Sequence record: OQ870566.1
From: Escherichia phage SR02
Strand: one strand, 5' to 3'
Length of the DNA: 64,000 bases
Shown: one piece after another, positions 1 to 64,000 of the stretch
Position numbering within the stretch: position 1 is the first letter of the stretch
Layout of the letters: the number at the start of each line of letters is the position of its first letter
Position numbers and translations under genes: made by a program
The notes under the pieces: model-generated
Seen by the model: the letters and a program-made list of their open reading frames with translations, nothing else
What the model was told of the DNA's origin: nothing
Database searches by the model: none

Positions 1-1492
1 AAGAGTAGTGACCAAGACTGCCTTCGGAAGTTTTAACATCGATATCACCAAATGCTTCAGATTTTCCATCACTCATCAGTCTGTATGTTGATTGGAAAGT
101 AGCAGACCCTCTAACAACCCCTGATACTTTATATTCAGACGATATTAAACCACCTTTCGCATACACGTTAGGTGTCGCTGTAGTATCACTGTTAATAACA
201 CTCCAAGAAGTATTAGCAGCAACAAACCCACCATTAGCACGAATAGTCCAAACACCAACAAAGTTACGAGGTACTACCTCAGAAGGGGAGCGACCATAGA
301 CAGAGCTAGAACGCGATGCGTTAAAGTTTGTGGATATATATTTACCCCCTGTCCCTACTGGAGCAACATTATCAGTAGAAGTGATTGATTGGAGTGCCCC
401 ATCAGTTGCCACTTGCCCAGGAGCAGAGGCGAGAGTTATCATTGTGTGAGGAGATGCGTATGTGATATTTGGTGCACCAGACTCTGATACAACCCCATTG
501 CTACCAGAAGAGCCAGCATCACCTCTCCCGAAGAGTCCTTGAACAGAACCGACCTGAACACCATTTCGGTCAGGGACGCGGAAAGTGGTTGTGCCGTTAC
601 CTAAAGAGTATTTACCTCGTTGGGTTGCGTCACTCAGCCAAACAGAATCGCTAATAGGGGTTAATAGTTGAGCGTAAGCCCACAAGTCTGGATAATCCGC
701 ACGGTTCAAAAGCTGTCCGTCAGACACTACTTCAAAAGCTGGAATAAAAGCTCGACTGTCACGTAAATGGAAATCACCAATACCGAAGTTAGAGATACCA
801 CTCATCGTAGGGCCGCCAGAACCGCCACCACTGTTTCGAAGCTGTCTCAAAGTGACTGCATCATAATCACCAACTGCATCAGGGACAGTTACTGGTTGAG
901 TGAAAGTAACTTTCTGTGTGAGCTGCTTGATATCAGAGTTAATCCCTGTACGAGTAACACCGATAGTCCGGCCTTTGGAGTCTTTAACATAAGAACCAAT
1001 CGCAGCGAAAGGTAGGTCATCAATCTCAGGACGATAGCGTTTAGAATAAACAGGGTACTTAGTTTCTACCCCAGAGTCATTCTGGTCAACAACCTGAAGA
1101 CGACCAGCAGAATGAATCTCTACACCTTGAACTGAAGAGGCATAACTACCAATCTTGATTGAGTTATCAGTAGTAACTTTCATCATATCCACAGACTCTA
1201 CACCATTAGCACCAGTAGAGCGGAAGGGGGTATCGTTCACAACCCAGAGATCTTCTCGGAACAAAGCACCAGACATAATAGGTTGAATTGAATCCAGCAC
1301 AAAATCCTTAGATGCGCCTTCTGTTTTAGTCTGGTATGTAGCAGCTGCGTCAGTTTTCTGTAGATACTTTCCAGTGAGGTCAATAGCCCCTGCCTGTCCA
1401 TCTACGGTAGAAACACCAACAACAGCCGCATCTCTGGTTACAACCACATGAGGCATCATTATACCAGATTTGGGCATTAATTCTCTAGCCAT
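1..1492 (-). CDS. tail fiber protein with tail-collar-like domain; partial, C-terminal part lies beyond window start
   Basis: Minus-strand ATG at 1492 with GGAG RBS; manual translation (MARELMPKSG...) continues to position 1; contains IPAFEVVSDGQLLNRADYPDLW...TFRVPDRNG, matching the phage tail-collar signature. Confidence 0.6.
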   Translation of the reverse strand, partial: MARELMPKSGIMMPHVVVTRDAAVVGVSTVDGQAGAIDLTGKYLQKTDAAATYQTKTEGASKDFVLDSIQPIMSGALFREDLWVVNDTPFRSTGANGVESVDMMKVTTDNSIKIGSYASSVQGVEIHSAGRLQVVDQNDSGVETKYPVYSKRYRPEIDDLPFAAIGSYVKDSKGRTIGVTRTGINSDIKQLTQKVTFTQPVTVPDAVGDYDAVTLRQLRNSGGGSGGPTMSGISNFGIGDFHLRDSRAFIPAFEVVSDGQLLNRADYPDLWAYAQLLTPISDSVWLSDATQRGKYSLGNGTTTFRVPDRNGVQVGSVQGLFGRGDAGSSGSNGVVSESGAPNITYASPHTMITLASAPGQVATDGALQSITSTDNVAPVGTGGKYISTNFNASRSSSVYGRSPSEVVPRNFVGVWTIRANGGFVAANTSWSVINSDTTATPNVYAKGGLISSEYKVSGVVRGSATFQSTYRLMSDGKSEAFGDIDVKTSEGSLGHYS

Positions 1493-1507
1493 TTAAATCT
1501 CCTTAAA

Positions 1508-1523
1508 GCTCCCCGAAGGGAGC
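1508..1523 (-). other. intercistronic stem-loop with UUCG tetraloop (GCUCCC-UUCG-GGGAGC)
   Basis: Perfect 6-bp inverted repeat between the two fiber genes, directly upstream of the RBS of the gene starting at 1492; no long U-run. Confidence 0.4.
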
Positions 1524-1532
1524 ATTGTTAAT

Positions 1533-4175
1533 TTACTTAGAAGGCATTTCAACACGAACCGAAATGAACGCATCCTTAGGAATGTCAACAGGGTCTCCGT
1601 CAGAAAAACCTTCCAACTCGTTTCTAGCAAAAGATGGGGATGTTGAATGGGTTCTATGATAAGTTTTAATTAAAAGAGAACCATCCTCTTTAACCTCATA
1701 ATCCAACCAAACTCTAGGCTGTTTGTTACGATCTATTGGGATTTCAAAACCTCCATCTACCCCACCCCATCCTGCATCAGAATTAAGACCAAGGCACCCT
1801 AAAATTAAATAAACCCCGGTGGAGACTTTCTTAACACTAACTCCATCGGATTGTTCATTTGTTTCAAAACTTCCGTCATGGAATACCTTAACTATTGGTG
1901 ACGCTGCTTTAATAAAACCGTTGACGTCAACAGTTGTATTTACAGTATCGTATATCGTCCTTGAGGTCCTCCACCCACTGCCTGCTGCACCACCAAAAAC
2001 TTTTATCTTACCGGCAGACTCAAACGGAATACTTATCATACTGTATGTGTCTCCTGCCCTAAAGAAGAGGTTTGAGGAGTAGTTCCATATATCCCAAGGT
2101 GCTGCTATTTGTTGGTTATTCCTAAACACACACAGCCCATAAGTGTCAAGTCCAGCAAGAAGTTGGTCTTGTGAAGTAGTATCAAAAACAAGAGCACCAT
2201 CAGGTCTTCCAATTCCAAAATCACCAACCTTAAGAACATTACCGCTGGTAGTTCCAGTGTTTAGAGTAGCTGAACTCCCCAACCCTAGGTTAAACCTTGC
2301 ACCAGCAGCATCCCCAGCACCTGTCCCACCGCTAGCAATAGGGACGTTATCTAGAGTAGAAACACTCCCAAGACCTAAGTTGGAACGAGCACCAGCAGCA
2401 GTAGTTGCTCCAGTACCTCCATTGGCTACGGGTATATTGTTTAGTGTGGACACTGAACCCAAACCGAGATTGCTTCGTGCACCAGCAGCATCCTTAGCTC
2501 CTGTACCCCCTTGAGGAATACCAAGAGCAATAAAACCGCCATCTGTTACGTTCTGGCACCCCCAAGAACCACCAGTATTGTCAACATAAACACGACGGGC
2601 ATAATCAGGAGAATATATCAAAGTCTGCGAGTTGTCTTGTTGAAATCTTTCAAGATTCAGGTTTGCCCTAGCTTCAGATGGAGTTTTCCCTCCTGTACCA
2701 CCCTGAGCGATAGAGAGAGCTGTAGTGAGTCCTGTCAGGGATGTTATATCAGAGTTTGCACCAGAAGAAGCTGCTCCCAAGATAGATCTGGAGAGGGTTA
2801 CGTTCCCTGTAATCTCATCAGGAGCTTGATTATTTACCGTGACAACATAAGGTTTCTGAGCCTGTACAGACCCATTGTATTGAGAATCTTTATCAGAATC
2901 TGGTGCTCTTATTGCCTCCCCTCCAGTCCAATCAGGAAGTCGAATATTGATGAAATTAGTAGAATCCGCATCAGTAATCCCATCTGCTAGCTTACCCCAT
3001 GAGAAATATTGTTTAGACCCTGCTTGCCATTCAGTTTCAGAGACTACAGGAAGCTGACCACTGACAAGAGATGGGCCTAAGTCGAGAGCAGATTCTTTTG
3101 ACACTAGACGACCGTCCGCAGGAAGAACTCCTGGGTAGGAGATATTCTTAGTTGGGTCATAAGGGAACATCACCATTTCACCAAGGTACAAAGAGGGGTT
3201 CCCTGTTGGAATGGTGATATCAATGTTGCCACTGGAGTCTGGAGAACGGGAGTTAACGGTAAGGATTCTACCTTCAGTTTTAACAGGAGTTAGTGTTTTG
3301 TTAGCAGCAACAGTATAGAATTCATACTTAGTAGCTTCCCAAACTAAAACTTTCTCACCTACTTGACGATACTGAGCATCAGCATCAGCTTCTGCTTTTG
3401 ATTGGTATGTCTTGGTAGTCTTGTCAAATTTGTCATTAATCTCTTGACGACTGTACTGAGCAACGTTCAGAACATTCCCTAAACCTACTGTCTCTTTGTT
3501 GATTGTTAGAGCTACCTCTCCATCAAGAGCTGGTCCCCCATTAACAGAAACAGAACGAACAGATGGGATTAAGTTAGCAATATTCTCTAGAGTAGTTTTA
3601 TGGACGGTATTGTCATCTTTGTCAACATAGAAACCCAAGTCACCTAGCTCTGGAACACCTGTAGGTGCTGTATCTAAGTCTTTAACAGAACCATCTTTTC
3701 CGGGTTCACCTTCTGGGATACCTAAAGAAATTACACCAGTGTTAGGATTAAAAGAACCAGTAGCCGGAGTTCCCGGAGGGAGGGTTGTTACATCAACAGA
3801 CATTCCTAACAGAACATCAAGCTGCTTCTGGACTTCAATGAGTTTCTGGTTAATCAGGGCGACTGCGTTATTTGCATCAGAGACTGCTGCGTCAGTTTGA
3901 GCAATTAATGTCATTAGACGAGCATCTTGATCTTTAAAGTCCTGTTTAAGATCTTCAATATCTTGCTTCATCAGAACACCCTGTTGATACAGACGTTCTA
4001 CTTCAGCGATCAAGTCATCAATTGTACCAAACTTAGACTCCGCTAGCAGTGCCCAATATTTGGAGTCAGCTGCATATTCTGCTGCTTGCTTGTAAGCTCC
4101 GATAGAGCCTTCCGTAGCACCAAACTGCCCAACGTTATTCACTGCATCAGGTGCTTGGTTATTATAAACGATCAT
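1533..4175 (-). CDS. tail fiber / receptor-binding protein (880 aa)
   Basis: Long ORF with AAGGAG RBS; N-terminal coiled-coil-like region; three tandem Gly-rich repeats (AAGARSNLGLGS...); position in late block next to another fiber gene. Confidence 0.7.
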   Translation of the reverse strand: MIVYNNQAPDAVNNVGQFGATEGSIGAYKQAAEYAADSKYWALLAESKFGTIDDLIAEVERLYQQGVLMKQDIEDLKQDFKDQDARLMTLIAQTDAAVSDANNAVALINQKLIEVQKQLDVLLGMSVDVTTLPPGTPATGSFNPNTGVISLGIPEGEPGKDGSVKDLDTAPTGVPELGDLGFYVDKDDNTVHKTTLENIANLIPSVRSVSVNGGPALDGEVALTINKETVGLGNVLNVAQYSRQEINDKFDKTTKTYQSKAEADADAQYRQVGEKVLVWEATKYEFYTVAANKTLTPVKTEGRILTVNSRSPDSSGNIDITIPTGNPSLYLGEMVMFPYDPTKNISYPGVLPADGRLVSKESALDLGPSLVSGQLPVVSETEWQAGSKQYFSWGKLADGITDADSTNFINIRLPDWTGGEAIRAPDSDKDSQYNGSVQAQKPYVVTVNNQAPDEITGNVTLSRSILGAASSGANSDITSLTGLTTALSIAQGGTGGKTPSEARANLNLERFQQDNSQTLIYSPDYARRVYVDNTGGSWGCQNVTDGGFIALGIPQGGTGAKDAAGARSNLGLGSVSTLNNIPVANGGTGATTAAGARSNLGLGSVSTLDNVPIASGGTGAGDAAGARFNLGLGSSATLNTGTTSGNVLKVGDFGIGRPDGALVFDTTSQDQLLAGLDTYGLCVFRNNQQIAAPWDIWNYSSNLFFRAGDTYSMISIPFESAGKIKVFGGAAGSGWRTSRTIYDTVNTTVDVNGFIKAASPIVKVFHDGSFETNEQSDGVSVKKVSTGVYLILGCLGLNSDAGWGGVDGGFEIPIDRNKQPRVWLDYEVKEDGSLLIKTYHRTHSTSPSFARNELEGFSDGDPVDIPKDAFISVRVEMPSK

Positions 4176-4184
4176 ATTATCTCC

Positions 4185-4937
4185 TTATACACGAGAAGTA
4201 CGAATACCATAAATATCAGGCAAGCTGCTCTGAAGTCGAGTCATGTTATTCGGAATTGCGATAGGTGAACCTGAGTACTCTTGTTTCTTATTCTGCTCTA
4301 CCATTTCATCAAGGATAGCTTTTCCTAATGCTGACCATTTCTGAACACCGTTATCATCTTGAACAAATAAGCAAGCATGACGTAGAGTGAAATACAGAAG
4401 AAGTTCTGGTGCAATAGTAAGGATAGCACTGGTATCTGCATCTTCATGGAATTCCGGTGGGTCTGCATAATAGCTAAGAATTACTGAGTTTTCTGCTGGA
4501 ATCAAAGGACTTCCATCATCAGGGTAATACGGAGTATCTGCTTCGATACTAGGGTAGAAAATGAAACGACTCCCGAAACGAGCAAAGTTAACAGGTTGGT
4601 TATTCCAGTGAGATGGGCTAATTGTTCCATGCTGTCTCCGATAGCTAATCTCTTCAGGAGAGGTTACTTGGAAGATTGTACCATCTTTGGCTCTCATCAT
4701 CCATTGAGCTTCTAAGTAATCAGGAGGAATATAAGCTACTCCATCTTTAATATCTAAATACACTTCTTTTTCCAGAGGAGGGATACGTAAGTTACGATAA
4801 ATCTCTTTCTCTGCAAAGTTAATAAAGTTTGGAATTTGATTAACAAATTCGTCATCGTCCCTATCTGCCCAGAGGGCCACGGCCTTCTTTAGCCACCCAT
4901 AGGTATTGATGGGGTATTGAACATCTGGCATTGCCAT
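4185..4937 (-). CDS. hypothetical virion protein (250 aa)
   Basis: ORF in late minus-strand block; TAATGTATA motif on the same strand about 34 nt upstream; no recognisable domain. Confidence 0.5.
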   Translation of the reverse strand: MAMPDVQYPINTYGWLKKAVALWADRDDDEFVNQIPNFINFAEKEIYRNLRIPPLEKEVYLDIKDGVAYIPPDYLEAQWMMRAKDGTIFQVTSPEEISYRRQHGTISPSHWNNQPVNFARFGSRFIFYPSIEADTPYYPDDGSPLIPAENSVILSYYADPPEFHEDADTSAILTIAPELLLYFTLRHACLFVQDDNGVQKWSALGKAILDEMVEQNKKQEYSGSPIAIPNNMTRLQSSLPDIYGIRTSRV

Positions 4938-4970
4938 AGGTTGTCCTCCTTGTTATATGTAGACAAAGAA

Positions 4971-4979
4971 TATACATTA
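4971..4979 (-). promoter_or_regulatory. candidate phage-sigma promoter element TAATGTATA
   Basis: Exact 9-mer on minus strand upstream of the gene starting at 4937; same 9-mer recurs at 48977 and 56403 (plus) and 56343 (minus). Confidence 0.4.
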
Positions 4980-5036
4980 CACACTAGCTTGTATAGGTCT
5001 TAAAACAAGAAAAGCCACCCGAAGGCGGCTTTATTC

Positions 5037-6311
5037 TTATGCACCAGATTTAACAATATAAGTACGGAATATTGTAGAAGCTGGGTCAGTTCTCATTGTT
5101 ACTTTAGTGTCTTCACTAGTGATAGGAGCTGACAACGTGATTGTCAATACCTGACCAGAAAGAGACAATTCCATCAAACCTGCATCAGTACCTTCTACAT
5201 CATACATCAGTTTGCCGGTAAGAGCACCCTGAGGTACACCATCAAAACGAACAACACCCGGTTGAGCTGGGTCAGTGATTGTGATGGTATCTGTAGCAAG
5301 TGGGTTTTCTGGAACACCTACAACAACTGTATTAGTTACTTTTGATGCAACAAGTCCCATCAGCTTAGGAGTCGCAGTAAAACTGCACGTTGCTTGAACA
5401 GAAGGTACAGTTTTATGGACAGCTTTAACTGAAATCATTTCATCACCCGGATCAAGAGCAAGTGTCACATCACCATCAGCTGGGTCAATAGTACCTGCTT
5501 CTGCTGGAGTAATTGTGACAGTGTAATCACTAGGAGAGGAATTACCAAAGAGGAACATAACACCGAAGTTTAACAGAGAACCACCAACCTGAGGTGGTAG
5601 CTCACTAGCCCTAATGTCAGGCTTAGGAACTACACCGTTAACGTTAGCTGTTGCTGTAACAGAAGTTTGAACCTTATGGGTTGCTTTAACCTCATAGTTA
5701 CCACTAGCATTGTTAGTCAGGGTGAGAAGTCCGGTGTTAACATTCATAGAGGTGTTAGTGTTAGGGGTTACGACATAATTAAACTCAGAAGCTGGTTTGT
5801 TACTAGTGAACATTTCAGCAAATGTTACCGTATCTTCTCCAATTTTACCAGTAACTGTTTTACCAGTAATGGTAGCTTTAGCAGTAACTCCTGTAAAGGT
5901 TACAGTGGCCTCTACACCAATCTGAGTTTTGTGAGTAGCTTTAACAGTTACTGTCCCAGATGCGTTATTACTTAGAGTAAATACACCCGCTGTACTTACA
6001 GATCCTGCTGAAGTGGGGGAAACAACAAAAGAATAATCTTCTGCTACTGAGTTAGTTGCTGTAAACATTGTAGTGAAAGCTGTGGTGCTGCCACCCACTT
6101 TCCCTGTGATATTAGCTTTAGCTTCAATAGTGGCTGGCTCAAAAACAGACTGAACTGTAGCTGTCCCTGTCTTACCACCTTTAGTTGCCGTAATAGTTGC
6201 TGGGGTTTCTTGCGACGTACTCGGTGCAGTATATAGCCCAGAAACAGAAACGGCCCCACCGCCTTCAACGGACCAATTAAATCCAGTTGTGCTTGTGGAG
6301 CCGTCGCTCAT
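5037..6311 (-). CDS. Ig-like domain repeat protein (candidate head decoration); probably also made as a -1 frameshift extension of the capsid protein
   Basis: Thr/Val/Gly-rich beta repeats with recurring TLTNNASG...VKATHK motifs; weak RBS at its own ATG; reading frame stays open upstream into the capsid gene 3' end. Confidence 0.6.
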   Translation of the reverse strand: MSDGSTSTTGFNWSVEGGGAVSVSGLYTAPSTSQETPATITATKGGKTGTATVQSVFEPATIEAKANITGKVGGSTTAFTTMFTATNSVAEDYSFVVSPTSAGSVSTAGVFTLSNNASGTVTVKATHKTQIGVEATVTFTGVTAKATITGKTVTGKIGEDTVTFAEMFTSNKPASEFNYVVTPNTNTSMNVNTGLLTLTNNASGNYEVKATHKVQTSVTATANVNGVVPKPDIRASELPPQVGGSLLNFGVMFLFGNSSPSDYTVTITPAEAGTIDPADGDVTLALDPGDEMISVKAVHKTVPSVQATCSFTATPKLMGLVASKVTNTVVVGVPENPLATDTITITDPAQPGVVRFDGVPQGALTGKLMYDVEGTDAGLMELSLSGQVLTITLSAPITSEDTKVTMRTDPASTIFRTYIVKSGA

Positions 6312-6394
6312 TTCTGCTGTAGCTGTAAACTGCTGAGTAGCCCCCGTCGGAAGGCTTTCAACCGACGAAGGACTAACAGTTACGGTATCTACTG

Positions 6395-7456
6395 TTACGC
6401 CGCCGCTACCTTTCCCGCAGCAGTGAACAGAACGCCGGAAGCATACGGGTTGCGGTGACGCAGACCAACTTCCATCTCAATCATCCACTTCTCGTAAGAA
6501 CCATCTTTCGCCAGTTCAGTACGTTTCGGAGCACGCAGAACCATCTGGGTCCAGTCAGCGCTACGGAAGAAGTAAACTGCATCGGTAGGCATCCAACGGT
6601 TAACGATGATTTTGTAGCTCTGGCCCAGCGGGTCAGTGATGCTGTTAACTTCGTAGATGAACTGCTTGGTGTTCTCAAAGATACGCTTACGTGAACCCTG
6701 AGTATTTTCTTGCAGGCCAGCGAAGATCTTAGCATGAGCTGGGTTAATCATGATGATATCTGCTTCAGAACCAGCGGTGTACAGTTGCAGAGTCATATCA
6801 AAGATATCAGCTTCATCAAAACCAATGTTAGTGGTCGGGTTAGAAGCATTCTGTGCAACTTTAACAGTTACTGCACCAGTATCCGGGTCAGCAGGACCAT
6901 TCTTGGTTTTGTCAACAACAGCACCAGCCAGACCACCGTGAGCACACAGGAACTGGAATGCACCAGTCTTACGAGCTGCATGGGTGTCGTTCAGCCCAAC
7001 AGTTGCAGGATCAGTTGCAGAGTTAGTCAGGTATTGGTCAGCCAGAACGTCGGTACGAGCCTGACCGGACAGAAGGATTTTCTCGAGGTCACGCTTGATC
7101 TCTTTACCTTTCTTCTCCAGCTGATACATCAGTTCACGACCACGACCGTAGTTAGCGGTGGTGTTAGCGGTATCAGAAACTTTAACAACCTTACGCAGAA
7201 TCTGAGTAACGTTGGACTTGATTACGGTAGGTTGCATTTCACCATCAACCGCACGAGAACCTTCAACGTGTGCGTTATTAGCGTCAACGCTTGCCAATGC
7301 ATCGGTCTGCCAGCTAAAGATAGTCTGGTTGATAGACTCTTTACCGGTCATAGATACGAACGGAGTATCCTGAGGGGACAGAACAGAAATCCAGTTAGCA
7401 AAAGAAAGTTTTTTACCATTCTGGTCATACGATACAAATAAAGTTGGATTAGCCAT
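6395..7456 (-). CDS. major capsid protein (353 aa)
   Basis: GGAG RBS; located directly downstream of an acidic scaffold-like gene and upstream of the Ig-like ORF; assigned by size and position, not by a recognised motif. Confidence 0.65.
   Translation of the reverse strand: MANPTLFVSYDQNGKKLSFANWISVLSPQDTPFVSMTGKESINQTIFSWQTDALASVDANNAHVEGSRAVDGEMQPTVIKSNVTQILRKVVKVSDTANTTANYGRGRELMYQLEKKGKEIKRDLEKILLSGQARTDVLADQYLTNSATDPATVGLNDTHAARKTGAFQFLCAHGGLAGAVVDKTKNGPADPDTGAVTVKVAQNASNPTTNIGFDEADIFDMTLQLYTAGSEADIIMINPAHAKIFAGLQENTQGSRKRIFENTKQFIYEVNSITDPLGQSYKIIVNRWMPTDAVYFFRSADWTQMVLRAPKRTELAKDGSYEKWMIEMEVGLRHRNPYASGVLFTAAGKVAAA
6410..6416 (-). other. candidate -1 programmed frameshift slippery heptamer G_GGA_AAG
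   Basis: Canonical X_XXY_YYZ heptamer in the capsid frame, 4 codons before the capsid stop; the -1 frame is open for 457 codons; hairpin AACAGU...ACUGUU 13 nt downstream. Confidence 0.5.
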
Positions 7457-7497
7457 GTTATGTTAGCTCCTATACTATTAAATAATTAATTTGTCGA

Positions 7498-8583
7498 TTA
7501 ATCTACGAGGAATTTGAATGCGTCTTCGTGACTAACGCGACCCTCTGCGAATGCCTTGGCAACCTTAGCGTTGTCTGGCTTATTGGAAGTACGAGACTTT
7601 GCAGCATCAGACTTCACAACCTTGCGTGGAGCACCGGGACGTTTAATCTTAGCCATCACCTGCTGCTTACCTTTATCAAATTGGTATGCTTTGTGGAGAG
7701 CTAGGAAAATGGACGGACGGTTTTCCTTCAATACTTCTTCTTCAGTAGCACCTAAGTCAATTGCGTATTGCATTAAGTTTTGATATAAGTTTTCATCCCA
7801 ATTTGGAATCTCACGTTTCAGAATATTAACACATTCAATGCTCTTGGCTTGGAAAGCTTCCTGCTCTTTAGCTGCTGCTTCCTGCTTAATACGGACCTGA
7901 GCCTGTTCAAGCTGGTTACGACGAGCTGTGTACTTCTCTAGGAAACGTTTGTTTTCAACATATGCTTGAGGATCTTCTACTGCAAGCTTGTCCCAATCAA
8001 AACCGTTGTAATCTTCAATTACTCGGTCTGCTTCTAAAGACGCTAATTCTAATACATCCTTCAAACCTACTACACGTTCCTCAAATGCTTCCATGTGACG
8101 CTGAAGAGTTGTTTCTCGTTCAGTCATGTCAGCACCAGTAAGATAGCCATTGGAGAGTTCTTCAATAGTCATCTCACGTCCATCAGGAAGGGTGATAACG
8201 GTTTCGTAGTCTACATCAAAGATTTCACCTTCACCATCAGCAGAATCATCTTCATATCCTGCATCGCTTGAGTCTTCCTCTTCTGCTTCAGTGTTTTCAT
8301 CACCTTCATCAGAGTCATCCCCATCTTCTTCGACTTCGCCTTCCTCATCATGATCTTCCCAACCATCTTCATCTTCGAACTTAAGCTCATCGCTTTCACC
8401 GAGAAGGTCGGTATCAAAGTCAAATTCGTCACCGGTTTGTTCCGGGAACTCATCGTCAATGTCCACTTCTGGTTCTTGTTCAGATTCTAATCGACCAAGC
8501 TCTTCTTTAAAAGAACCTTTCAGGTCATCCAGTTGGAGGAAAGATTTAAAATCGTTCGGGTCAATATAATTATCTTGTGGCAT
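7498..8583 (-). CDS. scaffolding protein (acidic, helical)
   Basis: 361 aa, very rich in Asp/Glu, predicted helical C-terminal half; sits between portal and capsid genes. Confidence 0.55.
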   Translation of the reverse strand: MPQDNYIDPNDFKSFLQLDDLKGSFKEELGRLESEQEPEVDIDDEFPEQTGDEFDFDTDLLGESDELKFEDEDGWEDHDEEGEVEEDGDDSDEGDENTEAEEEDSSDAGYEDDSADGEGEIFDVDYETVITLPDGREMTIEELSNGYLTGADMTERETTLQRHMEAFEERVVGLKDVLELASLEADRVIEDYNGFDWDKLAVEDPQAYVENKRFLEKYTARRNQLEQAQVRIKQEAAAKEQEAFQAKSIECVNILKREIPNWDENLYQNLMQYAIDLGATEEEVLKENRPSIFLALHKAYQFDKGKQQVMAKIKRPGAPRKVVKSDAAKSRTSNKPDNAKVAKAFAEGRVSHEDAFKFLVD

Positions 8584-8819
8584 TATGAAACATCTCCTGC
8601 ACTATTGATAGCAGCTTTTATGACCTCTTTTAAGCTACCCACCATTTTATATTTTTGATAACAATCTTCGCGTTTCTTATTCTCATGAGGTTCAGTTTGA
8701 ACTATCTCTGTCATGAGTCTTTCTTTCAATGCCTCTAATGCTGCGTCAAGACTGCCGTTAAGATTGAGAGCCGCCAAAGCGGCGGCGTGCTCTTTATTGA
8801 ATTGATGCCTAATGTTCAT
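8583..8819 (-). CDS. hypothetical protein (78 aa)
   Basis: Start overlaps the stop of the downstream gene (ATGA); lies in the late operon. Confidence 0.4.
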   Translation of the reverse strand: MNIRHQFNKEHAAALAALNLNGSLDAALEALKERLMTEIVQTEPHENKKREDCYQKYKMVGSLKEVIKAAINSAGDVS

Positions 8820-8828
8820 TCGACGTCC

Positions 8829-11072
8829 TTACTTTTTACTTCCAAGACGTTTGCCTGGAATCCGTGAATCTTTGAGAGAAGCTTGTTGCTCTTTCTTAGT
8901 TACATTAGCTTCTTTCTTTTGGAGTTCCAAAGTTTTGTCCTGAACACGAGCTTGCTGAACAATCTTCTCTTGGTCTACCTGATGAGACATAACCATCTGC
9001 AATTCTTTCAGTACAGATTCGTACTGACGGACCTGCTGTTGCATAAGAGCTAACTTGTGCTTAGCTTGTTCCAGAGTAGCATTGTTATCTTCTTTACGGT
9101 TTTCCAGAGTCATTGCATCTGCTGCATTTTCTTGCTTGAACTGCAACTCTTCCTGACGCAGACTTAACTCATCCGCAGCTTTCTGCTGTTCGAATGTAGT
9201 ACGTTCACGTTGGTCGAATGCATCAGCAATCATCTTCTGAGAAGAAGCCTGTACGTTCTCAACCTGAGCTTTAGTCATCTCTAGCTGGAGGATTTCCATC
9301 GGAGAAGGTTCAGGAGGCTGATACTGTTCCAGAGGCAGAAGGTATTTATGTGTATCTTTAATACCCATCAACTCAAAGATCTGTGCAGTCATGTAACGGT
9401 CTTGCTCCAAACCAAAGAGAGGTGCTAACTGTGCATCTGCTGCAATCAGCTGTTTCAAGCTAATCAGTTTCTGTGCACGTTCTGCTTTCTCATTAGGAGA
9501 GATAGCTACAACAACTTGAAGATTATGACGAGCTGGCAATTGTTTCGGATTTACCTGAATCATACCACGAGGGGTTTGTACCTCAATAGGAACTTCACCG
9601 TTTTCTCTGATAAGACTATAAATGCCACGCATCAATTCAACCATACCGTTGTGAGCGATGTTACGACATACCATACGGAGACGGTTCTGTGCAGCATTCA
9701 TCATCAAACCTACGGTTGCATAAGCGTTATCATTCTTAAACACATCAGGGTTGATACCCATGCCTAGTTTGGTTACACCTGTACGTGTCTCTTTAAGCTC
9801 CTCAGACATGCCTAGGAGGCCATCAATACCTTGAGGTAGGTTATGGTATGGGAACAGGTCAATAGCGTCCTGACGTTCCATTTCAACCACTCCACCGGGA
9901 CGGTTATCAAGCAGAGAGCGACGATCGTATGCACCAACAAGAGCTTTATATCGACCATAGTTAGCATTGTTGACGTTATCAATATAACCACGAACTAACG
10001 CGGTACGTAAATCTTGAATATCTTTCGTAATGTCATAAACTGATTGACCATAGAAGGAACCAGGAATCGGATACGGACAGAAGGTTACAAACGGAATGTG
10101 AGTTACTTCTTCAGTGTGAAGGATATGCTCACCAGCTTGAATAACCTGATAGAGTTTAGACTCTTTATTCTTATCTAGAACACCAGTACGAATGTAGTGC
10201 TCATAAACCCAAACCATAGAAGCGATATCTTCAGTATCTGTACCAATGTCAGCATCAATGTCCTGACGCCAGTCAGTACGAGACCAAGCAACTGTAGATT
10301 GAGTGGTATCCATCGTGTCTGTCCAGTCGTTGAATGCTTCAATCTCATCTTTAGGGAAGCCCATAGCAACCAGATCTTCTTTAGAACGACGTACACGATG
10401 ACAGAAATATTGTGCATCTGCAAAAGAGGTAGCATGTTCATCAACAAAGATTTGCTCTGAAGGAACATATTCAACTTTCACACGTTTAACAGTTTGTTCA
10501 TAAGTAACTTTAACATCAACTGTACCATCTTCATTTTCTTCAGTGAAGATTTCCAGATTCTTGAGTCCACCAGCTTCTAATCCCTGAACATATGCAGCCA
10601 ATGCTTCCGGTGGTACACCTTCAGCTTCTTCAGTTTGAGTAGAAGTTTGTTCATCCCAATAATACTTGATAAAAGAGTTACGAGTTACCAGACATTCTTG
10701 TGCAGCAGAAGAGATAATATTGTATCCCGGATTGTCACGCAGAAGAATTTGGTTAACTAGTTTAGTTGCTACGTCAGCAGCATCAGAATCCTGTTGGTTG
10801 TCAGCTACGAAAGTAACTGCTTCATCACCAGAACAGAATACGTTAATAATATCTTGCAATGTACCGTTAACAGATTCCCAAACAGTACGATCTACCCAAC
10901 TAGAGCTGCCAGCAGTTACTGGTGCAGGTAAGTTACCGTAGAAATATTCCCAAGCTTCACGAGCATAGCCCTTAACAGCCATGTCAACGTAACCTTGAGC
11001 GTAATTAAAACGACGTTGAAGGTCAACACGTAACTCGTCCAACACCTCTTCACTATATTTTTGCTTAGCCAT
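8829..11072 (-). CDS. portal protein (747 aa)
   Basis: Large ORF immediately downstream of the terminase large subunit and upstream of the scaffold; assigned by size and position. Confidence 0.6.
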   Translation of the reverse strand: MAKQKYSEEVLDELRVDLQRRFNYAQGYVDMAVKGYAREAWEYFYGNLPAPVTAGSSSWVDRTVWESVNGTLQDIINVFCSGDEAVTFVADNQQDSDAADVATKLVNQILLRDNPGYNIISSAAQECLVTRNSFIKYYWDEQTSTQTEEAEGVPPEALAAYVQGLEAGGLKNLEIFTEENEDGTVDVKVTYEQTVKRVKVEYVPSEQIFVDEHATSFADAQYFCHRVRRSKEDLVAMGFPKDEIEAFNDWTDTMDTTQSTVAWSRTDWRQDIDADIGTDTEDIASMVWVYEHYIRTGVLDKNKESKLYQVIQAGEHILHTEEVTHIPFVTFCPYPIPGSFYGQSVYDITKDIQDLRTALVRGYIDNVNNANYGRYKALVGAYDRRSLLDNRPGGVVEMERQDAIDLFPYHNLPQGIDGLLGMSEELKETRTGVTKLGMGINPDVFKNDNAYATVGLMMNAAQNRLRMVCRNIAHNGMVELMRGIYSLIRENGEVPIEVQTPRGMIQVNPKQLPARHNLQVVVAISPNEKAERAQKLISLKQLIAADAQLAPLFGLEQDRYMTAQIFELMGIKDTHKYLLPLEQYQPPEPSPMEILQLEMTKAQVENVQASSQKMIADAFDQRERTTFEQQKAADELSLRQEELQFKQENAADAMTLENRKEDNNATLEQAKHKLALMQQQVRQYESVLKELQMVMSHQVDQEKIVQQARVQDKTLELQKKEANVTKKEQQASLKDSRIPGKRLGSKK

Positions 11073-11097
11073 CTATTCTCTCCCTCGGTTGATAGCT

Positions 11098-11127
11098 TAA
11101 ATAAAAGAAGGGAGGACAAACCTCCCC
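11098..11127 (-). terminator. rho-independent terminator or attenuator between terminase and portal genes
   Basis: Minus-strand hairpin GGGAGG-UUUGU-CCUCCC followed by UUCUUUUAUUU. Confidence 0.45.
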
Positions 11128-11133
11128 CTTACT

Positions 11134-12675
11134 TTAGTAGCTCTGATTCCATCTGCTTACGTTTGCCTCATACAAAGAAGCGCTTCCGAAGCTAACATCA
11201 TGCTTAGAGCGACCACGATGTGTAACAGAGCACGCTGAATAACGCATTGCGTCCATTAAGTCATCATGTTCTTTAATAATCTTACCAACCTTACGGTGAT
11301 ATCTAGCTTTCTCTTCGAATAGCTTAGCGTTAGCGGCTGTGTTAAAGACTTTAAAGCGTCCACTCATCATTCTTTCTCGGATATCTGTGATTCCCGGTTC
11401 TACAAAGAAGTTCTTTTTACCATCCATTCCAATTTTGTTGTAGAAGGTCTCACTCTGTACGTTAACTCCTGCATTCTTATAGAATTGAGCAACAGATGAA
11501 CCACTACCTTTCTCAATATTGTCCGCATCATGCGGTAGGATGACAGGAATCCACTGACCACGACCATTAATAGCTGGAGCATGATACACTGGAGTAAAGC
11601 CACCTTCTTTATATGAATCGTAAACATAGATAGTATCCGTGTTTGCGTCATAAGCTGTCCAAACAGCAGCAGTTGGGTGATCAATACCAATATCAATTGC
11701 ACAGACACGTTTCCACGTATCAGGAATTTCGAATGGTTCACATTTAATTGTGTCATCCGATACATCATAAATCAAACCACTTCCTAACAATGGCATACCT
11801 TTTGAACGCATCTCTAACTGCCACGCTGGAATACCTTCAGTCATATCTTTTATATCTTGGTCAGTGATGTGTCCACCTAGGTCTGCATGAGCATCCCACC
11901 AAGAAGCATTCTGGAAATATAGAGAACCTGTGTTCTCATCCCCTTCACCTTTCATAAATTTATCTACCAGTTCAGTTAAACCGTTCTCTGGTGTAGCTGT
12001 AATTGTAACTAGACCTTTAGTTGTGAGTGTACGTGTGACGCACTGTGCGAATATAGCCATAGACTCATATGGATCTTCTTCGTCTAACCAAATGTAGTCA
12101 ACTGTTGCACCCATCAATGTGTGTTCACCCTGTTGGGTTGAACGGAATTCTAATGTACTTAAACCGTCAAATTCTCCTCTCTCATTTTGATGTTTGATTT
12201 GTACGATTTGAAGTTTGTTACCATCTCGCTCTATCGTATCAATGACGATAGCATCACGAGGAATGACACCTGTCCCCAATAAGTTTGTATCCTTTCCGAT
12301 AGGTGTACCAAACAACTCCTTTTGCAATACTTTCCTTGTGGAATCCCCTGTAATACCAACTGCCCATGCTAAGATAGGTCTTTTAAATTTATATCCTGTC
12401 CACCAAGTTGGGTAGCGACCTGTGACATGACAAGCAAACTCGTATGCCTCGCTATAAGATTTACCAACACGGTTCGCTGCACACAAGAATCTAAAGCGAT
12501 GCTTCAATCCTGCTGCATAAAATTTCTTTTGGAAGTCATACGCCTTGAAAGACAAAATCCTATTATACTTCCTCCATTGGTCACGCTCTTTCAACATATT
12601 CAATAGTGCTTTCTTTTCGTCTACACTAAGATTGTTACCAGTTAGAGCTTCATAAATTTGTTTATCTAATGACAT
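11134..12675 (-). CDS. terL: terminase large subunit
   Basis: 513 aa; N-terminal ATPase region with P-loop-like AANRVGKSY; typical size and position ahead of portal. Confidence 0.8.
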   Translation of the reverse strand: MSLDKQIYEALTGNNLSVDEKKALLNMLKERDQWRKYNRILSFKAYDFQKKFYAAGLKHRFRFLCAANRVGKSYSEAYEFACHVTGRYPTWWTGYKFKRPILAWAVGITGDSTRKVLQKELFGTPIGKDTNLLGTGVIPRDAIVIDTIERDGNKLQIVQIKHQNERGEFDGLSTLEFRSTQQGEHTLMGATVDYIWLDEEDPYESMAIFAQCVTRTLTTKGLVTITATPENGLTELVDKFMKGEGDENTGSLYFQNASWWDAHADLGGHITDQDIKDMTEGIPAWQLEMRSKGMPLLGSGLIYDVSDDTIKCEPFEIPDTWKRVCAIDIGIDHPTAAVWTAYDANTDTIYVYDSYKEGGFTPVYHAPAINGRGQWIPVILPHDADNIEKGSGSSVAQFYKNAGVNVQSETFYNKIGMDGKKNFFVEPGITDIRERMMSGRFKVFNTAANAKLFEEKARYHRKVGKIIKEHDDLMDAMRYSACSVTHRGRSKHDVSFGSASLYEANVSRWNQSY

Positions 12676-12791
12676 ACTTCCTCCAGTTTAAAAATAGAAA
12701 AGGGAAAGTCCCTTCGTCAAAGAACCTCCCCTCTCTTATTCGCTGCATATCTGGTTAACTTAAAATCCAGCATCCATACAGCTTCCTTTAA

Positions 12792-13265
12792 TTAACTCTC
12801 GTCCGCTTCCTCCCCCTTTTCAGCGTCCTCAGAGTTGTCTTCTTCTGGAGGCATAACGTCGATACCAAGTGCTCCAGTCAAGAAGTCCTTGATTTGTGCA
12901 TTCAATGATTCTTCGTTGATTACATTCTCTTCCTCAATCTTAACTTCAACAGAGGCCGCCTTAGGATATACCAGATCTGCAACTTTTGATGCAGCCTTGA
13001 ATCTAAGATCAGGTGGAATATTAGGATCTTCGTAAATTTGAATTAACACTTCATCAGGAGACAAATGACTTGCAGCAACACGGTCCAACATTAATTGTGT
13101 CAGTTTACCTCTACTACCTCTGGGTCGTCCGAATTTATTTCCCTTTTGAAACTTCCCATTGCTTGGGTTCATACCACGGCTTTCAAGTTCTTCCGTTACT
13201 CCGGGTAATCTTCCTGTAATCTCAGCTACCTGTGCAGGCGTGAGTTCTCCGTTTTCTCCAAACAT
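12792..13265 (-). CDS. terS: terminase small subunit (putative)
   Basis: 157 aa directly upstream of terL; basic KGNKFGRPRGSRGK DNA-binding-like motif; acidic C-terminus. Confidence 0.45.
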   Translation of the reverse strand: MFGENGELTPAQVAEITGRLPGVTEELESRGMNPSNGKFQKGNKFGRPRGSRGKLTQLMLDRVAASHLSPDEVLIQIYEDPNIPPDLRFKAASKVADLVYPKAASVEVKIEEENVINEESLNAQIKDFLTGALGIDVMPPEEDNSEDAEKGEEADES

Positions 13266-13288
13266 TTTATACTCCTTCTACATTATCA

Positions 13289-13316
13289 ACAACACAAAAA
13301 GCCTCCCAAGGGAGGC
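13289..13316 (-). terminator. rho-independent terminator (minus strand)
   Basis: Hairpin GCCUCCC-UUG-GGAGGC followed by UUUUUGUGUUG on the minus strand. Confidence 0.5.
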
Positions 13317-13321
13317 AAACA

Positions 13322-13954
13322 TTACTTACAATTACTGACGGACAGGTTAAACATCTTACCTAAAGTAACTATCTCACCTTCCCACGGAAGTTCTACACCC
13401 TTCTCTTCCTCTAAAACAATAGAGCCGTCGACCAAAAATTTTTCGTAGTCTCGCAGTGCGTCGTCTACTAACTCACTCTTGTGAATCCACGTAATTGTTT
13501 CTGTGCCATCTTCTTCGATTCGAACATCACGATGCCATTCATCTTTGGAGGTAATGTAATCATGGAGCATTTCATATTCAGCTTCTTCAATCATCTCAAT
13601 CATTGCACGAGCATAGTCAGGGAGGTGATCATGTTTAGTAGATTCGTATTCAATTACTTCCAGAGTAGATGGTTGTGTTTTAGTTTTAGAATCAGGGCGA
13701 GTAGTATGAATCAAATCTAACATGTTTTTGTTCTCCGTAATATTTGGTTTAAGAATACTTCCACTATATAAATCTTGTACAGCTAACCCTGAAACATTTC
13801 CCATGGTTTCTAAATGCTGTAAGCTACAACCAGAGCGACATAGCTGTGAATTGTAGTCAACCATATCCATTGCTTTAATGTGGAAAGGAGAACCAGAAGG
13901 GAAACTACCTCCATAAACACCTTCCATATTCACTGCGATTATTTGATTATTCAT
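13322..13954 (-). CDS. hypothetical protein (210 aa)
   Basis: ORF in minus-strand block; no recognisable domain. Confidence 0.45.
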   Translation of the reverse strand: MNNQIIAVNMEGVYGGSFPSGSPFHIKAMDMVDYNSQLCRSGCSLQHLETMGNVSGLAVQDLYSGSILKPNITENKNMLDLIHTTRPDSKTKTQPSTLEVIEYESTKHDHLPDYARAMIEMIEEAEYEMLHDYITSKDEWHRDVRIEEDGTETITWIHKSELVDDALRDYEKFLVDGSIVLEEEKGVELPWEGEIVTLGKMFNLSVSNCK

Positions 13955-14201
13955 CTATATCTCCCTTGCTATAATCTTTGTATGTTTCTACTTTGTAAGT
14001 GCGGAATGCTCTGAAGAAGAGCCAACCTAAGCTACTCACATCAATTGTAATATCGAAATCTGTTTCATCATCTAGGTCAACAAGACGACCTAAGCATGTA
14101 GCTTCCATCCCTTCTTCAGAGTCACTATTGACTACGAAAGCGTATGTCTCTGTTCTGAACCGAGGCACCATCTCTGATAAAAAGTCTAATACTAAATTCA
14201 T
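13947..14201 (-). CDS. hypothetical protein (84 aa)
   Basis: First gene of the minus-strand block, overlaps the start of the next gene. Confidence 0.4.
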   Translation of the reverse strand: MNLVLDFLSEMVPRFRTETYAFVVNSDSEEGMEATCLGRLVDLDDETDFDITIDVSSLGWLFFRAFRTYKVETYKDYSKGDIDE

Positions 14202-15213
14202 AATTCTTCTCCTCTGAATAAGAGTATAAAGGGCTAGGCATATCTAACCCGTAAAGGCACCCTCATAACAACAACCCGTGTACGCTGAAGTAAAGGGGGC
14301 TTCATGTTAAGGCTTAGTCATAAAGGCCATGTCACGTTAAGGCCTATCCATCCATGTGCTGTGTTTAAGCTTACCACATTTACTACATCTCCAAGTGGAC
14401 TTATAAAGGGTGTGAACTCTTTCATCCCCGTAAGCTTTGCGTATCCGATAGTACTCATGATCACATTTGAATTGCTTAATGATTAACTTAATTTTCCACA
14501 TAAGTTCTCTTTCAACCTTATATATAAGAGTTTAAAATTCTGATTTGACCGAGTGGGGCTAGGCGCTCTGCGACGAATTGTTAAAAAGGGGGAGTCCTCA
14601 AATAAAAAAGGGTTATTGGCAATGCCTTTACACCTTCTTCCACGTTCCAGCTTTCCCCGTGCCTACTCCCCGTTATTCTTTCCCCGTGTATACCATCCTA
14701 TTCATTAGCTACCCGTTTATTTAGTTCCCCTTTAGAGAGTAAGAGAAAGGCTAGTCACTGATAATGATTAGATTAAGGCACTATGAATAAGCTAATAATA
14801 CCCCTAGTTACTACCCCATTCCCCCATAGTTTGAGTGTAAATAGTTTCAATAGTAATGATTATGAGTGCAATAATGATGTATGTATTAATTAAGTGGATA
14901 ATAGTAATTAACAGTTATTATATTCTTTTTACTCTTTTCTTTTTTTCAGCGTTCTGTTGGTCTTTTTCTTTTATGAGTTAACTAATTATTTAAGTGGTAT
15001 ATTATTACCGCACTATCTTGCTATGTTTCCCCGTGGTCTATCCTGCGGTTGTATACTCCCCGTGTCCTGGTCTGTTGGTCTGTTACCCGTGGTGTTATCG
15101 TTAATGTTATAAAGTAACAATAGCTAGTAAGTTGATGCTCTGAGTATGGAAAGTTTAGTAAATTAAATTCCTTTAGTATTCAGTGAGTTATGAAAAAGTT
15201 AGAAAATAAATGG

Positions 15214-15242
15214 TTGACAGGCTTTTCCTTTAATATATAGTT
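15214..15242 (+). promoter_or_regulatory. sigma70-type early promoter (TTGACA, about 16 bp spacer, TATAGT)
   Basis: Consensus -35 hexamer and near-consensus -10 read directly; about 45 nt upstream of the first plus-strand gene. Confidence 0.6.
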
Positions 15243-15285
15243 GCAATCGTATTTTGTAGTTTTCATCAACCAAAAGGAATATCAA

Positions 15286-16158
15286 ATGTCTAAAGTAGCA
15301 ATTAACCACTTGAACAAAGCAAACGAAAGCCTTTCCTCTTTGGGCTTGTCTGTTGGTAGTCCTGATGCGTGGATGGAAAACGAAAGTGCACGTAAAGGAT
15401 TCAAAAACTCTGTAATGCTGGCTTGCTTGATCATTAATTCTACTGCGAACGCCTTACAGTGTGAAGATGAAAGCACGTTCAAAGAGAATGGCTTTACCGA
15501 TATGCAGGACGCTATCAACTGTTACATTCAGGCAAATTTGGATAGCTGGAATCAGAAAGATTGGCCTGAGTCATGCCGTGATGTGAAAGCTGAATTATCC
15601 CGCTTGTCTGTCATGGTTGAAGCATGGAATAAGAAAAACAAGAAGCAACCTATCAAGCCTACTGTTGCAAGTAAGATTATGAAGTCTGTTAATCTGGCAA
15701 GTTATGCACTGGTTGCAGCGATCGGTGTTAGTGCACTGGTCACATCTCTTTCTGATAAGGCTGTTGCTAGTCCTACTCCTGCAACTGATGCGGCTAGTGT
15801 CTTCTCTAGTTCCATCAATAAGGGTTGGATGATTTGCAACGGTGCGGATAGTGACGGCAATAATACCGTGCTAAAGATGAAATTTAGCAACGTTACTAAT
15901 GATGGCGTTCTCTTTCAATCTAAAACGTTAGATAATCAGCCTAACAGTGATCTAGTTCTCAAGCGTACCGATAACGATGCGGATATGGTTACATTTGGCA
16001 CTGTACAACGTTACGAAGACGTTAAAGCTGTCACCAACCTAGTGAGTTATGGTCCGGTTAATGAGTCGATGATCGCCACTACTGTTTACAATAATGCCGA
16101 TAACGCTGTTTATACCGTTCACGTTAATTTAGCCAACTGCATTAAGGCTAGTAAGTAA
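15286..16158 (+). CDS. hypothetical early protein (290 aa) with one hydrophobic segment
   Basis: ATG with AAAGGAA RBS directly downstream of the promoter; the upstream TTG start in the ORF track is rejected. Confidence 0.6.
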   Translation: MSKVAINHLNKANESLSSLGLSVGSPDAWMENESARKGFKNSVMLACLIINSTANALQCEDESTFKENGFTDMQDAINCYIQANLDSWNQKDWPESCRDVKAELSRLSVMVEAWNKKNKKQPIKPTVASKIMKSVNLASYALVAAIGVSALVTSLSDKAVASPTPATDAASVFSSSINKGWMICNGADSDGNNTVLKMKFSNVTNDGVLFQSKTLDNQPNSDLVLKRTDNDADMVTFGTVQRYEDVKAVTNLVSYGPVNESMIATTVYNNADNAVYTVHVNLANCIKASK

Positions 16159-16184
16159 ATAACCTATTTTTGGGAGTGTAAATA

Positions 16185-16451
16185 ATGGCTATTAAAGAAG
16201 TTAAATTATCTAACGGTTTTTCTTGTTTTGTTGGTGGAAGCTCTATCCTGTTTAATACACTTGATGGTCAGATAACGTTACCTGTTATCACTTTTTGCAG
16301 GATGGAATTTCAACCTCTTAAGGATTGGTTAGCCTTTGCTAATTTTGAAATTACCCGTGAAGACTTCAAATCAATCTATATTGACGGTGATTTGTCACTG
16401 GCTAACCTGCTCAACCATGGGCTGAATGGGGATGATATTAATGGGGAATGA
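16185..16451 (+). CDS. hypothetical protein (88 aa)
   Basis: ORF in co-directional early array. Confidence 0.45.
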   Translation: MAIKEVKLSNGFSCFVGGSSILFNTLDGQITLPVITFCRMEFQPLKDWLAFANFEITREDFKSIYIDGDLSLANLLNHGLNGDDINGE

Positions 16452-16689
16452 AACTATCGCGTTAATTGATACGCATAATTACGGTGGCGTTACGCTATCC
16501 TTTGATGAATCAACCGACGTTGGATATTTATCTTTTCTTTCTAAAGGTGAGATACAAACTATCCGCTTTCCTATTGTTTGTTTGGTGCAAGATTATCTAA
16601 CTGTTGGGAAGTATTTAGCCCAACGTGGGATTCTTCTGTCGCTGGAAGAAGTGGAACAGGTTAGCGTAGCATTTTTTTGGCGAGGATAG
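16426..16689 (+). CDS. hypothetical protein (about 83-87 aa)
   Basis: ORF overlaps the previous gene end; alternative in-frame ATG at 16441. Confidence 0.4.
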   Translation: MGMILMGNETIALIDTHNYGGVTLSFDESTDVGYLSFLSKGEIQTIRFPIVCLVQDYLTVGKYLAQRGILLSLEEVEQVSVAFFWRG

Positions 16690-16799
16690 CAACTAGTGAT
16701 TCATGATTATTTTTGGCGTTGCTTGTTCGTTGTTACAGTGGCGTTATTCGTCGCTGATGTGCTTTATTCTTACGTTCTTTAATTAAGAGGTTTATTGCT

Positions 16800-17165
16800 A
16801 TGTGGTTTATTAAATTCATCGTTAAAACGGTTGTAGGCTTCTTTCTGGTCGTTCTTCTGTTGGGTGTCCTGCTATCGGCTATGGGTAGCGTTAAAGCTGC
16901 AACGTTTTCCCCTGCTACGGTGGAAGGTTTACAGTGCACCTATTTGATAGAAAACTATTCGACTGGTAAAAAGTCACCTAAGGTTATTATTTTACATGTA
17001 AATGATTTCGATCATGTACAATCATATGATAAAACTATTCAACTGGTAAATGAATCCACTGGTAAACAAATCACGGTCGATCACTTGATGCGCTCATCGT
17101 TAACGCTCTTTGATGAGTCCATGAATGAAATGGCATCCGGTTTAGGTCAATGTGTAAATCCATAG
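16800..17165 (+). CDS. hypothetical membrane or secreted protein (121 aa)
   Basis: N-terminal hydrophobic helix (VVGFFLVVLLLGVLLSAMG). Confidence 0.5.
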   Translation: MWFIKFIVKTVVGFFLVVLLLGVLLSAMGSVKAATFSPATVEGLQCTYLIENYSTGKKSPKVIILHVNDFDHVQSYDKTIQLVNESTGKQITVDHLMRSSLTLFDESMNEMASGLGQCVNP

Positions 17166-17241
17166 GCTTAATCTTTCTCCTTTATTGTGCCGTAGTCATG
17201 CCTATGGTCATAATTTATCTGATTCTCTAAATCCTTCCTGT

Positions 17242-17270
17242 AAGCCTCCTAGTGAGGCTTTTCTCTTTTA
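17242..17270 (+). terminator. rho-independent terminator
   Basis: Hairpin AAGCCUC-CUAGU-GAGGCUU followed by UUCUCUUUUAU. Confidence 0.5.
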
Positions 17271-17469
17271 TAGGGTGATTGTATTCCTTACTCCCTTTTA
17301 GCTCGTTGTGATGCGTTACAGGCCGTTAAATGGTGCTTTACAAGCCTTTTCCTACGATGTATCACGCGCGCCCGTTCCTTTACCTCCTGATTTCTTCCGG
17401 TGTCCTATCAACAATAAAATAAATTCCTTTATAAAACAGTGAGATATAAAATAATTTGAAAAAAGGGTA

Positions 17470-17497
17470 TTGACAGGGTTTTCCTGTATAGTAATAT
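17470..17497 (+). promoter_or_regulatory. sigma70-type early promoter (TTGACA, 16 bp, TAATAT)
   Basis: Consensus hexamers read directly. Confidence 0.6.
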
Positions 17498-17675
17498 GAA
17501 TCCCGTAGTAAGCAGTAAGTAACAACAAGTAGTAAAAACTCCTCGATAGGTGATTAGCATCACGGTAAAAGGCTTCAACGGGGAGCGGTAGGAATACCGA
17601 CAGTAAGACGCACAATGAAAGTGCTACGCTCTTTAAAAATCAGGCTAGAAAGTGAAAATATTCTTAAAAAGAGTA

Positions 17676-17704
17676 TTGACACCGAAAACAGCCTGATTCA
17701 TAAT
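17676..17704 (+). promoter_or_regulatory. sigma70-type early promoter (TTGACA, 17 bp, CATAAT)
   Basis: Consensus -35 with 17-bp spacer; near-identical in sequence to the promoter at 18127. Confidence 0.6.
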
Positions 17705-18126
17705 AAGCACTCAGTCAGCGATGACTTAAAACATCCCCGCTCTTTAAAAACTTATCATCTTGCCCTTTCGCAAAGATACACGCGAGATAAGGGAAAAGAA
17801 TAAAAGAAGATGATAAAAAAGAGATTGCAAACGTGGTTAAGATAGTCCATACTAACCACAAGTTAACAAAACAACGTTAACTAGTTCCCAAATCAACGTA
17901 TCGCGGGAAAGGTGGCACATAGTGCGGCGAGTAGTTCAGGGTTAGGCGTCCTGTTAATGAATCAGTAAGCCTTCAATGCCATAGTGATTAGCAGACACTT
18001 TAAAAGGCTAACGCTCTTTAACAATATGAATCATAAGTTAAGCCTCACCGCTTAATCTTCAACCCAATAAAGCGGGTTGATATATCCTCCCAATAGCGGG
18101 AACGACGAAAAAAGATTAAAAAGTGG

Positions 18127-18155
18127 TTGACAGCGAAAACAACATGATTCATACT
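18127..18155 (+). promoter_or_regulatory. sigma70-type early promoter (TTGACA, 17 bp, CATACT)
   Basis: Paralogous to the promoter at 17676 (TTGACA.CGAAAACA.C.TGATTCATA.T.AGCACTCA). Confidence 0.55.
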
Positions 18156-19079
18156 GAGCACTCACTAAGCAAATCACCGCTTCAGTGAAAAGCGTAACAA
18201 CGGCTAACAGTTGCATAGTGTGAGAAAGCACACTGATAGATTTACCGCTCTTTAATAATTTAAACATTCTCCTATATCGGTTGATTATGTTAGATGATAA
18301 TAACCATCGGATAACATACCAGATAAAACGGTGTAAGATTCTCTAAACTATCAGAGAAAACAATCTTACAATCCCTTACCGGAAACGTCACCACTGATAA
18401 ACGGATTCATTGAGTACACGCAACGACTGAAGCTAATCGCCCACGGTTAAGGGTAGCGGCGGTCATCGCTAACAAGGTGCTACAGTGAAAGAAGTTAATC
18501 AGGGTAGACAAGCCCGACGAATTAACGCTCAATTGAGAGCGGCGGTGAATGGTTAAAAAGTGGCAAATTGCTATTTAACAATAAGGTTTAGTGTGAACGT
18601 TTACGATGTGAACGGCTTGAGATTCATCACAAGATGAAAGTACATAGTCGGTTTATGTAGTAAACTTGCCGAAAGATATAAAACGTCAGAACATTAGACG
18701 GTCAATGACTCTTTCACAATAGCATCCCGTTGTGGGCGATGGCTAGTGATTGAGAGTTGATACAAAAGGATAGGCGAGAGCGAAAGCAAAGTAGACGATA
18801 TTGCCGACGGTTACAATAAACGTAACTAATTAGAGTCGGACGCACTGCCTTATTGTGATGATTGATCATCGCTATCAGGTCGGCTTCGTTTATAGCGACT
18901 AATTAAAGATACCAGATGAAACATCACGGATAAGGGGGCGGCAAGGTTAACTCCTGATAAGACCGCCCCGCTTACCTATAACTACTTAACAACGAGTGGT
19001 TATAGTTAAGTTAATAGTGACTTAAACAAGCTCATAGAGAGCGGGGCAATAGCGCCCTTACAATTGAAAGGTGAATATC

Positions 19080-19979
19080 ATGGCTAAAATCTTTACTCTG
19101 GTTAACGAATCCGGTTTTAATGCTCTGGCTAACAACATTCGCAGTAATAACGCGGCGATCAAACAAGATGTTTCTAACTTCCTGTTAGGGCACTTACAGC
19201 ACTTCCGCAGTAATGGTAAGAAGTTAGATGTATTGCAGGCGGCGGTTGACTTCCTGTTAACCGAACGTTTCCGTGATATGGATGTTATTGCTACCTCAAT
19301 TACTTTCTTAACTCCTATCAAGTTTAACACCGATGCGGCAAATGGTCGTAAAAAGTGGATTAATCTGGAAGGTGAGGCGAAAGCTAAAGAAGACGCGAAA
19401 GAAGCGCAAATTAAAACCAAAATGGAACAAAACCGCGCTCGATGGTCAAATGCTTTCGAAAACTTTGCTTTAGGCCGTGAAATTGAAGTTGATAACCCTA
19501 ACTTCTACAAGGGTTGCAATGACAACGTGGCGGCACACCTGCAAATCCCGGCGAAAAACAAGGAAGATTTTAACCAAGATATTTACTCTTTAGTTGAACG
19601 CTTGAATGCAATCCGTATCGAAGCCAAATTGCTGGCTGATGAGCGAAACGGCGCAACTAGTGATAACACTATCGCCCTGAGTGAAGAAGTTGGCAAGGTT
19701 AAAAAGTCCTTTGATTCACTCATCAAGAAAGTAACGGCCTCGACGGTAGCGATCTCAGACGATTATCTGATGAACGCATCAAGCAAGGAGCTGGAATCAC
19801 TCGATTCATACGCTGATGAAATGGAAAAAGCTGTTACAGCTATGCAGGAGAAGTTAGAGAGTCTGCGCGGTCGTATCTCTTCAACGGTTGCTACCCGTAC
19901 CGAACAAGCGGCTAAAGAAGAAGAGGAAGAAGTATTGCGCAAGGCAGCTGAAATTATGGCGGCACGTCAGGCAGCATAA
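19080..19979 (+). CDS. hypothetical early protein (299 aa), helical with Glu/Lys-rich C-terminus
   Basis: ATG with AAGGTGA RBS; followed by a strong terminator; no recognisable domain. Confidence 0.65.
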   Translation: MAKIFTLVNESGFNALANNIRSNNAAIKQDVSNFLLGHLQHFRSNGKKLDVLQAAVDFLLTERFRDMDVIATSITFLTPIKFNTDAANGRKKWINLEGEAKAKEDAKEAQIKTKMEQNRARWSNAFENFALGREIEVDNPNFYKGCNDNVAAHLQIPAKNKEDFNQDIYSLVERLNAIRIEAKLLADERNGATSDNTIALSEEVGKVKKSFDSLIKKVTASTVAISDDYLMNASSKELESLDSYADEMEKAVTAMQEKLESLRGRISSTVATRTEQAAKEEEEEVLRKAAEIMAARQAA

Positions 19980-20002
19980 GTAAGATAATTCAAATAAGCA
20001 TA

Positions 20003-20037
20003 AGGCGCTATCTTAACGGGTAGCGCCTTTTCTTTTA
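20003..20037 (+). terminator. rho-independent terminator
   Basis: Perfect 8-bp stem AGGCGCUA...UAGCGCCU followed by UUUCUUUUAU. Confidence 0.7.
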
Positions 20038-20090
20038 TCAGTGCATTGATTCAGTGCATTAATCAAAGAATCCAATCAAAGGTGACGATC

Positions 20091-20309
20091 ATGTTAATTA
20101 CACATACCACGATTTATCGGAATCTTGTCAACGGTCAACATTACCGACTATCTAAAAAGTATGGCGTTGAATGTAAATGTGTTATTACCGGTGAATGGTA
20201 TCCGTCGCCAATGAAGATTGAAACGTTGGAACGTGAAGCGATCAGCTATATTATCACGCAAGAAACAACGCTAGGCCGTGTCTTAAGAAAGTTGGGATTA
20301 AGAAAATGA
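20091..20309 (+). CDS. hypothetical protein (72 aa)
   Basis: ATG with AAAGGTGA RBS. Confidence 0.45.
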   Translation: MLITHTTIYRNLVNGQHYRLSKKYGVECKCVITGEWYPSPMKIETLEREAISYIITQETTLGRVLRKLGLRK

Positions 20310-20530
20310 TATTCAGTAATAATTTTGGCAAGTGTCCTATTTGTGAGAAACATCGCAGCACGGGAAACCATCGCAAATGTAGTAAGATATTACAGCGCCA
20401 ACGTGATAACAATCATTGGGATACTGTACACACTAACCAGCGTAAAGAAGAAGTTAGGAAAATGGCTGTTAAAGCGTCATTTGCTCAATCCACCCGTATT
20501 GAACACATTCAAAGGTATCAAGCATCATGA
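20306..20530 (+). CDS. hypothetical Cys/His-rich protein (74 aa)
   Basis: ATGA overlap with previous gene; CPICEKH...HRKC cluster. Confidence 0.4.
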   Translation: MIFSNNFGKCPICEKHRSTGNHRKCSKILQRQRDNNHWDTVHTNQRKEEVRKMAVKASFAQSTRIEHIQRYQAS

Positions 20531-20736
20531 TCACTAATATTTCAGAGTTTAAGAAAGCTCCCTCTCGTCTGTTAGGCCGTCGTGTAGTGTATCTTTATAG
20601 CAATAAAGGTAAATGTACAACCGGACGAATCACAACAGTAAGCAGTATCAACAAAAAACTATTGCAATTAAGCGTAGTTATGGACGATGGTACAATCCTG
20701 CTACGTAGTTGGAAATCGTTCGGTTTACTTGATTAA
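20527..20736 (+). CDS. hypothetical protein (69 aa)
   Basis: Overlap-coupled ORF. Confidence 0.4.
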   Translation: MITNISEFKKAPSRLLGRRVVYLYSNKGKCTTGRITTVSSINKKLLQLSVVMDDGTILLRSWKSFGLLD

Positions 20737-20805
20737 GTTATTTGTTCAAGCCTGTCGCCTTGATGGGCTTGCCCGATATAATTTATCACTGAAAGGAATA
20801 AGATT

Positions 20806-21249
20806 GTGGCTAAATCTAAAATCAGCATGAAGGGCGGGCGTTGTTTTGCTATCTCTGAACTAGAGAAAGAGAAACCGAAGGCAACTAATCACGTCAGTAA
20901 GCGTAGTTTAAAACGTCGTGCTGCAAAAGCTGAGGCTGAATCCCATGTCCCTTCCAGTGTGGCAAAACGTGTAGGTCATCGTGTCCATCGTGCTGATGCG
21001 TTGTTGTTAGCTGATCATAAACGTTCTTTGTTACAGAGCGGGGGCGCTAAAACAGAAGAAGAGAAGAAGTTAGAAATCTTCTGTAATGGTCGCACCCGTG
21101 GTAAACAGAAGTTTAAAGGTAGCACGAAAGACCCGCAAGCATTCCCTAAGACAAGTCAGTGTGCACCTGATGTTTTCTACGCAGATAGTAAACACAAGTG
21201 GGGCGTTGAAAAATACATTGACCCCATCAAGGAGGCAAGGGTTAAGTAG
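20806..21249 (+). CDS. hypothetical basic protein (147 aa)
   Basis: Lys/Arg-rich ORF with RBS. Confidence 0.5.
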   Translation: MAKSKISMKGGRCFAISELEKEKPKATNHVSKRSLKRRAAKAEAESHVPSSVAKRVGHRVHRADALLLADHKRSLLQSGGAKTEEEKKLEIFCNGRTRGKQKFKGSTKDPQAFPKTSQCAPDVFYADSKHKWGVEKYIDPIKEARVK

Positions 21250-21329
21250 TAGGAATATAGCCCCCTCTTTTAGTACTATGACGCTCTTTCTGTAGCGTCG
21301 TGCCCTCTCCCCATTTGAAGCTTCCGCAT

Positions 21330-21352
21330 AGCCGCCTTTGAGCGGCTTTTTG
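21330..21352 (+). terminator. rho-independent terminator
   Basis: Hairpin AGCCGC...GCGGCU followed by UUUUU. Confidence 0.5.
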
Positions 21353-21414
21353 CGTTGCTGTAAGTGCATTTGCGAGTGTATTTATAGCAACGGTCATGTG
21401 TTGCTTTCAGGTTT

Positions 21415-21441
21415 GCCCCGGCTACGGCTGGGGCTTTTTTT
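21415..21441 (+). terminator. rho-independent terminator
   Basis: Hairpin GCCCC-GGCUACGGCU-GGGGC followed by UUUUUUU. Confidence 0.6.
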
Positions 21442-21466
21442 GTATCTATTGTATAGGGAATTTTCT

Positions 21467-21766
21467 ATGAAAAACCCATTCGAGTTGATAAGTACAGACC
21501 CTGTAGAAATCAACATGCTTTCATTGAAGTCCAAGCTGATCATTATTCTTACGGAGTTGATCCGTGAGCAGGGGTGGTCACAACGTGTCGCAGCAGAGAA
21601 GCTAGGTGTTAGCCAGCCAAGGATTAGTAACCTTATGAATGGACAGCTTTCAAAGTTCTCCGTCGATATGTTGTTGGAAATGGTTTTCAAGATGGGGTAT
21701 AAGCTGGACATGAACTTCACTCCACTAAACACCAAGTCGCCACTGGCAATATTTGTAAAAAAGTGA
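21467..21766 (+). CDS. HTH (XRE/Cro-like) transcriptional regulator (99 aa)
   Basis: ELIREQGWSQRVAAEKLGVSQPRISNLMNG helix-turn-helix signature; start moved to the ATG after the terminator. Confidence 0.65.
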   Translation: MKNPFELISTDPVEINMLSLKSKLIIILTELIREQGWSQRVAAEKLGVSQPRISNLMNGQLSKFSVDMLLEMVFKMGYKLDMNFTPLNTKSPLAIFVKK

Positions 21767-21897
21767 TTGTGTAAGTTACAAATAGTAAGATAACACCTAT
21801 TCCGAAAGAGTAGGTGTTTCTATAAACATCTTTTCGAGGGTGTTTATGGAAACAACAAAACAGGAGGTAGCAAGTTCTGATAACAACGGCCCAGCTA

Positions 21898-22287
21898 ATG
21901 TTGACATTGACTATTTATTATGAGGCAGGGAATCAGCCAACCGCATGTAAAGCTATGGTTGCGGATACCGTGATAAATAGAATGGCCCAACGAAAACTGA
22001 CCGCTGAACAGGTGATAAGACAAAAGAACCAGTTTGAGTGGATTCCGGTACTATTAAAACAGGAGAAACCTTATAAACGTTATGTAAAGCTGATTCGTGA
22101 TAAAAATCCGATGACTAAGCAGGCCATTGGAGAAAGCGAGCGACTTGCTAAACGTGCCCTTAAAAAGAATTATGTTCCGCTGTACAGTGGGACTTACTTT
22201 CAGAGTAAGAGCGAAGGGGTGCCAAAATGGTATGCCAATCCTATGTATTGTGGTGATTTAGTGTTCGATAATAGCTCTAGGGAATAA
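21898..22287 (+). CDS. putative cell wall hydrolase (SleB/CwlJ Hydrolase_2-like)
   Basis: IYYEAGNQPTACKAMVADTVINR resembles the Hydrolase_2 EARGE...AVA.VVLNR motif; weak RBS. Confidence 0.4.
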   Translation: MLTLTIYYEAGNQPTACKAMVADTVINRMAQRKLTAEQVIRQKNQFEWIPVLLKQEKPYKRYVKLIRDKNPMTKQAIGESERLAKRALKKNYVPLYSGTYFQSKSEGVPKWYANPMYCGDLVFDNSSRE

Positions 22288-22486
22288 TCACTAGTGCCAG
22301 ATTTGACAAACTAAATTCCTTTATAAACCAACCACTTAGTAAATTTATTGAAAAAGATGGTAGTATTCTGGGACTATGGGTAATGCTCTGTATATAGACC
22401 CTTTGAAAATTTCTTAGAAAATAAGTTTACTAAATATAACTTACTTAAATAATATTACTTTTAATCTCTGATAAAGGGTAAATAAT

Positions 22487-22783
22487 ATGACTTTAGAGGT
22501 ATATAAATTCCTTTTTGTACTCTGTTTAACTGTCAGCGTTCTAGGATTTATTGTTCTAAGAAACAAAGCAGCAAGCTGGGAGAGAATGTATAAATCTCTA
22601 GTCCGAGTGGATGAGATGTATAATGAGAAAGTTAAAGCAACTCTTAACGATCTTATTATGCAAGTTGAAGACAGAAACAAACGTCTTCAGAATCTCAACC
22701 ACGAAGTGTTACGCCTTGCTCGTGCTAACGAAGACTTGCGAGTGGCGATTGCTAAGCAGCAGGAGATTAACAGTGAAAGTTAA
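22487..22783 (+). CDS. membrane-anchored coiled-coil protein (98 aa)
   Basis: N-terminal TM helix FLFVLCLTVSVLGFIVL followed by charged heptad region. Confidence 0.5.
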   Translation: MTLEVYKFLFVLCLTVSVLGFIVLRNKAASWERMYKSLVRVDEMYNEKVKATLNDLIMQVEDRNKRLQNLNHEVLRLARANEDLRVAIAKQQEINSES

Positions 22784-22820
22784 TATCATATCTGACCGAT
22801 CTATTATACGTTTGAATAAC

Positions 22821-23006
22821 ATGAAGCCTGGGCTTTTATTCTCTTTAAAAGATACGCTTTATATTCGAACCAATTCAACTACTGAAAACTATGTGAAGTG
22901 TGTCAATGTTATTAGTGGAACCTTACAACCTTTAGATAAGGATGCAATTTGCTGGGTAAGGGATGACCTTCACATAACCAATATAGAGGCTAAAGATGAA
23001 GATTGA
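22821..23006 (+). CDS. small protein, member of a paralog family (61 aa)
   Basis: Shares KxGDxF/xLxTG-type pattern with ORFs at 22996, 23255, 26973, 27224, 27475, 28185. Confidence 0.35.
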   Translation: MKPGLLFSLKDTLYIRTNSTTENYVKCVNVISGTLQPLDKDAICWVRDDLHITNIEAKDED

Positions 23007-23250
23007 TCTTAAGGTAAATGAACCCTCTCTGTGTGTTGGTGATCTTAAACTTGGAGATGTATTCCAAATAAGGGAAACACGAGCAGATTTCTACATGGTT
23101 GTTCAACTGTTTAGGTCACAGGTTGAGGAGACTAAACCTTCTGATGGTGGTTGTGTCGTCCTCAGTCTAACAAACAAGCAAGTCCTTAAGCTCAGCCCAA
23201 AAAGTAAGGTTGTTCTTCTTCATAACGTTGTAATTACCAATAAAGGGTAA
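22996..23250 (+). CDS. small paralog-family protein (84 aa)
   Basis: LKLGDVFQIR motif; see paralog family. Confidence 0.45.
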   Translation: MKIDLKVNEPSLCVGDLKLGDVFQIRETRADFYMVVQLFRSQVEETKPSDGGCVVLSLTNKQVLKLSPKSKVVLLHNVVITNKG

Positions 23251-23254
23251 GTAG

Positions 23255-23470
23255 ATGGAAATTAAAGTATCTGAACACAAGTATGCAAACATAGAAGATA
23301 TTAAGAGTGGTGATGTCTTCTCTTACGATAAACGTTTCTGGCTGATGCTAGATGATGATCTCTCTAATGGACTACGTAGGGCTGCTGATCTAAGCACCGG
23401 TCATGTTGGTAACTTCAACCCATCATCCACTGTTATGCCTCGTCCTGATTTGCATTTGACTCAAAAGTAA
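23255..23470 (+). CDS. small paralog-family protein (71 aa)
   Basis: IKSGDVFSYD and DLSTGHVGN motifs. Confidence 0.45.
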   Translation: MEIKVSEHKYANIEDIKSGDVFSYDKRFWLMLDDDLSNGLRRAADLSTGHVGNFNPSSTVMPRPDLHLTQK

Positions 23471-23977
23471 CACCGACTTATAGCCCTTGTGTCTATCAGA
23501 GGGCTATGTGAGGGTGTTCCTCATTAACTTATTAATTCAGGCATATGCCACACCGCTAGGGAGAGCTTGCTCAAACATCCGGTGCTAGACTAAAACCTGT
23601 TAATTTTCGAAAGACTTTCTGATATGTAGGGGTACATATTAGTTTGGGATTCAGGAGACTTCCTAGGGGTAGGGAGTCTTCACCAGTTGGAATAAGAGAT
23701 AGCTCTAGAACCTGAACTCTTAGGCAGAGAAGGTCGGCAATGAGTACGCGGTCAGGATTAGTCTACTGACTAGGGCTATCCCTTATATCAACTGGCAATA
23801 ATGCCTCCACTAACAAAGAGAGATAGGTATGAAAGTATCAACCAAACGTATGAACCGCCCTGAACGTATGGATGCAGTAGCTAACGGTGCTCTGAAACTG
23901 GAAGGCTTCTGGATTCATGCAATGTCAGCCATCCGTAGTAAGCAAGGTAATTGGACATATAACAGTTAATAATTAAA

Positions 23978-24009
23978 AGGCTGCCCAATCGGGTGGCCTT
24001 TGTTGTTTT
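23978..24009 (+). terminator. rho-independent terminator
   Basis: Hairpin AGGCUGCC-CAAUCG-GGUGGCCU followed by UUGUUGUUUU; near-identical hairpin at 50138. Confidence 0.6.
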
Positions 24010-24108
24010 AGGTAAATCACCTTTAATTGCTTTTCCCATCTGCATTCCACATGAATGAGTGCAGCAGTGATTGGGGTGGTTTACCTAAACTAACAAGAGG
24101 AAGCTAAA

Positions 24109-24285
24109 ATGTCTAAGCAAACAATCAAACATACGCAAGCTGGTTACTCTTATGTTAACTCTCCTTGCTGTGGTGCTCGTGTTAATCTGGTTAAAGAAGA
24201 GGTTCGTATCGTTCAGCGTGGCGCTACTGTTGTTCGTTCATGTTGCGTCTGTGGTAATGATATTTTTATTAAAGGTAAAGTATGA
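24109..24285 (+). CDS. small zinc-ribbon protein (58 aa)
   Basis: Manually translated; SPCCGARV...SCCVCGND Cys pairs; AGAGGA RBS. Confidence 0.4.
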   Translation: MSKQTIKHTQAGYSYVNSPCCGARVNLVKEEVRIVQRGATVVRSCCVCGNDIFIKGKV

Positions 24286-24533
24286 AAAACTTTCAAGCTG
24301 CACCAATCACTAAAGTGATCGAAGTTGACGGTGTAATGATGACTGTTCCTCTGAACACTCGTTACATTGCAATTGACAAGATGGGCTATGTATGGGCTTG
24401 GAAGATCAAGCCTAGTTATAACGCACTGTTTGATGAGTTTGTTTGTACTGGTACTTACAGTCCTACATTCTTGGGTTTATTTGGAGAGTTTGATGGTAAG
24501 CATAAAATCATCACTCTCCCTGCTTGTGCTTGA
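24282..24533 (+). CDS. hypothetical protein (83 aa)
   Basis: ATGA overlap with previous ORF. Confidence 0.45.
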   Translation: MKNFQAAPITKVIEVDGVMMTVPLNTRYIAIDKMGYVWAWKIKPSYNALFDEFVCTGTYSPTFLGLFGEFDGKHKIITLPACA

Positions 24534-24540
24534 GGTTATT

Positions 24541-24705
24541 ATGTTCAAGTGGTTTAAACGTTTCTTCCATCTCCATGATTGGGAGACAATAAAAGAAATT
24601 CGTTTACACATACATAATGAGATTGGTCAAATAGAAGACACAGGTACTCGTTATATACTTCGATGTAAAACATGTGGTCATATCACCAAGCGAGATATGA
24701 TCTAA
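24541..24705 (+). CDS. small Cys-containing protein (54 aa)
   Basis: ATG after TGAGGTTATT RBS context; CKTCGH motif. Confidence 0.3.
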   Translation: MFKWFKRFFHLHDWETIKEIRLHIHNEIGQIEDTGTRYILRCKTCGHITKRDMI

Positions 24706-24713
24706 ATAATTCT

Positions 24714-24789
24714 GCGCTCTTAGCTCAATGGATAGAGCAGTAGCCTTCTAAGCTATTGGTTACAGGTTCGAGTCCTGTAGGGCGCACCA
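24714..24789 (+). tRNA. tRNA-Arg (anticodon UCU)
   Basis: 76-nt cloverleaf folded by hand: acceptor GCGCTCT/AGGGCGC, D-stem GCTC/GAGC, anticodon stem GTAGC/GCTAT with loop CTTCTAA, T-arm ACAGG-TTCGAGT-CCTGT, encoded CCA. Confidence 0.85.
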
Positions 24790-24911
24790 CATTTAGGGCT
24801 AGTATGGGTGCGGCACCAGAGTTAGTGTATCCCTGTTGAGGCGAGTGCTTTTATAACAGTGGGAATTACTTTCTTAGTGAGCTTCTGGTTCGATTCCAGA
24901 TAGTCCACCAA
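24790..24911 (+). other. tRNA-like 3' element (canonical T-arm GGTTCGATTCC plus CCA) lacking foldable acceptor and anticodon arms
   Basis: T-arm UCUGG-UUCGAUU-CCAGA and ...UCCACCA read directly; no complementary 5' acceptor or anticodon stem found by hand. Confidence 0.3.
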
Positions 24912-24928
24912 ATTAAGTGAGAGGTATC

Positions 24929-25105
24929 ATGGGTAATAAACTTTTAGTTATCTCCATAACTGAAGTCAATCAAAAACTACAATCAAAAGTTAGAACCCTA
25001 GTCTTCTTAGATGAGGAAGAAGGTAGGGATTTTATTGAGAATTCCGGCAAAACAATAATCTCTGTTGAACTGGCCGAGGTTATGTGCTCTTACAAAGCTT
25101 TCTAG
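24929..25105 (+). CDS. hypothetical protein (58 aa)
   Basis: ATG with GAGAGG RBS. Confidence 0.35.
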   Translation: MGNKLLVISITEVNQKLQSKVRTLVFLDEEEGRDFIENSGKTIISVELAEVMCSYKAF

Positions 25106-25114
25106 GAGGTAATT

Positions 25115-25414
25115 ATGAGTTGGGGTGGTGTAATATCCTTAATCTGTATCTTCCTTGTCTGTATAGCCCTTACAGGCTGCGTACAGAGTCGTCCTGATGG
25201 ATGGTGTGCAGTAGCAGTGGAAGGTGTTTGTGTTTCTCGCTGGCATAAAGGTAAGAAGGTTCCTTCTGGTGAAATTGATATGCGCTGGAACGGAGCAACC
25301 TGCTCTAATGCTAACCCTTCTATCAACGAAGAGAAATCTACACCGGATAATGTTGTGATTGATACAGCGTTGTGGTGTGGTGGCTCTGTAACAACAACCG
25401 GTAAGGAGTGGTAA
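25115..25414 (+). CDS. Cys-rich lipoprotein (99 aa)
   Basis: Strong RBS TAGGAGG; signal peptide with lipobox LTGC (ISLICIFLVCIALTGC); several further Cys. Confidence 0.6.
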   Translation: MSWGGVISLICIFLVCIALTGCVQSRPDGWCAVAVEGVCVSRWHKGKKVPSGEIDMRWNGATCSNANPSINEEKSTPDNVVIDTALWCGGSVTTTGKEW

Positions 25415-25415
25415 T

Positions 25416-25664
25416 ATGACAGCTCATTATTGGAATACAAAGAAGCTTCTTGAAGAGATGGCTGGGGGTAGTAGAGTACAGCTAATCTCTATGCTTCGAA
25501 TGGATGCTCGCTCTTTACGTTTTCAAGTAAAGATTGGTAACTTTAGTGATGGTCTTTATTACACACTGAAGGAAAGAATTAAGAAGACTCACTTTATTAT
25601 GTACGGAATCAAACCGAGAACGTATGTTAACTACATGTATTGGGATACATGCTACGATAATTGA
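25416..25664 (+). CDS. hypothetical protein (82 aa)
   Basis: Tightly following ORF. Confidence 0.45.
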   Translation: MTAHYWNTKKLLEEMAGGSRVQLISMLRMDARSLRFQVKIGNFSDGLYYTLKERIKKTHFIMYGIKPRTYVNYMYWDTCYDN

Positions 25665-25671
25665 GGTTATT

Positions 25672-25893
25672 ATGTTATTTGAAGCTAAGCAAACATTACC
25701 AGTAGTTCCTTTGTCTACACTTCTTAGTGGGAGTGCTTTTAGACATGATAATGGTTTTTGGATTAAGGGCGACCAAGAGGTTGGAGGATATATTACCTGC
25801 ATCAACATCTGCAACGGCGTTGTTGACGGATTTCGTCCAGCCGCTGAAGTCACTCCTCAATCCAACGCAAAGGTTGTAGGTTTGGTATATTAA
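25672..25893 (+). CDS. hypothetical protein (73 aa)
   Basis: ATG after TGAGGTTATT RBS context. Confidence 0.4.
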   Translation: MLFEAKQTLPVVPLSTLLSGSAFRHDNGFWIKGDQEVGGYITCINICNGVVDGFRPAAEVTPQSNAKVVGLVY

Positions 25894-25902
25894 GGAGTTC
25901 AT

Positions 25903-26076
25903 ATGAGCTGTTTTGGTGGCGGTGAAGTAGATGACGATGATGACATGGAATCCAACGGTACATGTCCTGATTGTGGGTGTGAGACATGGGATGGGGTGTC
26001 TGTCTATCCTGTCTGTAGTTACTCACCAGTGATTTGTAAAACATGTGGAGATCAACCTTGTGATCAGTCCTGTTAG
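25903..26076 (+). CDS. small acidic Cys-rich protein (57 aa)
   Basis: AAGGAG RBS; CPDCGC...CKTCGDQPC clusters. Confidence 0.45.
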   Translation: MSCFGGGEVDDDDDMESNGTCPDCGCETWDGVSVYPVCSYSPVICKTCGDQPCDQSC

Positions 26077-26077
26077 T

Positions 26078-26293
26078 ATGTTAATTGTTTACCTGATAGG
26101 TGTGGTGTTATCAGGTGTGTTTGTTAAGGTTGTTGATATTAAAGATGATCAAGTCTTCAGACATTGGAGCGGATATCCAAACCTCAGCAAAATAGCAATT
26201 GTCCTTTTCTTGTGGCCTATCATTGTTGCGTTGCTTATAATTATAGGACTTTGGACTTTGCTATGGGAGTTAATTCTTCCTGTCAAAAAGTAA
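26078..26293 (+). CDS. small membrane protein with two TM helices (71 aa)
   Basis: Hydrophobic segments LIVYLIGVVLSGVFV and IAIVLFLWPIIVALLIIIGLW. Confidence 0.45.
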   Translation: MLIVYLIGVVLSGVFVKVVDIKDDQVFRHWSGYPNLSKIAIVLFLWPIIVALLIIIGLWTLLWELILPVKK

Positions 26294-26652
26294 GAGCTTA
26301 TCGTGAAGGATTCTTACGAGAGTCCTTTGAGATAGGACTTCAGATCTCCTATCAAACTAACATTCATGTAACTAGCCCATAAGGGCGTTACCCTTTAATA
26401 ACCCAGCCCACTAAGGGGGCGGGAGTTTAGTGCTGGATTGGCTTTACGCTTATTCCTACAAAGGCAACCGATTGTTAGATCTTACATGCAACATTAATTA
26501 ATAGGATAAGGGAGGATTCGTCCCCTCCCCCTATTCATAAACTATTAGGAGAGTACATTAGCTGATTAGCTGTAGAAGGTAGGCCGATATCTACAGCGTG
26601 GCCCAGAGCTAGTGTGCTCCCCTGATAGTTTTAACATTTAATTGGAGGATGT

Positions 26653-26964
26653 ATGAAAGCACGAAGAACTATATGGACTCCGATGCAGATTGAAAATCTT
26701 CGGAGACTAATCAAAGAGTACTCGGTTCAAGAAGTTGCTCAGATTATGAATGTAACGGAGAATGCAGTTAATACAGCTTGCACTAAGTTCGGAATATCAA
26801 GAGCTGTAATCCGAGTTAAGTGGTCTAAAGAAGAGGACCAGTTCCTTATCCGTAATGCTGGGTTCATGTCTATTCAGAGAATGGCTGACATGCTCGGTAG
26901 AAGTTATGCTGCTGTACAGAACAGGGCATGTATGCACCTTAACATTAGCCTCAAACTTAAATAG
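26653..26964 (+). CDS. putative DNA-binding protein with duplicated HTH-like motif (103 aa)
   Basis: Two W/S-anchored helix-turn-helix-like repeats (WTPMQIENLRRL...; WSKEEDQFLIRN...). Confidence 0.5.
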   Translation: MKARRTIWTPMQIENLRRLIKEYSVQEVAQIMNVTENAVNTACTKFGISRAVIRVKWSKEEDQFLIRNAGFMSIQRMADMLGRSYAAVQNRACMHLNISLKLK

Positions 26965-26972
26965 GAATCAAT

Positions 26973-27227
26973 ATGAAAGTTAACGAATTGAACAAAACTA
27001 CCAAGACAGTGAAACTGCACACTCTGAAAAAGGGTGATACATTCCGTTTAGAGGAGAATGGACCAATCCACATGGTCTGCACTGCTGAATCTACTAATTG
27101 GGTGGAAGTTGCACGAGATCGAGTAGTGTGTGTCAGGCTGGAAGATGGTAATCTGAGTGGTCCGGTCGAGGGTATTCCTGTTATCCCTGTTAAAGTTGAA
27201 GCTAACGTTATTAAGGGTTCTAAATGA
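26973..27227 (+). CDS. small paralog-family protein (84 aa)
   Basis: LKKGDTFRLE motif. Confidence 0.5.
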   Translation: MKVNELNKTTKTVKLHTLKKGDTFRLEENGPIHMVCTAESTNWVEVARDRVVCVRLEDGNLSGPVEGIPVIPVKVEANVIKGSK

Positions 27228-27469
27228 AAATCATCCCTAAGAAAAAGGATAATACAGTAAAATTGGAAACAATTATTCCTGGAAATCCTTTCGTGGTTCA
27301 GAACGGAAGCGCCTCTCCTCAGTATTACATGAGGGTTGAAAATGCTTCTTGTAACATCCGTATAGCCAGTGGTTGGGTTCCTGTGGTAAACCTTTCCACA
27401 GGTGTACTATCTGTTAAAGGTCTTGACGATCAGGTAGAAATGATTCGTATGTCAGTGGTTCAGGAGTAG
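27224..27469 (+). CDS. small paralog-family protein (81 aa)
   Basis: VVNLSTGVLSV motif. Confidence 0.5.
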   Translation: MKIIPKKKDNTVKLETIIPGNPFVVQNGSASPQYYMRVENASCNIRIASGWVPVVNLSTGVLSVKGLDDQVEMIRMSVVQE

Positions 27470-27474
27470 TGCAT

Positions 27475-27723
27475 ATGAGCATTATTAACATTAAAGTTAA
27501 AGACAAAGAGGAAAAAATCCTCCGTGTCAGAGATCTAAATATGTCAGATGTGTTTACTCTCCAAGAGTGCCAGAATCAAAAGGTTTATATGATGACAGCT
27601 AAAAGCAGGGGTTGTCAACCTGCTGGAGCTGTTAACTTAGGCACTGGAGAACTGCGTGTCATCTCTGGTGATATGGTTGTTGGTGAGAAGTTTATTAAGG
27701 CTGAAATCATCTTAACTTCGTAG
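27475..27723 (+). CDS. small paralog-family protein (82 aa)
   Basis: AGGAG RBS; VNLGTGELRVISGD motif. Confidence 0.5.
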   Translation: MSIINIKVKDKEEKILRVRDLNMSDVFTLQECQNQKVYMMTAKSRGCQPAGAVNLGTGELRVISGDMVVGEKFIKAEIILTS

Positions 27724-27954
27724 GAAAACAAATGAGACGTAAAGCATATTCTTATGACGATATGATTAACCAGAAAGGCTTCGGTCAACGACAGCCTGAC
27801 GGTTCAATTATCTGGTTCGTAAACGGACAGAAAAAGGTAGCTAAATAAGCCCTCTTCTCTCCTCCTTTTAGTACTATGACGCCTCTCTGTGGGCGGCCCA
27901 ATTTGCGTAGGGAATTCCCTCTACGCAGCCATGACTTTTTAAGGAATTTCCCAT

Positions 27955-28188
27955 ATGTCTAAAGTAAGCGCAATCAATGCAATCCGTCAACCGTTCCAGT
28001 TCCAATCCAAATCAACCCAAACCTTCAGTGAGCCTAAGCAGATTCGCTTGGGTGGCACGGAGAAAACTGTGTTCGATCTGGCTAAAAACAAGAGCGTTAC
28101 TGTAGTTGATGGTGGCACTCTGGTTAACGTTTCACATCGTATCCGTACTGGCAAAACTGCCAAAGATCGTGCCAAGAAAGGTGAATGA
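27955..28188 (+). CDS. hypothetical protein (77 aa)
   Basis: ORF after a conserved intergenic element. Confidence 0.45.
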   Translation: MSKVSAINAIRQPFQFQSKSTQTFSEPKQIRLGGTEKTVFDLAKNKSVTVVDGGTLVNVSHRIRTGKTAKDRAKKGE

Positions 28189-28454
28189 TGAAAGTAAAAA
28201 GAGCAAATGCTCCAATACCAAAAAAGGTCAGGATTGATCAAACGAAACCAGGTGAAGTTGTTCGATTTATTGATAGTGAAAAACTCTACCTTGTGAGTAA
28301 ACTGACCAATTTAGCATCTATCAGTGTTAACGATCCACTGATGCCACAACTCGTATACATAACCAATCTTGATACTGGTAATGTTATTGACCTACGACCA
28401 GATACTCAGGTTGTTAGAGTTAAAGCTGAATGTGAATACATTGAGGATGTATGA
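28185..28454 (+). CDS. small paralog-family protein (89 aa)
   Basis: KPGEVVRFID and NLDTGNVIDL motifs. Confidence 0.5.
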   Translation: MMKVKRANAPIPKKVRIDQTKPGEVVRFIDSEKLYLVSKLTNLASISVNDPLMPQLVYITNLDTGNVIDLRPDTQVVRVKAECEYIEDV

Positions 28455-28918
28455 TGATCAAGATTAACAAGAACGGATGGTTGCATAAGTTCAACAAAAC
28501 CATGTCAGGTTTACCCAACTCTCATTGGGATAATATGACTAACTTTTGCGAATACTTCTGGCGTACAGTGATGCACTTCATTGCACTGACGCTGCTGTTA
28601 GGGGTTGTATACGCTGCACTGTCCATGATTGGTGGCTCTTTCCTTGGACATGAGAATTTTTTGTCATTCAATTGGTGGACATGGTTCACTGCTCCTGCTC
28701 TTGGTGCCTTATCTTTGGCTGCTTTGGCTGGTGTAGTGTTTGGTGGTGGTTGGGCATTTTATGAACTTCGTGGAATATACCGTGACCACCGAACTAGCAC
28801 ATATGAAACTCGTGCTGAAAAGAAACGACGTAAGAAAGAGCGTCGTGATTCAAACTGGATTGTTGTGATGTATCGTAGCAAGAAAGAGAAATACTGTCCT
28901 TCAGTTAGGGTAGAGTAA
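28451..28918 (+). CDS. membrane protein (155 aa)
   Basis: Three hydrophobic helices; basic C-terminus. Confidence 0.5.
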   Translation: MMIKINKNGWLHKFNKTMSGLPNSHWDNMTNFCEYFWRTVMHFIALTLLLGVVYAALSMIGGSFLGHENFLSFNWWTWFTAPALGALSLAALAGVVFGGGWAFYELRGIYRDHRTSTYETRAEKKRRKKERRDSNWIVVMYRSKKEKYCPSVRVE

Positions 28919-29133
28919 TGATAACACTTGTGTCGATCGTTTATAGAATACACTATCGTCTAGACAAAGGTAAAACCTATAAGTGCAAGAGTAAGACAGG
29001 CAATAGATGCTCTGTAGAAAACAACTCTGGTCAATGGGTGGATGTACCTTGTTGTTGGTTCAGGAAAGATTTGACTAACAAAGAAATTGACGAAATCCTT
29101 AGTGATGATTTTGTAAAATCAGGTGATTTTTAG
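28918..29133 (+). CDS. hypothetical protein (71 aa)
   Basis: Overlap-coupled ORF. Confidence 0.4.
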   Translation: MITLVSIVYRIHYRLDKGKTYKCKSKTGNRCSVENNSGQWVDVPCCWFRKDLTNKEIDEILSDDFVKSGDF

Positions 29134-29368
29134 TTGTAGTAACGCCTATAGCCTTCTTCGGAGGGCTATGTGAGTTATTCTGACTCAACTAACCTAATCT
29201 TAATATATTTCCCGTATGGGGCCGATGCTAGGGCGAGGAATACTCCTCAAACATCCGTCGGATAGATATTTTAAGAGCAGGTTATCCACAGATATTGGGT
29301 AATATCTTTTTGGATTTAAAGCTTGACTCTTTTCGGAGAGTCCTTTTTTAAATTCAATGAGAGGAAAT

Positions 29369-29521
29369 ATGTCTAAATTAGATTTAAAACTGCTAGCAGC
29401 AGCGGTAGTGATTTGTGCACTAGCACTGGTAACGCAGAGAACATCTGGATTTATTCAGTGTTTCTTTTCTGGGCAATCCACTTATCAGTGGGTTATTGAC
29501 GAGTGTAAACAACAGGAGTAA
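29369..29521 (+). CDS. small hydrophobic protein (50 aa)
   Basis: GAGAGGAAA RBS; N-terminal hydrophobic helix. Confidence 0.3.
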   Translation: MSKLDLKLLAAAVVICALALVTQRTSGFIQCFFSGQSTYQWVIDECKQQE

Positions 29522-29523
29522 GT

Positions 29524-29886
29524 ATGAATACACGTCCCATCAAGGGCAACGTTAATATTGAAACTCTGAACAAGGTTGCATCAAACCTCGGTGGAATGTC
29601 CAACGATGAGCTTGAGCAAGAACTTGCTTGGATTGCAAATGGTATCAAAGTTGCTAAAGGTAAGATTACTCGTGAGCAAAGCAACATGAAAGCTCACAAG
29701 TATATCATCCGTCGTGCAAATGTGTTACCAGAGCGGGTTGTACATCTTGCCCGTAAAAACTATGCAGAAGCAAAGAAAGCTCTGGAAGAAGCTACTTTCC
29801 AGAAGCATCAATTTATGAACAACTATAGAAACTTCCGAGATATTCTTTATATCCGTAAGTCGATTGAGTTGATTAAAAACCAATAG
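29524..29886 (+). CDS. hypothetical protein (120 aa)
   Basis: ORF with RBS. Confidence 0.5.
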   Translation: MNTRPIKGNVNIETLNKVASNLGGMSNDELEQELAWIANGIKVAKGKITREQSNMKAHKYIIRRANVLPERVVHLARKNYAEAKKALEEATFQKHQFMNNYRNFRDILYIRKSIELIKNQ

Positions 29887-29897
29887 AGGTTGGTATA

Positions 29898-31097
29898 ATG
29901 TTTCCAGTAACATTAGAAGATACTGAAGGTAATGTTTTAACGGTCAACCCTCCTTGTTATGGGTTCCTTCAGCTTCGCAACTATAACGGTGGCGTTGATG
30001 AAGACGATGACGAATATGATGACTACTTCGACCCTAACATGTATGAGGCAACTCATGGGTGGAATATGCACGTTCGAGTGTGGCATGAAGAAGCTAACGT
30101 TCGTAGTGCTGATGGGGAAGAGTTCCTGTTAAGCCGAGAGATGGATATGTGTAAAATCAAGCATATCTGGAACTCTGGAACTCATATGAAGATGTTAGGT
30201 TTTAGACGTTGGCGTGATGAAAAGCATGTAGCTGAAGCTTTAAGTTGGTGTTCGTATGAAGATGAAGACACACCTCCCAAGAATAACATTGAACGTTGGA
30301 ACGACAAAAACCCTGAACATCGAACCACACCTCGTGCTGTACTGGAAGCTATGGAAGCATTTGTGGACAAAGGTCGTCCCTCCTGTTTACGCTGGCACGA
30401 TAAAGGTTTTATGGGGGTAGCAACTGAGAACATTCCTGCTGATCGTTGTCTGTTCTATTTAATGTTAGACCGAACCTTCTATTGTGAAGATGAAGAGAGT
30501 CAAGTTGAAACCTTCCTTCATAAATGGTTGGTTGAGGGCTGGACAATCCTTCAGGCTTATGTTTACTCACGAATGGTTAGCACTTACACTAACCTCTTAG
30601 GGGAAACGAAAGCAACTCTGGTTGGTAATGATTGGGATGCTTGTATTTTCCCAGCGTCACTGTTTACAGTCGGCATGGCTGATAAATACGCTGAAGCATT
30701 TCAAGTTCCTTGGCGTCAACAGTCATATAGAGATGGGTGTGGTCATTTCCGTGATGAAGATTTTAAGTGGATTCATTATGAGAATGATGAAACAGCAGAG
30801 TTACGAGTGAACAACTCAATGTTCTTGCCGGTTATGCACCCTGATCTAGTAAAAGATGAGTCAGAAATACTCAAAGGTGACAACCTTCTGGTTACCTTTG
30901 CTCGTCGGGTATCTAAAGATGAAAGAACAGCTGACAGATTAGTCTACGCTTATCGCGCTGAGACTAAAGATATGTTCAACATCTACAACATTATTCAGCG
31001 ATTTAGTAGTGGAACTCTGGACCAAAGTTCGGAGTATTCAGTGATTCCATCCTCTGAGTGGGATGGTATTATGAGCGGATTATTTTTAGGAAAATAA
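29898..31097 (+). CDS. hypothetical protein (399 aa), first gene of the amidoligase island
   Basis: Long ORF; acidic N-terminal segment; no recognised motif. Confidence 0.6.
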   Translation: MFPVTLEDTEGNVLTVNPPCYGFLQLRNYNGGVDEDDDEYDDYFDPNMYEATHGWNMHVRVWHEEANVRSADGEEFLLSREMDMCKIKHIWNSGTHMKMLGFRRWRDEKHVAEALSWCSYEDEDTPPKNNIERWNDKNPEHRTTPRAVLEAMEAFVDKGRPSCLRWHDKGFMGVATENIPADRCLFYLMLDRTFYCEDEESQVETFLHKWLVEGWTILQAYVYSRMVSTYTNLLGETKATLVGNDWDACIFPASLFTVGMADKYAEAFQVPWRQQSYRDGCGHFRDEDFKWIHYENDETAELRVNNSMFLPVMHPDLVKDESEILKGDNLLVTFARRVSKDERTADRLVYAYRAETKDMFNIYNIIQRFSSGTLDQSSEYSVIPSSEWDGIMSGLFLGK

Positions 31098-31107
31098 AAG
31101 GTTAGTT

Positions 31108-32079
31108 ATGTCAATCTCCACAACGATCGTACCTCTGAATCTTCAACAAGATTTAGGGGAACAGAAGTTCTTAGGTCGTGGGTGCTTCGGTATCCACAAC
31201 TACATGCAAGGCCAGTGTGTAAATGATATTAATGGTGAAGTTATAACTGAAGAGGGGCGTTATAGACGCTTCAACCGTGATATCAACTTGCAATTGGAGA
31301 TGTTGAATTACTGGACTCACTCTTTTCACGGTCATATTGCATCTGATATTGAAAAGAACTTGGTTGAAACAGCAGACATTATGAACTCTATGTCTTGCTA
31401 TCGTGATGTATTTACGATCACTTCAGCGAATAGTGTTGCTGTCAACCTTCGTGAGCATCCAGCAGATCAGATCTTCACAGGACTTATGCTCTTCCGTAGT
31501 ATTCTGGAAGGGCAATATCGTGGAATGGATTTCCTAGCAGAAGGAATTGAAGACAGGGAAGAGTGGCTGAAGCGTAAACGCATCGGCATCGCTCTAGTGT
31601 TAGCTGGGTTGGGTCGTGACTTCTTCGGTGGATGGTCTCAACGAGGAAGAGCCAATGGGAGTAGTGAGAGCACCTCTATTGTTATTAACAACAATATGTC
31701 AGCAGCAGCATTCCTTCCTTTGGTTGTAGACTCTGATGAATACACGAAGCAAGTGTGGGTTCAAAACCCCTTCGGTGTTGGCGACAACGAGAATGGTTAT
31801 GTTCGTAACCATAACCAAGATGCCTTACGAAGATTTGCTCGTGCTAAAGATCAAGACCCGGACGAGTATGAAACAATGTCAGAGTGGTTAAGACTCTGGT
31901 CCAACTGTTATGGTCACAAACGTGAAGCAATAGACGACAAGTTGGGAAACATTACAGTACAAAACTTTACAGCCCGACTAATTCAGCGTACTGGTCCAAG
32001 CTCTGGCCTTACTACTGAAGAAGTTGGTAACACAATCTCATCTCTCTTTTCTGAACTAGTGGAGTATTACAATGACTAA
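31108..32079 (+). CDS. hypothetical protein (323 aa)
   Basis: Long ORF in the island; no recognised motif. Confidence 0.6.
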   Translation: MSISTTIVPLNLQQDLGEQKFLGRGCFGIHNYMQGQCVNDINGEVITEEGRYRRFNRDINLQLEMLNYWTHSFHGHIASDIEKNLVETADIMNSMSCYRDVFTITSANSVAVNLREHPADQIFTGLMLFRSILEGQYRGMDFLAEGIEDREEWLKRKRIGIALVLAGLGRDFFGGWSQRGRANGSSESTSIVINNNMSAAAFLPLVVDSDEYTKQVWVQNPFGVGDNENGYVRNHNQDALRRFARAKDQDPDEYETMSEWLRLWSNCYGHKREAIDDKLGNITVQNFTARLIQRTGPSSGLTTEEVGNTISSLFSELVEYYND

Positions 32080-32878
32080 GCGCAAATTCCTTATCGGCTC
32101 TGACCCTGAAATGTTTGTTCGTACCAGCAATGGTATTATCACCTCTGTGGCTGGTCTGTTAGGCTGTTCTAAGGACGATAAGATCACTCTGGCTAAGGAT
32201 GTTCGTCTTCAAGAGGACAACGTACTGGCTGAGTTTGATATTGACCCACAGAGCGGCTTTGAGGCGTTTAACGATAACATGCAACGTGGTATCGATCTCA
32301 CCAACAATGTCCTGAACAAACTGGACATGGAAACAGCTCCGGGTGTTAGCTCTCACATCTTCACTGAAGAAGAGATGAAGACTTTCAACGAATCAGCGTT
32401 CATCTTCGGGTGTACTCCTGATTTCAACGCTTTCACTGGTCAGAAGAATCCATCCCCGACTTCTCAGAATAAAGGGCTTCGTACTGCCGGTGGTCACGTA
32501 CATCTCGGCGTAGTTGGTGCTTTGGATATTACTTTGCAAACTCAGATGATGCTGGGTGTGCTGTGTGACTACTTCCTGTCCCTCCCAGCAGTTATTATGG
32601 ATAAAGATACTCGCCGTAAAGAACTGTACGGCAAAGCTTCTGCAATCCGTTATAAAGACTATGGTATTGAATACCGTTCACTGTCTAACTTCTGGATTAG
32701 TGATCGTGAAAACCGTAAGTTTGTTTACGATCAGGTTGACAAGGTTGTTCAGCAGTGTGATATGTCCACTCTGATGGCATTGCACTCTCGCCTTCCGATT
32801 GAGAAGCTTCATGAAATCATTAACGGCAACAACGTTAAAGAAGCGGACCAGCAGATCAAACTCCTTCAGGTAGCATAA
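32072..32878 (+). CDS. putative carboxylate-amine ligase (amidoligase-like paralog)
   Basis: GSDPE...RTAGGHVHLGV...EYRSL motif set resembling the HVH box and acidic metal ligands of the glutamine-synthetase-like fold; tentative. Confidence 0.4.
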   Translation: MTKRKFLIGSDPEMFVRTSNGIITSVAGLLGCSKDDKITLAKDVRLQEDNVLAEFDIDPQSGFEAFNDNMQRGIDLTNNVLNKLDMETAPGVSSHIFTEEEMKTFNESAFIFGCTPDFNAFTGQKNPSPTSQNKGLRTAGGHVHLGVVGALDITLQTQMMLGVLCDYFLSLPAVIMDKDTRRKELYGKASAIRYKDYGIEYRSLSNFWISDRENRKFVYDQVDKVVQQCDMSTLMALHSRLPIEKLHEIINGNNVKEADQQIKLLQVA

Positions 32879-32887
32879 GAGGTTATC

Positions 32888-33505
32888 GTGAGCTTAGTAG
32901 CTGATTTTTCTCATTACTATAATGGTACATGGATTGCTAAACGAGCAGGTAATATCAACCTTCCATGTTTTGTGATTGGTGTTGAGCAGAGCGGTAACTT
33001 CCGCAGCGATGACTTCTCTCACGAAGCAGAGCAGGCTCTGTATTTTGTTGTAGAGCAGTGGTACAAGAATGAGCAAGGGAATCTTCGAAACACTACGATG
33101 AATATTCCAGTGTTCGACCCAACCTTGATTCTTGAATCACCTGATGTTGGTTATCTGTTCCATAACGGTAACACTGTAAGCTGGACTCATATTAACCCTG
33201 TTCGTCAGAGAGCAAAGGGTTTGATGGGTAATAAGATTCGAAATGCTCCGGGTGTTGGTCGTGCCATCTCCGGGGAGATGGTTTACAGCCTGTTCAATCC
33301 TGAATTCGAGGGATTGGTTACTCGTTATATTTACATCAACCCTACTGATGGTAAGGTGCATTATAAAGGTGCACTGGTAGGACAAGTAGATCTGGAAGCA
33401 CCTCGTGACTCTTACGGTCAGCAATCAATGCGACTTCTGGAACACTTTCATCACATTTCTGAAAACCTTAGCAATTACAATATTACGTTGGTGGATTCGT
33501 TATGA
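32888..33505 (+). CDS. hypothetical protein (205 aa)
   Basis: GTG start, overlap-coupled. Confidence 0.5.
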   Translation: MSLVADFSHYYNGTWIAKRAGNINLPCFVIGVEQSGNFRSDDFSHEAEQALYFVVEQWYKNEQGNLRNTTMNIPVFDPTLILESPDVGYLFHNGNTVSWTHINPVRQRAKGLMGNKIRNAPGVGRAISGEMVYSLFNPEFEGLVTRYIYINPTDGKVHYKGALVGQVDLEAPRDSYGQQSMRLLEHFHHISENLSNYNITLVDSL

Positions 33506-34605
33506 CAACTGTAGCGCAAACTTTTGGATATCGAGAAGGTCGTTTAACTGAGGCGCATAGTTCAATTGCACTTCAGTGCGGTGTCGGTATTGAACTTGAA
33601 CTCGAAGGTTCCGATCATATCGAAGCAGATATGTGGGATTGTACAGAGGATGGTTCCCTGCGTAATGGTTGTGAAATGGTATGTTCACGACCTTACAACG
33701 GACAGGAGTTGTTAGACGCTATCAACAACCTGAGTGAAGCAGTAGCTGAATCGCACGCCGAGGGGACTTGGCGTTGCTCTACTCACGTTCATATGGATAT
33801 GAGGGATGCTGATAGTAATATCCTCAAGAAAACCATTCTCGCTTGGACCTTCTATGAAAAGATGTTGTTCAAGTGTTCAGGCTATCATCGTTACCGTAGC
33901 AACTTCTGCCCTGCGTTTGCAGTGGTACAAGCACAGGTAATGAATGCCTCTGACGCATTTAACTACGACGATGAAGAGTTCTTCAACCGTCTGGTTCGTT
34001 CATGGGATAAGTATACATCCCTGAACCTTCTGCCACTTGCCCAATACGGTTCGATTGAATTCCGTATCAGTGAGCCTAAGTGGAAACGTGGTCAACTTCT
34101 CAATCTGGTTAACCGCTTCTTGATGTTGAAGAAGCTGGCTTTAGATAACGCAGAGATGAGCAATGATCAGTTTATTGAGCATTTAAATACTGTACGATTT
34201 GCCCCAATGCTTCCTTACCTTCCTCTGGATTACAATCTGGACGAATCGGATTTGCATTCAGGGTATTGTATGGCCCGTGATGTTTTGTATTGCCGTTCTC
34301 ATGGAGTAGAGCAGTCTGGTCGTATTCGTTTACGTCGAACCAACTCCAACGGAGAAGTTCTTGTTGACTTACGTCTTATCTCAGACTTCTACGGATTCCT
34401 TGGATATGTACGAGGGAACGCTAACAACTTGTACCAAGAGATTCTGGTTATGCTTCGTACAACTGACCTATCTACTGTACGATCTGCACCAGAGCAACGT
34501 ATCCGTGCTATTTTTGACTTACTGCGTGAGTCAGGTCACAGTGATAGCAATATCACAGGGTACATTCCAGATCATCTGGAAAATCAGTTAGAGCAAGCGC
34601 TGTAA
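33502..34605 (+). CDS. amidoligase (Amidoligase_2-like carboxylate-amine ligase)
   Basis: GVGIELELEG...CSTHVHMDMRD...FRISEP motifs; genomic context with GAT-like and AIG2-like genes matches the family's known neighbourhoods. Confidence 0.6.
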   Translation: MTTVAQTFGYREGRLTEAHSSIALQCGVGIELELEGSDHIEADMWDCTEDGSLRNGCEMVCSRPYNGQELLDAINNLSEAVAESHAEGTWRCSTHVHMDMRDADSNILKKTILAWTFYEKMLFKCSGYHRYRSNFCPAFAVVQAQVMNASDAFNYDDEEFFNRLVRSWDKYTSLNLLPLAQYGSIEFRISEPKWKRGQLLNLVNRFLMLKKLALDNAEMSNDQFIEHLNTVRFAPMLPYLPLDYNLDESDLHSGYCMARDVLYCRSHGVEQSGRIRLRRTNSNGEVLVDLRLISDFYGFLGYVRGNANNLYQEILVMLRTTDLSTVRSAPEQRIRAIFDLLRESGHSDSNITGYIPDHLENQLEQAL

Positions 34606-34684
34606 TCAATGGGTGCCTCTGATAAAGGGGCACAATTTAAAGGTTAATTAGATGAAAGGGTTTACCCTTCAGGTGGATTAGAAA

Positions 34685-36715
34685 ATTTGTGGCATCGTAT
34701 TAGCTGGCGGTAATCTGTCAAGCACTGATTTAGATGTATTCAACCAACTCTTTTATGCTGGAGTGTTCCGAGGACAACATTCCTCTGGTATCTTTGGTCA
34801 GCGTAAGAGCACTAAGGAAGTCTTCACCTATAAAGAAGCCCTTCCTTCTTTCGCATTCATCCTTCAAGATGAGTACAAGAAGCACACCACTGGTGAAACA
34901 GCTTACACTGTAGCACCTTCATGGATTGTTGGTCATAGCCGTCATGCAACGAAAGGTGCAGTTAACGCCAAGAACGCCCATCCTTTCCAACATGGTAACA
35001 TCACTCTGGTTCATAACGGAACCTTGATGGACCAAGATCTGTTACCTGACAGCAAAAACTTCGAGGTAGACAGTGAGAACATCTGCCACTCTATTAACAC
35101 TATTGGTGCAGCAGAGACTATTCAAAAGCTGGATGGTGCTTTCACCTTAATCTGGCATGATGCTTCTGACAACCGTCTTCATATCATCCGTAACGAAGAG
35201 CGTCCATTCCATCTCGCACGTTGTAACAGAGATTGGTTTGGTGCTTCTGAAGAAGACATGTTGATGTGGATTCTGAAGCGTTCTAAGTCTCACAAGAACC
35301 GTATTGATGAGCACTTTGAATGTAAAGTTGGTACAGAGTATATCTTTGACATGTCAAACAACAGTATGACTCTAGTTGAAGAGGTCGCCCACGAGCTTCC
35401 GGTTTTTACGGTAATCAATCGTTGGGGCAATTACTACTCGAACAACTACAGCCAAAGCAATTATCAAAGTTCCTCAAAAAGCAGTACAAGCAATCCTTAC
35501 GACACGAAGCCGGGAGTGACAGCGGCAGACGTTCGTCGAAGAAACGCAGTGGTAAGTCAAAACAAAATCGCAAGCGATCGAAACATTGATATTCGCCGCG
35601 ATATGACTGTGGAAATCACACCACATGAGTTTATTCCTTATGCAACTGCTGGTGCTGTTCCTTCTCGTGGTAAGATGATCGGTTATATCTACGATGAGAA
35701 GTCTCAAGAGTATATCGAAGGTGATGTTCATAACGTAGACATTAAGGCTTATCAGGATGCCCTGAAAGACCCTAAAATTGTTTACCGTGGGACAGTATCC
35801 TGTATCTCCGAAGTTAATGCTATGGTTCGTTTAGTGATCACAGCAGGTCGTTTTGTTGACCCATCTCTGGAGAAAAAGGAGCCTGAGTCTACTACTGCTG
35901 ACTTTGATGATGATATCCCTTTTGATATGAATGATAGTTTCGTCAATAAGAATGGCGTTACTATCACTCGTAAATTCTGGGAAGCACACTCTCATGGCGA
36001 TTGCGGTGGTTGTGACAAACACATTGATTGGAAGGATGCACCTAAAGCAGTCTTCGCATATCAGTGCTATTGGCACCCTGAATGTCTGGAAGGTTTGACT
36101 AAACCTAAAGATGAAGAAGAGGAGGAAACTCCTATTGGTGTTTGTGAAATCTGCGGTGAAGTTAAAACAGAGAACGAGTTCGATGATGAACTTAGTCGTC
36201 TTCGTGGTGAAGATATCTGTAAAGTCTGCGCTGTAGATGTAAAGAAGAAAGTATCTAATGCTACAATCAAAGATGGTTATGTCTGGATTAAAGCAACAGA
36301 TACAACAAACGCCCGTCGTCCTGAATTTGCTTTACGTGTAACTGAAGATATGATTGGTCGTATGACTGTATTACCTTCCTCAGCGAAACAGACAGGCATC
36401 ACTCTGGAGGATGTTGTTGACGCTTATGTTGAGAAACGTAGCAACAGTATTTTTGCAATCTCAACTAAGCCAAAAAAGGAGGAACCTGCTGAGAAAGCAG
36501 GTGTGTTTCCTGAATCACGAACAGCTCTCCGCAAAACTGTTGTCAGCTTCGACGGAAACCGAAGCACTGACTTCACCAAAGCCATGTGGTCAACCCTCGG
36601 CTACTGCTCAGAGTGTTTTAAGCAGATTCCGTGGCGCGATGCTGAAAGTTGTACGCTTGGTTCTATGAATCAAGTTTATTGTAATTCTCCTAAATGTTCA
36701 TTGAATAGAGGTTAA
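34685..36715 (+). CDS. class II (Ntn-type) glutamine amidotransferase with C-terminal Cys-cluster domain; predicted AUU start
   Basis: Translation from 34685 gives (M)CGIVGLAG...GHSRHATKG...HNGTL...DSE; no in-frame ATG/GTG/TTG between the upstream stop and the catalytic Cys codon; AGGTGG 8 nt upstream of ATT. Confidence 0.7.
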   Translation: MCGIVLAGGNLSSTDLDVFNQLFYAGVFRGQHSSGIFGQRKSTKEVFTYKEALPSFAFILQDEYKKHTTGETAYTVAPSWIVGHSRHATKGAVNAKNAHPFQHGNITLVHNGTLMDQDLLPDSKNFEVDSENICHSINTIGAAETIQKLDGAFTLIWHDASDNRLHIIRNEERPFHLARCNRDWFGASEEDMLMWILKRSKSHKNRIDEHFECKVGTEYIFDMSNNSMTLVEEVAHELPVFTVINRWGNYYSNNYSQSNYQSSSKSSTSNPYDTKPGVTAADVRRRNAVVSQNKIASDRNIDIRRDMTVEITPHEFIPYATAGAVPSRGKMIGYIYDEKSQEYIEGDVHNVDIKAYQDALKDPKIVYRGTVSCISEVNAMVRLVITAGRFVDPSLEKKEPESTTADFDDDIPFDMNDSFVNKNGVTITRKFWEAHSHGDCGGCDKHIDWKDAPKAVFAYQCYWHPECLEGLTKPKDEEEEETPIGVCEICGEVKTENEFDDELSRLRGEDICKVCAVDVKKKVSNATIKDGYVWIKATDTTNARRPEFALRVTEDMIGRMTVLPSSAKQTGITLEDVVDAYVEKRSNSIFAISTKPKKEEPAEKAGVFPESRTALRKTVVSFDGNRSTDFTKAMWSTLGYCSECFKQIPWRDAESCTLGSMNQVYCNSPKCSLNRG

Positions 36716-36717
36716 GT

Positions 36718-36951
36718 ATGGAAATTCGTAAGATGATGCTGGATAACGTTGTAACTACTCGACGTATCCCGATGACGAGCACAGGATGTGATAACCTTCG
36801 TGCAATCCAGAAGTGGATGCAAGCTGGTATTGGTCAAGTACTTGAGACACAGGTTGAGGTTCCTTTCCCAACGGTGATCAATAACGTACTTGCTGATTAT
36901 GTAAAAATCAAAGGCATTAAGGTAGAACCTCATGTCAAATCTGGTTCCTAA
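36718..36951 (+). CDS. hypothetical protein (77 aa)
   Basis: ORF in island. Confidence 0.4.
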   Translation: MEIRKMMLDNVVTTRRIPMTSTGCDNLRAIQKWMQAGIGQVLETQVEVPFPTVINNVLADYVKIKGIKVEPHVKSGS

Positions 36952-37156
36952 GAAACCGAAGATCACTCTCCTACAATATTACATAGGAGTTCATATCGAA
37001 TTAGTAACGGAGCAGCGAAAGCTGTATCCGTTCGCTTTCGGTCTGATTGATGCACCATCCGATGAAGTAGAGAACGACGCGTTCAACGACTACTTCGAAA
37101 TTGAAGCTCAGATTCAAAAAACTCGTAACGAAATTCTTAAACTTAAAGGTATCTAA
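36932..37156 (+). CDS. hypothetical protein (74 aa)
   Basis: ORF in island. Confidence 0.4.
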   Translation: MSNLVPKKPKITLLQYYIGVHIELVTEQRKLYPFAFGLIDAPSDEVENDAFNDYFEIEAQIQKTRNEILKLKGI

Positions 37157-37158
37157 CA

Positions 37159-38355
37159 ATGACTACTCGTATCCGTGTTCTTCCTTATGGCCCTTCTGAT
37201 TCAGTTCGTGAACTTACTTCTGCAATTAACACTAAGATTCAGGAACTTCGACTAAATGCTAACGTAATGTCTCTGGTATCAGAAGGCTCTCGTTATCGTT
37301 CTCGTGTTGGTGATATTGTTGTCAACTACGGAAACCGTCGATACAACGACTCTTTCTTTGGTGGCGCAACTGTGTTGAACTCTGTGGTTGCCTTGAACCG
37401 AGCGGCTAACAAAGTTGCAGCATTTAACGCACTGCGTTTAGCTGAAGTCAAAACTGTTGAATACACCGTCGATCGTGAAGTAGCTCAGAACTGGAACCGG
37501 AATGAAATTGTTTATGAACGTGGAACCTTAACTGGTCACTCTGGAGAAGGTATTACTGTTCGTCTTACGCGAGAAGGTGTTGCGGATGCTCCTCTATACA
37601 CCAAAGGCATCCAAGGCCCACGTCGTGAATGGCGTGTTCATGTGTTCGAAGGTGTTATCACTTACGTTCAGAAGAAGATTCGTCGTAATGGTTATCGTGA
37701 ACTGGAAAGTTATCGTGAAGATATTCGTAACCATCACACTGGTTGGGTTTATTCTAACTCCTTCACTGAAGCGCCTCCTGATCAAGTTCTTATTCAAGCT
37801 CACAAAGCTGTATCTGCTCTGGGTTTGAACTTCGGTGCTGTTGACCTGATTAGCAAAGGTACTAACGCATGGGTTCTGGAAGTTAATACAGCTCCGGGCC
37901 TGACTGGCACAACTCTGGAAACCTACACTCACAACATCGTTGAGTTTGTTAAGAGTTTCTCTGGTGTTGATCCTGACTACCGCGTTGCTTACGAACTGCC
38001 TGTTGAAGAAGTGGAAGAAGAATTTGCTGAATCGGCAGATGACGAAAACTTTGCATTGGCAGCTGAGCCAGTTGCTGAAGAGTCTTCGGAGCCTGTTCCT
38101 GAAACAATGCAAGTTGAAGAACAAGGGTTAGAGATCAACCCGGTAACCCGTCGTAATCTGCGTCGTGGTTATTATATCGCTAACATCAAGCATCCTGAAA
38201 ACGGTTCGACTGTAGCAAGTAACGTGATCTTGTTCTTCTGTGGTCGTAACTTCTACCGCTCTGGATGGAACGCACCAATTAGTGATCGTCAGCTTGGTCG
38301 TGTGTTGCAGATTAATAGCCTTACCCTGAATGATGGCACTGTTGTAAACTACTAA
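37159..38355 (+). CDS. ATP-grasp family ligase
   Basis: GAVDLISKGTNAWVLEVNTAPGLTG ATP-grasp signature; acidic C-terminal tail. Confidence 0.75.
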   Translation: MTTRIRVLPYGPSDSVRELTSAINTKIQELRLNANVMSLVSEGSRYRSRVGDIVVNYGNRRYNDSFFGGATVLNSVVALNRAANKVAAFNALRLAEVKTVEYTVDREVAQNWNRNEIVYERGTLTGHSGEGITVRLTREGVADAPLYTKGIQGPRREWRVHVFEGVITYVQKKIRRNGYRELESYREDIRNHHTGWVYSNSFTEAPPDQVLIQAHKAVSALGLNFGAVDLISKGTNAWVLEVNTAPGLTGTTLETYTHNIVEFVKSFSGVDPDYRVAYELPVEEVEEEFAESADDENFALAAEPVAEESSEPVPETMQVEEQGLEINPVTRRNLRRGYYIANIKHPENGSTVASNVILFFCGRNFYRSGWNAPISDRQLGRVLQINSLTLNDGTVVNY

Positions 38356-38361
38356 GGATAT

Positions 38362-38610
38362 ATGGATATGTTTTCATTGGAAGATCTAGTACAAAATGGA
38401 ATGATGGAACAAAAAGAGCCTCTGATTGTAGGCTCTCGTAAAGAGTTGCGTAAATTGTGTGAGGAGTGGGGTATTACTAATCAGCGAATGATTGGTAATC
38501 AATTCTCTGCAATTGTAACTTTCCTAAAACGTGGTGATAAGTATTCTATGGAATGTGTAGAACGTATCATCGCTGAAGCACAACAAGATAAAGGAGTAAC
38601 ATATCTGTGA
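38362..38610 (+). CDS. hypothetical protein (82 aa)
   Basis: ORF in island. Confidence 0.45.
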   Translation: MDMFSLEDLVQNGMMEQKEPLIVGSRKELRKLCEEWGITNQRMIGNQFSAIVTFLKRGDKYSMECVERIIAEAQQDKGVTYL

Positions 38611-38813
38611 ATAAGTATAAAGTCCTGTTTAAAGATACCAATGCAGCTGGCGAAATGCGAGCAATGGATATTGACGCTGAATACTTCCGAAGTGAGCTTG
38701 ATCAGATAGTATTCTATGAGCGCGGTAGTCGACCTGCTAATGAATCAGAAGTTATTGCTTCATTCGGTAAAGAAGCAATCTGCGGTGTAATCAAAATCTT
38801 TATTACAGAGTAA
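38607..38813 (+). CDS. hypothetical protein (68 aa)
   Basis: GTG start overlapping previous stop. Confidence 0.35.
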   Translation: MNKYKVLFKDTNAAGEMRAMDIDAEYFRSELDQIVFYERGSRPANESEVIASFGKEAICGVIKIFITE

Positions 38814-38882
38814 TCTGCTCTAGTCTCTTCGAAAGAGGAGGCTAGTTCGGATAAACTAAACAAACCAACAAAGGTATAGATA

Positions 38883-39302
38883 ATGTCAGAAGTAATTTAC
38901 GTAGCAACTTATGGTTCTCTTCGTCGTGGTCAAGCTAACTATCTAGTTAATGACCGAGCTGGTGCTAAGTCAATTGGTGAAGGTTGGACTGAAGACAACT
39001 TTGATCTGTTCCGCTATGGTGGTTCCTACTTCCCAAGCATCTCTCTCGCACACAGCAATAACAATAAGCCTGTTCGTGTAGAAGTGTTTGCTACTGACAA
39101 AGCAGGTCTGGAAGGTCCATACGATCGTCTGGAAGGTTACAATAAACGTAGCCCTGAAGATAGCTTCTATCAACGAACTCAGATTGCCGTTAAGCTGGAC
39201 TCAGGTGAAACTGTTATCGCTTGGATTTATCACATTGACGAAGAACAAGATGTTCTGGTTGAATCTGGCGACTGGTCAGAGTATCTGAAAAGTGAATCTT
39301 GA
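38883..39302 (+). CDS. gamma-glutamyl cyclotransferase-like (AIG2/GGCT family) protein
   Basis: N-terminal YVATYGSLRRGQANY matches the AIG2 YGSL/TL motif; 139 aa size typical. Confidence 0.6.
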   Translation: MSEVIYVATYGSLRRGQANYLVNDRAGAKSIGEGWTEDNFDLFRYGGSYFPSISLAHSNNNKPVRVEVFATDKAGLEGPYDRLEGYNKRSPEDSFYQRTQIAVKLDSGETVIAWIYHIDEEQDVLVESGDWSEYLKSES

Positions 39303-39495
39303 GAAAAGACAGGCTCTTCGGAGACTTGAAGCCAAATACTTAATGCTACGGTGCAAAATCAACCGACATGAACGTTTCGTTGAAGCTGCACAATCTAAAA
39401 ACTTTGAATCATCAGTGGAGATGTTCAAGACCCAACTTTCTTTTTATAGGAAAGAACAGGAACAAGTGTGGGATGAAATTCGTTCGTTCTACTAA
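39292..39495 (+). CDS. hypothetical protein (67 aa)
   Basis: GTG start overlapping previous gene. Confidence 0.35.
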   Translation: MNLEKRQALRRLEAKYLMLRCKINRHERFVEAAQSKNFESSVEMFKTQLSFYRKEQEQVWDEIRSFY

Positions 39496-39521
39496 GCTCA
39501 AGGATTCCAAGGAGGAAGAGC

Positions 39522-41312
39522 ATGTCAAAGATCATTTTGGGAGACACAGGTTGTAAGGAATGTATCTCTCATGGTCGTGATAAAACCCACAACCACATGA
39601 TTCTCTTCCGTAACGAAGAGACAGGTGAGGAGTGGGGAAGTTGTAACCGTTGTGGGAATTACGAAGTGTTCGAAAAGGGCACTACACCTACTCCAAACGA
39701 GAAGAAAGAGTTGTCCCCTGAAGAGTTAAGAGAAGTCTTAGATGATTGCTTAGAGCTTCCTCAGGGTGAACTCACTCGACGTTTAATCCCTAAAGCCGTA
39801 TCAGAGCGTTTTGAGTGTCGCATTGGTCTAAGTCAGACTGATGGTCAGACTCCAGACAGCTACTTCTTTCCTCGTGAACGTGATGGAAACATTGTCGGTT
39901 ATGAGGTTAAGCTGCTTGACAGTAAGAAGTTCTATTACGTTGGCAGTGTGAAAGAAGCAGATTTATTTGGTATGGCACAGGCTCAGCGTGGTGATGTGTA
40001 CAACAAGAAGCTCTTCATTTTTGAAGACCCGCTATCTTGTATGTCTGGTTTCCATGTCCTTACAGCTTTTACAAATGCAACAAACATTAAACCAGCATGT
40101 GTTTCTTTACCGTTCGGTGCAGGTTCAATCTCTTCTGTGTTGTCTCGTAATCGAGACTTCGTAAATGGTTTTGAGGAGGTTGTGCTCTGCATGGACAACG
40201 ATGATGCAGGTGAGATAGCTTTAACAAAAGGTCGTTCTTTATTCCCTCATGTTAAATTTGCTCGTATCCCTAAAGGAACTTTCCCATACAACGGTGTGGA
40301 GAAAGAGATTAAGGATGCGAATGACATGCTTCTGTCTGGTCGTGGTCAAGAGTTATTCAACATTCTCAAGTACTCAGCAAAGCGGGAATCTCCTGCTGGA
40401 GCTGTAACAATCTTTGATTGCCTTGATGATGCTCTGAAGAAAGCGGAGTGGGGTATCCCATATCCGTGGAAGACTCTGAATGAGATGACCTTCGGTATTC
40501 GATGGGGAGAGGTGGTAGCAATCGGTGGTGGTGTAGGTAGTGGTAAAACATTAATTGCTCACGAACTTGTTGCTCATCTGTGCTTAGAGCATGGTTTTAA
40601 TGGAGGTGGCTTCTTCTTGGAAGAGAAGGTAGGCATGTCTGTTAAGAATATCGCTGGTAAGTCAGCATCAATCCCTTTCCACCGACCTGATGTTGAATAT
40701 GACGAGGAGGATTTGCGTAATGAAGCACTTCGTTATGCAGACAAATTCTTCTTGTATGACAACTTCGGGCAGAATGAATGGGAAGACATTAAACAGTGTA
40801 TCCGTTTCTGGGTAGTTGAAAACCAGTGTAAGTTCATCATCCTTGATAACATTACCGCTCTGGTATCTCATTTAACACCTTCAGAAATTAACACCGAAAT
40901 TAGTAAGATTGCTTCCGAGCTTGCTGGTATGTGTAAAGAGTTAGACTTTACCGCTTTCGTACTATCTCACCTTAATGCTCCGGCAGGTGGTGCTCCTCAC
41001 GAAGAAGGTGGACAGGTACGTGAAGTCCAGTTCACTGGCTCTCGTTCTCTTATGCGTTGGTGTCAGTGTATCATTGGCTTTGAGCGTGACAAGCAAGCTG
41101 ATGGCTTAGCTAAGAACCTCTCAGTCATTCGATTACTGAAAGAACGTAATTACGGTCAGACGGGTGTCTGCTATACTAAGTATATCAGTGAAACCGGTAG
41201 ACTTGTAGAAAGGGAAGACTTTGAAGTTGATGAAGATAATCCATTCGTTTTAACTAACGGAGAGGATGCAGCTTCTCTCGTCAACCAAGCAGATGGAGCT
41301 TCACCGTGGTAA
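39522..41312 (+). CDS. DNA primase/helicase (T7 gp4-like)
   Basis: AGGAGG RBS; N-terminal zinc ribbon CKECISHG...CNRCGNY; central primase-like region; Walker [10 protein letters not shown] and IILDN Walker B. Confidence 0.9.
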
Positions 41313-41860
41313 AGAAAAAGAAAGTGTTTGCATTCGATATCGAGAGTAATGCACTGTACGATGACATAACTAAAGTGTGGTGTATTTACATCTTCGATGT
41401 TGAAACTGGTGAAAGGTGGGGCTATCGGCCTCACCAAATTGAAGATGGGATTCGTAAACTTACAGAAGCTGATGTGCTCGTAGGTCATAATATTATTGAC
41501 TTCGACCTTTGTGCTCTGAAGAAGATGTATCCCAATCTGATCGACTATCGTTTTAACGTCTTTGACACTTTATGTCTTAGTCGATATCTTAAACCTGACC
41601 GTATTGGTGACAGTCCTGAGTATCCGAAAGGCGACCCTAGACATGGCCCAAGAGGTCATGGCTTGAAGCAATGGGGTGAGTTCTTAGAGGAACTTAAAGG
41701 TGACTACGGTGAGCAAGAGGAAGCATGGGATGCTTTCACTGAGGATATGTTTACTTATTGTGAACAGGACGTTAACTTAACTGTTAAGGTTTATCTTTTC
41801 TTGTGTGAACTCACGGGATTTGACCCTTACGACCCACCTTCATTATATTGGAAAATGTAA
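41306..41860 (+). CDS. 3'-5' exonuclease (DnaQ-like), T7 DNA polymerase exonuclease-domain homolog encoded separately
   Basis: Exo [11 protein letters not shown], Exo [11 protein letters not shown], Exo [16 protein letters not shown]; by recalled T7 gp5 sequence aligns to its first ~190 residues; likely start is the GTG at 41324. Confidence 0.8.
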
Positions 41861-41861
41861 A

Positions 41862-43160
41862 ATGATTGTTATCCCGATTAACCGAATTGAAGATAAGGTT
41901 GCTCAACAACCTGATATCACTGTTGGTCGTCACTTTATTGAACAGTTGATTAACAACAACTTGATTCCAGATTGTATTTGTCCCATCATCACTGGTGGGG
42001 CTGTTCGTGATGCTGTTCTTAATAATAGAGCACCTCATGACATTGATATCTTTATTGTCAGAGGACAGGCACCAAGAACCCAAAATACTTTTATCCATCA
42101 TGACCAGTGGCAAGATCTCGGACGAGAGGTTGAAAGTAATGTGAAAGAGTGGCTCGAGTCTCAAGATATTGAGTACTCTTCCCTTCTTGCTGAATCTACA
42201 GATGAGCCGTATACTGGGACTTCTCAACTAACATTCACTGATATTATTGAGTTTCAGTGGAATGGGGTTCGTATCCAATTCATGTTTAACTATCCTACTT
42301 CTATTGAAGAGGTATTGGATAATTTTCCTATGATGTGTCGTGGTGCGATGACTCTTGACAAGCTGTTCATGACCCCCCATGGATATTTGTCTATGACCTC
42401 TCCTTGTCCAGTAGTTGTCTCTGGTCGTGAAATCAAGTATGTTCACAAGAAGTGGCCTAATTCACAGGTATTAAGATTCTCCTCTCCATCTGTTGCATAC
42501 CAATATATGGCACAATCTCGATATCTTCCTACACCTCAACCAGTTAATCATCTGGTCAACGAACGAGGTCAGGTTGCTCTTATTGAGGATACAACAAGTG
42601 CTCAGTATTGTGTTGACCGTGACATGAGTCGATTCTTTGGAATCCCTTATGAAGAGATTCAGTTAATGTCAAGCACACATGGCTCTAGCCAGATTCATGC
42701 GTATTGGTCTGAAGGGTTGACAAATTTAACAACTAACACGGGTGGTGATCTACTTGGTCGAGAAGAGGAACCTAACCGACACAATGCAATTGAAGGGGTG
42801 TTTGTAGCCCCTGCAATGCGTAGAGCACAAGAGTCACGAAGAGTAAGCCCTACTCGTAGAACATCTTTTGAAGAAGCTCTTGGTATTACAAGAGATTCTA
42901 TGGAGAGATGGATGGCTAGCACCTCTCGTGGTCGACCAAATGGTTTGACTGTCAGCCGTCATCAGTTCTCTGGTCAGGGCTTTGCTGTTGGCGATCTTGA
43001 TATTCCTTCTCATGGTGAGCTGGCTGAGACTGTCAGTCGCAGTCTCGCTGATCGCTTTGTTGCTAACAACCCTGAAGTATTAGAACCTCAAACCCGTACA
43101 GTTCGGTTTGCTGATGAAGCGGGTCGTGGAATCTCTTTTGACGTAGAAACAAATAACTAA
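41862..43160 (+). CDS. nucleotidyltransferase with CCA-adding-enzyme / poly(A) polymerase-like head domain
   Basis: IITGGAVRDAVLNNRAPHDIDIFIV matches the class II tRNA-NT/PAP head motif GGAVRD...D.D; remaining ~330 aa unassigned. Confidence 0.6.
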   Translation: MIVIPINRIEDKVAQQPDITVGRHFIEQLINNNLIPDCICPIITGGAVRDAVLNNRAPHDIDIFIVRGQAPRTQNTFIHHDQWQDLGREVESNVKEWLESQDIEYSSLLAESTDEPYTGTSQLTFTDIIEFQWNGVRIQFMFNYPTSIEEVLDNFPMMCRGAMTLDKLFMTPHGYLSMTSPCPVVVSGREIKYVHKKWPNSQVLRFSSPSVAYQYMAQSRYLPTPQPVNHLVNERGQVALIEDTTSAQYCVDRDMSRFFGIPYEEIQLMSSTHGSSQIHAYWSEGLTNLTTNTGGDLLGREEEPNRHNAIEGVFVAPAMRRAQESRRVSPTRRTSFEEALGITRDSMERWMASTSRGRPNGLTVSRHQFSGQGFAVGDLDIPSHGELAETVSRSLADRFVANNPEVLEPQTRTVRFADEAGRGISFDVETNN

Positions 43161-43169
43161 GGAATAAGA

Positions 43170-43724
43170 ATGAGTTTACTAGGAAGCCCAGAGTTACATA
43201 AACTAATTGATGATGGTGTTATTGATGCACCACACTCAGCTGTTAACTCCTCCAGCATTGACGTCCGTATTGGAGATCGTGTTCTGATGGAAGGTGCAGC
43301 TAATGGGGTTGTTGATATCTCTGCTAAAGAATCTCCTAACTTCAACGAGGTTATGATTCCAGAGGAAGGGTTGGTGATCAAACCGGGTGAGTGTTTCTTG
43401 GCTCATACAGTGGAGACATTCAATCTTCCAGACAACATTAGCTGTGACTTCATGCTACGATCTACTGTCGGTCGTTGCTTCTTAGAGCACATGCACGCTG
43501 GTCATGCAGATGGCGGTTGGCATGGCAGTCAGTTAACTATGGAATTCAAGAATGTCCTACAACATCACTCTCTTCTGATCAAGCCGGGGATGCGTATTGG
43601 TCAAATGGAGTTCTTTAAACACTCCTCATCCGAAGAGGACAGTTACGCAACGAAAGGTTCATATAATAACCAACAAGGGCCGACAAAAGCTTTTGGTGGA
43701 ACAAACCATGCTGATATGCTATGA
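43170..43724 (+). CDS. dcd: dCTP deaminase family protein
   Basis: SIDVRIGD, PGECFLAHTVE, LRSTVGR and MEFKN motifs in the order found in Dcd/dUTPase-fold enzymes. Confidence 0.75.
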   Translation: MSLLGSPELHKLIDDGVIDAPHSAVNSSSIDVRIGDRVLMEGAANGVVDISAKESPNFNEVMIPEEGLVIKPGECFLAHTVETFNLPDNISCDFMLRSTVGRCFLEHMHAGHADGGWHGSQLTMEFKNVLQHHSLLIKPGMRIGQMEFFKHSSSEEDSYATKGSYNNQQGPTKAFGGTNHADML

Positions 43725-44217
43725 TGAAGTAGTTGACCTCTTTAATATAGACATGTCAGCACCTTCAGGGCTTTCTTGGAAAAGGAAGCCTAGTAAGTTT
43801 GCTAATGATATAGTAGGTAAACCTGCTGGTAAGCTCACAAAAGATGGATATTATCAAATTCCCTTAGGAGGAGTTCGTGTCCATAATCATAGGATTCTTT
43901 TTGTTCTTTATACTGGTGAGGATTTATCGGATGAATATCAAATAGATCATGCTGACGGTAATAGAGAAAACCTAGAAGAAACTAACCTGAGAAAATGCTC
44001 TCACTCTGAGAATAGTCAGAATGCTAAGACAAGGGTTGATAACAAACTAGGAATCAAGAATGTCTACCGAGAGAAAGGTGGAACGTTCTGTGTATCTGTT
44101 CAAAAAGACGGTAAACGTGAGTCTGTATATGGGGTGAAAACTCTTGAAGAGGCTAAGATTTTGGCTAAGTCTATGAGAAGTAGACTTCATCTCTCCTTTA
44201 ATGTGGATGAAAGATAA
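43708..44217 (+). CDS. HNH homing endonuclease with AP2-like DNA-binding domain
   Basis: HNHRILFVLYTGEDLSDEYQIDHADGNRENLEETNLR HNH core; C-terminal AP2-like GKRESVYGVKTLEEAKILA; overlaps dcd 3' end. Confidence 0.8.
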   Translation: MLICYDEVVDLFNIDMSAPSGLSWKRKPSKFANDIVGKPAGKLTKDGYYQIPLGGVRVHNHRILFVLYTGEDLSDEYQIDHADGNRENLEETNLRKCSHSENSQNAKTRVDNKLGIKNVYREKGGTFCVSVQKDGKRESVYGVKTLEEAKILAKSMRSRLHLSFNVDER

Positions 44218-44412
44218 ATGAAAAAGTTTTGGTTAGTGAAGATTAAGTGGTCATCTGGTTGTACGACTATGACCGCACTACCTACTCGTCAACAGGCTCG
44301 AGATTTTAAAAAGTCTATGTTCCATGGAGATTTAACTAAGAGCGTTAGTATCCATAAGGCCAAGGAGTATTCTTCTGGTCGTGTTTATATCAGCGGAAAG
44401 GTACATTACTAA
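44218..44412 (+). CDS. small MKKxW-family protein (64 aa)
   Basis: Paralogs at 44412 and 45830 share MKK.W start and terminal Y. Confidence 0.45.
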   Translation: MKKFWLVKIKWSSGCTTMTALPTRQQARDFKKSMFHGDLTKSVSIHKAKEYSSGRVYISGKVHY

Positions 44413-44621
44413 TGAAAAAGATGTGGGCTATTCATGTTGTTTGGGATCTTGAGCAACACATGAGAAAAGATAACATCAAATTGTTTGACACTCGCAAAGA
44501 GGCTCGTATTGCTAAGAAACAGTTGAAGACTCTGGGCACAATAGTAAAAAGCGCTGACATACATCGCTGGTATGAAGACCCTAACACTGGTTCTTTTATG
44601 TCTAAAGTAATTTACTACTGA
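44412..44621 (+). CDS. small MKKxW-family protein (69 aa)
   Basis: Paralog of 44218 and 45830. Confidence 0.45.
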   Translation: MKKMWAIHVVWDLEQHMRKDNIKLFDTRKEARIAKKQLKTLGTIVKSADIHRWYEDPNTGSFMSKVIYY

Positions 44622-44693
44622 TTGGTAGTAGATATGATAACTCTCAAATGTATATAGAGTACAATAAGAATTTGTATTTTACAGGAGAGAGTT

Positions 44694-45023
44694 ATGTTAG
44701 ATTTGAGTAAAGTGGCCCCGCCCACTGAAGAGATTACAAAATCCAAGGTGATGCAACAGTTTTATCATCGTGATATGCTTGGTCGCTTTATCAAGAATCG
44801 TGATGTTGTTGCTTGGTCTATCGGTAATCAGGGATATCTGTTGAAGGTTCTTCAGGTCACAGGTTCAACTGCTAAGCGAGTTAAGGTGTATGACCCTGAA
44901 ATGGGGCGTTCTAAGTCAGTAGACCCACAGAACTGCATCGTAATTACCCAGCAGGTAATGGATAACATTGCACGTAACGTTGCTAACTCAGTTGAACTTG
45001 ATGGAGAAAACCCAAATGCATAA
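44694..45023 (+). CDS. hypothetical protein (109 aa)
   Basis: ORF with AGGAGAGAG RBS. Confidence 0.5.
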   Translation: MLDLSKVAPPTEEITKSKVMQQFYHRDMLGRFIKNRDVVAWSIGNQGYLLKVLQVTGSTAKRVKVYDPEMGRSKSVDPQNCIVITQQVMDNIARNVANSVELDGENPNA

Positions 45024-45579
45024 GAATGTCTTTGATTTACCTGAGATTGGTCGTGTCGACTACAATATGTTAGACCGGTCTGAGCTTTCAATCTCTCGCC
45101 TTGAAACAATGCAAGGCATGATTAGTGGAAACAGCCTAGAACACATCCTGAGCTGCTTACAAGCTAACATGGAACTCTTGCATATCAAAGCTAAAAACTA
45201 CCACTGGAACGTCTCTGGTGCAGGATTTCAGGGTGTTCATGGTATGTTTGATGAGCTTGAAGATTACGCACGACAAGTAGGAGATCGTATTGCTGAACGT
45301 ATGCGTTACCACTGTGTTAAAGTGGATGCTACAGCAGCCAATTATCTTTCTCATGCTTGGTTCTCAGAGGGTAATGCTGACCTAGACATGGACGGTATGC
45401 TCTCTGATATGTGCATGACCTTGATGTGTATTATTGAGAAGATGGATGAGTTTGATGGTGATTTAGCCACTTATCCAGTTGATCAGAGTATGCTTCAAGA
45501 AATTAATGAAGGTCTTGGCAAGTATTGCTACTTCGTCAAGAGCAACATGTCCCACTCAAGTGGTGATGTGTCTTATTAA
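45016..45579 (+). CDS. Dps/ferritin-like protein
   Basis: KAKNYHWNVSGAGFQGVHGMFDELEDYARQVGDRIAERM matches the Dps ferroxidase-site helix pattern (recalled E. coli Dps). Confidence 0.6.
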   Translation: MHKNVFDLPEIGRVDYNMLDRSELSISRLETMQGMISGNSLEHILSCLQANMELLHIKAKNYHWNVSGAGFQGVHGMFDELEDYARQVGDRIAERMRYHCVKVDATAANYLSHAWFSEGNADLDMDGMLSDMCMTLMCIIEKMDEFDGDLATYPVDQSMLQEINEGLGKYCYFVKSNMSHSSGDVSY

Positions 45580-45640
45580 AAACCTCCGCCCTGTCTCCTA
45601 ATCCGAGGTGGGGCGAACTCATTTATAAGGATATAAATAT

Positions 45641-45820
45641 ATGTTATCAGCAATCGTATGGGGTATTTGGGCTATCTTTATTGGTGGTGGTATCTATTGG
45701 GCTTCTGGCAAGCTTATTGAAGAAACTCCTGACAAGAAAGGTGAGATTCAAACAGCATCAACCATCATGGTTATCGTAGCTGTTGTTATCCCATTCCTGC
45801 TTCACCTCCTGACTGCATAA
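45641..45820 (+). CDS. small membrane protein (59 aa)
   Basis: Two hydrophobic helices. Confidence 0.35.
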   Translation: MLSAIVWGIWAIFIGGGIYWASGKLIEETPDKKGEIQTASTIMVIVAVVIPFLLHLLTA

Positions 45821-45829
45821 GGTTCTTAA

Positions 45830-46030
45830 ATGAAAAAATGGTCCGTAGTTTGTGTTGACCCTTCAGGTGCTATTCTATGGGACTTGACTGGTGATACAAG
45901 GAAAGAGATGCGTATTCTTAAAAAGATGCTCAAAGAAGATAACCCTCAAGGGGATGTTTTTCATTTAGTAAAAACAGAAATGTCCAAAAGTGGGAAGGTC
46001 CAACCTGACTTGAGTAAAATTTACTATTAA
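45830..46030 (+). CDS. small MKKxW-family protein (66 aa)
   Basis: Paralog of 44218 and 44412. Confidence 0.45.
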   Translation: MKKWSVVCVDPSGAILWDLTGDTRKEMRILKKMLKEDNPQGDVFHLVKTEMSKSGKVQPDLSKIYY

Positions 46031-46038
46031 GGAACCGA

Positions 46039-46314
46039 ATGTCTAAAGTAATTAAGTTTTATAGTGATCAGTGCGCTCCATGTAAAGCAATGGCTCCTAC
46101 CTTTGAGAAGGTTGTTAAGGAGTTCGATGTAGAAGTGGAAGAGATTAACATCCTTGAAGGTGATGGTCGTGAACAAGCTGTTAAGTATGGTGTACGAAGC
46201 ATCCCTGCTTTTGTTGTACCTGACCGTAACAGTGGTGCACACTACAGCCTCTCCGGTATGCAGACTGAAGCAAACCTGAAAGCATTTTTGGACACAGCCC
46301 TGAGAAATAAGTAA
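46039..46314 (+). CDS. thioredoxin-like protein
   Basis: Active-site CAPCK in WCGPCK position; downstream VRSIPAF cis-Pro motif; 91 aa. Confidence 0.75.
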   Translation: MSKVIKFYSDQCAPCKAMAPTFEKVVKEFDVEVEEINILEGDGREQAVKYGVRSIPAFVVPDRNSGAHYSLSGMQTEANLKAFLDTALRNK

Positions 46315-46329
46315 TAAGGATATTCACGG

Positions 46330-46986
46330 ATGAATGAACAACTACAAGCAACATTAATCGAAGCTATGGGAAGTGATCGTAGCGTAGTAAACGCAGCTCG
46401 AGTTTCCTTTGGCGTAACCCGTGAAGGTGATTTAAATGAACGTGATGAACGTCTCATCAACTTCCTCGCAAGAGAGAAGCATGTCACGCCTTTCAGGCAC
46501 CCGCAAGTCAGTTTCCGATGCAAAGCACCTATCGCAATTGCGAGACAGTTGGGCAAGCATCAGGTTGGATTCTCGTGGAACGAAATGTCCCGGCGGTATA
46601 AAGATGGAGCAGTTGAAGTCTTCATCCCTAAAGAGATTTTTGCGAGACCTTCGGACCTCCATGCAGGTTCAGGGATTCAACTCATCGACGGAGAGCGAGC
46701 TGAAGCATTAATGCTGATTAACGATGCATATGAAGCTTCTCTAGCAGCATATGACAAGTTGATTGAATTTATTGCACCAGAGCAAGCTCGATTTGTTCTT
46801 CCTCAGGGGATGATCACTGAGTGGGTATGGACTGGTTCTTTATATGGCTGGTTTGAGTTATGTCGTCAGCGACTCTCCTCTCACGCTCAATATGAAGTTC
46901 GAGTGTTTGCTAAATCTCTGGATGAAGAGATGGCTAAACTTTACCCAATCTCATGGGCAGCTCTGAAGAAAACTTTGGAGAATTAA
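46330..46986 (+). CDS. thyX: ThyX-like (flavin-dependent thymidylate synthase family) protein with variant signature
   Basis: HVTPFRHPQVSFRCKAPIAIARQLGKHQVGFSWNEMSRRY aligns to the recalled ThyX motif region, but RHR is replaced by KHQ. Confidence 0.6.
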   Translation: MNEQLQATLIEAMGSDRSVVNAARVSFGVTREGDLNERDERLINFLAREKHVTPFRHPQVSFRCKAPIAIARQLGKHQVGFSWNEMSRRYKDGAVEVFIPKEIFARPSDLHAGSGIQLIDGERAEALMLINDAYEASLAAYDKLIEFIAPEQARFVLPQGMITEWVWTGSLYGWFELCRQRLSSHAQYEVRVFAKSLDEEMAKLYPISWAALKKTLEN

Positions 46987-47174
46987 TGTTGGAAGAAGAT
47001 GACGATGTGTTCTGCACCAAGTGTGGGATGACAGTTGATGATGCATATGACCCAAGTGTAGAAATTTGCCCTTGTTGTGGAGTATGTGAATATTGCTGTT
47101 CCCATAACTCAGAGGATTAGCAGGAATTTCTGATGAAAATAAAACATATTACAGATATTCAGGAAGCATTCTAA

Positions 47175-47366
47175 ATGCCTCCTCGAAGAGAGAAGGATAA
47201 GATTAAAAAGCTTATTCAAGTTTATGGTCATACATCTAAAGATGATATAGACTATATGCCTTCTACTTTCGTAGAATGTGGGATTGCTAGCGGTTTCACA
47301 TTCGACCATAAAGTGTTTCAGCAATTCGTTGACCACTGGAGAAAAGATGGAAAAGAAGATCTGTAG
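47175..47366 (+). CDS. hypothetical protein (63 aa)
   Basis: ORF in early array. Confidence 0.35.
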   Translation: MPPRREKDKIKKLIQVYGHTSKDDIDYMPSTFVECGIASGFTFDHKVFQQFVDHWRKDGKEDL

Positions 47367-47532
47367 CTTCTGTAAGAAAGAGAAGCCTATCGCCAACTTT
47401 AAGCCCAATCCTGTGACTGGTCTGAATCATGTGATGTGTCACTCTTGTAGGATATATCTTGAAACAAAGCACACCATTAACAGGTTGCACTATTATCACC
47501 CAACAACATTCAAATTTAAGGTTGTGAAATGA
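47347..47532 (+). CDS. small zinc-ribbon protein (61 aa)
   Basis: CSFCKKE...CHSCR Cys pairs; start moved to internal ATG. Confidence 0.35.
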   Translation: MEKKICSFCKKEKPIANFKPNPVTGLNHVMCHSCRIYLETKHTINRLHYYHPTTFKFKVVK

Positions 47533-47852
47533 TTGACAGTAATACATTTAGGACTTCAAATGGAAGTGAAATAAGTCCTGCTGAAGTAATTAATCGGCAT
47601 AGAAGGCAATTGATCATCCATTCCTATTTGTATTACTGGTTGGATGACCCTATCTGGTCTGATGATAAATGGCAACAAGTTGCTAATGATTTGGTTGAGT
47701 TGCAAGCCTTATATCCAGAGCCTACCGGAGTCTTTGACAATGAGTTCAAAGATTGGGATGGTTCTACAGGAATGCACCTCCCACATAACGAAGCTGTTGC
47801 TTGTATGGCGACAGCTGTTTACAGACTTCATAAAGGGGTTAACTTCGCATGA
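47529..47852 (+). CDS. hypothetical protein resembling the N-terminal Ia domain of NAD-dependent DNA ligase
   Basis: HSYLYYWLDDPIWSDDKWQQVANDLVELQALYPEP resembles LigA Ia HEYLYH..D.P.I.D.EYD.L...L..LE...PEL; tentative. Confidence 0.4.
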   Translation: MIDSNTFRTSNGSEISPAEVINRHRRQLIIHSYLYYWLDDPIWSDDKWQQVANDLVELQALYPEPTGVFDNEFKDWDGSTGMHLPHNEAVACMATAVYRLHKGVNFA

Positions 47853-48049
47853 GCGTAGTTTATGTTCTAGAAAGATATGCTGAAGATCACAACAGTATTG
47901 TTGCCATATTTAAATATGCCCCGGATGTTGAGGATATTTTGAATGTGACTCACTTAACTGATGTTGATAAAATCAAAGACCTCATCAGGAATGACAATGC
48001 CCACATAGGTGACTCCCTGTGGTCTCTTACTGAATGGACATTGTGGTGA
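47849..48049 (+). CDS. hypothetical protein (66 aa)
   Basis: ORF in array. Confidence 0.4.
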   Translation: MSVVYVLERYAEDHNSIVAIFKYAPDVEDILNVTHLTDVDKIKDLIRNDNAHIGDSLWSLTEWTLW

Positions 48050-48231
48050 AGTGCTCTAAATGTGAAGGAACAAACCTTCATTTAAGTAACAAGGTTATCA
48101 GAGAGCTTGCCAAAGGCTCTCCAACCAAAGGGAAGAACAAACGATTTACTAATGTCAGGGTTTATACAGCAATCTGTAAAGACTGCTTAACTACTGAGTG
48201 TCATTACGAAGAAATTGGAGAGCGTAAATGA
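48034..48231 (+). CDS. small zinc-ribbon protein (65 aa)
   Basis: CSKCEG...CKDCLTTEC. Confidence 0.4.
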   Translation: MDIVVKCSKCEGTNLHLSNKVIRELAKGSPTKGKNKRFTNVRVYTAICKDCLTTECHYEEIGERK

Positions 48232-48965
48232 GTCGTCGTCAATCACGGAAAGAATCACGGAAAGATCTTCGTCGGGAAGCACTTGTTACTCGTAAGGGTA
48301 AGCGAGAGTATGAAGAGGTGGTTTTAGCAAAGCCTGTAGTCCCTCAGAACCAGTTTCAGTCTGAGCTACTCAATGCTATTAAGACTAAACAAGTTGTGTT
48401 CACAGACGCTCCTGCGGGCTGTGGTAAGACCTTTGTAATCACTTCCACAGTTATTGATGCACTGAAGAGTGGTAAGATTCAGAAGATCATTCTGAGTCGC
48501 CCTTCGGTAGGCATGGGTAATTCTCTTGGGTTACTTCCGGGAGGAATGCGTGAGAAGTTTGAACCATACCTGATGCCTATCATTGATGTTATTACTCAGC
48601 GATACGGTAAGGGATTCTATGAATGCCAAATCGGAAATGGTAACATTGAGTTTGTACCTCTGGAATATCTCCGTGGTCGTTCTTTCAATGATGCTATTGT
48701 TATTGTTGATGAGTTCCAGAACACAACTAAAGATGAAGCCTTCTCCATCATGACTCGATTGGGAGAAACCTCTCAGCTGTTCTGTATGGGTGATACAAAC
48801 CAGCATGATATGCGTGGTCGTGAGAGTGGTCTTACTTGGGCTACTAACTTTATTGATGAACACGATCTGTATGAGTTCGCTGAGATTGTAGATGGTGAAT
48901 CAGATGATATTGTTCGTTCTGGTTTCTGTAAGGCGATTGTTAAAGCAATGGAAAAGAAAGCTTAA
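48228..48965 (+). CDS. phoH: PhoH-like ATPase
   Basis: Walker A DAPAGCGKTF; IVIVDEFQN Walker B-like; 245 aa. Confidence 0.75.
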   Translation: MSRRQSRKESRKDLRREALVTRKGKREYEEVVLAKPVVPQNQFQSELLNAIKTKQVVFTDAPAGCGKTFVITSTVIDALKSGKIQKIILSRPSVGMGNSLGLLPGGMREKFEPYLMPIIDVITQRYGKGFYECQIGNGNIEFVPLEYLRGRSFNDAIVIVDEFQNTTKDEAFSIMTRLGETSQLFCMGDTNQHDMRGRESGLTWATNFIDEHDLYEFAEIVDGESDDIVRSGFCKAIVKAMEKKA

Positions 48966-48976
48966 ACAGTAACTTA

Positions 48977-48985
48977 TAATGTATA
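48977..48985 (+). promoter_or_regulatory. candidate phage-sigma promoter element TAATGTATA
   Basis: Exact 9-mer 37 nt upstream of the strongly RBS-equipped ORF at 49022. Confidence 0.4.
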
Positions 48986-49021
48986 CTCCTTAGTGTACAC
49001 TGATATATTAAGGAGTTTTAA

Positions 49022-49339
49022 ATGGCAGACCATGTAGGAAAGAGAGATTATGCACAAGAAAGACGTACCGCAATTGCCCGTGGTGAAACAGGCGTTGGGA
49101 GCAAGAGCGGAGATGCTCAGCGCCACCGTGCACGTCGCATCGTTGAAAAGCGCGATGGAAAAGCTGCTGTCAGAGGTAAAGATGTTGGACACAAACGAGC
49201 TGTCAAGTCTGGAGGCTCTAATGCGTCAAGCAACTTACGTGTTGAATCAGTCAGCTCAAACCGTTCAAACGGCGGCAAAAGTGGTGATCGAGCTGGAAAA
49301 GCAAACGGAGCTAGGAAGGGGGCGTTGAGTGGTTCTTGA
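49022..49339 (+). CDS. basic Gly/Ser/Arg-rich protein (105 aa)
   Basis: AAGGAG RBS 7 nt upstream; preferred over the overlapping 49050 ORF. Confidence 0.5.
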   Translation: MADHVGKRDYAQERRTAIARGETGVGSKSGDAQRHRARRIVEKRDGKAAVRGKDVGHKRAVKSGGSNASSNLRVESVSSNRSNGGKSGDRAGKANGARKGALSGS

Positions 49340-49679
49340 TGACACCCTATCTTATGATGCGGTCACAGGTAACCTATACTACACAAAATCTCCAAGCAAA
49401 GGAGTGATGTGGAACAAAAGCCATCCCGGAAAGATAGCTGGATGTAGGATATCGAAAGGCTATATCGGTGTGTATTTCCAAGGAAGACAATGGAGAGCGC
49501 ACCGGCTTATAGCTACACACTTTATACCAAACCCTAACAATTATCCAGAAGTCAACCACATAAATGGGGTAAAAGACGATAATCGACTGGAGAATCTTGA
49601 ATGGGTATCCGCTTCTGAAAACATACAACACTCCTTTGATACAGGGTTGAATAAAGGACATATTCGTGACAATAACTGA
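49329..49679 (+). CDS. HNH homing endonuclease
   Basis: KGYIGVYFQGRQWRAHRLIATHFIPNPNNYPEVNHINGVKDDNRLENLEWVSASEN HNH_3-type core. Confidence 0.8.
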   Translation: MVLDDTLSYDAVTGNLYYTKSPSKGVMWNKSHPGKIAGCRISKGYIGVYFQGRQWRAHRLIATHFIPNPNNYPEVNHINGVKDDNRLENLEWVSASENIQHSFDTGLNKGHIRDNN

Positions 49680-49820
49680 ATGACCAAGCTATCTTCTGAG
49701 GATGTTGTAAAGATTAAACAGATGTATGTGAAGGGTTCTAGGGATTTTGGCTCTAGAGGTCTTGGTAAGTTGTTTGGCGTGAGTCATACAGCAATACTTC
49801 ATGCTTTAAAGGAGCTTTAA
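49680..49820 (+). CDS. small HTH protein (46 aa), possibly a detached DNA-binding module of the upstream HNH endonuclease
   Basis: ATG overlaps the HNH stop (TGAATG); GSRGLGKLFGVSHTAILHALK helix-turn-helix. Confidence 0.35.
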   Translation: MTKLSSEDVVKIKQMYVKGSRDFGSRGLGKLFGVSHTAILHALKEL

Positions 49821-49838
49821 GCTCATAAAGAGGTTATA

Positions 49839-50132
49839 GTGTCAGCAGAAACAAAAAGATGTACAATTCATACTTATTGTAAATTCTGTAAAGCAGAGGG
49901 TGTAAAAAGAGTTGCAACTTTAATGACCAAGTATTCTCCAAGTAGAGGATACAGGGACCACTATAAGCACTACTCTTGTAGTGATCACTCCCATCTATTA
50001 GAAGATACAGACCCGAATAGAACAAGGAGAGAGCATAACATTGACCTGAGAGCTACTCTCAAGGAAATGAAAAACAACTCTCGAAACAACCATTACACTG
50101 AAGCTGACTATCAAACTTGGCTTCGTCTCTAG
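49839..50132 (+). CDS. hypothetical Cys/His-rich protein (97 aa)
   Basis: ORF followed by terminator. Confidence 0.45.
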   Translation: MSAETKRCTIHTYCKFCKAEGVKRVATLMTKYSPSRGYRDHYKHYSCSDHSHLLEDTDPNRTRREHNIDLRATLKEMKNNSRNNHYTEADYQTWLRL

Positions 50133-50137
50133 AACAA

Positions 50138-50169
50138 AGGCTGCCTAATCAGGTGGCCTTTTCTTTTAT
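50138..50169 (+). terminator. rho-independent terminator
   Basis: Hairpin AGGCUGCC-UAAUCA-GGUGGCCU followed by UUUUCUUUU. Confidence 0.6.
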
Positions 50170-50201
50170 ATAAACCAAATTAAACTTCTTAGGTAATAAA
50201 T

Positions 50202-50456
50202 ATGTCTATTGTAAAAATCGTAAATATCATTGATGTAACTCGTACCGGTAAAACTATCAGTTGGAAATTCACCAATAAGCATAGAGGTTCAGAGAACATC
50301 ATTCGTTATATGATTCAACAAAACCCAAATACAGCTCGCACTAACGTACTCCTTCGCGGAGCTGATGGAAAATTTATCTCTTATAAGAATAAGAACGTAG
50401 AAAAATCTTTCCGTGTTGCAGTAGAAAACCTCATCCCATTCCCTAAAGGAGTTTAA
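50202..50456 (+). CDS. hypothetical protein (84 aa), paralog of 50458
   Basis: Shares ...TARTNVLLRGADGKFISYKN...PFPKG with the next ORF. Confidence 0.5.
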   Translation: MSIVKIVNIIDVTRTGKTISWKFTNKHRGSENIIRYMIQQNPNTARTNVLLRGADGKFISYKNKNVEKSFRVAVENLIPFPKGV

Positions 50457-50457
50457 T

Positions 50458-50742
50458 ATGAATAAGTTAGCTATGGTTCAGATTCGAGACACATACCCCA
50501 ATCGCCCAGAGCAGAAACCACGTACTTGGTCTTATCTATTGGCTGAGAGTAAGACTATTGATAGTTTCTCTGTAGAGATTGACACTATCCCAAAAAGCAT
50601 CACGCTGCTTCCACATAAAACAGCAAGAACTCATGTGATGTTACGAGATAGCAAAGGTAAATTTATCTCTTATCGAGATGCTCGAATCAACAGTGAAATT
50701 AAAGCTGCTATGGAATCTTTAATGCCATTCCCAAAAGGTTAA
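50458..50742 (+). CDS. hypothetical protein (94 aa), paralog of 50202
   Basis: Tandem duplicate (KTARTHVMLRDSKGKFISYRD...PFPKG). Confidence 0.5.
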   Translation: MNKLAMVQIRDTYPNRPEQKPRTWSYLLAESKTIDSFSVEIDTIPKSITLLPHKTARTHVMLRDSKGKFISYRDARINSEIKAAMESLMPFPKG

Positions 50743-50745
50743 ACA

Positions 50746-50904
50746 ATGAAAGAGTATATTTACGTTGGTCAGCGCTGGTATGGTGATGAATGGGAAGGTG
50801 GATACTGCGTTGTGAAAGCTTTTAAGTCTGAAGAAGATGCCAAGGCATGGGTCTTAAAAGATGACGTTGGCGAGAGAACTTACATTGAAGTGGAGGTGGA
50901 ATAG
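50746..50904 (+). CDS. small protein (52 aa)
   Basis: ATG with RBS; no motif. Confidence 0.3.
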   Translation: MKEYIYVGQRWYGDEWEGGYCVVKAFKSEEDAKAWVLKDDVGERTYIEVEVE

Positions 50905-50905
50905 G

Positions 50906-51310
50906 ATGCCATTACCAGCTAGACACCAAAACCGTTTCCTAGTTCTCAAGTGGGATGATATTGAAATGAATCTCACTGAACATGAACTGGACTTGTTCCA
51001 TGAACTTTTATCAGAAATTCGATCTGGTATCCCTGAACGTCAGTATGTAGTTATCAGTGATAAACACCCTCAAGAGTTTGAAGAAGCTTGGGGCATGAAG
51101 CTGGCCTACATTCAGAGAGCTATTAGAGAAAGAGAGGAAGTTGCCCATCAGAGGGTCATGGCCCATCTGATCAGAGAGCAGCCTCTTGAAGTTAGGTCTT
51201 CACCCACACCAACTCCGTGGAGAGTTGAAGGTAACACTATCCGAGTATCTCCTAGTGACCTAGATGCAATAACTGACAACCAAGCATTCACAGATTTACT
51301 TTACCAATAA
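50906..51310 (+). CDS. hypothetical protein (134 aa)
   Basis: GGAGGTGG RBS. Confidence 0.5.
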   Translation: MPLPARHQNRFLVLKWDDIEMNLTEHELDLFHELLSEIRSGIPERQYVVISDKHPQEFEEAWGMKLAYIQRAIREREEVAHQRVMAHLIREQPLEVRSSPTPTPWRVEGNTIRVSPSDLDAITDNQAFTDLLYQ

Positions 51311-51326
51311 TTTAAAGGAGTATAAA

Positions 51327-53171
51327 GTGAGCAACCCGGACGCTCTCCCATTTTTGACAGAGATGACTGTCGCTGATATAATCTCTAAGCAAGCAAAGCA
51401 CGGAGTGAGTTTCAACCGAAGAAATGCTCGGTGGTATGTTCACCTCCTTAAAGAGATTATTGTTAATATTGACAGAGAGTTGATTCCTCTCTTACCTAAG
51501 ATGAGATTAGATGGCTCTACTTATATGAAGCCATTTAAGAAGTCTGGAGCTTTACAGAAGTGGCCCCAAGCCTATTGCGATAGGGTTGGCCTTAAGAGAG
51601 AAGACATTGGTGGAGCATTCACCTGTGTCGAATACGTAGACTTTGACCCATCGAAAGATGCACGAGTTAAAGAAGCCCTTATGGACGAGGGTTTTCTTCC
51701 TCCAGAGTTTAATGTATCAAAGAAACCTTGGAATACTTTTGAAATCAAGAAAGATATGAAAAAGTATGGAACATACCAAGCGTGGTATTCAGCTTGGATG
51801 CGAGGTAATGCTAAGCAGAAGCAGACAGCCGAGATGGTTGACGCTGATATTAGGAAGTTCTTAGAAAAGCATTTTAGGTTTAAAACTAAGAACTACATGA
51901 AGGCTTATGTATTTGGTTTAGGTTTAAACCCTAACCGACGTAGACCTATCACTTTTGATGAGATTAAGATAGCACTAGCTACCTCAAACAAGTGGCCTAC
52001 AGCTCCTACAAACCTCGAAGAGACTCTTGAAGAAGGGTTAGGGGGTGAGCTAGGGAGTGTCGGAAGTTTGCTTAAGAGACGCGTTGTAGCGGCTCACAGG
52101 TTAGGTCTTATTAGTGGACTCATAGCAAAGGAGCGCGAAGATGGTAAACTTTCGGCAGAAGCTAACAGCTGTGCTACGCCGACTTTTCGATTCAAACATC
52201 GTATCGTGGTTAATATTCCCTCCCGTGGTTTGTTTGGTCACGAGTGTCGCAGTTTGTTTGAATCTGACTATAACTCAGATGATGATCACTCTCGTCCTTT
52301 CGTTATTACTAACGTTGTTCCTGATGGTTGTTATATACGAAAAGGTACTAACGTAATTTATGAGAAAGGTAAGCCGGGGAAGAAAGACAAACCTGTAGGT
52401 GCTTACAAATATTACATACCCGCTGGTAAAGAAGTATTCTTAGGGTATGATGGTTCTGGATTAGAATTGCGTATGCTCGCACACTACCTCATTAAAGAGT
52501 GTAGGGACATGCTTGCTGAAGCAATAGAAGAGAATAACCCAGCTAAGAAAGCTCTGGCAGAACGTGGTTTAGCTTCTGCTATTATGTATCGTGATATTCT
52601 CCTTGAAGGTGATATCCACTCCCACAACCAGAAACTTGCTGGTCTTCCTACTCGCGACAACGCTAAGACGTTTATCTACGCATTCAACTATGGTGCTGGT
52701 GATGCTAAGCTTGGTTCAATTGTAGGTGGTGGGGCTGACGAAGGTTCAGTGATGCGAGCACGTTTCTTGGCAGAGAACCCATGTATTGCAATCCTCATTG
52801 ATCGTATGACAGAGAAAGCTGCTCAAGGATACTTGATTGGTGTTGATGGTCGTAAGATTACAATGAGACGGGATGCCACTGGTAAGGTTATGGTTCATAA
52901 AGCACTTAACACTCTCCTGCAATGTGCTGGTGCTGTTGTTATGAAATATGCTATGATGTTCCTTAACAAGTGGATTGAGAAAGATAAGGTTCGTTGTGCT
53001 AAGGTAATTGATATGCATGATGAAGGTCAATTCTCAGTGAACCGTAATGATGTACAGAAGCTAAAAGAGCACACCGAGCTTTGTGTTAAGAAGGCTGGTG
53101 AGTACTTGAAGATGGAATGCCCTCTGGCTTCTGATTGTCAGATTGGACTTAACTGGATGCACACACACTAA
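51327..53171 (+). CDS. DNA polymerase, family A polymerase domain (T7 gp5-like), lacking its own exonuclease domain
   Basis: Motif A YDGSGLELRMLAHY, motif B RDNAKTFIYAFNYGAGDAKLG, motif C IDMHDEGQF; close match to recalled T7 DNAP palm and fingers. Confidence 0.9.
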   Translation: MSNPDALPFLTEMTVADIISKQAKHGVSFNRRNARWYVHLLKEIIVNIDRELIPLLPKMRLDGSTYMKPFKKSGALQKWPQAYCDRVGLKREDIGGAFTCVEYVDFDPSKDARVKEALMDEGFLPPEFNVSKKPWNTFEIKKDMKKYGTYQAWYSAWMRGNAKQKQTAEMVDADIRKFLEKHFRFKTKNYMKAYVFGLGLNPNRRRPITFDEIKIALATSNKWPTAPTNLEETLEEGLGGELGSVGSLLKRRVVAAHRLGLISGLIAKEREDGKLSAEANSCATPTFRFKHRIVVNIPSRGLFGHECRSLFESDYNSDDDHSRPFVITNVVPDGCYIRKGTNVIYEKGKPGKKDKPVGAYKYYIPAGKEVFLGYDGSGLELRMLAHYLIKECRDMLAEAIEENNPAKKALAERGLASAIMYRDILLEGDIHSHNQKLAGLPTRDNAKTFIYAFNYGAGDAKLGSIVGGGADEGSVMRARFLAENPCIAILIDRMTEKAAQGYLIGVDGRKITMRRDATGKVMVHKALNTLLQCAGAVVMKYAMMFLNKWIEKDKVRCAKVIDMHDEGQFSVNRNDVQKLKEHTELCVKKAGEYLKMECPLASDCQIGLNWMHTH

Positions 53172-53176
53172 GGTGA

Positions 53177-53545
53177 GTGATGAAAGAAACTAATATAATC
53201 TATAGAACACTTAGGTGTTTATTCAAGGAGAGAGGGATGGAAGATTTCCTCCTCCAGTATTATCATATAACTCAAACAGAAGAGTGTCCTCCTTGGCTTA
53301 ACGAAGATCACGGACTATGCTTCAACTTCCGCTGTTATAAGAAGTATTATTATTTCACAAAACATCTAGACGTGGATGACATGAAGAATATGTTTAACCA
53401 AGATAAATTCTCGGACCATACATACCCTTTTGGCTGTGACCAATATTTCAGAGATAGGGATAACAGATCACACCACAAGAACCAAAAACGAATTACTTGG
53501 ATTAAAGATACACTGAAAACTTTATATAATATTGAGGTTGAGTGA
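53177..53545 (+). CDS. hypothetical protein (122 aa)
   Basis: ORF in array. Confidence 0.45.
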   Translation: MMKETNIIYRTLRCLFKERGMEDFLLQYYHITQTEECPPWLNEDHGLCFNFRCYKKYYYFTKHLDVDDMKNMFNQDKFSDHTYPFGCDQYFRDRDNRSHHKNQKRITWIKDTLKTLYNIEVE

Positions 53546-53736
53546 TGAGTGTTTGTGGTTATTATGAATCTTGGGCCGTCTTCAGCGGTGGCTCTACTCT
53601 CGTATCATTAAATGGTCAACTGTGTATCTTTGAGACAGAGAACTTAGCAATAACCAAAGCAGCAGAGCTAGTTCGAAAGTTTCCAAACAAGACATTCACA
53701 GTTAAAAGGATAGAAGTACCTGCATTGGTAGAGTGA
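53542..53736 (+). CDS. hypothetical protein (64 aa)
   Basis: Overlap-coupled ORF. Confidence 0.4.
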   Translation: MMSVCGYYESWAVFSGGSTLVSLNGQLCIFETENLAITKAAELVRKFPNKTFTVKRIEVPALVE

Positions 53737-53919
53737 ATAAATAAGACGAATGAACTATTCTTATTGATTGGTTCGTAACAAGGAGATAGAAGTGGAAGAG
53801 ATGCCATCGGATTGGTGTTATCGTCAAAGCGCCATCTGTAATGAACAAGGACGTCCTGATGAAGCTGAGTTTTATTTAGAACTTGCTGAACTATGGAAAG
53901 AGCGAGAGGAGAAAGAGTG

Positions 53920-54087
53920 ATGGAAGGTATTTACCGTAAGCCACCTCCAAAGTACAACATCCTTTATACTGATGCAACAGGTGAGTTTAGAAGTGTGTTA
54001 GTTTACACGGATGAAGAACGAAACCAAATGGTTGCTGCTATTGAAGCCAGTGGCGGTACAATCATGCGAATTTATAACATAACATAA
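53920..54087 (+). CDS. hypothetical protein (55 aa)
   Basis: ATG with GAGAGGAG RBS. Confidence 0.3.
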   Translation: MEGIYRKPPPKYNILYTDATGEFRSVLVYTDEERNQMVAAIEASGGTIMRIYNIT

Positions 54088-54096
54088 GGAATACTA

Positions 54097-54273
54097 ATGA
54101 CTGCTTCTGAATTAAAAGAAACCCTGTCCACTGAAGAAGGTAAAGCTTTCTTCTTATCTCAAGTACACTCTATGGGTAAAGATGCCCTTCGCCAAGCAGT
54201 CGTTGAGCTTACTGGCGTAGTGATTGACTTGAGTATCGAAAATGAAGCACTTGAAGCTAAAGTGAATAGTTAA
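54097..54273 (+). CDS. hypothetical protein (58 aa)
   Basis: AAGGAA RBS; followed by hairpin and T-run. Confidence 0.35.
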   Translation: MTASELKETLSTEEGKAFFLSQVHSMGKDALRQAVVELTGVVIDLSIENEALEAKVNS

Positions 54274-54278
54274 ATAAG

Positions 54279-54304
54279 AAGCTGCCTTAGGGCGGCTTTT
54301 CTTG
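54279..54304 (+). terminator. putative rho-independent terminator
   Basis: Hairpin GCUGCC-UUAG-GGCGGC followed by UUUUCUUGUC. Confidence 0.4.
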
Positions 54305-54319
54305 TCTAAAGGACTTGAC

Positions 54320-54712
54320 ATGAATATTGGTTTAGATTATGATGACACTTACACAGCAGATAGACGTCTGTGGAGAGATGTGATAGGCTTGATGAAAGAA
54401 TATGGACATGATGTAAGATTCGTGACTTTCCGTTTCTCAGAGCCTAATGGTTATGATAACGTAGATATCCTCTACGACGCAGAGACCCTGCAAATCCCTG
54501 TCATCTTTTGCAATGGTGTGCAGAAGGATGAGGTCTGTCGACAGTTAGGTTTCTTTGTAGATATCTGGATTGACGACTTCCCTGTTGGAATCCCCAAAAA
54601 GGACCACCTAGATGGGATGCTGAAGGGCGTAAGACTTAATGACCTTAGGGCAGCACCTCCTGTAGAAATAGCCGCTCCTGTGTACTCTGAAGAGCCTTTG
54701 GTGATTCGATGA
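54320..54712 (+). CDS. hypothetical protein (130 aa) with DxDxT-like motif
   Basis: IGLDYDDTYT near N-terminus resembles HAD motif I; tentative. Confidence 0.45.
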   Translation: MNIGLDYDDTYTADRRLWRDVIGLMKEYGHDVRFVTFRFSEPNGYDNVDILYDAETLQIPVIFCNGVQKDEVCRQLGFFVDIWIDDFPVGIPKKDHLDGMLKGVRLNDLRAAPPVEIAAPVYSEEPLVIR

Positions 54713-54885
54713 AGAAGATAATTCTTTGGGCTTTAGGTATAGCTCTATTCCTGTATCTGATTGATATCGGAGGAGATGCCAGTAGAGAAGACTGTGAAGT
54801 GAGATTGTCTCAGGAATTTAAGTCAGAGACAAAGTGGGTTAACGGTCGATGCTATGTAAAAGATTGGGGAAGAACTTCTCGATGA
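54709..54885 (+). CDS. small membrane/secreted protein (58 aa)
   Basis: N-terminal hydrophobic helix. Confidence 0.35.
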   Translation: MKKIILWALGIALFLYLIDIGGDASREDCEVRLSQEFKSETKWVNGRCYVKDWGRTSR

Positions 54886-55049
54886 AAAAGTATAGTGTAT
54901 GGTTTAACGAAGTAGAAGAAGGTTTTGATGAAGTTGGAGGATGGGTAAATATCCTAAACACTGACGACATAGAAGAGGCCGAGAAGTGCGCCCTAAACTA
55001 CAACTCTGGGTATTATGAAAGAAATTGGGAATATGAGGAAGAAGTATGA
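54882..55049 (+). CDS. small acidic protein (55 aa)
   Basis: Overlap-coupled ORF. Confidence 0.3.
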   Translation: MKKYSVWFNEVEEGFDEVGGWVNILNTDDIEEAEKCALNYNSGYYERNWEYEEEV

Positions 55050-55204
55050 TTTGGATTCACACTTATAAGATTGGAAAGAAAGAGATCACCGTTGTACATC
55101 ACTCTGAGGAAAGTGCAAATGCTTCTCAGGAAGTCTTGAAAGGTGAAGTTAAAACATACGTCGAAGTGAAAGTTAAATCTTGGTCATAATTAATAGGAGT
55201 AAAA

Positions 55205-55420
55205 ATGGAATACATTGATAAATATTCAAGTGAAGATTCAACAGACGCTGAAGTTTTATTTATACTAAAAACAGACTGTCTTGAACATGGTCAGCTTATC
55301 AATTTTATGGAATTGGCAAAACTTAAAGAAGAGATTGATCAACTGTACAGCGATGAGCAATCCAGATTACTTTCCCTGTCCCTGCTAGGTGACTTAACCT
55401 GTGATGGGTGTACAATTTAA
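55205..55420 (+). CDS. hypothetical protein (71 aa)
   Basis: AGGAG RBS. Confidence 0.45.
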   Translation: MEYIDKYSSEDSTDAEVLFILKTDCLEHGQLINFMELAKLKEEIDQLYSDEQSRLLSLSLLGDLTCDGCTI

Positions 55421-55429
55421 GAGGTCTTT

Positions 55430-55933
55430 ATGGCTGAAGTTTATTTTGCAGGAGATGGTCACTTAGGCCATCGCAACATCTGTAGTTTTCGTAAGCAATT
55501 TAAAAACATAGAAGAACATGACAAAGCAATTCTAGCTGCTTTTGACCATGTAACCAAACGTGATAAAATCTTCTTTACTGGTGATTGGGTGTTTGAAAAG
55601 TATGCCCTTGATATTATCGCTGAAGTAAAAGGAGAGAAGCATCTGGTCTTAGGAAACCATGACAGGTTAGAGCTTCTCCCTGATATGATGAAAGTCTTTC
55701 GTAGAATCTCTGGTGATTTTAAATATAAAGAGTTTTGGGTAACTCATATTCCTATTCACACTGATGAGATGAGAGGGAAGTTTAATATTTATGCTCATAC
55801 TCATAACCATGTAATTGATGATTGGAGATATTTCTGTACATCAATGGAGCAAATTAATTATAAAGCTGTTTCTCTGCAAGAGATTAGGAAGGTTTTCGAT
55901 GAAAGAAGAAAAGAACAAGATCTCATTATTTAA
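55430..55933 (+). CDS. metallophosphoesterase (calcineurin-like Ser/Thr phosphatase family)
   Basis: Ordered motifs GDGHLGH, GDWV, GNHD and HTHNH. Confidence 0.75.
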   Translation: MAEVYFAGDGHLGHRNICSFRKQFKNIEEHDKAILAAFDHVTKRDKIFFTGDWVFEKYALDIIAEVKGEKHLVLGNHDRLELLPDMMKVFRRISGDFKYKEFWVTHIPIHTDEMRGKFNIYAHTHNHVIDDWRYFCTSMEQINYKAVSLQEIRKVFDERRKEQDLII

Positions 55934-56342
55934 AGAACCTGTAGTTTATAAAGACTCTATCAGAGATCAATATAATGAGATGTTAAAGAAACAAGCTGAT
56001 TCTAATCTTCGTTATCAGAGGATAGTAGAACAATCTAACTTTAAGGGTTTACTTGAATGGTAACTTATATTCTTTACTTTTTGGCTTTCTTAGGAATAAT
56101 CTTTTTATCTATTATTCTTGAATTTGGTTTAAGTAAGTTAGTTAATTATTTAGGTAGTAAGTAATTAATATTCTTTTAAATAGAGAATCAAAGTCCCTAG
56201 GAGTCCCTACAACCTAAATCAAGGATTCCTTAATTCTCTATTTTTATCTCGCAGGTGGCTCCTGCCCTTCGGTACTTGCAAGGGATTCTGTGAATTGCCC
56301 AATGTACAAGCCTGCAAGAGTTATTCTCTAACTCTACCTTAT

Positions 56343-56351
56343 ATACATTAC
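56343..56351 (-). promoter_or_regulatory. candidate phage-sigma promoter element TAATGTATA, divergent from the one at 56403
   Basis: Exact 9-mer on the minus strand inside an ORF-free AT-rich region. Confidence 0.3.
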
Positions 56352-56402
56352 CATTAGTGAGTATCTACTACCAATAAAATGATACTTATCTTACAAAAGT
56401 TA

Positions 56403-56411
56403 TAATGTATA
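56403..56411 (+). promoter_or_regulatory. candidate phage-sigma promoter element TAATGTATA
   Basis: Exact 9-mer 60 nt upstream of the ORF at 56471. Confidence 0.4.
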
Positions 56412-56470
56412 TTATACATAACCGCTCAAAGAGAGCAACAATCTATCAAATTAAATAAGGAAATTAAAAT

Positions 56471-57217
56471 ATGTCTATGATTCCAACTATCGCAACTTCT
56501 TCCCGTAAATCCAACTACGACATTATCCCTGATGGTGAGTACGAAGCACGTATTGTTCGTGTAGTAGGTTTAGGTGTTCACAATCGTGACCCTTGGGTTG
56601 ACCCGAAGACCAAAGCAGTAACTCCTAAGAATCCAGCTTTCCGTATGGATTTGGCTTTCGAGCTGATTGGTGTTGATGCTACTGGTAAAGATTCCGATGG
56701 TAAGGCATTAGAACCGCGTCCAGCTTGCCAGTTCAAGAGCTATGATGTAAACCCACGAGCTAAGAACTCTGGTATTCTTGATCTTTGCAAGATGATTGAC
56801 CCAAGTATTCAAGCACTGAAAGGTGATCTGTCTTGGTTCAAGGATGTTCTGTTAGGCCAGCCTGTTAACATTCTGGTTAACTCTTACACTAACAAAGCTG
56901 GTGAAGTTAAAAACTCCATCAAGACCATTTCTCCAATCCCAACCAAATATCGTGCAGCAGTTGGTGAAGCTCGTAGTCCTCTGGTATTCTTCGAACCGTA
57001 TGCTGAAACCGATGAGAACGTAGCATCCTATCAACTGATGTTCCCGTTCCAGCGCAACCTGCTTACCCAAGCTAATGACGCTAAGAACATGCCTCTGGCT
57101 GGTCGTGAAATTACTCGTGCTTCTGAAACAGAACAGAAAGAAGCTACTCCTTCAATCCCTACGATTGATAGAGAGCCTACTTCTACTTACGAAGACGACA
57201 ACGATAGCCCATTCTAA
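56471..57217 (+). CDS. putative single-stranded DNA-binding protein (gp2.5-like acidic tail)
   Basis: 248 aa between a promoter motif and a strong terminator; C-terminus YEDDNDSPF is acidic and ends in Phe as in T7 gp2.5; no direct sequence similarity seen. Confidence 0.4.
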   Translation: MSMIPTIATSSRKSNYDIIPDGEYEARIVRVVGLGVHNRDPWVDPKTKAVTPKNPAFRMDLAFELIGVDATGKDSDGKALEPRPACQFKSYDVNPRAKNSGILDLCKMIDPSIQALKGDLSWFKDVLLGQPVNILVNSYTNKAGEVKNSIKTISPIPTKYRAAVGEARSPLVFFEPYAETDENVASYQLMFPFQRNLLTQANDAKNMPLAGREITRASETEQKEATPSIPTIDREPTSTYEDDNDSPF

Positions 57218-57238
57218 TAACTCTCCTTGTTATAGCTT

Positions 57239-57263
57239 AGCCACCTTCGGGTGGCTTTTTTCG
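57239..57263 (+). terminator. strong rho-independent terminator
   Basis: Perfect hairpin AGCCACC-UUCG-GGUGGCU followed by UUUUUU. Confidence 0.8.
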
Positions 57264-57274
57264 TTGGAGATAAC

Positions 57275-57625
57275 ATGCAAAACACGTTAAGTGATAACTT
57301 AGGGTTTATCATTTTCTCAGCTCTTGTGTTCTTTGGTGGTATGAAGTTTAACGAATATCAAACAGACAGCAGTAATCTGGACAAAGAGAAGCACCAGCAA
57401 GAGTTAGAGATTGAAAGAAGTAGGGCAGCTGATGAAGTTGCTCAGAGGGTTCTTACCGGTATATCTAACTGGAAGAAGAACACGGAAACCGTTTATAAAG
57501 AGATGCATTATGAGAAAACTAAACCAGTTTTTTATAATGTCTGCGCTAGTGATGAGTATGTCAGCTTGTTCAACGAGCGACAACAGCAGGCAATCAATGC
57601 CCTTACCAACAAACCTAAAAGCTGA
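57275..57625 (+). CDS. candidate i-spanin (Rz-like): N-terminal TM plus helical periplasmic domain
   Basis: GGAGA RBS; TM helix LGFIIFSALVFFGGM followed by charged helical region. Confidence 0.45.
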   Translation: MQNTLSDNLGFIIFSALVFFGGMKFNEYQTDSSNLDKEKHQQELEIERSRAADEVAQRVLTGISNWKKNTETVYKEMHYEKTKPVFYNVCASDEYVSLFNERQQQAINALTNKPKS

Positions 57626-57766
57626 GTGTAGGGTTGATCTACCTTTTTTAGGGAGTGCTCAAGGAAAGGCACTAGCCACTACGTTGGAGTGGTATCAGGA
57701 CCAGTACACAGAATGTGCTGCTAATCACAATGGATTGTTAGAAGCCCTTAAAGAGCGTGGAATAGA

Positions 57767-57770
<4 letters not shown>
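57510..57770 (+). CDS. candidate o-spanin (Rz1-like) lipoprotein, overlapping the previous gene in another frame
   Basis: Signal peptide with lipobox (FIMSALVMSMSAC); Pro-containing mature part with Cys residues; overlapping arrangement typical of Rz/Rz1. Confidence 0.4.
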
Positions 57771-59256
<1,486 letters not shown>

Positions 59257-59266
<10 letters not shown>

Positions 59267-60156
59267 ATGAAGAGGTAAAAGCTTTAAAGAAAGCTCTTGC
59301 AATTAAAATCAAACATTTAAATTTCGTCAGAGATGAGTTGGAGGAGCTATCCAACTTATCAGGATATGAGTTACAGAATGAGCTTGTAGAGTTTCAAATC
59401 AATATTGATGGCGGTAAATACGTAGAAACAACTAGAGCGATTTTACCTAAAGTTACTGGTAACAAAACTCCTCCAATAGACTACTCACATGACCACATGG
59501 AGCAATTAGAAATGGAATCTCAAGGCAATCCAGCACTGACCAATATGGTGGGAGGTTCTCACTATAAGCCTTTAGTAGTAATTCTTAATGGGCCTCCGGG
59601 TTGTGGTAAAGATACGATAGCCAATGCTTGGGTCAATGCACATTCATACCATCACAATCATTTAACCAAATCCTTCAAGGAGCCGATGTATAGAGTGGCT
59701 GCTGCTGCACTAGGAATGCCTCTAGAAAACTTCCTAGCACGCTATGAAGATCGTGAATGGAAAGAAAAATCTAGACCAGAGTGGGGAGGGAAGTCTGTAA
59801 GAGATTTGATGATTTCTACAAGTGAAGACTTCTTAAAACCTATGTTTGGCAACAATCATATGGGGAATCTCGCTGTAAAGAGCATCAAACAAGAGGAGTT
59901 AGGTCAGGATGACATTATTGTTTTTACTGACGGAGGTTTTGATGCAGAGGTACGAGAACTAGAAAAGAATTTCAATGTCCAAGTTGTCCAAGTGCTTAGG
60001 GATGGTTGTTCTTTCGATGGAGACTCTCGCTCGTACATTGAAGGGGAGCAGAGAAAAACATATCTGCTGTTTAATGACTCAACTATTGAATCAGCAGTGT
60101 CAGATTTAGATTGGATTATATCTCAAGCTCAGGATGATATTTATGGAAGACGTTAA
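59257..60156 (+). CDS. P-loop nucleotide kinase (dNMP kinase-like) with ~100 aa N-terminal extension
   Basis: Walker A ILNGPPGCGKDT of the GKDT subtype seen in phage dNMP kinases; C-terminal lid-like region. Confidence 0.55.
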
Positions 60157-60961
60157 GCTCCCTGAAGTAGCTATAGTGGATGCTGACGTTCTTCGATATG
60201 AAGTGGGTGCTCTTACTCAGGAGCATCCCTTTCTTGACACAGGACGTGTTCCCGTTGATTACAATTTCATGATTGAACGACTTCAGTACAAGATAGATAC
60301 TATCATTGCTCGCTCAGGTTGCAGTAAGGTTGTGTTCTACTTCAGCGAAGGTGGTAACTTCCGTTTTGATGTTGCTAAGCAGCAAGACTACAAAGCAAAT
60401 AGACCTCCCGGAGAAAGACCTTTTCACTGGCAAAACGTTGGTGATTATATTAAAGGTAAATATGAATACATAGATGTATTTGGTAGAGAAGCTGATGATG
60501 CACTAGCTGAAAGGCAACGTAGAGATAAGAACACTATCATCTGTACTAGAGACAAAGATTTGTTGATAACTCCCGGATGGCATTACCGTTGGGCTTGTGG
60601 AGAAAGACAAAAAGAGGTTCCTCCTCACTATGTATCTGATTTAGTTTCATGGCAAAACTTCTTCTATCAAATGTTGATTGGAGATGGTACGGATAATATC
60701 CCCGGATGTGGGGAACGTGAAGAAGTCATGTGGGGTGGTAAGCTTCAGCTTCGACGTCAAGGAGTAGGGAAGAAGGCAGCAGCTAAATTACTAGCTGGTG
60801 TTACAGATAAGTGGACCATGTATCATATAGTACGAATGGAATATTATAAGAAGTTCGATACTGAAGATGAAGAGAAGATGCTTGAGAATGCTCGGCTGCT
60901 CTTTGTTGGTCAGACTCCGGAAGACCTGTTCGACTGGACATGGTTAGATAAATCTTGGTAA
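60134..60961 (+). CDS. 5'-3' exonuclease / flap endonuclease (T7 gp6 / T5 D15-like)
   Basis: VAIVDADVLRY, YKANR, GREADDALA and ICTRDKDLLI motifs in FEN order; likely start is the ATG at 60143. Confidence 0.85.
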   Translation: MIFMEDVKLPEVAIVDADVLRYEVGALTQEHPFLDTGRVPVDYNFMIERLQYKIDTIIARSGCSKVVFYFSEGGNFRFDVAKQQDYKANRPPGERPFHWQNVGDYIKGKYEYIDVFGREADDALAERQRRDKNTIICTRDKDLLITPGWHYRWACGERQKEVPPHYVSDLVSWQNFFYQMLIGDGTDNIPGCGEREEVMWGGKLQLRRQGVGKKAAAKLLAGVTDKWTMYHIVRMEYYKKFDTEDEEKMLENARLLFVGQTPEDLFDWTWLDKSW

Positions 60962-60974
60962 TAAGGATATTATA

Positions 60975-61154
60975 ATGGGTAAATTTGATTATCGTTCATA
61001 TGATGAAAACTCCTCCAATCGTGAATCTCGTAAAGATCAAAAGATTAAACATCAACTGTTTGATCAGCGAACTGGTCGTATTCCTCGTGAGGGCAAAGTG
61101 AGCCATCGTGTAAACAAACGAGTTTGGGAAGAAGCTGATTATGGCGAAGTCTGA
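60975..61154 (+). CDS. small basic protein (59 aa)
   Basis: ATG with AAGGA RBS. Confidence 0.3.
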   Translation: MGKFDYRSYDENSSNRESRKDQKIKHQLFDQRTGRIPREGKVSHRVNKRVWEEADYGEV

Positions 61155-61542
61155 GAAGACTCGCTGTAGTGGAATGTGGACTGAAGCTCGTTATAACTCT
61201 TTCATCAAGTCAGGGATTCGTTCTCTGACTAGAAAGTGGAAGCCCATGTTCGATGCACTAGCAGACGCCAAGACAGAGCAGAAGATTAATCCAAAGACAG
61301 GAAGACTGGCAATGCACTTTAAGTGTGCCATGTGTGGTAATGACCACCCTGTAAAGGATATGGCTATTGACCACATAGAGCCTATAGTTCCCTTAGATCA
61401 TGAAGCAACTTGGGATGAAATCATCTCTCGTGCTCTGTGTGAGAAAGAGGGGTTTCAAGTTCTGTGTAAAGACCCTTGTCATAAGATTAAAACAAAAGAA
61501 GAGAATGATGCAAGAAAACAATTCAAAAAAGGAAATGAGTGA
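61141..61542 (+). CDS. HNH nuclease domain protein
   Basis: CAMCGNDHPVKDMAIDHIEPI...LCKDPCHKIK: the C..C...DH...P...C..CH..K HNH zinc-finger motif. Confidence 0.7.
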   Translation: MAKSEKTRCSGMWTEARYNSFIKSGIRSLTRKWKPMFDALADAKTEQKINPKTGRLAMHFKCAMCGNDHPVKDMAIDHIEPIVPLDHEATWDEIISRALCEKEGFQVLCKDPCHKIKTKEENDARKQFKKGNE

Positions 61543-61762
61543 TGATCAAAAATCTACGCAACAAGTGCTTCGCTTTCGCTATCGCAATTGGAGAGGCGAG
61601 GTTGCTGACCGGTCCGTTATTCCACTCCGAACCTCCATTGCTAGCTCCCGTTTTCATAACGGTGGCAAACCTTGTTGGATTATGACAGCGATAGATGTAG
61701 AGAAAGATGAGATTCGAGAGTTCAAACTCTCTGACATTATTCAGTATTACGATTTAATCTAG
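61535..61762 (+). CDS. hypothetical protein (75 aa)
   Basis: Overlap-coupled ORF. Confidence 0.4.
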   Translation: MSDDQKSTQQVLRFRYRNWRGEVADRSVIPLRTSIASSRFHNGGKPCWIMTAIDVEKDEIREFKLSDIIQYYDLI

Positions 61763-61770
61763 GAACTGAC

Positions 61771-61932
61771 ATGATCACACAAGCAGATAAAAATAAACTC
61801 TTCGACTTAATCCACGATCTATTAGAAGCTCAGAGCTTTATTAATAATGCCAATACTTGGGAGATGGAAGCAGCTGGAAAAGCTTTTGATGAAAGTGAAG
61901 AGAAACTTACTAATTTTATAAACGCAATCTAG
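61771..61932 (+). CDS. small protein (53 aa)
   Basis: Last plus-strand ORF before the bidirectional terminator. Confidence 0.3.
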   Translation: MITQADKNKLFDLIHDLLEAQSFINNANTWEMEAAGKAFDESEEKLTNFINAI

Positions 61933-62077
61933 GAGGGTGTATGAATGAAGAAGTTGTTATTCTTGGCAGTAAATCGGATTGGTTCTACGGAGGCATCTCA
62001 GGATGCTTTGAAGATGAACATCCAGACTTCTGAAGAGAATTGGGATGTATGACGAATTTGATGGTTTTTAAAACTTA

Positions 62078-62125
62078 GAAACAAATAAAGCCCTCTTGGA
62101 TTTCTCCTTGAGGGCTTTTCTTTTA
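62078..62125. terminator. bidirectional rho-independent terminator between converging transcription units
   Basis: Hairpin AGCCCUC...GAGGGCU flanked by an A-run on the left and a T-run on the right. Confidence 0.6.
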
Positions 62126-64000
62126 TCACTCCTTAGGTCGAACTCTTACACGGAGTCTCGATTGACGCTTACTGCGTTCAAGCTTCTCTGACAATGAGCC
62201 ACGTTTAATCTTCGGCTTCCCTTCGTCATTAAACTTCTCCAAGAACTGCAAATACTCAGTACGATTAGTTGTCTTGTAAGAAGGAATCTTAATATCAGGG
62301 TTCTCTTCAATCACACGTCTCATCTTCGCTACATCATCCCTACCAAGCAACTTACTCTTAGCCTGTTCAGCTGTAGAACCAAAGATCTTCTCCAGTGCTC
62401 TAGATTTGTTACCACCTGCGGAAGAAGCACCAAGTTTAGCAATAGCAGAGTAATCATCAGCACTAAACCAAGCTACTGGATTATCACCATACTTCTTCTT
62501 GTTTTCAGCAGCAGTCTGCAATGCACGTACAAAGCGACGGTTGTTACCAGCCTTATCTGCACCATGAACCCTGTCTAAAACTTCAGCCACACTAGCCAAC
62601 TCATCCAAGCTCTTCCCACTCAAGAAAGCTTTCTCTACTTTATCAGCAAAGACCTCTTCCTGTTGTTTAATGCTCTCCAAGATATCAGAATTTGCTTGAG
62701 ATCTTTCATCATCAGGCAGAGCAGAACGAATCTTCTCCATCTCCAACTCTTCCTCTTGCAGTTTCTTAATATCGGAGTCAACCTTCTGAGCCTCCTCAAT
62801 AGCCTTCCTAGTATCCGCATCCAAGTTATCAAGCTTACCTTCAGTATCTCCAGTAACCTTAACAATCTCTTTCTCGATAGGAGTCATTGATTCGTACTTC
62901 TTAGCAAACTTCTCAACATCAGCTTCGATACGAGAACGAGCATTCTGATGTTCAGTGGGAGTCATAGGCTTCTCAAGAAGTGCATAACGGTTGTCCATAT
63001 AGGAACCAGCAAATGCTTCAGCATCCTCTCTAGATATGCCCTTATCTTCCATAGTACGCATCAGGCGGCGATGAATGTCATCACGTTGACGTTGTACTGC
63101 CATAAGATCATTCTCACGCTCTTGGGCCGCTTTAAGCTCTTCACTGCGCTTAACTCTCTTGTCCACATCAAACTTACGGTTCATCTCTTCCGCTTGCTCA
63201 TACATCTTGTTCCACTTGGCCTGACGAGCATCTTCCTCTGCATCAGTTAAACGACGCTGACGATCAAGGTAATCTGACTCGGCGTTGTGGATACGTTCAA
63301 TGTAACTACGGAACTTCTCTGGAGGAACTGGAGAGTTCTTGTCATGGTGAGCAGCCAACTGTTTCAATGTACGAGATTCCTGAGCCTCACGAACAGGTTT
63401 AGGTAAACCTTCCATCATCTTCTCAATCTCACTCTTCTGAGCTGCAATAGCCTCTAGAGTTTTACGTTCATTCTCAACAGCAGCCTTAGCATCTGAACGA
63501 GCCTGGGCTTTGTTTTTCAGAGTGGCAAGACGTTCTTCACGAGCCTGTAAATGCTTAGCAGCAGCTTCATACTGAGAGTTCTTGTTAGCTTTGTTGAAGG
63601 CATTCACTTCTCTGTTATAGGTGTTAATAAACCCATCCCAAATATCCTTCATCTGACCAACTTCTAAAGCCTCTTCCCTACCAGCCTTCTCTGAAGATTT
63701 AAACTTCCCATCTACATAATCATTCATCAGCCTACGCATAGCATCTTTCTGAGCAGGACGTAAAGGTTCTGAATCAATCAAAGTATCAATCTCAGACTGA
63801 AGCTCTTTCTTCTGGTCAACCAGCTTAGGAGCATCCTTCTTATCAAAAGCTTTGTTCTCTTCTAGAGCTTGTTGATACAGTCTATCAAACTCATCCTCAC
63901 GCTGCTTCTGATACAACCTTTCAGCACGACGTTTCAGACCATCCAAGTTAGTTACGTTCCCACCTAAACCTTTCTCTTCAGCACGTAATGCCTTAGTAGC
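62126..64000 (-). CDS. large charged coiled-coil-like protein (over 620 aa), probable virion/internal protein; N-terminus beyond window end
   Basis: Frame stays open upstream of the listed TTG at 63946 to the window edge (checked by hand); Glu/Lys/Arg-rich heptad-like composition. Confidence 0.55.
   Translation of the reverse strand, partial: ATKALRAEEKGLGGNVTNLDGLKRRAERLYQKQREDEFDRLYQQALEENKAFDKKDAPKLVDQKKELQSEIDTLIDSEPLRPAQKDAMRRLMNDYVDGKFKSSEKAGREEALEVGQMKDIWDGFINTYNREVNAFNKANKNSQYEAAAKHLQAREERLATLKNKAQARSDAKAAVENERKTLEAIAAQKSEIEKMMEGLPKPVREAQESRTLKQLAAHHDKNSPVPPEKFRSYIERIHNAESDYLDRQRRLTDAEEDARQAKWNKMYEQAEEMNRKFDVDKRVKRSEELKAAQERENDLMAVQRQRDDIHRRLMRTMEDKGISREDAEAFAGSYMDNRYALLEKPMTPTEHQNARSRIEADVEKFAKKYESMTPIEKEIVKVTGDTEGKLDNLDADTRKAIEEAQKVDSDIKKLQEEELEMEKIRSALPDDERSQANSDILESIKQQEEVFADKVEKAFLSGKSLDELASVAEVLDRVHGADKAGNNRRFVRALQTAAENKKKYGDNPVAWFSADDYSAIAKLGASSAGGNKSRALEKIFGSTAEQAKSKLLGRDDVAKMRRVIEENPDIKIPSYKTTNRTEYLQFLEKFNDEGKPKIKRGSLSEKLERSKRQSRLRVRVRPKE

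Follow-up and report, generated by a model that had tools for sequence, protein, structure and literature searches.

A repeated structured RNA module in the early region of a phiEco32-like phage, one copy of which has complementarity to the host nrdD leader in its arm

The locus

The window (the whole stretch of 64,000 nucleotides of Escherichia phage SR02 that was analysed) belongs to a phiEco32-like Kuravirus, in which the early-gene strand is the + strand. Two non-coding stretches of the early region each contain one copy of an RNA element, referred to here as Family A, at 23466-23695 (copy 1) and 29138-29349 (copy 2), which have in common a core of approximately 155 nt. The features of the two copies, and of the segment that follows copy 1, are listed below.

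23466-23584, +, core of copy 1 (CM match and pair counts), with an AGUAAC box that contains the upstream stop codon
23479-23508, +, P1 of copy 1
23510-23522, +, P2 of copy 1
23540-23549, +, P3 of copy 1
23551-23555 and 23580-23584, +, 5' and 3' strands of P4 of copy 1
23556-23562, +, J4/5 of copy 1, CUAGGGA
23563-23572, +, P5 of copy 1
23573-23579, +, J5/4 of copy 1, AAACAUC
23619-23681, +, arm of copy 1, with hairpins P7' (23619-23642) and P8' (23654-23681) (RNAalifold)
23682-23800, +, mosaic 3' module forming a long, irregular hairpin of 113 nt ahead of a 46-aa gene (BLAST and fold)
23829-23969, +, gene of the 46-aa protein, a phi32_112 homolog (phrog_13305, E 1e-35), apart from the RNA elements
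23976-24011, +, intrinsic terminator after the small genes, placed at 23976-24001 in the terminator scan
29138-29291, +, core and long-range helix of copy 2 (CM and alignment)
29147-29171, +, P1 of copy 2
29172-29186, +, P2 of copy 2
29190-29203 and 29271-29284, +, 5' and 3' strands of P6 of copy 2
29211-29220, +, P3 of copy 2
29222-29227 with 29256-29261, +, P4 of copy 2
29228-29234, +, J4/5 of copy 2, CUAGGGC
29235-29248, +, P5 of copy 2
29249-29255, +, J5/4 of copy 2
29290-29349, +, 3' end of copy 2, with P7 (29290-29307), an A/U-rich spacer, and terminator P8 (29325-29342) with U6

Fold and covariation of Family A

The core consists of the hairpins P1, P2, and P3, the last of which is small, with a loop RUAU, followed by P4, which gives way to a 7x7 internal loop of invariant sequence (CUAGGGN / NAACAUC), closed by P5, whose own loop is hypervariable. 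A covariation analysis across related phages, as proposed in the original prediction, recovered compensatory pairs, together with conservation in the relatives. In an alignment of 34 sequences, 100% of the 665 pair cells are paired, in comparison with 28-42% in the slid controls, and two-sided changes occur at 7 of the 20 pairs. When a third lineage (L077) was added, in a set of 13 sequences, 100% of the 257 pair cells were paired and 10 of the 20 pairs were compensatory, a result matched by none of 500 shuffles. The compensatory changes span P1 to P5, across the paralogs and three phage lineages; the fourth pair of P2, for example, is U-A, C-G, or G-C, depending on the lineage. The U.G pairs in P1 and P4 are possible on the + strand only. 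At the 5' end, P2 can form only when P0, a pairing that extends over the stop codon of the upstream gene, does not, and both are supported by covariation.

Family A is a structured RNA module, previously undescribed, read from the early-gene (+) strand. The assignment of both families to non-coding structural or regulatory RNA is upheld for Family A by the compensatory changes, the strand-specific G.U pairs, and the invariant internal loop, while for Family B it is plausible but weaker. The core has the conserved, structured, and covarying organization of the sensor domain of a riboswitch or attenuator, and its invariant internal loop resembles a binding pocket. Family A has no match at or above the gathering threshold in Rfam 15, in which tRNA-Arg is the sole family above that threshold in the whole window; at E<=10, positions 23400-24100 yield terminator-like noise alone, and 29100-29400 nothing.

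The two copies end differently. In copy 1, P7' and P8' both have the loop UAGGGGUA, and their pairing is kept through one- and two-sided changes in 16 copy-1-type sequences (RNAalifold); no U-tract follows them, and neither copy 1 nor the L077 copy has a terminator directly 3' of the element. In copy 2, the P8 terminator, with its U6 and A/U-rich spacer, is kept in every lineage (19 of 19 aligned sequences), and 14 nt separate it from the ribosome-binding site of the gene that follows. The outer-helix pairs of P6 never vary, and the linker UCCACAG is both unpaired and invariant. No conserved promoter was found in copy 2, where the one sequence resembling a promoter (29180-29209, in agreement at 9 of 12 positions) is conserved in neither 7-11 nor SU7.

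Paralogy and distribution

A CM built from copy-2-type sequences alone matches copy 1 at 23466-23613, with 51.1 bits and an E value of 5.7e-11. The sequence GAGGGCTATGTGAG has exactly two occurrences, one at 23499 and the other at 29161 (shuffles: mean 0.04, none reaching 2), as does the combination GCTAGGGNGAG..CTCAAACATCCG, at 23555-23581 and 29227-29257 (shuffles: 0). These double occurrences bear out the boxes originally reported as common to the two stretches, although the homology runs beyond those three boxes, to approximately 220 nt.

The module is present in Kuravirus, Suseptimavirus, the 7-11-like Moazamivirus, and one unclassified contig, and 36 unique copies were gathered. Between the window phage and the 7-11-like phages, the element has a nucleotide identity of 70-74%, while the flanking protein is only 34-53% identical. 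The element starts at the stop codon of any upstream gene, or a few bases off, and at least eight different upstream genes abut the same AAGUAAC. The mosaic junctions coincide exactly with the element borders, and the flanking gene cassettes vary between phages.

The nrdD-complementary arm of copy 2

29265-29310, +, arm with complementarity to the leader of host nrdD mRNA (E. coli genome matches and duplex prediction)
29282-29290, +, perfect DnaA box TTATCCACA, the only one in the window, inside the nrdD arm

The 3' arm of copy 2, which lies directly ahead of the terminator, shows complementarity to the 5' leader of the enterobacterial nrdD, from about -12 to -45 relative to the AUG, adjoining the Shine-Dalgarno. 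This antisense segment, host-derived or host-directed, had been overlooked in the original prediction. The arm matches a single locus, antisense to nrdD and directly 5' of its start codon, in 5326 of the 5426 E. coli genomes; the nrdD leader is treated here as transcribed on the basis of the promoter layout read in the sequence. The duplex predicted for Kuravirus with E. coli has 36 pairs and a dG of -48.5 kcal/mol (shuffles: -14.9 +/- 3.6), and that for 7-11 with Salmonella has 23 pairs, 19 of them contiguous, at -34.4 kcal/mol. The 7-11-like copies form 19-34 predicted pairs with the leader, and the copy 2 duplexes differ from shuffles with z values of -4 to -10. At two of the sites where the arm departs from its host counterpart (A>G and C>U), pairing with the nrdD mRNA is retained in the form of wobbles.

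The host block CUCUGUGGAUAACCUGUUCU is conserved across the nrdD leaders of E. coli, Salmonella, and Klebsiella. The flank GAAAUUGGG, specific to E. coli, is matched in the E. coli phages, and the Salmonella-phage copies do not track the Salmonella-specific flanks. In a reciprocal search of 50,697 phage records, matches were confined to Kuravirus and Suseptimavirus. The nrdD arm is absent from copy 1 and the L077 copy, and the arm of copy 1, used as a negative control, gave no E. coli match at a threshold as loose as E<=10. No nrdD is present in the phage itself. Most of the arm is paired within the RNA itself, in P6 and P7, so it would need to be opened in order to reach a target. The pairing in P6 alone could be the reason for the conservation of the arm flanks, and the similarity to nrdD could be left over from host DNA captured in the past.

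The DnaA box, which is A/T-rich on both sides, forms the invariant center of the arm (20 of 20 copy-2-type sequences), and the host nrdD leader has two DnaA boxes of its own. Together with the mosaic junctions located exactly at the element borders, this would suit an element acting at the level of the DNA, in which the box is a DnaA site, as part of an origin or as a transcription roadblock, and the conserved blocks are anchors for the recombination of cassettes. Such a role is highly improbable, however, given that one perfect box in 64 kb is within the chance expectation, that no cluster of relaxed boxes lies nearby (the nearest relaxed box is approximately 870 bp off), and that the box is absent from copy 1 and the L077 copy; the compensatory changes, the G.U pairs, and the matching flanks are also left unexplained by DnaA binding. 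A DnaA-dependent origin was rejected on account of the single perfect box and the lack of a box cluster.

The segment downstream of copy 1

The stretch that begins with copy 1 was originally described as approximately 500 nt of non-coding sequence, with no ORF over 20 codons up to a terminator at 23978. While the terminator was confirmed, the conserved 46-aa gene refutes the absence of ORFs, and the non-coding part is only 358 nt long (23471-23828) because this gene begins at 23829. The ORF has an ATG start and a ribosome-binding site, is homologous to gp135 of phage 7-11, and corresponds to phi32_112 in the phiEco32 annotation. No similarity was detected between the 46-aa protein and N. In the annotation of 7-11, a Q-like antiterminator adjoins the phi32_112 homolog.

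The long hairpin upstream of this gene (fold z -4.9), a separate module in the 3' third of the stretch that the original prediction had not noted, has an apex, at 23706-23772, that is approximately 80% identical to the gene 24/N leader of P22-like phages, just 3' of nutL; the matches include phages L, BTP1, and SE1 (BLAST, with the annotation of phages L and BTP1 inspected). In other Kuraviruses, two different hairpins take its place. In lambda, the N-leader hairpin between nutL and N is an RNase III-sensitive site. As in the N/24 leader of the lambdoid and P22-like phages, the similar segment caps a long hairpin that closely precedes a small gene, but the lower stems are unlike in sequence, and the likeness is limited to this mosaic 3' module, excluding Family A itself.

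The presence of this hairpin after copy 1 would fit a role of the elements in the processing or stability of a polycistronic early transcript, as in T7, in which the hairpins set the cleavage sites and the protective 3' ends, and the nrdD-like stretch is anciently captured host DNA, kept only as the P6 helix. In the T7 early polycistronic mRNA, the RNase III sites are single hairpins of approximately 50-60 nt. By position and hairpin shape, Family A resembles these sites in that irregular hairpins containing internal loops recur, in mutually similar form, between the early genes of a podophage that uses the host RNA polymerase early, but differs in being a multi-helix domain of 155-220 nt. The strictly intergenic position, starting at the stop codons of varied upstream genes, the exchange of flanking cassettes, and the invariant outer pairs of P6 are consistent with processing. 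This reading is unlikely nevertheless, as a six-helix core with an invariant internal loop would be unnecessary at a processing site, and neutral captured DNA should have decayed over a divergence as great as that between Kuravirus and Moazamivirus, seen in their proteins. Neither the invariance of the unpaired linker nor the match to the E. coli-specific flank would be expected of such DNA.

Family B

21258-21299, +, Family B copy 1, a C-rich tract, the 18-mer (21267-21284), and the hairpin GACGC..GCGUC (21280-21299)
27849-27928, +, Family B copy 2, a pyrimidine tract (27849-27864) and the 18-mer (27865-27882)
27880-27895 and 27904-27928, +, hairpins of Family B copy 2, CGCC..GGCG and a second one
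17283-17310, +, marginal Family-B-like stretch, a pyrimidine tract plus CUUUUAG only

The 18-mer CTTTTAGTACTATGACGC is repeated exactly, as had been predicted, although at 21267 and 27865 rather than at 21262 and 27866. No third match was found with up to 3 mismatches, and no shuffle reaches 2. The weaker copy reported near 17290 does share the pyrimidine tract and CUUUUAG, but with more than 4 mismatches in 18 it is marginal. The layout of Family B, a C/U-rich tract, the invariant UUUUAGUACUAUGAC, and a GC hairpin, is found after stop codons and just 5' of terminator hairpins, which lie at 21330-21347 and 21415-21434 in the case of copy 1; the hairpin 27904-27928 of copy 2 was not called a terminator by the scan. 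The Family B hairpin is kept with differing sequences, its carriers are Kuravirus and Suseptimavirus only, and neither copy has any match in E. coli, even at E<=10. Family B is a short module unrelated to Family A; our guess is that it is a cis-acting RNA signal linked to 3'-end formation.

A lambda-type nut site was considered for Family B and rejected, with only approximately 8 of 13 positions in agreement with the rrn/lambda boxA (by eye). The hairpin loops, UCUUUCUGUA and UCUCUGUG, are pyrimidine-rich and not GNRA-like. The promoter motif of the phiEco32 sigma factor gp36, tAATGTAtA (PMC4281155), has 17 matches in the window (<=1 mismatch), none of them in the Family A or Family B elements.

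Both families are found after a stop codon and 5' of terminator hairpins (21330, 21415, 23976, and 29325), which may point to the cis-acting control of read-through. Here, the core would sense a protein or small molecule, or act on the RNA polymerase like the HK022 put RNA, deciding whether early transcription passes the terminator of each element and thus timing the downstream blocks, with Family B as a second class of signal. No strong promoter was found downstream of approximately 18155 in a scan of the window, so the early genes beyond this point need read-through. The pocket-like internal loop, the alternative P0 and P2 pairings, and the Q-like antiterminator annotated in 7-11 are consistent with this type of control.

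The HK022 put RNA consists of two adjacent stem-loops, and P1 and P2, 1-2 nt apart, are similar in layout. Like put and the lambda/P22 nut sites, the elements are structured parts of the nascent early transcript placed 5' of terminators, and in Family B a CUCUUU-type tract, with a hairpin approximately 8 nt later, roughly recalls boxA-boxB. Unlike put and nut, however, most copies of Families A and B immediately precede the terminator to be overridden. No convincing anti-terminator pairing between the core and the terminator was found: it could reach at most 4-5 bp (only AAGAG/CUCUU, of 5 bp, could compete) and is not conserved in 7-11. In copy 1 and the L077 copy, a terminator directly 3' of the element is lacking. 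The 36-nt complementarity to nrdD would also be unexplained, and control of read-through appears rather doubtful.

Copy 2 as a candidate small RNA

The best explanation that we can propose from the sequence, held tentatively and at somewhat less than an even chance, is that copy 2 gives rise to a phage sRNA with a terminator at its end and nrdD as its target. Copy 2 has the extended conserved complementarity near the ribosome-binding site of the target that is expected of a base-pairing sRNA, as well as a Rho-independent terminator with a U-tail, which copy 1 lacks. The Family A module would be made within long early transcripts, and the copy at 29138-29349 would end at its own intrinsic terminator, with 5' processing leaving an RNA of approximately 210 nt. 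The arm would then pair over about 33-36 nt with the host leader, immediately 5' of the Shine-Dalgarno, starting at the single-stranded UCCACAG and then invading helix P6. This may block the translation of nrdD, form a long duplex that RNase III could cut, or both, and either outcome would leave the infected host with a lower level of its anaerobic ribonucleotide reductase. The conserved core may act as a scaffold, providing stability, a platform for proteins, or both, common to copies with other arms. The proposal leaves the function of this core unexplained.

The terminator-ended base-pairing sRNAs of the enterobacteria, derived from 3'UTRs or from phages and prophages, include CpxQ, SroC, DicF, and AgvB/AsxR. 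Copy 2 resembles these molecules in being located 3' in a transcript that also carries coding sequence, at its end, in its Rho-independent terminator with a U-run and a preceding A/U-rich spacer, and in the conserved single-stranded stretch within a region complementary to a host translation-initiation region. It differs in the length of the complementarity, 33-36 nt, far beyond the usual seeds, and in its large six-helix scaffold with an invariant internal loop, which has no counterpart among them. This candidate sRNA also comes from a virulent phage.

A broader reading, possible although we would not favor it, is that Family A represents a new class of modular regulatory RNA, in a virulent coliphage lineage and its Salmonella-phage relatives, in which a conserved six-helix scaffold carries swappable "guide" arms, one of them a 33-36-nt antisense that silences nrdD. 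To our knowledge, very little of the regulatory RNA repertoire of virulent phages has been charted, and the known phage-derived sRNAs come mostly from prophages. Family A combines unusually clear covariation with the lack of an Rfam counterpart, and nrdD provides a concrete and testable host target, related to the supply of dNTPs under gut-like anaerobic conditions. If a conserved scaffold does carry an exchangeable arm, this layout would show how host-directed phage RNAs evolve, and might serve again as a design. Should the link with nrdD turn out to be a relic, the invariant loop of the scaffold points to an RNA-protein or RNA-ligand interaction, common to two phage families found in therapy collections. 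In one relative, pSal-SNUABM-01, a ProQ/FinO protein is annotated.

Genomic context of the elements

The window belongs to a phiEco32-like podophage, and its positions 23000-30000 are 90-95% identical to many Kuravirus genomes. Every gene between 16 and 31 kb lies on the + strand, and a promoter scan recovered strong sigma-70-type promoters at 17470, 17676, and 18127, the same region in which the early promoters have been located (PMC4281155). The elements analyzed here are the following:

23466-23695, + strand: copy 1 of Family A, a folded RNA module
29138-29349, + strand: copy 2 of Family A
29265-29310, + strand: arm of copy 2, the 3' part after the core
21258-21299, + strand: copy 1 of Family B, a short module formed by an 18-mer and a hairpin
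27849-27928, + strand: copy 2 of Family B

The two gene-free gaps that contain the Family A copies are both present, unannotated, in phiEco32 and WFI101126, with 358 nt between phi32_113 and phi32_112 (gap 1), and 235 nt between phi32_91 and phi32_90 (gap 2). No tRNA or tmRNA gene was found inside the elements, nor any gp36 promoter motif in those of Family A or B, while a tRNA-Arg(UCU) gene is located at 24714-24789, between the two Family A copies. A further stretch of approximately 1.27 kb (17804-19070), with no + strand ORF of at least 40 aa, is located directly downstream of the strong early promoters. This stretch may be a long leader or an additional non-coding RNA, and a comparable gene-free gap of approximately 1.3 kb appears in the SU7 annotation.

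Architecture of the Family A module

The original prediction had identified a set of boxes shared by two intergenic stretches, at positions that match exactly those recovered here, and their recurrence is far above chance in a comparison with shuffled sequences. The boxes are real, but three are too few to describe the homology, which is that of one module of approximately 220 nt present twice. The first stretch had also been thought to be free of ORFs over 20 codons, but it contains a conserved 46-aa gene at 23829-23969 (phrog_13305), homologous to gp135 of phage 7-11.

Structural features of Family A
P1: AUAGCCY...RGGCUAU, common to copies 1 and 2
P2: GAGN...NCUC, common to copies 1 and 2
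A/U-rich linker: common to copies 1 and 2
P3: 3-bp stem with loop RUAU, common to copies 1 and 2
P4 and P5: P4 helix of 5-6 bp, which leads to the internal loop CUAGGGN / NAACAUC, closed in turn by P5
P7, then P8: last hairpins; P8 is an intrinsic terminator in copy 2 only

A long-range helix of copy 2, P6 (UAACCU/AGGUUA plus UCUUAA/UUAAGA), surrounds P3-P5, with covariation in its inner half and an outer half that never varies. In copy 1, RNAalifold also recovered P0 (AACACC/GGUGUU, with one compensatory pair), which competes with P2 and overlaps the stop codon of the upstream gene, and the hairpins P7' and P8', which covary and both carry the loop UAGGGGUA. This loop is found at 23630-23637 and 23664-23671, in two successive hairpins, and resembles the CUAGGG in the internal loop (23556-23562).

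Conservation and covariation of Family A

A total of 36 unique Family A copies were gathered from the phage database, IMG/VR, and metagenomes, including 16 of the copy-1 type and 20 of the copy-2 type. Four of the latter come from 7-11-like Salmonella phages (Moazamivirus), which belong to a different family, and have a single Family A copy each in the regions fetched. The covariance model and the pair counts bore out the expectation of an RNA structure conserved across related phages, with compensatory changes. A model built from the copy-2-type sequences alone recovers copy 1 at 51 bits (E 5.7e-11), and finds no third copy in the window.

When 34 distinct sequences were aligned on the basis of the model, the helices P1, P3, P4, and P5 formed standard pairs in 665 of the 665 cells, with two-sided changes in seven of the 20 pairs, in comparison with 28-42% pairing in slid controls. 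This alignment was fitted to the model, and thus leans toward the structure, although the sequences are short and unambiguous. In P2, which lies outside the covariance model, the fourth pair is U-A in copy 2 of Kuravirus, C-G in copy 2 of Suseptimavirus, and G-C in copy 1. The loop of P5 is free to change (eleven variants were seen in close relatives), in contrast to the invariant internal loop, and the nucleotides flanking P5 (C..A, A..G, or A..A) are inferred to form a non-Watson-Crick pair. On the opposite strand, the U.G pairs of P1 and P4 would become C.A, and the constraint therefore acts on the + strand RNA. Between the window phage and the 7-11-like phages, the non-coding element is 70-74% identical, and the phi32_92 protein encoded directly upstream, 34-53%.

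A divergent copy of a third lineage (55 bits, E about 1e-12) was found at 3019-3170 of L077. The scan of genome collections yielded this contig, which is binned as a Flavobacterium MAG and has 38% GC and many small ORFs; those tested had no PHROG or Pfam matches. Here, P1, P2, and P4 differ entirely in sequence, with all their pairs kept, while GCUAGGGC, AAACAUC, and the P3 loop are unchanged, a pattern that identifies P3 and P4, the internal loop, and P5 as the conserved heart of Family A. With this lineage included, the compensatory pairs rise to 10 of 20, a value reached in none of 500 shuffles. A second contig, L078, labelled as a Peptococcaceae MAG, is Kuravirus DNA with one Family A copy (189 bits) and one of Family B, and looks misbinned or contaminated.

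The search of Rfam, at the gathering threshold and at E<=10, returned nothing relevant to the elements, and no Family A copy was found in the more distant relative Aeromonas phage APT65. Pattern scans of IMG/VR outside the phiEco32 and 7-11 groups yielded mostly chance or coding matches, and the candidate loci L007/L037 and L020/L038 did not hold up against the covariance model. Family A is almost certainly a genuine structured RNA family, not described before.

Complementarity of the copy-2 arm to the host nrdD leader

When copy 2 was compared with 5426 complete E. coli genomes, a single matching locus was found, in 5326 of them. Positions 29269-29310 match the treC-nrdD spacer at 86-95%, in antisense to nrdD (read in the direction of nrdD, the host has cccaatttctgtggataacctgttcttaaaaatatGGAGcgatcATG), which means that the + strand RNA of the phage is the complement of the leader of nrdD over the interval of approximately -12 to -45. 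The complementarity ends adjoining the Shine-Dalgarno sequence. The promoter signals visible upstream (FNR- and NrdR-like boxes and a TATAAT) would predict a leader of approximately 135 nt. As controls, the copy-1 arm and both Family B copies were searched against E. coli as well, and had no match at a threshold as lax as E<=10. The treC-nrdD spacer has no Family A fold. Conversely, a search of 50,697 phage records with the E. coli leader recovered only Kuravirus and Suseptimavirus, together with one misfiled Salmonella contig.

Full-length RNAduplex energies did not discriminate, given that the method permits unlimited loops, and were replaced by duplexes of the 45-nt arm with the leader.

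Predicted duplexes between phage arms and host nrdD leaders
Kuravirus arm and E. coli leader: 36 pairs, dG -48.5 kcal/mol (shuffles -14.9 +/- 3.6)
L075 arm and Salmonella leader: 34 pairs, dG -42.9 kcal/mol
7-11 arm and Salmonella leader: 23 pairs, 19 contiguous, dG -34.4 kcal/mol

The block CUCUGUGGAUAACCUGUUCU of the host leader is kept in E. coli, Salmonella, and Klebsiella, and in the core of the Kuravirus and 7-11 arms, the A>G and C>U differences from the host form wobbles with the mRNA, so that pairing is kept. The flank GAAAUUGGG, specific to E. coli and absent from Salmonella and Klebsiella, is matched by the E. coli phages; host-specific co-variation between the 7-11-type arms and the Salmonella-specific leader flanks was sought, and not found.

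The reading tentatively favored, ahead of the others, is that copy 2 would be a terminator-ended phage sRNA antisense to the host nrdD, which would lower NrdD, although activation of nrdD is also conceivable. No report of these elements or of an nrdD-targeting sRNA was found in the literature; a paper on the prophage sRNA svsR, which mentions Kuraviruses, is unrelated to them. No nrdD gene of the phage's own was found. No conserved sigma-70 promoter lies within or ahead of the elements. A role of Family A as a read-through switch is possible, if unlikely.

The arm is composed of J4/6 (the segment joining P4 and P6), the 3' strand of P6, the stretch UCCACAG, which is unpaired and invariant, and the first (5') half of P7. 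The sequence AAGAGCAGG is also part of the arm. Given that the 3' strand of P6 lies within the nrdD-complementary arm, the 5' strand resembles the nrdD leader itself. The flanks of the arm could be preserved through P6 pairing alone. A processing or stability element carrying a relic of host DNA is a reading that we consider rather doubtful.

The invariant center of the arm also matches the DnaA box perfectly (TTATCCACA), and no other perfect box occurs in the window. One such box is the chance expectation and no cluster was found in the phage; an element acting at the DNA level, through DnaA or recombination, is highly improbable. In each of E. coli, Salmonella, and Klebsiella (L079 1188-1330, L080, and L081), the nrdD leader has two perfect DnaA boxes, TGTGGATAA, the proximal one within a 20-nt block conserved in the three genera. 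On the antisense strand of E. coli, this block is followed by a hairpin and a U-run, and a host cis-antisense RNA at the nrdD leader is conceivable. In pSal-SNUABM-01, a 7-11-like phage with one Family A copy, an RNA chaperone with a ProQ/FinO domain is annotated (L045 9708-10436).

Junctions and mosaic context

The genes upstream of Family A vary by phage. For copy 1 (23466-23475 in the window, and the equivalent junctions in L001-L073), these contexts number at least eight, with genes unrelated to each other, and the junction is invariably AAGUAAC, usually the source of the upstream stop codon UAA. This point marks a mosaic (cassette-exchange) boundary.

On the 3' side of P8', copy 1 is followed by a hairpin module that varies by phage, with three types unrelated to each other. 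In the window, this is a long hairpin module of 113 nt (23682-23800, z -4.9), the apex of which is approximately 80% identical to the gene 24/N leader of P22-like phages, directly downstream of the annotated nutL. The N leader hairpin of lambda acts as an RNase III site and controls the translation of N. We take the 23682-23800 module to be the leader hairpin of the 46-aa gene, distinct from Family A.

In phage 7-11, a gene-free gap of 710 nt (L042 32134-32846), matched by a 616-nt gap in pSal-SNUABM-01, adjoins the phi32_112 homolog and contains two tRNA-like 3' ends (GGTTCGAATCC...CCACC and GGTTCGACTCC...) not called as tRNAs by ARAGORN.

Family B

The Family B 18-mer is an exact repeat, as had been predicted, although its positions are 21267 and 27865, while the third copy proposed near 17290 is marginal. 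Both copies start 10-20 nt 3' of a stop codon, and consist of a C/U-rich tract (CCCCCU or CCCUCUUCUCUCCUCC), an invariant UUUUAGUACUAUGAC, and a GC hairpin, which differs by copy (GACGC/GCGUC vs CGCC/GGCG); one variant has a shifted pairing register and is still paired. Copy 1 is followed by terminator hairpins at 21330 and 21415, while copy 2 has another hairpin 3' of the first (27904-27928), with a T-run further on. Copy 1 is conserved in Kuravirus, and the conservation of copy 2 extends to Suseptimavirus over its initial 59 nt (90-93%). The 7-11-like phages yielded neither copy, and the upstream genes vary by phage. Family B was rejected as a gp36 promoter (no gp36 motif), and makes a poor sigma-70 promoter in the promoter scan and a poor boxA/boxB site.

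The Family B tract may mimic the anti-Shine-Dalgarno sequence CCUCC, and G runs that resemble the Shine-Dalgarno sequence abound in Family A; the G-runs of copy 1 (the UAGGGGUA loops and CUAGGG) are potentially complementary to the C-rich tract CCCCCU of Family B copy 1. Directly after the double terminator 3' of this Family B copy, the sequence TATTGTATA (21447-21455) has one mismatch in relation to the gp36 promoter element.

Follow-up and report, generated by a model that had tools for sequence, protein, structure and literature searches.

A conserved, unannotated and probable tRNA-like RNA gene directly 3' of tRNA-Arg(UCU) in a Kuravirus-type phage

What is the sequence that directly follows the tRNA-Arg gene of this phage, that ends like a tRNA and yet does not fold as one? 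The window, ie the whole 64,000-nt stretch of DNA that was analysed, is that of a Kuravirus-type E. coli podophage of the Gordonclarkvirinae, the nearest records being Ec3-ASingh, EC.W2-6, ShigP1 and SU10. The only tRNA called by ARAGORN in the 64 kb window is tRNA-Arg(TCT) at 24714-24789, and Rfam RF00005 scores it at 72.4 bits (E = 7e-14), so the first 76 nt were correctly taken in the preliminary description for a tRNA-Arg(UCU) reading AGA. Its identity is 97-100% among relatives carrying the same tRNA type. AGA had also been thought to be rare in the host. It makes up 15.7% of the arginine codons in the long ORFs of the window, and in the related phage YF01 its share is 20.2% compared to 3.6% in E. 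coli K-12 (PMC9965538), in agreement with that suggestion.

The sequence directly 3' of this tRNA is a real, conserved and unannotated element, probably a tRNA-like RNA gene. Its parts, and those of its surroundings, are as follows.

24714-24789, + strand: tRNA-Arg(UCU), 76 nt, with an encoded CCA (ARAGORN; Rfam RF00005).
24785-24789 (left copy) and 24906-24910 (right copy), + strand: CACCA direct repeat, which bounds the presence/absence polymorphism.
24790-24795, + strand: spacer CAUUUA, the predicted 5' leader that RNase P would cut off (alignments).
24796-24910, + strand: predicted mature tRNA-like RNA of 115 nt, G...ACCA, its ends placed according to the closing stem and to the ACCA in the sequence.
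24796-24801, + strand: 5' strand of the acceptor-like stem, GGGCUA, invariant, pairing with 24901-24906.
24805-24818, + strand: D-like arm, UGG / 8-nt loop GU(G/A)CGGCA / CCA, read from the sequence and from the alignment of covariance model R1 (below) to tRNA D-arms.
24819-24875, + strand: long irregular hairpin, capped by a (G/A)AGU loop and comprising about 20 pairs, in the anticodon-arm position (constrained folds).
24876-24883, + strand: 8-nt linker AGUGAGCU, in the variable-loop position (constrained fold).
24884-24900, + strand: T-arm UCUGG-UUCGAUU-CCAGA (sequence).
24901-24906, + strand: 3' strand of the acceptor-like stem, UAGUCC, invariant (folding).
24907-24910, + strand: discriminator A and encoded CCA, where the conserved tract stops exactly (alignment).

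The T-arm and the ...UCCACCA end (24904-24910) are present as the preliminary description had them. Its location for the element was also right, although the end given, 24911, overshoots the CCA by one base; conservation spans 24795-24910. In the 64 kb window there are only two occurrences of the T-loop core GGTTCRANTCC, one in the tRNA-Arg and one in the element, compared to 0.18 expected by chance, and the chance of a second T-loop motif lying no more than 200 nt downstream on the same strand is estimated at about 3e-4. No ORF of at least 30 aa overlaps the element on either strand. Since a T-arm and CCA are present, the T-loop core exceeds its expectation and no such ORF intervenes, the observation is not due to chance. 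The spacer reads CATTTA in type-1 contexts and ATTTTTAAACAA in YF01-type contexts, as judged from alignments. A24795 is kept in both upstream contexts, and conservation begins at A-GGGC. On the other side, most phages have AAAT after the CCA of the element, and EP335 has CTTT.

The element was not called as a tRNA or a tmRNA by ARAGORN, with either default or intron settings, and a search of Rfam with 24790-24911 gave no match at gathering thresholds nor at E ≤ 10, RF00005 and the tmRNA models included. Relaxed ARAGORN settings (-ps80, -ps60, -ps50, introns up to 120 nt, tmRNA, mitochondrial) produced Lys(ttt) and Ile(tat) calls with 68-69-nt 'introns' starting within tRNA-Arg, a D-armless 'Arg(tct)' and permuted tmRNAs. 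These calls were rejected as noise because of their low scores and mutual inconsistency. With the relaxed ARAGORN and Rfam checks done, no canonical tRNA has been found, as the hand folding had anticipated. The T-arm has a GTTCRANYC loop and a CCA lies at the 3' end (24908-24910), but there is no 7-bp acceptor stem. The failure to find an anticodon arm was likewise borne out: a hairpin of about 57 nt stands in place of a 5-bp stem and a 7-nt loop with U33 and a purine at 37. The one anticodon-like mini-hairpin, UUAC-UUUCUUA-GUGA, has p = 0.04, a U at 37 and a variable loop of 2-3 nt.

Two of the identities that had been offered for the element did not fare well. If it were a tRNA with an insertion, removal of the inserted segment might be expected to restore a tRNA. 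Each contiguous segment of 10-84 nt was removed in turn and the 4497 derivatives were each passed through ARAGORN; only one was recognised, as an odd tRNA-Tyr(ata), and the insertion is therefore unsupported. A degenerate second tRNA, ie a decaying pseudogene, is disfavoured by the presence of only four variable sites in 116, the lack of indels, and an identity of 97% compared to 69-82% for the flanking ORFs.

Other RNA classes were also considered for the element and set aside. A tmRNA identity was rejected, since ARAGORN -m and Rfam were negative and neither pseudoknots nor a credible tag reading frame could be found. There is an 11-codon ORF at 24803-24838 within the element (ATG GGT GCG GCA CCA GAG TTA GTG TAT CCC TGT TGA), with AGGG 5 nt upstream. 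Its product, MGAAPELVYPC, is unlikely to be made as a micro-ORF peptide or tmRNA tag because both natural variants internal to it are nonsynonymous (Ala to Thr, Glu to Lys). For YrlA (RF02553) the sole match was 14.1 bits compared to a gathering score of 69 (E = 4.7), and it lies over the tRNA-Arg rather than the element. A search of the window for antisense targets of the sRNA type gave one 13-mer, on the non-coding sense, at about chance level.

An acceptor-stem partner, which the preliminary description could not find, does exist. GGGCUA (24796-24801) pairs with UAGUCC (24901-24906) in six base-pairs, including one G.U, with p = 0.97-1.0 in the unconstrained ensemble. Stacked on the T-arm it gives 6 + 5 = 11 base-pairs compared to 12 in a tRNA; a seventh acceptor pair would be A24795 with A24907. 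Fixing the acceptor stem and T-arm gives p = 0.63-0.83 for the lower helices of the long arm. The D-like loop carries the GG typical of D-loops, but the D-like arm is thermodynamically weak, with p = 0.12-0.14 compared to 0.4 for an alternative GGUG/CACC hairpin. In these models the element is laid out like a tRNA in which a long hairpin takes the place of the anticodon arm.

The tRNA-like fold is not the one of lowest predicted energy. In the unconstrained minimum (-37.7 kcal/mol) the D-region pairs with the T-arm region, leaving the T-arm with p of about 0, and the tRNA-like fold is 5.6-6.5 kcal/mol less favourable. The z-score of the minimum-energy fold is just -1.98, and that fold loses its G25-C91 pair in two of the seven distinct sequences. 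All four variable sites are compatible with the tRNA-like fold, two of them falling in loops (24810 in the D-like loop, 24843 in the apical loop) and two being G.U to A-U type changes in the long arm that retain pairing (G.U/A-U at 24819, U-A/U.G at 24868). There is no compensatory covariation among the eight copies compared, which are too alike.

A covariance model, R1, was built from the element with the tRNA-like structure imposed. It matches real tRNAs weakly but significantly, Jiaodavirus tRNA-Gln scoring 21.7 bits (E = 4e-4). In these alignments acceptor falls on acceptor, the D-like arm on the D-arm, the base of the long arm on the anticodon stem, and T-arm on T-arm. At the level of primary sequence, the last 28 nt or so of the element agree with the T-arm and 3' acceptor strand of the Jiaodavirus tRNA-Gln at 27 of 28 positions with one gap. 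The first 88 nt of the element gave no alignment above shuffled controls. Comparisons with T4 rnaC and rnaD, the three local tRNA-Arg types and the D-armless gene described below gave scores at the level of shuffled sequence outside the T-arm. An apparent similarity extending to the anticodon loop of T4 tRNA-Arg was dismissed, as only about one score unit is gained beyond the T-arm.

Alignment with related phages, which had been proposed as a check, revealed the conserved block, though no covariation could come from eight near-identical copies. The element was found in 29 phage records at 96.8-99.2% identity and is annotated in none of them; the conserved gene is missing from all the GenBank annotations examined. 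Within the Kuravirus literature consulted, neither a mention of the element nor small-RNA or RNA-seq data over this locus was found, and each paper reports a single tRNA; a search for RNA data from the Gordonclarkvirinae was likewise negative. The eight copies compared, from Kuravirus, Suseptimavirus and Nieuwekanaalvirus, differ at four of 116 nt (24810, 24819, 24843 and 24868) and have no indels. Between the window and EP335, identity is 96.6% in the element and 97.4% in tRNA-Arg, compared to 68.9% in the upstream ORF and 81.6% in the downstream ORF. Against EP335 the element is thus conserved beyond both flanking ORFs (Fisher p = 1e-9 for the upstream and 3e-5 for the downstream ORF).

The intact element is kept in three different upstream contexts: that of the window, that of YF01 and Bas91, and that of TH42 and HC-25922. 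In YF01 and Bas91 it lies beside a homing endonuclease gene and a different tRNA-Arg, 59.5% identical to that of the window. The HNH/homing endonuclease gene overlaps the start of this alternative tRNA-Arg(UCU) (YF01, L003 1427-1942; Bas91, L040 1-390), an arrangement which parallels T4 segB beside tRNA-Arg (L037) and which marks the locus as a recombination hot spot. In TH42 and HC-25922 a D-armless tRNA-Arg-like gene and a 3' tRNA fragment precede the intact element, and ARAGORN calls no tRNA. The D-armless tRNA-Arg(UCU)-like gene (HC-25922, L044 560-638; TH42, L041 260-338) has a variable region of about 20 nt. It scores 36.4 bits with the Rfam tRNA model, above the gathering score, and is both missed by ARAGORN and unannotated. 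The fragment that follows it is the 3' part of the YF01-type tRNA-Arg.

About two thirds of the related phages are without the element, and it is cleanly absent from MN03, ev_rybdy3, IMEP8, ES17 and SDYTW1. In element-less phages ...GCGCACC joins AAATC(A/T)AATAGGAGG directly, followed by the next ORF. This junction is exactly the one expected if the two CACCA copies (24785-24789 and 24906-24910) had been the end-points of a deletion, or of an insertion in the reverse direction. From its presence and absence among close relatives, the element is therefore dispensable, ie accessory, and where present it appears from the alignments to be constrained like a working tRNA. A 13-nt motif, GCACCA(C/G)A(T/G)TTAG or CCACCAAATTAAG, occurs in three copies: at the end of tRNA-Arg and the spacer (24784-24796), in the D-like region of the element (24813-24825), and at the end of the element and the spacer after it (24905-24917). 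These repeats hint that part of the element may have arisen through a duplicated tRNA-end junction.

Beyond the phage records no copies were found. Two exact patterns and one 28-mer gave chance matches or nothing in IMG/VR, as did two patterns in the JGI metagenomes. A 21-mer gave two matches in GTDB genomes, both by chance and in coding sequence, and blastn found no match to the element in 5,426 E. coli genomes and a plasmid collection. The absence of copies from all these collections indicates a narrow family.

The region around tRNA-Arg and the element is densely packed with small ORFs on the + strand. Neither promoter-like nor terminator-like sites were found in 24002-26089, and a search for a promoter or Rho-independent terminator in or near the element was negative. 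A strong intrinsic-terminator-like hairpin at 23976-24001 (11 pairs, then GTTGTTTTAG) is the only one upstream of the tRNA locus, and the next is at 26090-26117. From the positions of these two hairpins, tRNA-Arg and the element probably lie in one transcription unit, whose small ORFs include phrog_8294, phrog_1972 and phrog_4281. A segment of about 200 bp, 24912-25114, is absent from the closest relatives, in which the element directly precedes the conserved downstream ORF (25115-25414 in the window). Nothing in the phage collection matches this segment at the nucleotide level. Within it lies an ORF of 58 aa, running from an ATG at 24929 to 25105 with GAGAGG before it, which matches phrog_9816.

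On balance, we think it probable that the element is an accessory, non-decoding tRNA-like small RNA gene of about 115 nt, predicted to be co-transcribed with tRNA-Arg. In E. coli the 5' end of a tRNA is made by RNase P, which cuts before the first acceptor nucleotide that is paired and opposite an RCCA 3' end; on the 3' side RNase E cuts within AU-rich trailers, after which exonucleases trim back to the CCA. The element would be transcribed together with tRNA-Arg within the run of small + strand genes, as the absence of a nearby promoter-like or terminator-like site and the packed + strand ORFs suggest. RNase P would then cut 5' of G24796, and tRNA 3'-end processing would trim the transcript to the encoded CCA, to leave a stable RNA of about 115 nt (24796-24910). 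The GG-containing D-like loop and the T-loop may form a tRNA elbow, with the hairpin of about 57 nt replacing the anticodon arm, and the RNA would act as a tRNA mimic toward a tRNA-binding protein and not in decoding. The earlier proposal of a 3' tRNA-like structure addressed to tRNA-processing or tRNA-binding proteins is favoured by this evidence, with the qualification that it is a whole closed tRNA-like RNA and not merely a 3' structure.

Candidate partners, chosen purely by inference, are AlaRS, which might recognise G1-C72, G2-C71, G3.U70 and A73, EF-Tu, and tRNA-modifying enzymes. The RNA might instead be a decoy for a host defence nuclease that targets tRNA, a possibility of the same standing as alanylation. 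Phage tRNA loci and their homing endonucleases have recently been shown to act in defence evasion (PMC13096335), in an account that does not mention tRNA-like RNAs.

The locus is visibly shuffled, and it has to be asked whether the element is merely a relic: a scrambled or duplicated tRNA fragment left by homing-endonuclease recombination, non-functional, and conserved in appearance through recent gene conversion. HNH/homing endonuclease genes lie by the alternative tRNA-Arg in YF01 and Bas91, both a D-armless tRNA-like gene and a fragment of a tRNA 3' end occur in TH42 and HC-25922, five phages (MN03, ev_rybdy3, IMEP8, ES17 and SDYTW1) lack the element cleanly, and the element itself contains the repeat GCACCA(C/G)A(T/G)TTAG of the tRNA-end/spacer motif. 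Part of the high identity may be due not to selection but to a recent horizontal spread at a hot spot for homing endonucleases. However, conservation stops precisely where the tRNA-like RNA would begin and end, the spacers and ORFs on either side being different, and the examined copies have no indels. They are kept in three upstream contexts and three genera. A neutral tract of 116 nt would be expected to diverge like its flanks, by 18-31%, compared to the 3.4% observed, and we regard a relic, the main rival explanation, as unlikely. A purpose at the level of DNA, as the target or immunity site of a homing endonuclease or as an attP-like tRNA fragment, would fit the endonuclease genes near the element in some relatives and the fact that tRNA 3' fragments are typical of att sites. 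But the phages are lytic, no match exists in 5,426 E. coli genomes, the plasmid collection or GTDB representatives (two chance matches apart), and the closing stem, the T-arm and the ACCA boundary, which are strand-specific RNA features, would be left unexplained. This explanation is very improbable.

Two further explanations accept an RNA and differ as to its use. As a pure processing signal ('tRNA punctuation') the fold would serve only to bring RNase P and RNase E to the polycistronic transcript, whose cutting would give the downstream mRNA its 5' end, the released RNA having no role. The AU-rich stretch after the CCA, the Shine-Dalgarno and ATG of the next ORF within about 20 nt, and the absence of a promoter or terminator nearby would all suit such a signal. 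A second signal would be redundant, however, because in element-less phages tRNA-Arg already supplies the identical CCA-AAAUC junction. Moreover an acceptor stem and T helix would be enough for such a signal, yet variation is just as absent from the 57-nt arm and the D-like region, and the element is unchanged in the window, where the 24912-25114 insertion has altered the downstream gene. We consider a pure signal improbable, and the same holds for a sharper form of our preferred explanation, in which an RNA starting at G24796 is charged by AlaRS and engages EF-Tu, SmpB or trans-translation, or titrates AlaRS. What speaks for charging is the invariant acceptor GGGCUA/UAGUCC-A-CCA, read directly from the sequence. 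The E. coli tRNA-Ala acceptor is GGGGCUA/UAGCUCC-A-CCA, so that the element has the same stem minus one G-C pair, and its 3' 25 nt align with tRNA-Ala at 21 of 25 positions with one gap. G1-C72, G2-C71, G3.U70 and A73 make up the classical AlaRS identity set, of which G3:U70 with A73 is enough for the charging of helices without an anticodon; minihelices and tmRNA are also charged by AlaRS. Yet the register depends on the predicted 5' end, and with A24795 as +1 the wobble pair becomes 4:69. The 3' end is also nearer to tRNA-Gln with G73 deleted (27 of 28 positions), so that the G.U is possibly incidental. The stack is of 11 base-pairs, ARAGORN and Rfam call no tmRNA, there are no pseudoknots and no credible tag, and MGAAPELVYPC carries two of the four variable sites, both as nonsynonymous changes.

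A wider form of this proposal, for which we hold out slightly more hope while still thinking it unlikely, is that of a minimal, anticodon-less, alanine-accepting mimic, a tmRNA-type domain on a stick, which would engage AlaRS, EF-Tu or SmpB or else decoy or neutralise a tRNA-targeting immune nuclease of the host or a toxin that modifies the 3' CCA. If true, it would be a device for counter-defence or translation control, made of RNA and so far undescribed in phages, and the purpose of RNAs of the T4 RNAC type might be explained by it. More generally, if the RNA mimics tRNA so as to act on tRNA-targeting immunity or the translation machinery, a class of RNA would be added to the phage counter-defences. 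The system is tractable: there are natural relatives with and without the element, copies occur in SU10 and in the K-12-infecting BASEL phages SkaterBoy (Bas90) and LorandFenyves (Bas91), and the acceptor stem concretely predicts alanylation. SU10 has been studied structurally and Kuraviruses are being developed for phage therapy.

Among known systems, tmRNA (SsrA) resembles the element as an anticodon-less mimic that has an acceptor stem, an A-CCA end and a T-arm, and in which a long helix stands where the anticodon arm would be. The G3.U70, A73 and CCA of the tmRNA type would all be present in the element if its 5' end were G24796. In contrast, tmRNA is about 260-400 nt long with pseudoknots and a tag frame, whereas the element is 115 nt with a D-like stem and an acceptor of 6 base-pairs. 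YrlA (RF02553) is likewise a non-coding RNA containing a tRNA-like module, but the ends of a Y RNA form a Ro-binding stem and those of the element an acceptor with CCA. In tRNA-Gln(UUG) of the Klebsiella T4-like phages (Jiaodavirus) the T-arm, 3' acceptor strand and CCA are near-identical to those of the element. Both that tRNA and E. coli tRNA-Ala have a 5-bp/7-nt anticodon arm, which the element lacks, its acceptor being of 6 base-pairs.

The closest known analogue is T4 RNAC (species 1 RNA), although homology has not been found: local alignment finds the T-loop only, and with R1 the score of RNAC is 12.8 bits (E = 0.18). RNAC has its two ends closed in an acceptor-like stem beside a perfect T-arm, CCGGG-UUCGAAU-CCCGG, and its interior consists of large non-tRNA hairpins, the interior of the element being likewise unlike a tRNA. 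A tRNA gene as neighbour, a closing stem with a T-arm, and a non-tRNA interior, the features that mark the RNAC type, are all found in the element. RNAC is dispensable and its role is unknown according to reviews and a 2022 omics study (PMC3014915, PMC9697503). Rfam has no family for it; T4 rnaC (L037 1409-1547) gives a sub-threshold match to tRNA-Sec of 17.5 bits over its 3' 93 nt, and its fold has a z-score of -4.6. The gene order in T4 is tRNA-Arg, rnaD (119 nt), rnaC (139 nt), and the element, of similar size, likewise lies directly 3' of tRNA-Arg(UCU). The two RNAs differ in that RNAC has a big hairpin in the D-arm position and a second in the anticodon position, whereas the element keeps a D-like arm and replaces the anticodon arm, and in that the annotated 3' end of RNAC is without an encoded CCA, whereas the element encodes ACCA. 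They also belong to different phages, a podovirus of the Gordonclarkvirinae in one case and a myovirus of the Tevenvirinae in the other. Knowledge of phage tRNA-like stable RNAs goes back to species 1 and species 2 of T4, and the element would be a second, unrelated example, in another phage family.

Follow-up and report, generated by a model that had tools for sequence, protein, structure and literature searches.

What does the gene block at positions 29898-39302 build or trim, and is it a new system? The block lies in a 64,000-nt stretch of Escherichia phage SR02 (OQ870566.1), hereafter the window, and a sequence-only reading had taken it for an accessory island and a candidate for an undescribed system for building, and possibly trimming, an amide or gamma-glutamyl linkage. 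We found that the window derives from a Kuravirus (a phiEco32-like coliphage) and that the block is 95-97% identical in nucleotide sequence to genes 88 to 77 of phiEco32. The phiEco32 copy encodes the same five enzyme families at the same genome position, with protein identities of 95-100%. Given this nucleotide identity, the Pfam, PHROG and NCBIfam assignments and a profile match to RimK, it is close to certain that the block is the known phiEco32-type cassette, with three predicted amide-forming ligases (gp86, gp84, and gp80) and two predicted glutamyl-trimming enzymes (gp83 and gp77).

The block is thus a conserved podophage amidoligase cassette, for which the literature uses the name putative peptidoglycan-modification module. 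It cannot count as undescribed, since PF14395 bears the name "phage phiEco32-like COOH-NH2 ligase type 2", RefSeq annotates the genes, and papers list phiEco32 among the carriers. In the sections of the literature consulted, the five enzymes form part of a 'seven-gene cassette' for putative peptidoglycan modification, with phiEco32 named (PMC5498523, PMC11945000, PMC10580990). Two of these papers (PMC5498523, PMC11945000) trace the original descriptions to Iyer, Abhiman, Burroughs, and Aravind in 2009 and to Hardies et al. in 2013 for phage RIO-1, sequence analyses that saw in it a putative module for modifying the cell wall. The literature searched yielded no experimental test of any step or substrate. 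The sections seen of these secondary accounts describe the cassette without the gp87/gp88 paralogy, the gp85 features and the AUU start reported below, which may already be in the 2009 and 2013 papers. Our analysis adds the recurring gene order in 87 loci and at least 568 IMG/VR relatives of the ligase.

As described before, the five enzyme ORFs form one contiguous, tightly packed co-directional run (Table 1). Three large proteins of no recognizable motif had been placed ahead of the enzymes; this holds for gp88 and gp87, but the third, gp85, lies between two ligases. Start and stop codons overlap at 32072/32079, 33502/33505, 36932/36951, 38607/38610, and 39292/39302. Judging from the sequence, the cassette is a core operon that immediately precedes the replication genes, in the putative early/middle region. 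A terminator-like hairpin followed by a T run is found at 29325-29351, and the gp89-like ORF is the first gene after it. A Pfam scan of this ORF gave no significant family, and its membership in the cassette is uncertain.

Table 1. Genes of the cassette and its upstream neighbor in the window
Feature	Positions	Strand	Description
gp89-like ORF	29524..29886	+	120 aa; 97% identical to phiEco32 gp89
gp88	29898..31097	+	first of two tandem paralogues; phage-only family, head of cassette
gp87	31108..32079	+	second paralogue; family directly upstream of ligase in many phages
gp86	32072..32878	+	carboxylate-amine ligase type 2 (phiEco32-type family); PF14395
gp85	32888..33505	+	conserved, non-enzyme-like; between gp86 and gp84 ligases
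gp84	33502..34605	+	Amidoligase_2 family carboxylate-amine ligase; PF12224
gp83	34685..36715	+	class II (Ntn) glutamine amidotransferase with C-terminal extension; GATase_6, GATase_7
gp82	36718..36951	+	small conserved protein, 77 aa; between amidotransferase and ATP-grasp genes
gp81	36932..37156	+	small ORF, 74 aa; Kuravirus only; PHROG 13464
gp80	37159..38355	+	RimK-like ATP-grasp ligase; orthologue profile match to RimK
gp79	38362..38610	+	known transcription factor; 99% identical to phiEco32 gp79
gp77	38883..39302	+	GGACT/AIG2-like gamma-glutamyl(amine) cyclotransferase; PF06094

To describe conservation, we analyzed 87 loci, which represent five or more phage lineages. The type 2 ligase was present in all 87, the gp85-like protein in 82, the Amidoligase_2 protein and the amidotransferase in 84 each, the ATP-grasp ligase in 79, and the cyclotransferase in 42. 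The order of ligase-2, gp85-like, amidoligase-2, amidotransferase, and ATP-grasp (sometimes with cyclotransferase) was nearly fixed, despite protein identities of just 28-50%. The grouping is far beyond chance, since Kuravirus, Grimontviridae, Lahexavirus, Bruynoghevirus, and Zobellviridae phages and 80 IMG/VR contigs all share this gene order; the genes are conserved as a unit across very distant phages, and their folds are not unrelated. Proteins of the gp85 and gp87/gp88 types accompany the enzymes. Within the Gordonclarkvirinae, about 97 records carry the cassette, the same number that carry the primase/helicase at 80% identity or more, and one of them is a reduced genome of 69 kb. The GC content of the block (0.43-0.445) falls within the window range (0.38-0.46). 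The cassette is therefore a core region of the subfamily and not an accessory island.

Both carboxylate-amine ligases scored above their Pfam gathering cut-offs: gp86 matched PF14395 (COOH-NH2_lig) with 34.1 bits against 25 (E = 2.2e-8), and gp84 matched PF12224 (Amidoligase_2) with 33.8 bits against 22 (E = 4.1e-8). PHROG assignments agreed, with PHROG 3815 'COOH.NH2 ligase' for gp86 (3e-118) and PHROG 7469 'amidoligase enzyme' for gp84. HxH and ExR motifs are kept in both, the invariant residues being H142, H144, and E200-Y-R202 in gp86, and E31, E33, E35, R54, H95, H97, and E186-F-R188 in gp84. Orthologues occur in 304 cultured-phage records for gp86, whose IMG/VR relatives were confirmed by tblastn, and in 302 phage records for gp84, with almost identical per-genus counts. 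Profile searches linked the two families neither to each other nor to any solved structure, so that the glutamine-synthetase-type fold is assigned from Pfam membership and published analysis. The gp84 gene almost always adjoins that of gp83.

In gp83, the amidotransferase domain spans approximately residues 2-235, with GATase_6 at 55 bits (cut-off 27; 1e-14) and GATase_7 at 27.5 bits (cut-off 25; 3.4e-6); a GATase_4 match of 21.3 bits fell under its cut-off of 23. NCBIfam gave partial matches to the N-terminal domains of GlmS, PurF, AsnB, and EgtC, that to EgtC being weak (2.5e-4). As read from the sequence, translation must start at ATT (AUU); a TAG stop lies two codons upstream. The N-terminus is (M)CGIV, with the Cys nucleophile at residue 2, and the glutamine-site motifs are HSRHATKG, VHNG, and VDSE (R/N-G/D type). 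The C-terminal extension holds the three Cys clusters noted earlier, each a zinc-ribbon-like set of four (C440/443/461/467, C487/490/512/515, and C641/644/666/671). Since Pfam and further searches detected no acceptor (synthase) domain, gp83 may act as a hydrolase and not as a donor of ammonia.

In gp80 (PHROG 2599), the ligase region takes up approximately residues 1-270 and is joined by an acidic linker to a small conserved domain at the C-terminus (317-398), which by itself corresponds to PHROG 20552. The single sequence was under the Pfam cut-offs for ATP-grasp, but a profile of 10 orthologues matched the RimK structures 5zct and 4iwx over residues 41-254 (E = 1.8e-7). The nearest NCBIfam models were MptN and RimK-family alpha-L-glutamate ligases, with weak matches to ribosomal-peptide maturases. 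In RefSeq, gp80 carries the label 'ribosomal protein S6 glutaminyl transferase', which denotes the family only. gp77 (PHROG 2520) matched PF06094 (GGACT) with 63.8 bits against 22.8 (E = 2.8e-17) and has YGSL at residues 10-13 and LEGY at 83-86; genes of this type either adjoin the ATP-grasp gene or are separated from it by a few genes. All five enzyme assignments made from the sequence alone thus stand.

As for the interspersed genes, an orthologue of gp82 (PHROG 9477) occupies the corresponding position in 27 of the 87 loci, LUZ24-like phages included, and the strand-helix-helix pattern of gp82 may resemble a ribbon-helix-helix domain. The sole relative found for gp81 was its phiEco32 orthologue. 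gp79 is reported as a characterized RNA polymerase regulator in PMC8948821 and PMC12276001; it lies within the block yet is unrelated to the enzyme system, and is missing from 7-11 and GAP52, which still have the cassette.

gp88 and gp87 are tandem paralogues of a phage-only family. The structure of gp88 was modeled with confidence, yet no solved structural relative was found, and gp87 gave no Pfam or PDB match. Only 23 relatives of gp87 were retrieved among 1.84 billion representative proteins; it clusters with Grimontviridae A and B proteins, Aeromonas A/B proteins, and marine-contig ORFs of approximately 300 aa, and 27 or more of 33 members share the residues C26, F27, D120, L126, R130, Y231, and R233. 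For gp85, an SH3/Tudor-like barrel was predicted, with a highly conserved, basic loop (invariant Arg and near-invariant Lys residues). Segment 84-127 is the best conserved part and is predicted to be disordered, although this low-confidence prediction may reflect the shallow alignment of 20 sequences. Pfam, NCBIfam, and profile searches detected no catalytic family, and gp85 is a candidate adaptor, carrier, or substrate.

Taking these assignments together, we lean toward a small cytoplasmic acceptor on which the enzymes would act by ligation and trimming. This supports the idea from the sequence-only reading that the genes work as one unit to build, and possibly trim, an amide or gamma-glutamyl-type linkage. 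The leading proposal for that acceptor, argued from analogy and held tentatively, is the set of free carboxylates of a cytoplasmic peptidoglycan stem-peptide precursor, namely the D-Glu alpha-COOH, the meso-DAP epsilon-COOH, and the terminal D-Ala COOH. Each ligase would convert a carboxylate to an acyl-phosphate and then cap it with an amine; for gp80, the addition of glutamate would be most likely, as in its nearest relatives RimK and MptN. gp84 could either take ammonia freed from glutamine, in a glutamine-dependent amidation, or make a gamma-glutamyl amide that gp83 would later hydrolyze, and gp77 would cut off gamma-glutamyl units as 5-oxoproline. If so, the cell wall would be altered during infection, as earlier proposed. 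A weak contextual hint at peptidoglycan is that the cassettes of 7-11 and GAP52 are preceded, at a distance of 1-1.5 kb, by an endolysin gene. The gp85 barrel with its basic loop, gp87/gp88, and the gp83 zinc ribbons look suited to a macromolecule, and less so to a nucleotide-sugar peptide.

The sequence-only reading had left the substrate open, a view that our analysis supports; a carrier or target protein, a metabolite, and DNA all compete with the peptidoglycan precursor. We consider it rather unlikely that the acceptor is a phage protein, with gp85 as the candidate and gp87/gp88 as scaffolds or extra enzymes; gp85 would either end up bearing a peptide-like tag or carry a small molecule during its assembly, in the manner of the LysW/LysX amino-group carriers or of graspetide maturation. 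The gp85-like gene always lies between ligase-2 and amidoligase-2 where found, although it was undetected in 5 loci, and the gp85 stop overlaps the gp84 start. A segment conserved yet predicted disordered is typical of a partner-folding region or a substrate, unless the shallow alignment accounts for it, and the lack of a detected catalytic family and the weak maturase matches of gp80 point the same way. SU10 phage preparations contained cassette proteins and a 23.3-kDa hypothetical protein with the mass of gp85, but the table numbering differs from that of GenBank, so the protein is not firmly gp85. A Pup- or LysW-type C-terminal glutamate handle on gp85 was excluded, its C-terminus not being conserved. 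It appears unlikely that the cassette makes or turns over a gamma-glutamyl compound in the cytoplasm of the host, for example a thiol resembling glutathione, a gamma-glutamyl-polyamine, or some other amide (compare the gamma-glutamyl cycle, ergothioneine EgtA/EgtC, and butirosin BtrJ/BtrG). Four gamma-glutamyl-cycle activities are present (glutamine-synthetase-type ligase, ATP-grasp ligase, Ntn hydrolase, and cyclotransferase), gp83 weakly matches EgtC, and the literature counts the amidoligase and amidotransferase as auxiliary metabolic genes; such a product would reprogram metabolism or serve as a signaling or anti-defense molecule. However, a Pfam scan found no transporter or thiol- or polyamine-specific domain with the cassette, three conserved proteins without an enzyme signature fit poorly in a simple metabolite pathway, and to our knowledge the hosts, from Alpha-, Beta-, and Gammaproteobacteria to Bacteroidota, have no one gamma-glutamyl metabolite pool in common.

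Modification of phage DNA or a nucleotide precursor with an amino-acid-type group seems improbable, though it would account for the strong restriction-modification resistance of Gordonclarkvirinae, phages with no known modification pathway; the mechanism of the resistance was not known in the BASEL study. Avoidance of recognition sites does not account for the resistance, as the window retains 10 EcoRI, 29 EcoRV, 5 EcoKI, and 82 EcoP1I sites. In those annotated genomes that were examined, a gene for a primase/helicase or a DnaB-type helicase follows the cassette at a short distance, and the gp83 zinc ribbons and gp85 barrel and loop would suit nucleic acid. Against this, DNA of the LUZ24-like phage U17, with the same module, was cut by 11 of 16 restriction enzymes, and Pfam, NCBIfam, and PADLOC gave no hydroxymethylase, 5-hmdU kinase, transglycosylase, or DpdA-type match among the scanned block ORFs. 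The ThyX, dCTP deaminase, and dNMP kinase of the phage make up an ordinary set, and Gordonclarkvirinae genomes come from many independent sequencing projects. That unrelated host-derived accessory genes came together by chance is hardly credible: gp79 and small lineage-specific ORFs are mixed in and the cyclotransferase gene is sometimes several genes distant, but the conserved order of five to six genes already refutes this, gp86 and gp84 co-occur almost perfectly, and start and stop codons overlap within the block.

We also compared the cassette with known systems. Pupylation (PafA/Dop and Pup) likewise pairs two glutamine-synthetase-type ligase-family enzymes with a disordered protein partner. 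Unlike Pup, gp85 has approximately 200 aa, a predicted folded barrel, and a C-terminus without a GGQ/GGE ending, and whereas PafA and Dop are paralogous, gp86 and gp84 have no detectable similarity. In butirosin synthesis, a gamma-glutamyl group attached by an ATP-grasp ligase (BtrJ) is later released as 5-oxoproline by an enzyme of the AIG2/GGCT fold (BtrG), with the intermediate on a carrier protein. The cassette has the same two enzyme types; the butirosin carrier is an acyl carrier protein, whereas the cassette has no ACP or phosphopantetheine site. The gamma-glutamyl cycle, with glutathione, and EgtA/EgtC share with it a GCS-type ligase, an ATP-grasp enzyme, an Ntn-type gamma-glutamyl hydrolase, and a cyclotransferase, but matches to glutathione/ergothioneine enzymes (20-43 bits) were far below the equivalog cut-offs (218-418), and sulfoxide synthase, methyltransferase, and oxoprolinase are all missing from the cassette. 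In peptidoglycan, carboxylates are converted to amides by ligase and amidotransferase pairs, MurT/GatD and AsnB1/LtsA, which, like the cassette, combine an ATP-dependent ligase with a glutamine amidotransferase and turn a stem-peptide carboxylate into an amide. The fold of MurT is that of a Mur ligase and GatD belongs to the class I amidotransferases, whereas the cassette ligase belongs to a glutamine-synthetase-type family; in AsnB1/LtsA the class II domain is fused to an asparagine-synthetase domain that gp83 lacks. The nearest characterized relatives of gp80, RimK, MptN, and CofF, add L-Glu to a terminal carboxylate via an acyl-phosphate, and gp80 differs from them in its additional acidic linker and C-terminal domain.

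The block at 29898-39302 (+ strand) matched 98 phage records by megablast, with query coverage of 80% or more in 65 of them and identities mostly of 90-99%. All 98 come from podophages of Escherichia or Shigella that belong to the genus Kuravirus or are related to it, phiEco32 itself matching at 95.4%. According to the RefSeq annotation of phiEco32, whose gp numbers we use here, the block represents genes phi32_88 down to phi32_77, with products named as a COOH.NH2 ligase, an amidoligase enzyme, an L-glutamine-D-fructose-6-phosphate aminotransferase, a ribosomal protein S6 glutaminyl transferase (ATP-grasp) and a gamma-glutamyl cyclotransferase. Since these genes are already annotated and the module has been published, the earlier proposal of an undescribed system, made from the sequence alone, has to be abandoned. 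The five enzyme calls and ORF coordinates of that sequence-only reading were right: Pfam matches above the curated cut-offs support them, and for gp80 the support comes from a RimK profile match.

Features of the block and its surroundings, with assignments (window coordinates, nt)
Feature	Coordinates	Assignment	Evidence or remark
tRNA-Arg	24714-24789	tRNA, anticodon TCT	ARAGORN and Rfam
Small ORFs	26973-28454		81-89 aa
Hairpin with T run	29325-29351	terminator-like	before gp89
gp88	29898-31097		
gp87	31108-32079		
gp86	32072-32878	Phage phiEco32-like COOH.NH2 ligase-type 2 (PF14395)	Pfam, 34.1 bits vs cut-off 25; 100% identical to phiEco32 gp86
gp85	32888-33505		
gp84	33502-34605	Amidoligase_2 (PF12224)	Pfam, 33.8 bits vs cut-off 22
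GC-rich hairpin	34613-34634		8 bp, no T run
Shine-Dalgarno of gp83	34670-34675		AGGTGG
Start region of gp83	34679-34690		
gp83	34685-36715	class II amidotransferase	Pfam GATase_6, 55 bits vs 27; GATase_7 also above cut-off
gp82	36718-36951		77 aa
gp80	37159-38355	ATP-grasp	single sequence 16-17 bits, under Pfam cut-offs of 21-24
gp79	38362-38610	phiEco32 gp79	
gp77	38883-39302	GGACT (cyclotransferase)	Pfam, 63.8 bits vs 22.8; YGSL at residues 10-13, LEGY at 83-86
Nucleotidyltransferase	41805-43160		

The ORFs form a tight co-directional array in which several start and stop codons overlap. A gp80 profile built from 10 orthologues matched the solved RimK structures 5zct and 4iwx over residues 41-254 (E = 1.8e-7), and the closest NCBIfam models were the MptN and RimK alpha-L-glutamate ligases. 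Sequence and profile searches of the PDB with gp86 and gp84 returned zero matches to a solved structure, and hhalign of the two families aligned the HxH motif alone (E = 0.032). The glutamine-synthetase/GCS-type ligase fold predicted for both proteins rests on Pfam membership and on the 2009 analysis. No fused domain indicating a substrate was found in the long orthologues, which reach 846 aa for the amidotransferase, 750 aa for the ATP-grasp protein and 643 aa for the amidoligase.

Inside the block, searches for Rfam elements and for coding-strand promoters of the phage gp36 type found none. The terminator-like hairpin before gp89 may mark the start of a transcription unit. The second hairpin falls within the 79 nt that separate gp84 from the amidotransferase gene, and its folding energy is ordinary (z = -1.1).

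The N-terminus of gp83 is (M)CGIV, and its frame reads TAG AAA ATT TGT, with an in-frame TAG two codons 5' of ATT and the Cys codon right after it. Therefore, if this Cys is the N-terminal nucleophile, AUU must be the start codon. The Shine-Dalgarno sequence ahead of it is a good one. The phiEco32 gene has the same sequence at its start. Of 85 amidotransferase ORFs, 74 have MCG or ICG, and among 74 orthologues whose N-terminus could be resolved the start codon was ATT in 10 and ATC in one, in unrelated lineages (e.g. the compared loci L028, L047, L078, L082 and L007). This recurrence suggests that translation of the gene may be selected to be low or regulated (compare infC). Further, the glutamine-site motifs HSRHATKG, VHNG and VDSE are intact, corresponding to the Arg, Asn-Gly and Asp known from GlmS and PurF, and NCBIfam aligns this domain to the N-terminal domains of those two enzymes. 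Within the C-terminal 440 residues we found no family match and no fused or identifiable acceptor (synthase) domain, only the Cys clusters; these three four-Cys clusters lie where the sequence-only reading had located them.

The ordered gene set is annotated or detectable in Salmonella phage 7-11, Cronobacter phage GAP52 and Vibrio phage Vp_R1 (Grimontviridae), in Aeromonas phage 4_4572 (Lahexavirus), in LUZ24-like Pseudomonas phages (Bruynoghevirus) and, rearranged, in Pseudomonas phage K4 (Zobellviridae). In annotated genomes it lies a short way upstream of primase/helicase or other replication genes. Searching IMG/VR with a gp86 profile gave at least 568 matches confirmed by tblastn. We scored 87 loci with iterated HMMs, one per component, and detected ligase-2 in all 87, the gp85-like protein in 82, amidoligase-2 and the amidotransferase in 84 each, the ATP-grasp protein in 79, the cyclotransferase in 42 and the gp82-like protein in 27. 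Across these loci, where many gaps fall at contig ends, the order ligase-2, gp85, amidoligase-2, amidotransferase, ATP-grasp (then cyclotransferase) is near-invariant, and with few exceptions the amidotransferase gene follows amidoligase-2 in the 84 loci with both. The block thus moves as a unit, as had been put forward for checking, its order being kept in the 87 loci and across distant phage lineages: the cassette is one unit whose genes are inherited together.

Of the 50,697 records in a cultured-phage collection, 304 carry gp86 and 302 carry gp84, and the counts per genus are almost the same for both. The primase/helicase was found at 80% identity or more in about 97 records, and the cassette in the same number, including a 69-kb genome. 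Because the two counts agree, we regard the cassette as belonging to the core of the subfamily and not as the accessory island it had been taken for; the GC content of the block does not stand out either.

For gp88, gp87 and gp85, single sequences and profiles retrieved nothing informative from Pfam, PHROGs, NCBIfam, PADLOC or PDB, and gp88 and gp87 had no sequence match in Pfam, NCBIfam, PADLOC or PDB. An exhaustive profile search found only 23 relatives of gp87 among 1.84 billion representative proteins. In the gp88/gp87 analysis, Foldseek against viral models retrieved both upstream proteins of GAP52 and of Aeromonas LAh phages, plus a Proteus phage protein (probability 0.99-1.0). When the ORFs directly 5' of ligase-2 were clustered over all loci, gp87 grouped with the A and B proteins of Grimontviridae, those of Aeromonas phages, and single marine-contig ORFs some 300 aa long. 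The profile of the family containing gp87 matched the gp88 family with a probability of 95.5% (E = 1.5e-8), and both families share the motifs C-[FY]-G, PAD, LMLxR and G[HY]xR. The link is visible only via this broader family profile and Foldseek; direct hhalign of gp88 with gp87 was not significant (probability 0.2%). Taken together, the Foldseek matches, the clustering and the family-profile match indicate that gp88 and gp87 are tandem paralogues of a phage-restricted family heading the cassette. The upstream proteins of LUZ24-like phages and Zobellviridae showed no sequence link to this family and are equivalent by position only.

Small genes also lie among the enzyme genes. The product of gp79, between the ATP-grasp and cyclotransferase genes, is a characterised factor acting on host RNA polymerase, where it displaces sigma-70 in favour of the phage sigma factor, which it activates. 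Phages 7-11 and GAP52 lack gp79, and since both retain the cassette without it, we consider gp79 an insertion and not a component. The gp82 gene, which in the 27 loci, LUZ24-like phages included, lies between the genes for the amidotransferase and the ATP-grasp protein, encodes a strand-helix-helix pattern that resembles a ribbon-helix-helix DNA-binding domain.

Several observations concern the surroundings. The nucleotidyltransferase downstream had no NCBIfam match; its GGAVRD...DIDIF head motif is typical of CCA-adding enzymes, in agreement with the record of phage SU10, and a tie to DNA modification is a speculation of the BASEL paper. An RNA ligase 2 near the cassette in relatives such as GAP52 and Aeromonas 4_4572 hints at tRNA repair. 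ARAGORN and Rfam found the tRNA-Arg gene as the sole RNA gene in the window. A MAFFT alignment of the small ORFs upstream shows, to the eye, a similar pattern (V.L..L..GD.F ... NL.TG.L); phmmer gave no significant pairwise similarity and so did not support paralogy among them. In 7-11 (locus L002, 2672-3097) and GAP52 (locus L003, 2632-3057) the cassette is preceded, at a distance of 1-1.5 kb, by a co-directional endolysin gene, and GAP52 has TerD/TerZ-like genes upstream too. Proteomics of purified preparations of SU10 (orthologues at 7524-17482 of locus L089) detected the ATP-grasp, amidotransferase, cyclotransferase and CCA-type nucleotidyltransferase proteins, together with hypothetical proteins whose masses, 23.3 and 13.9 kDa, equal those of gp85 and gp89, respectively; the table of that paper is numbered differently from GenBank. 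Its authors class all these detected proteins as "early gene products"; they may have been packaged, or may be contaminants present in abundance.

Judged from sequence, the cassette comprises three predicted ATP-dependent carboxylate-amine ligases and two predicted glutamine/gamma-glutamyl-amide enzymes, with all catalytic motifs intact. Each ligase would cap a carboxylate via an acyl-phosphate intermediate, and gp80 probably adds glutamate, like its closest relatives. The near-invariant adjacency of gp84 and gp83 suggests that gp83 either supplies ammonia for glutamine-dependent amidation or hydrolyses a gamma-glutamyl amide made by gp84, and gp77 would cleave off gamma-glutamyl groups in the form of 5-oxoproline. 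In the stem peptide of Gram-negative bacteria three carboxylates are free, and such carboxylates are amidated by ligase-amidotransferase pairs (MurT/GatD, AsnB1/LtsA). Because of these three carboxylates and this established amidation, we ranked peptidoglycan precursors first among the candidate acceptors, a tentative choice whose probability we put well short of even.

A carrier or target protein, gp85, would suit the conserved non-enzymatic partners of the cassette better than peptidoglycan does, but the C-termini of gp85 and gp82 vary across lineages. This lack of conservation rules out a Pup- or LysW-type C-terminal Glu/Gln handle, and we consider a gp85 acceptor unlikely. About as doubtful is a joint alternative of phage-specific, macromolecule-directed ligation away from peptidoglycan, in which a gp85-family carrier or target would act via its invariant flexible loop and gp87/gp88 would bring a new enzymatic or scaffolding activity. 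A small gamma-glutamyl metabolite as the product would agree with the enzyme inventory and leave the extra cassette proteins without a place, and we rate it as distinctly unlikely.

Modification of DNA or nucleotides by the cassette seems to us highly improbable. [quoted passage not shown] Site avoidance was rejected as its cause: the window retains 10 EcoRI, 29 EcoRV, 5 EcoKI and 82 EcoP1I sites, and these many sites mean that avoidance does not explain the published resistance. Over the whole window, CCWGG (9 vs roughly 70-80 expected) and GATC (147 vs 236-301) are under-represented, and there are zero PstI, SacI, BamHI, KpnI and SphI sites. Against modification, however, the DNA of a LUZ24-like phage with the same module is cut by most enzymes (PMC11945000), none of the block ORFs scanned fell into a base-modifying family, and both ThyX and the dCTP deaminase of the genome are ordinary. 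In these scanned ORFs, Pfam and NCBIfam found no hydroxymethylase, 5-hmdU kinase, aGPT-Pplase, or DpdA and Que genes; unlike known DNA hypermodification systems (5-hmdU-derived or 7-deazaguanine), the scanned ORFs thus lack the marker enzymes of those pathways.

Peptidoglycan is also the acceptor proposed in print. Published carriers are phiEco32, 7-11, PA11, tf, MR299-2, LUZ24, PaP3, CW02 and RIO-1 (PMC5498523). The cell-wall and superinfection idea for phiEco32 is credited to Iyer et al. 2009 in citing papers (PMC10580990, PMC11318856), and a paper on a LUZ24-like phage repeats the putative peptidoglycan modification, with superinfection prevention or readying the wall for lysis as proposed roles (PMC11945000). 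In the literature searched, which represents the original papers through those citing them, peptidoglycan modification and superinfection block appear as in-silico proposals only, and more than 15 years after the first prediction we found no experimental test of them or of the cassette chemistry. The finding is real and the enzyme calls are right. The cassette is widespread: among its carriers are phages considered for therapy, both LUZ24-like (Pseudomonas) and Kuravirus (E. coli), and marine podophages that are abundant. The substrate, if found, would give a function to two Pfam ligase families for which we found no experimentally characterised member, would put to the test the notion of lytic phages remodelling the host wall from inside, and would possibly reveal gp87/gp88 as a new protein family.

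Compared with known systems, the block is the type example of an already annotated, published module and not a new system. Our additions are modest: the gp87/gp88 paralogy without a solved structural relative, the gp85 features, the forced and recurrent AUU start and the quantified conservation. gp83 gives a weak NCBIfam match to EgtC and has no identifiable acceptor domain, and an EgtC-like hydrolase role is possible for it.
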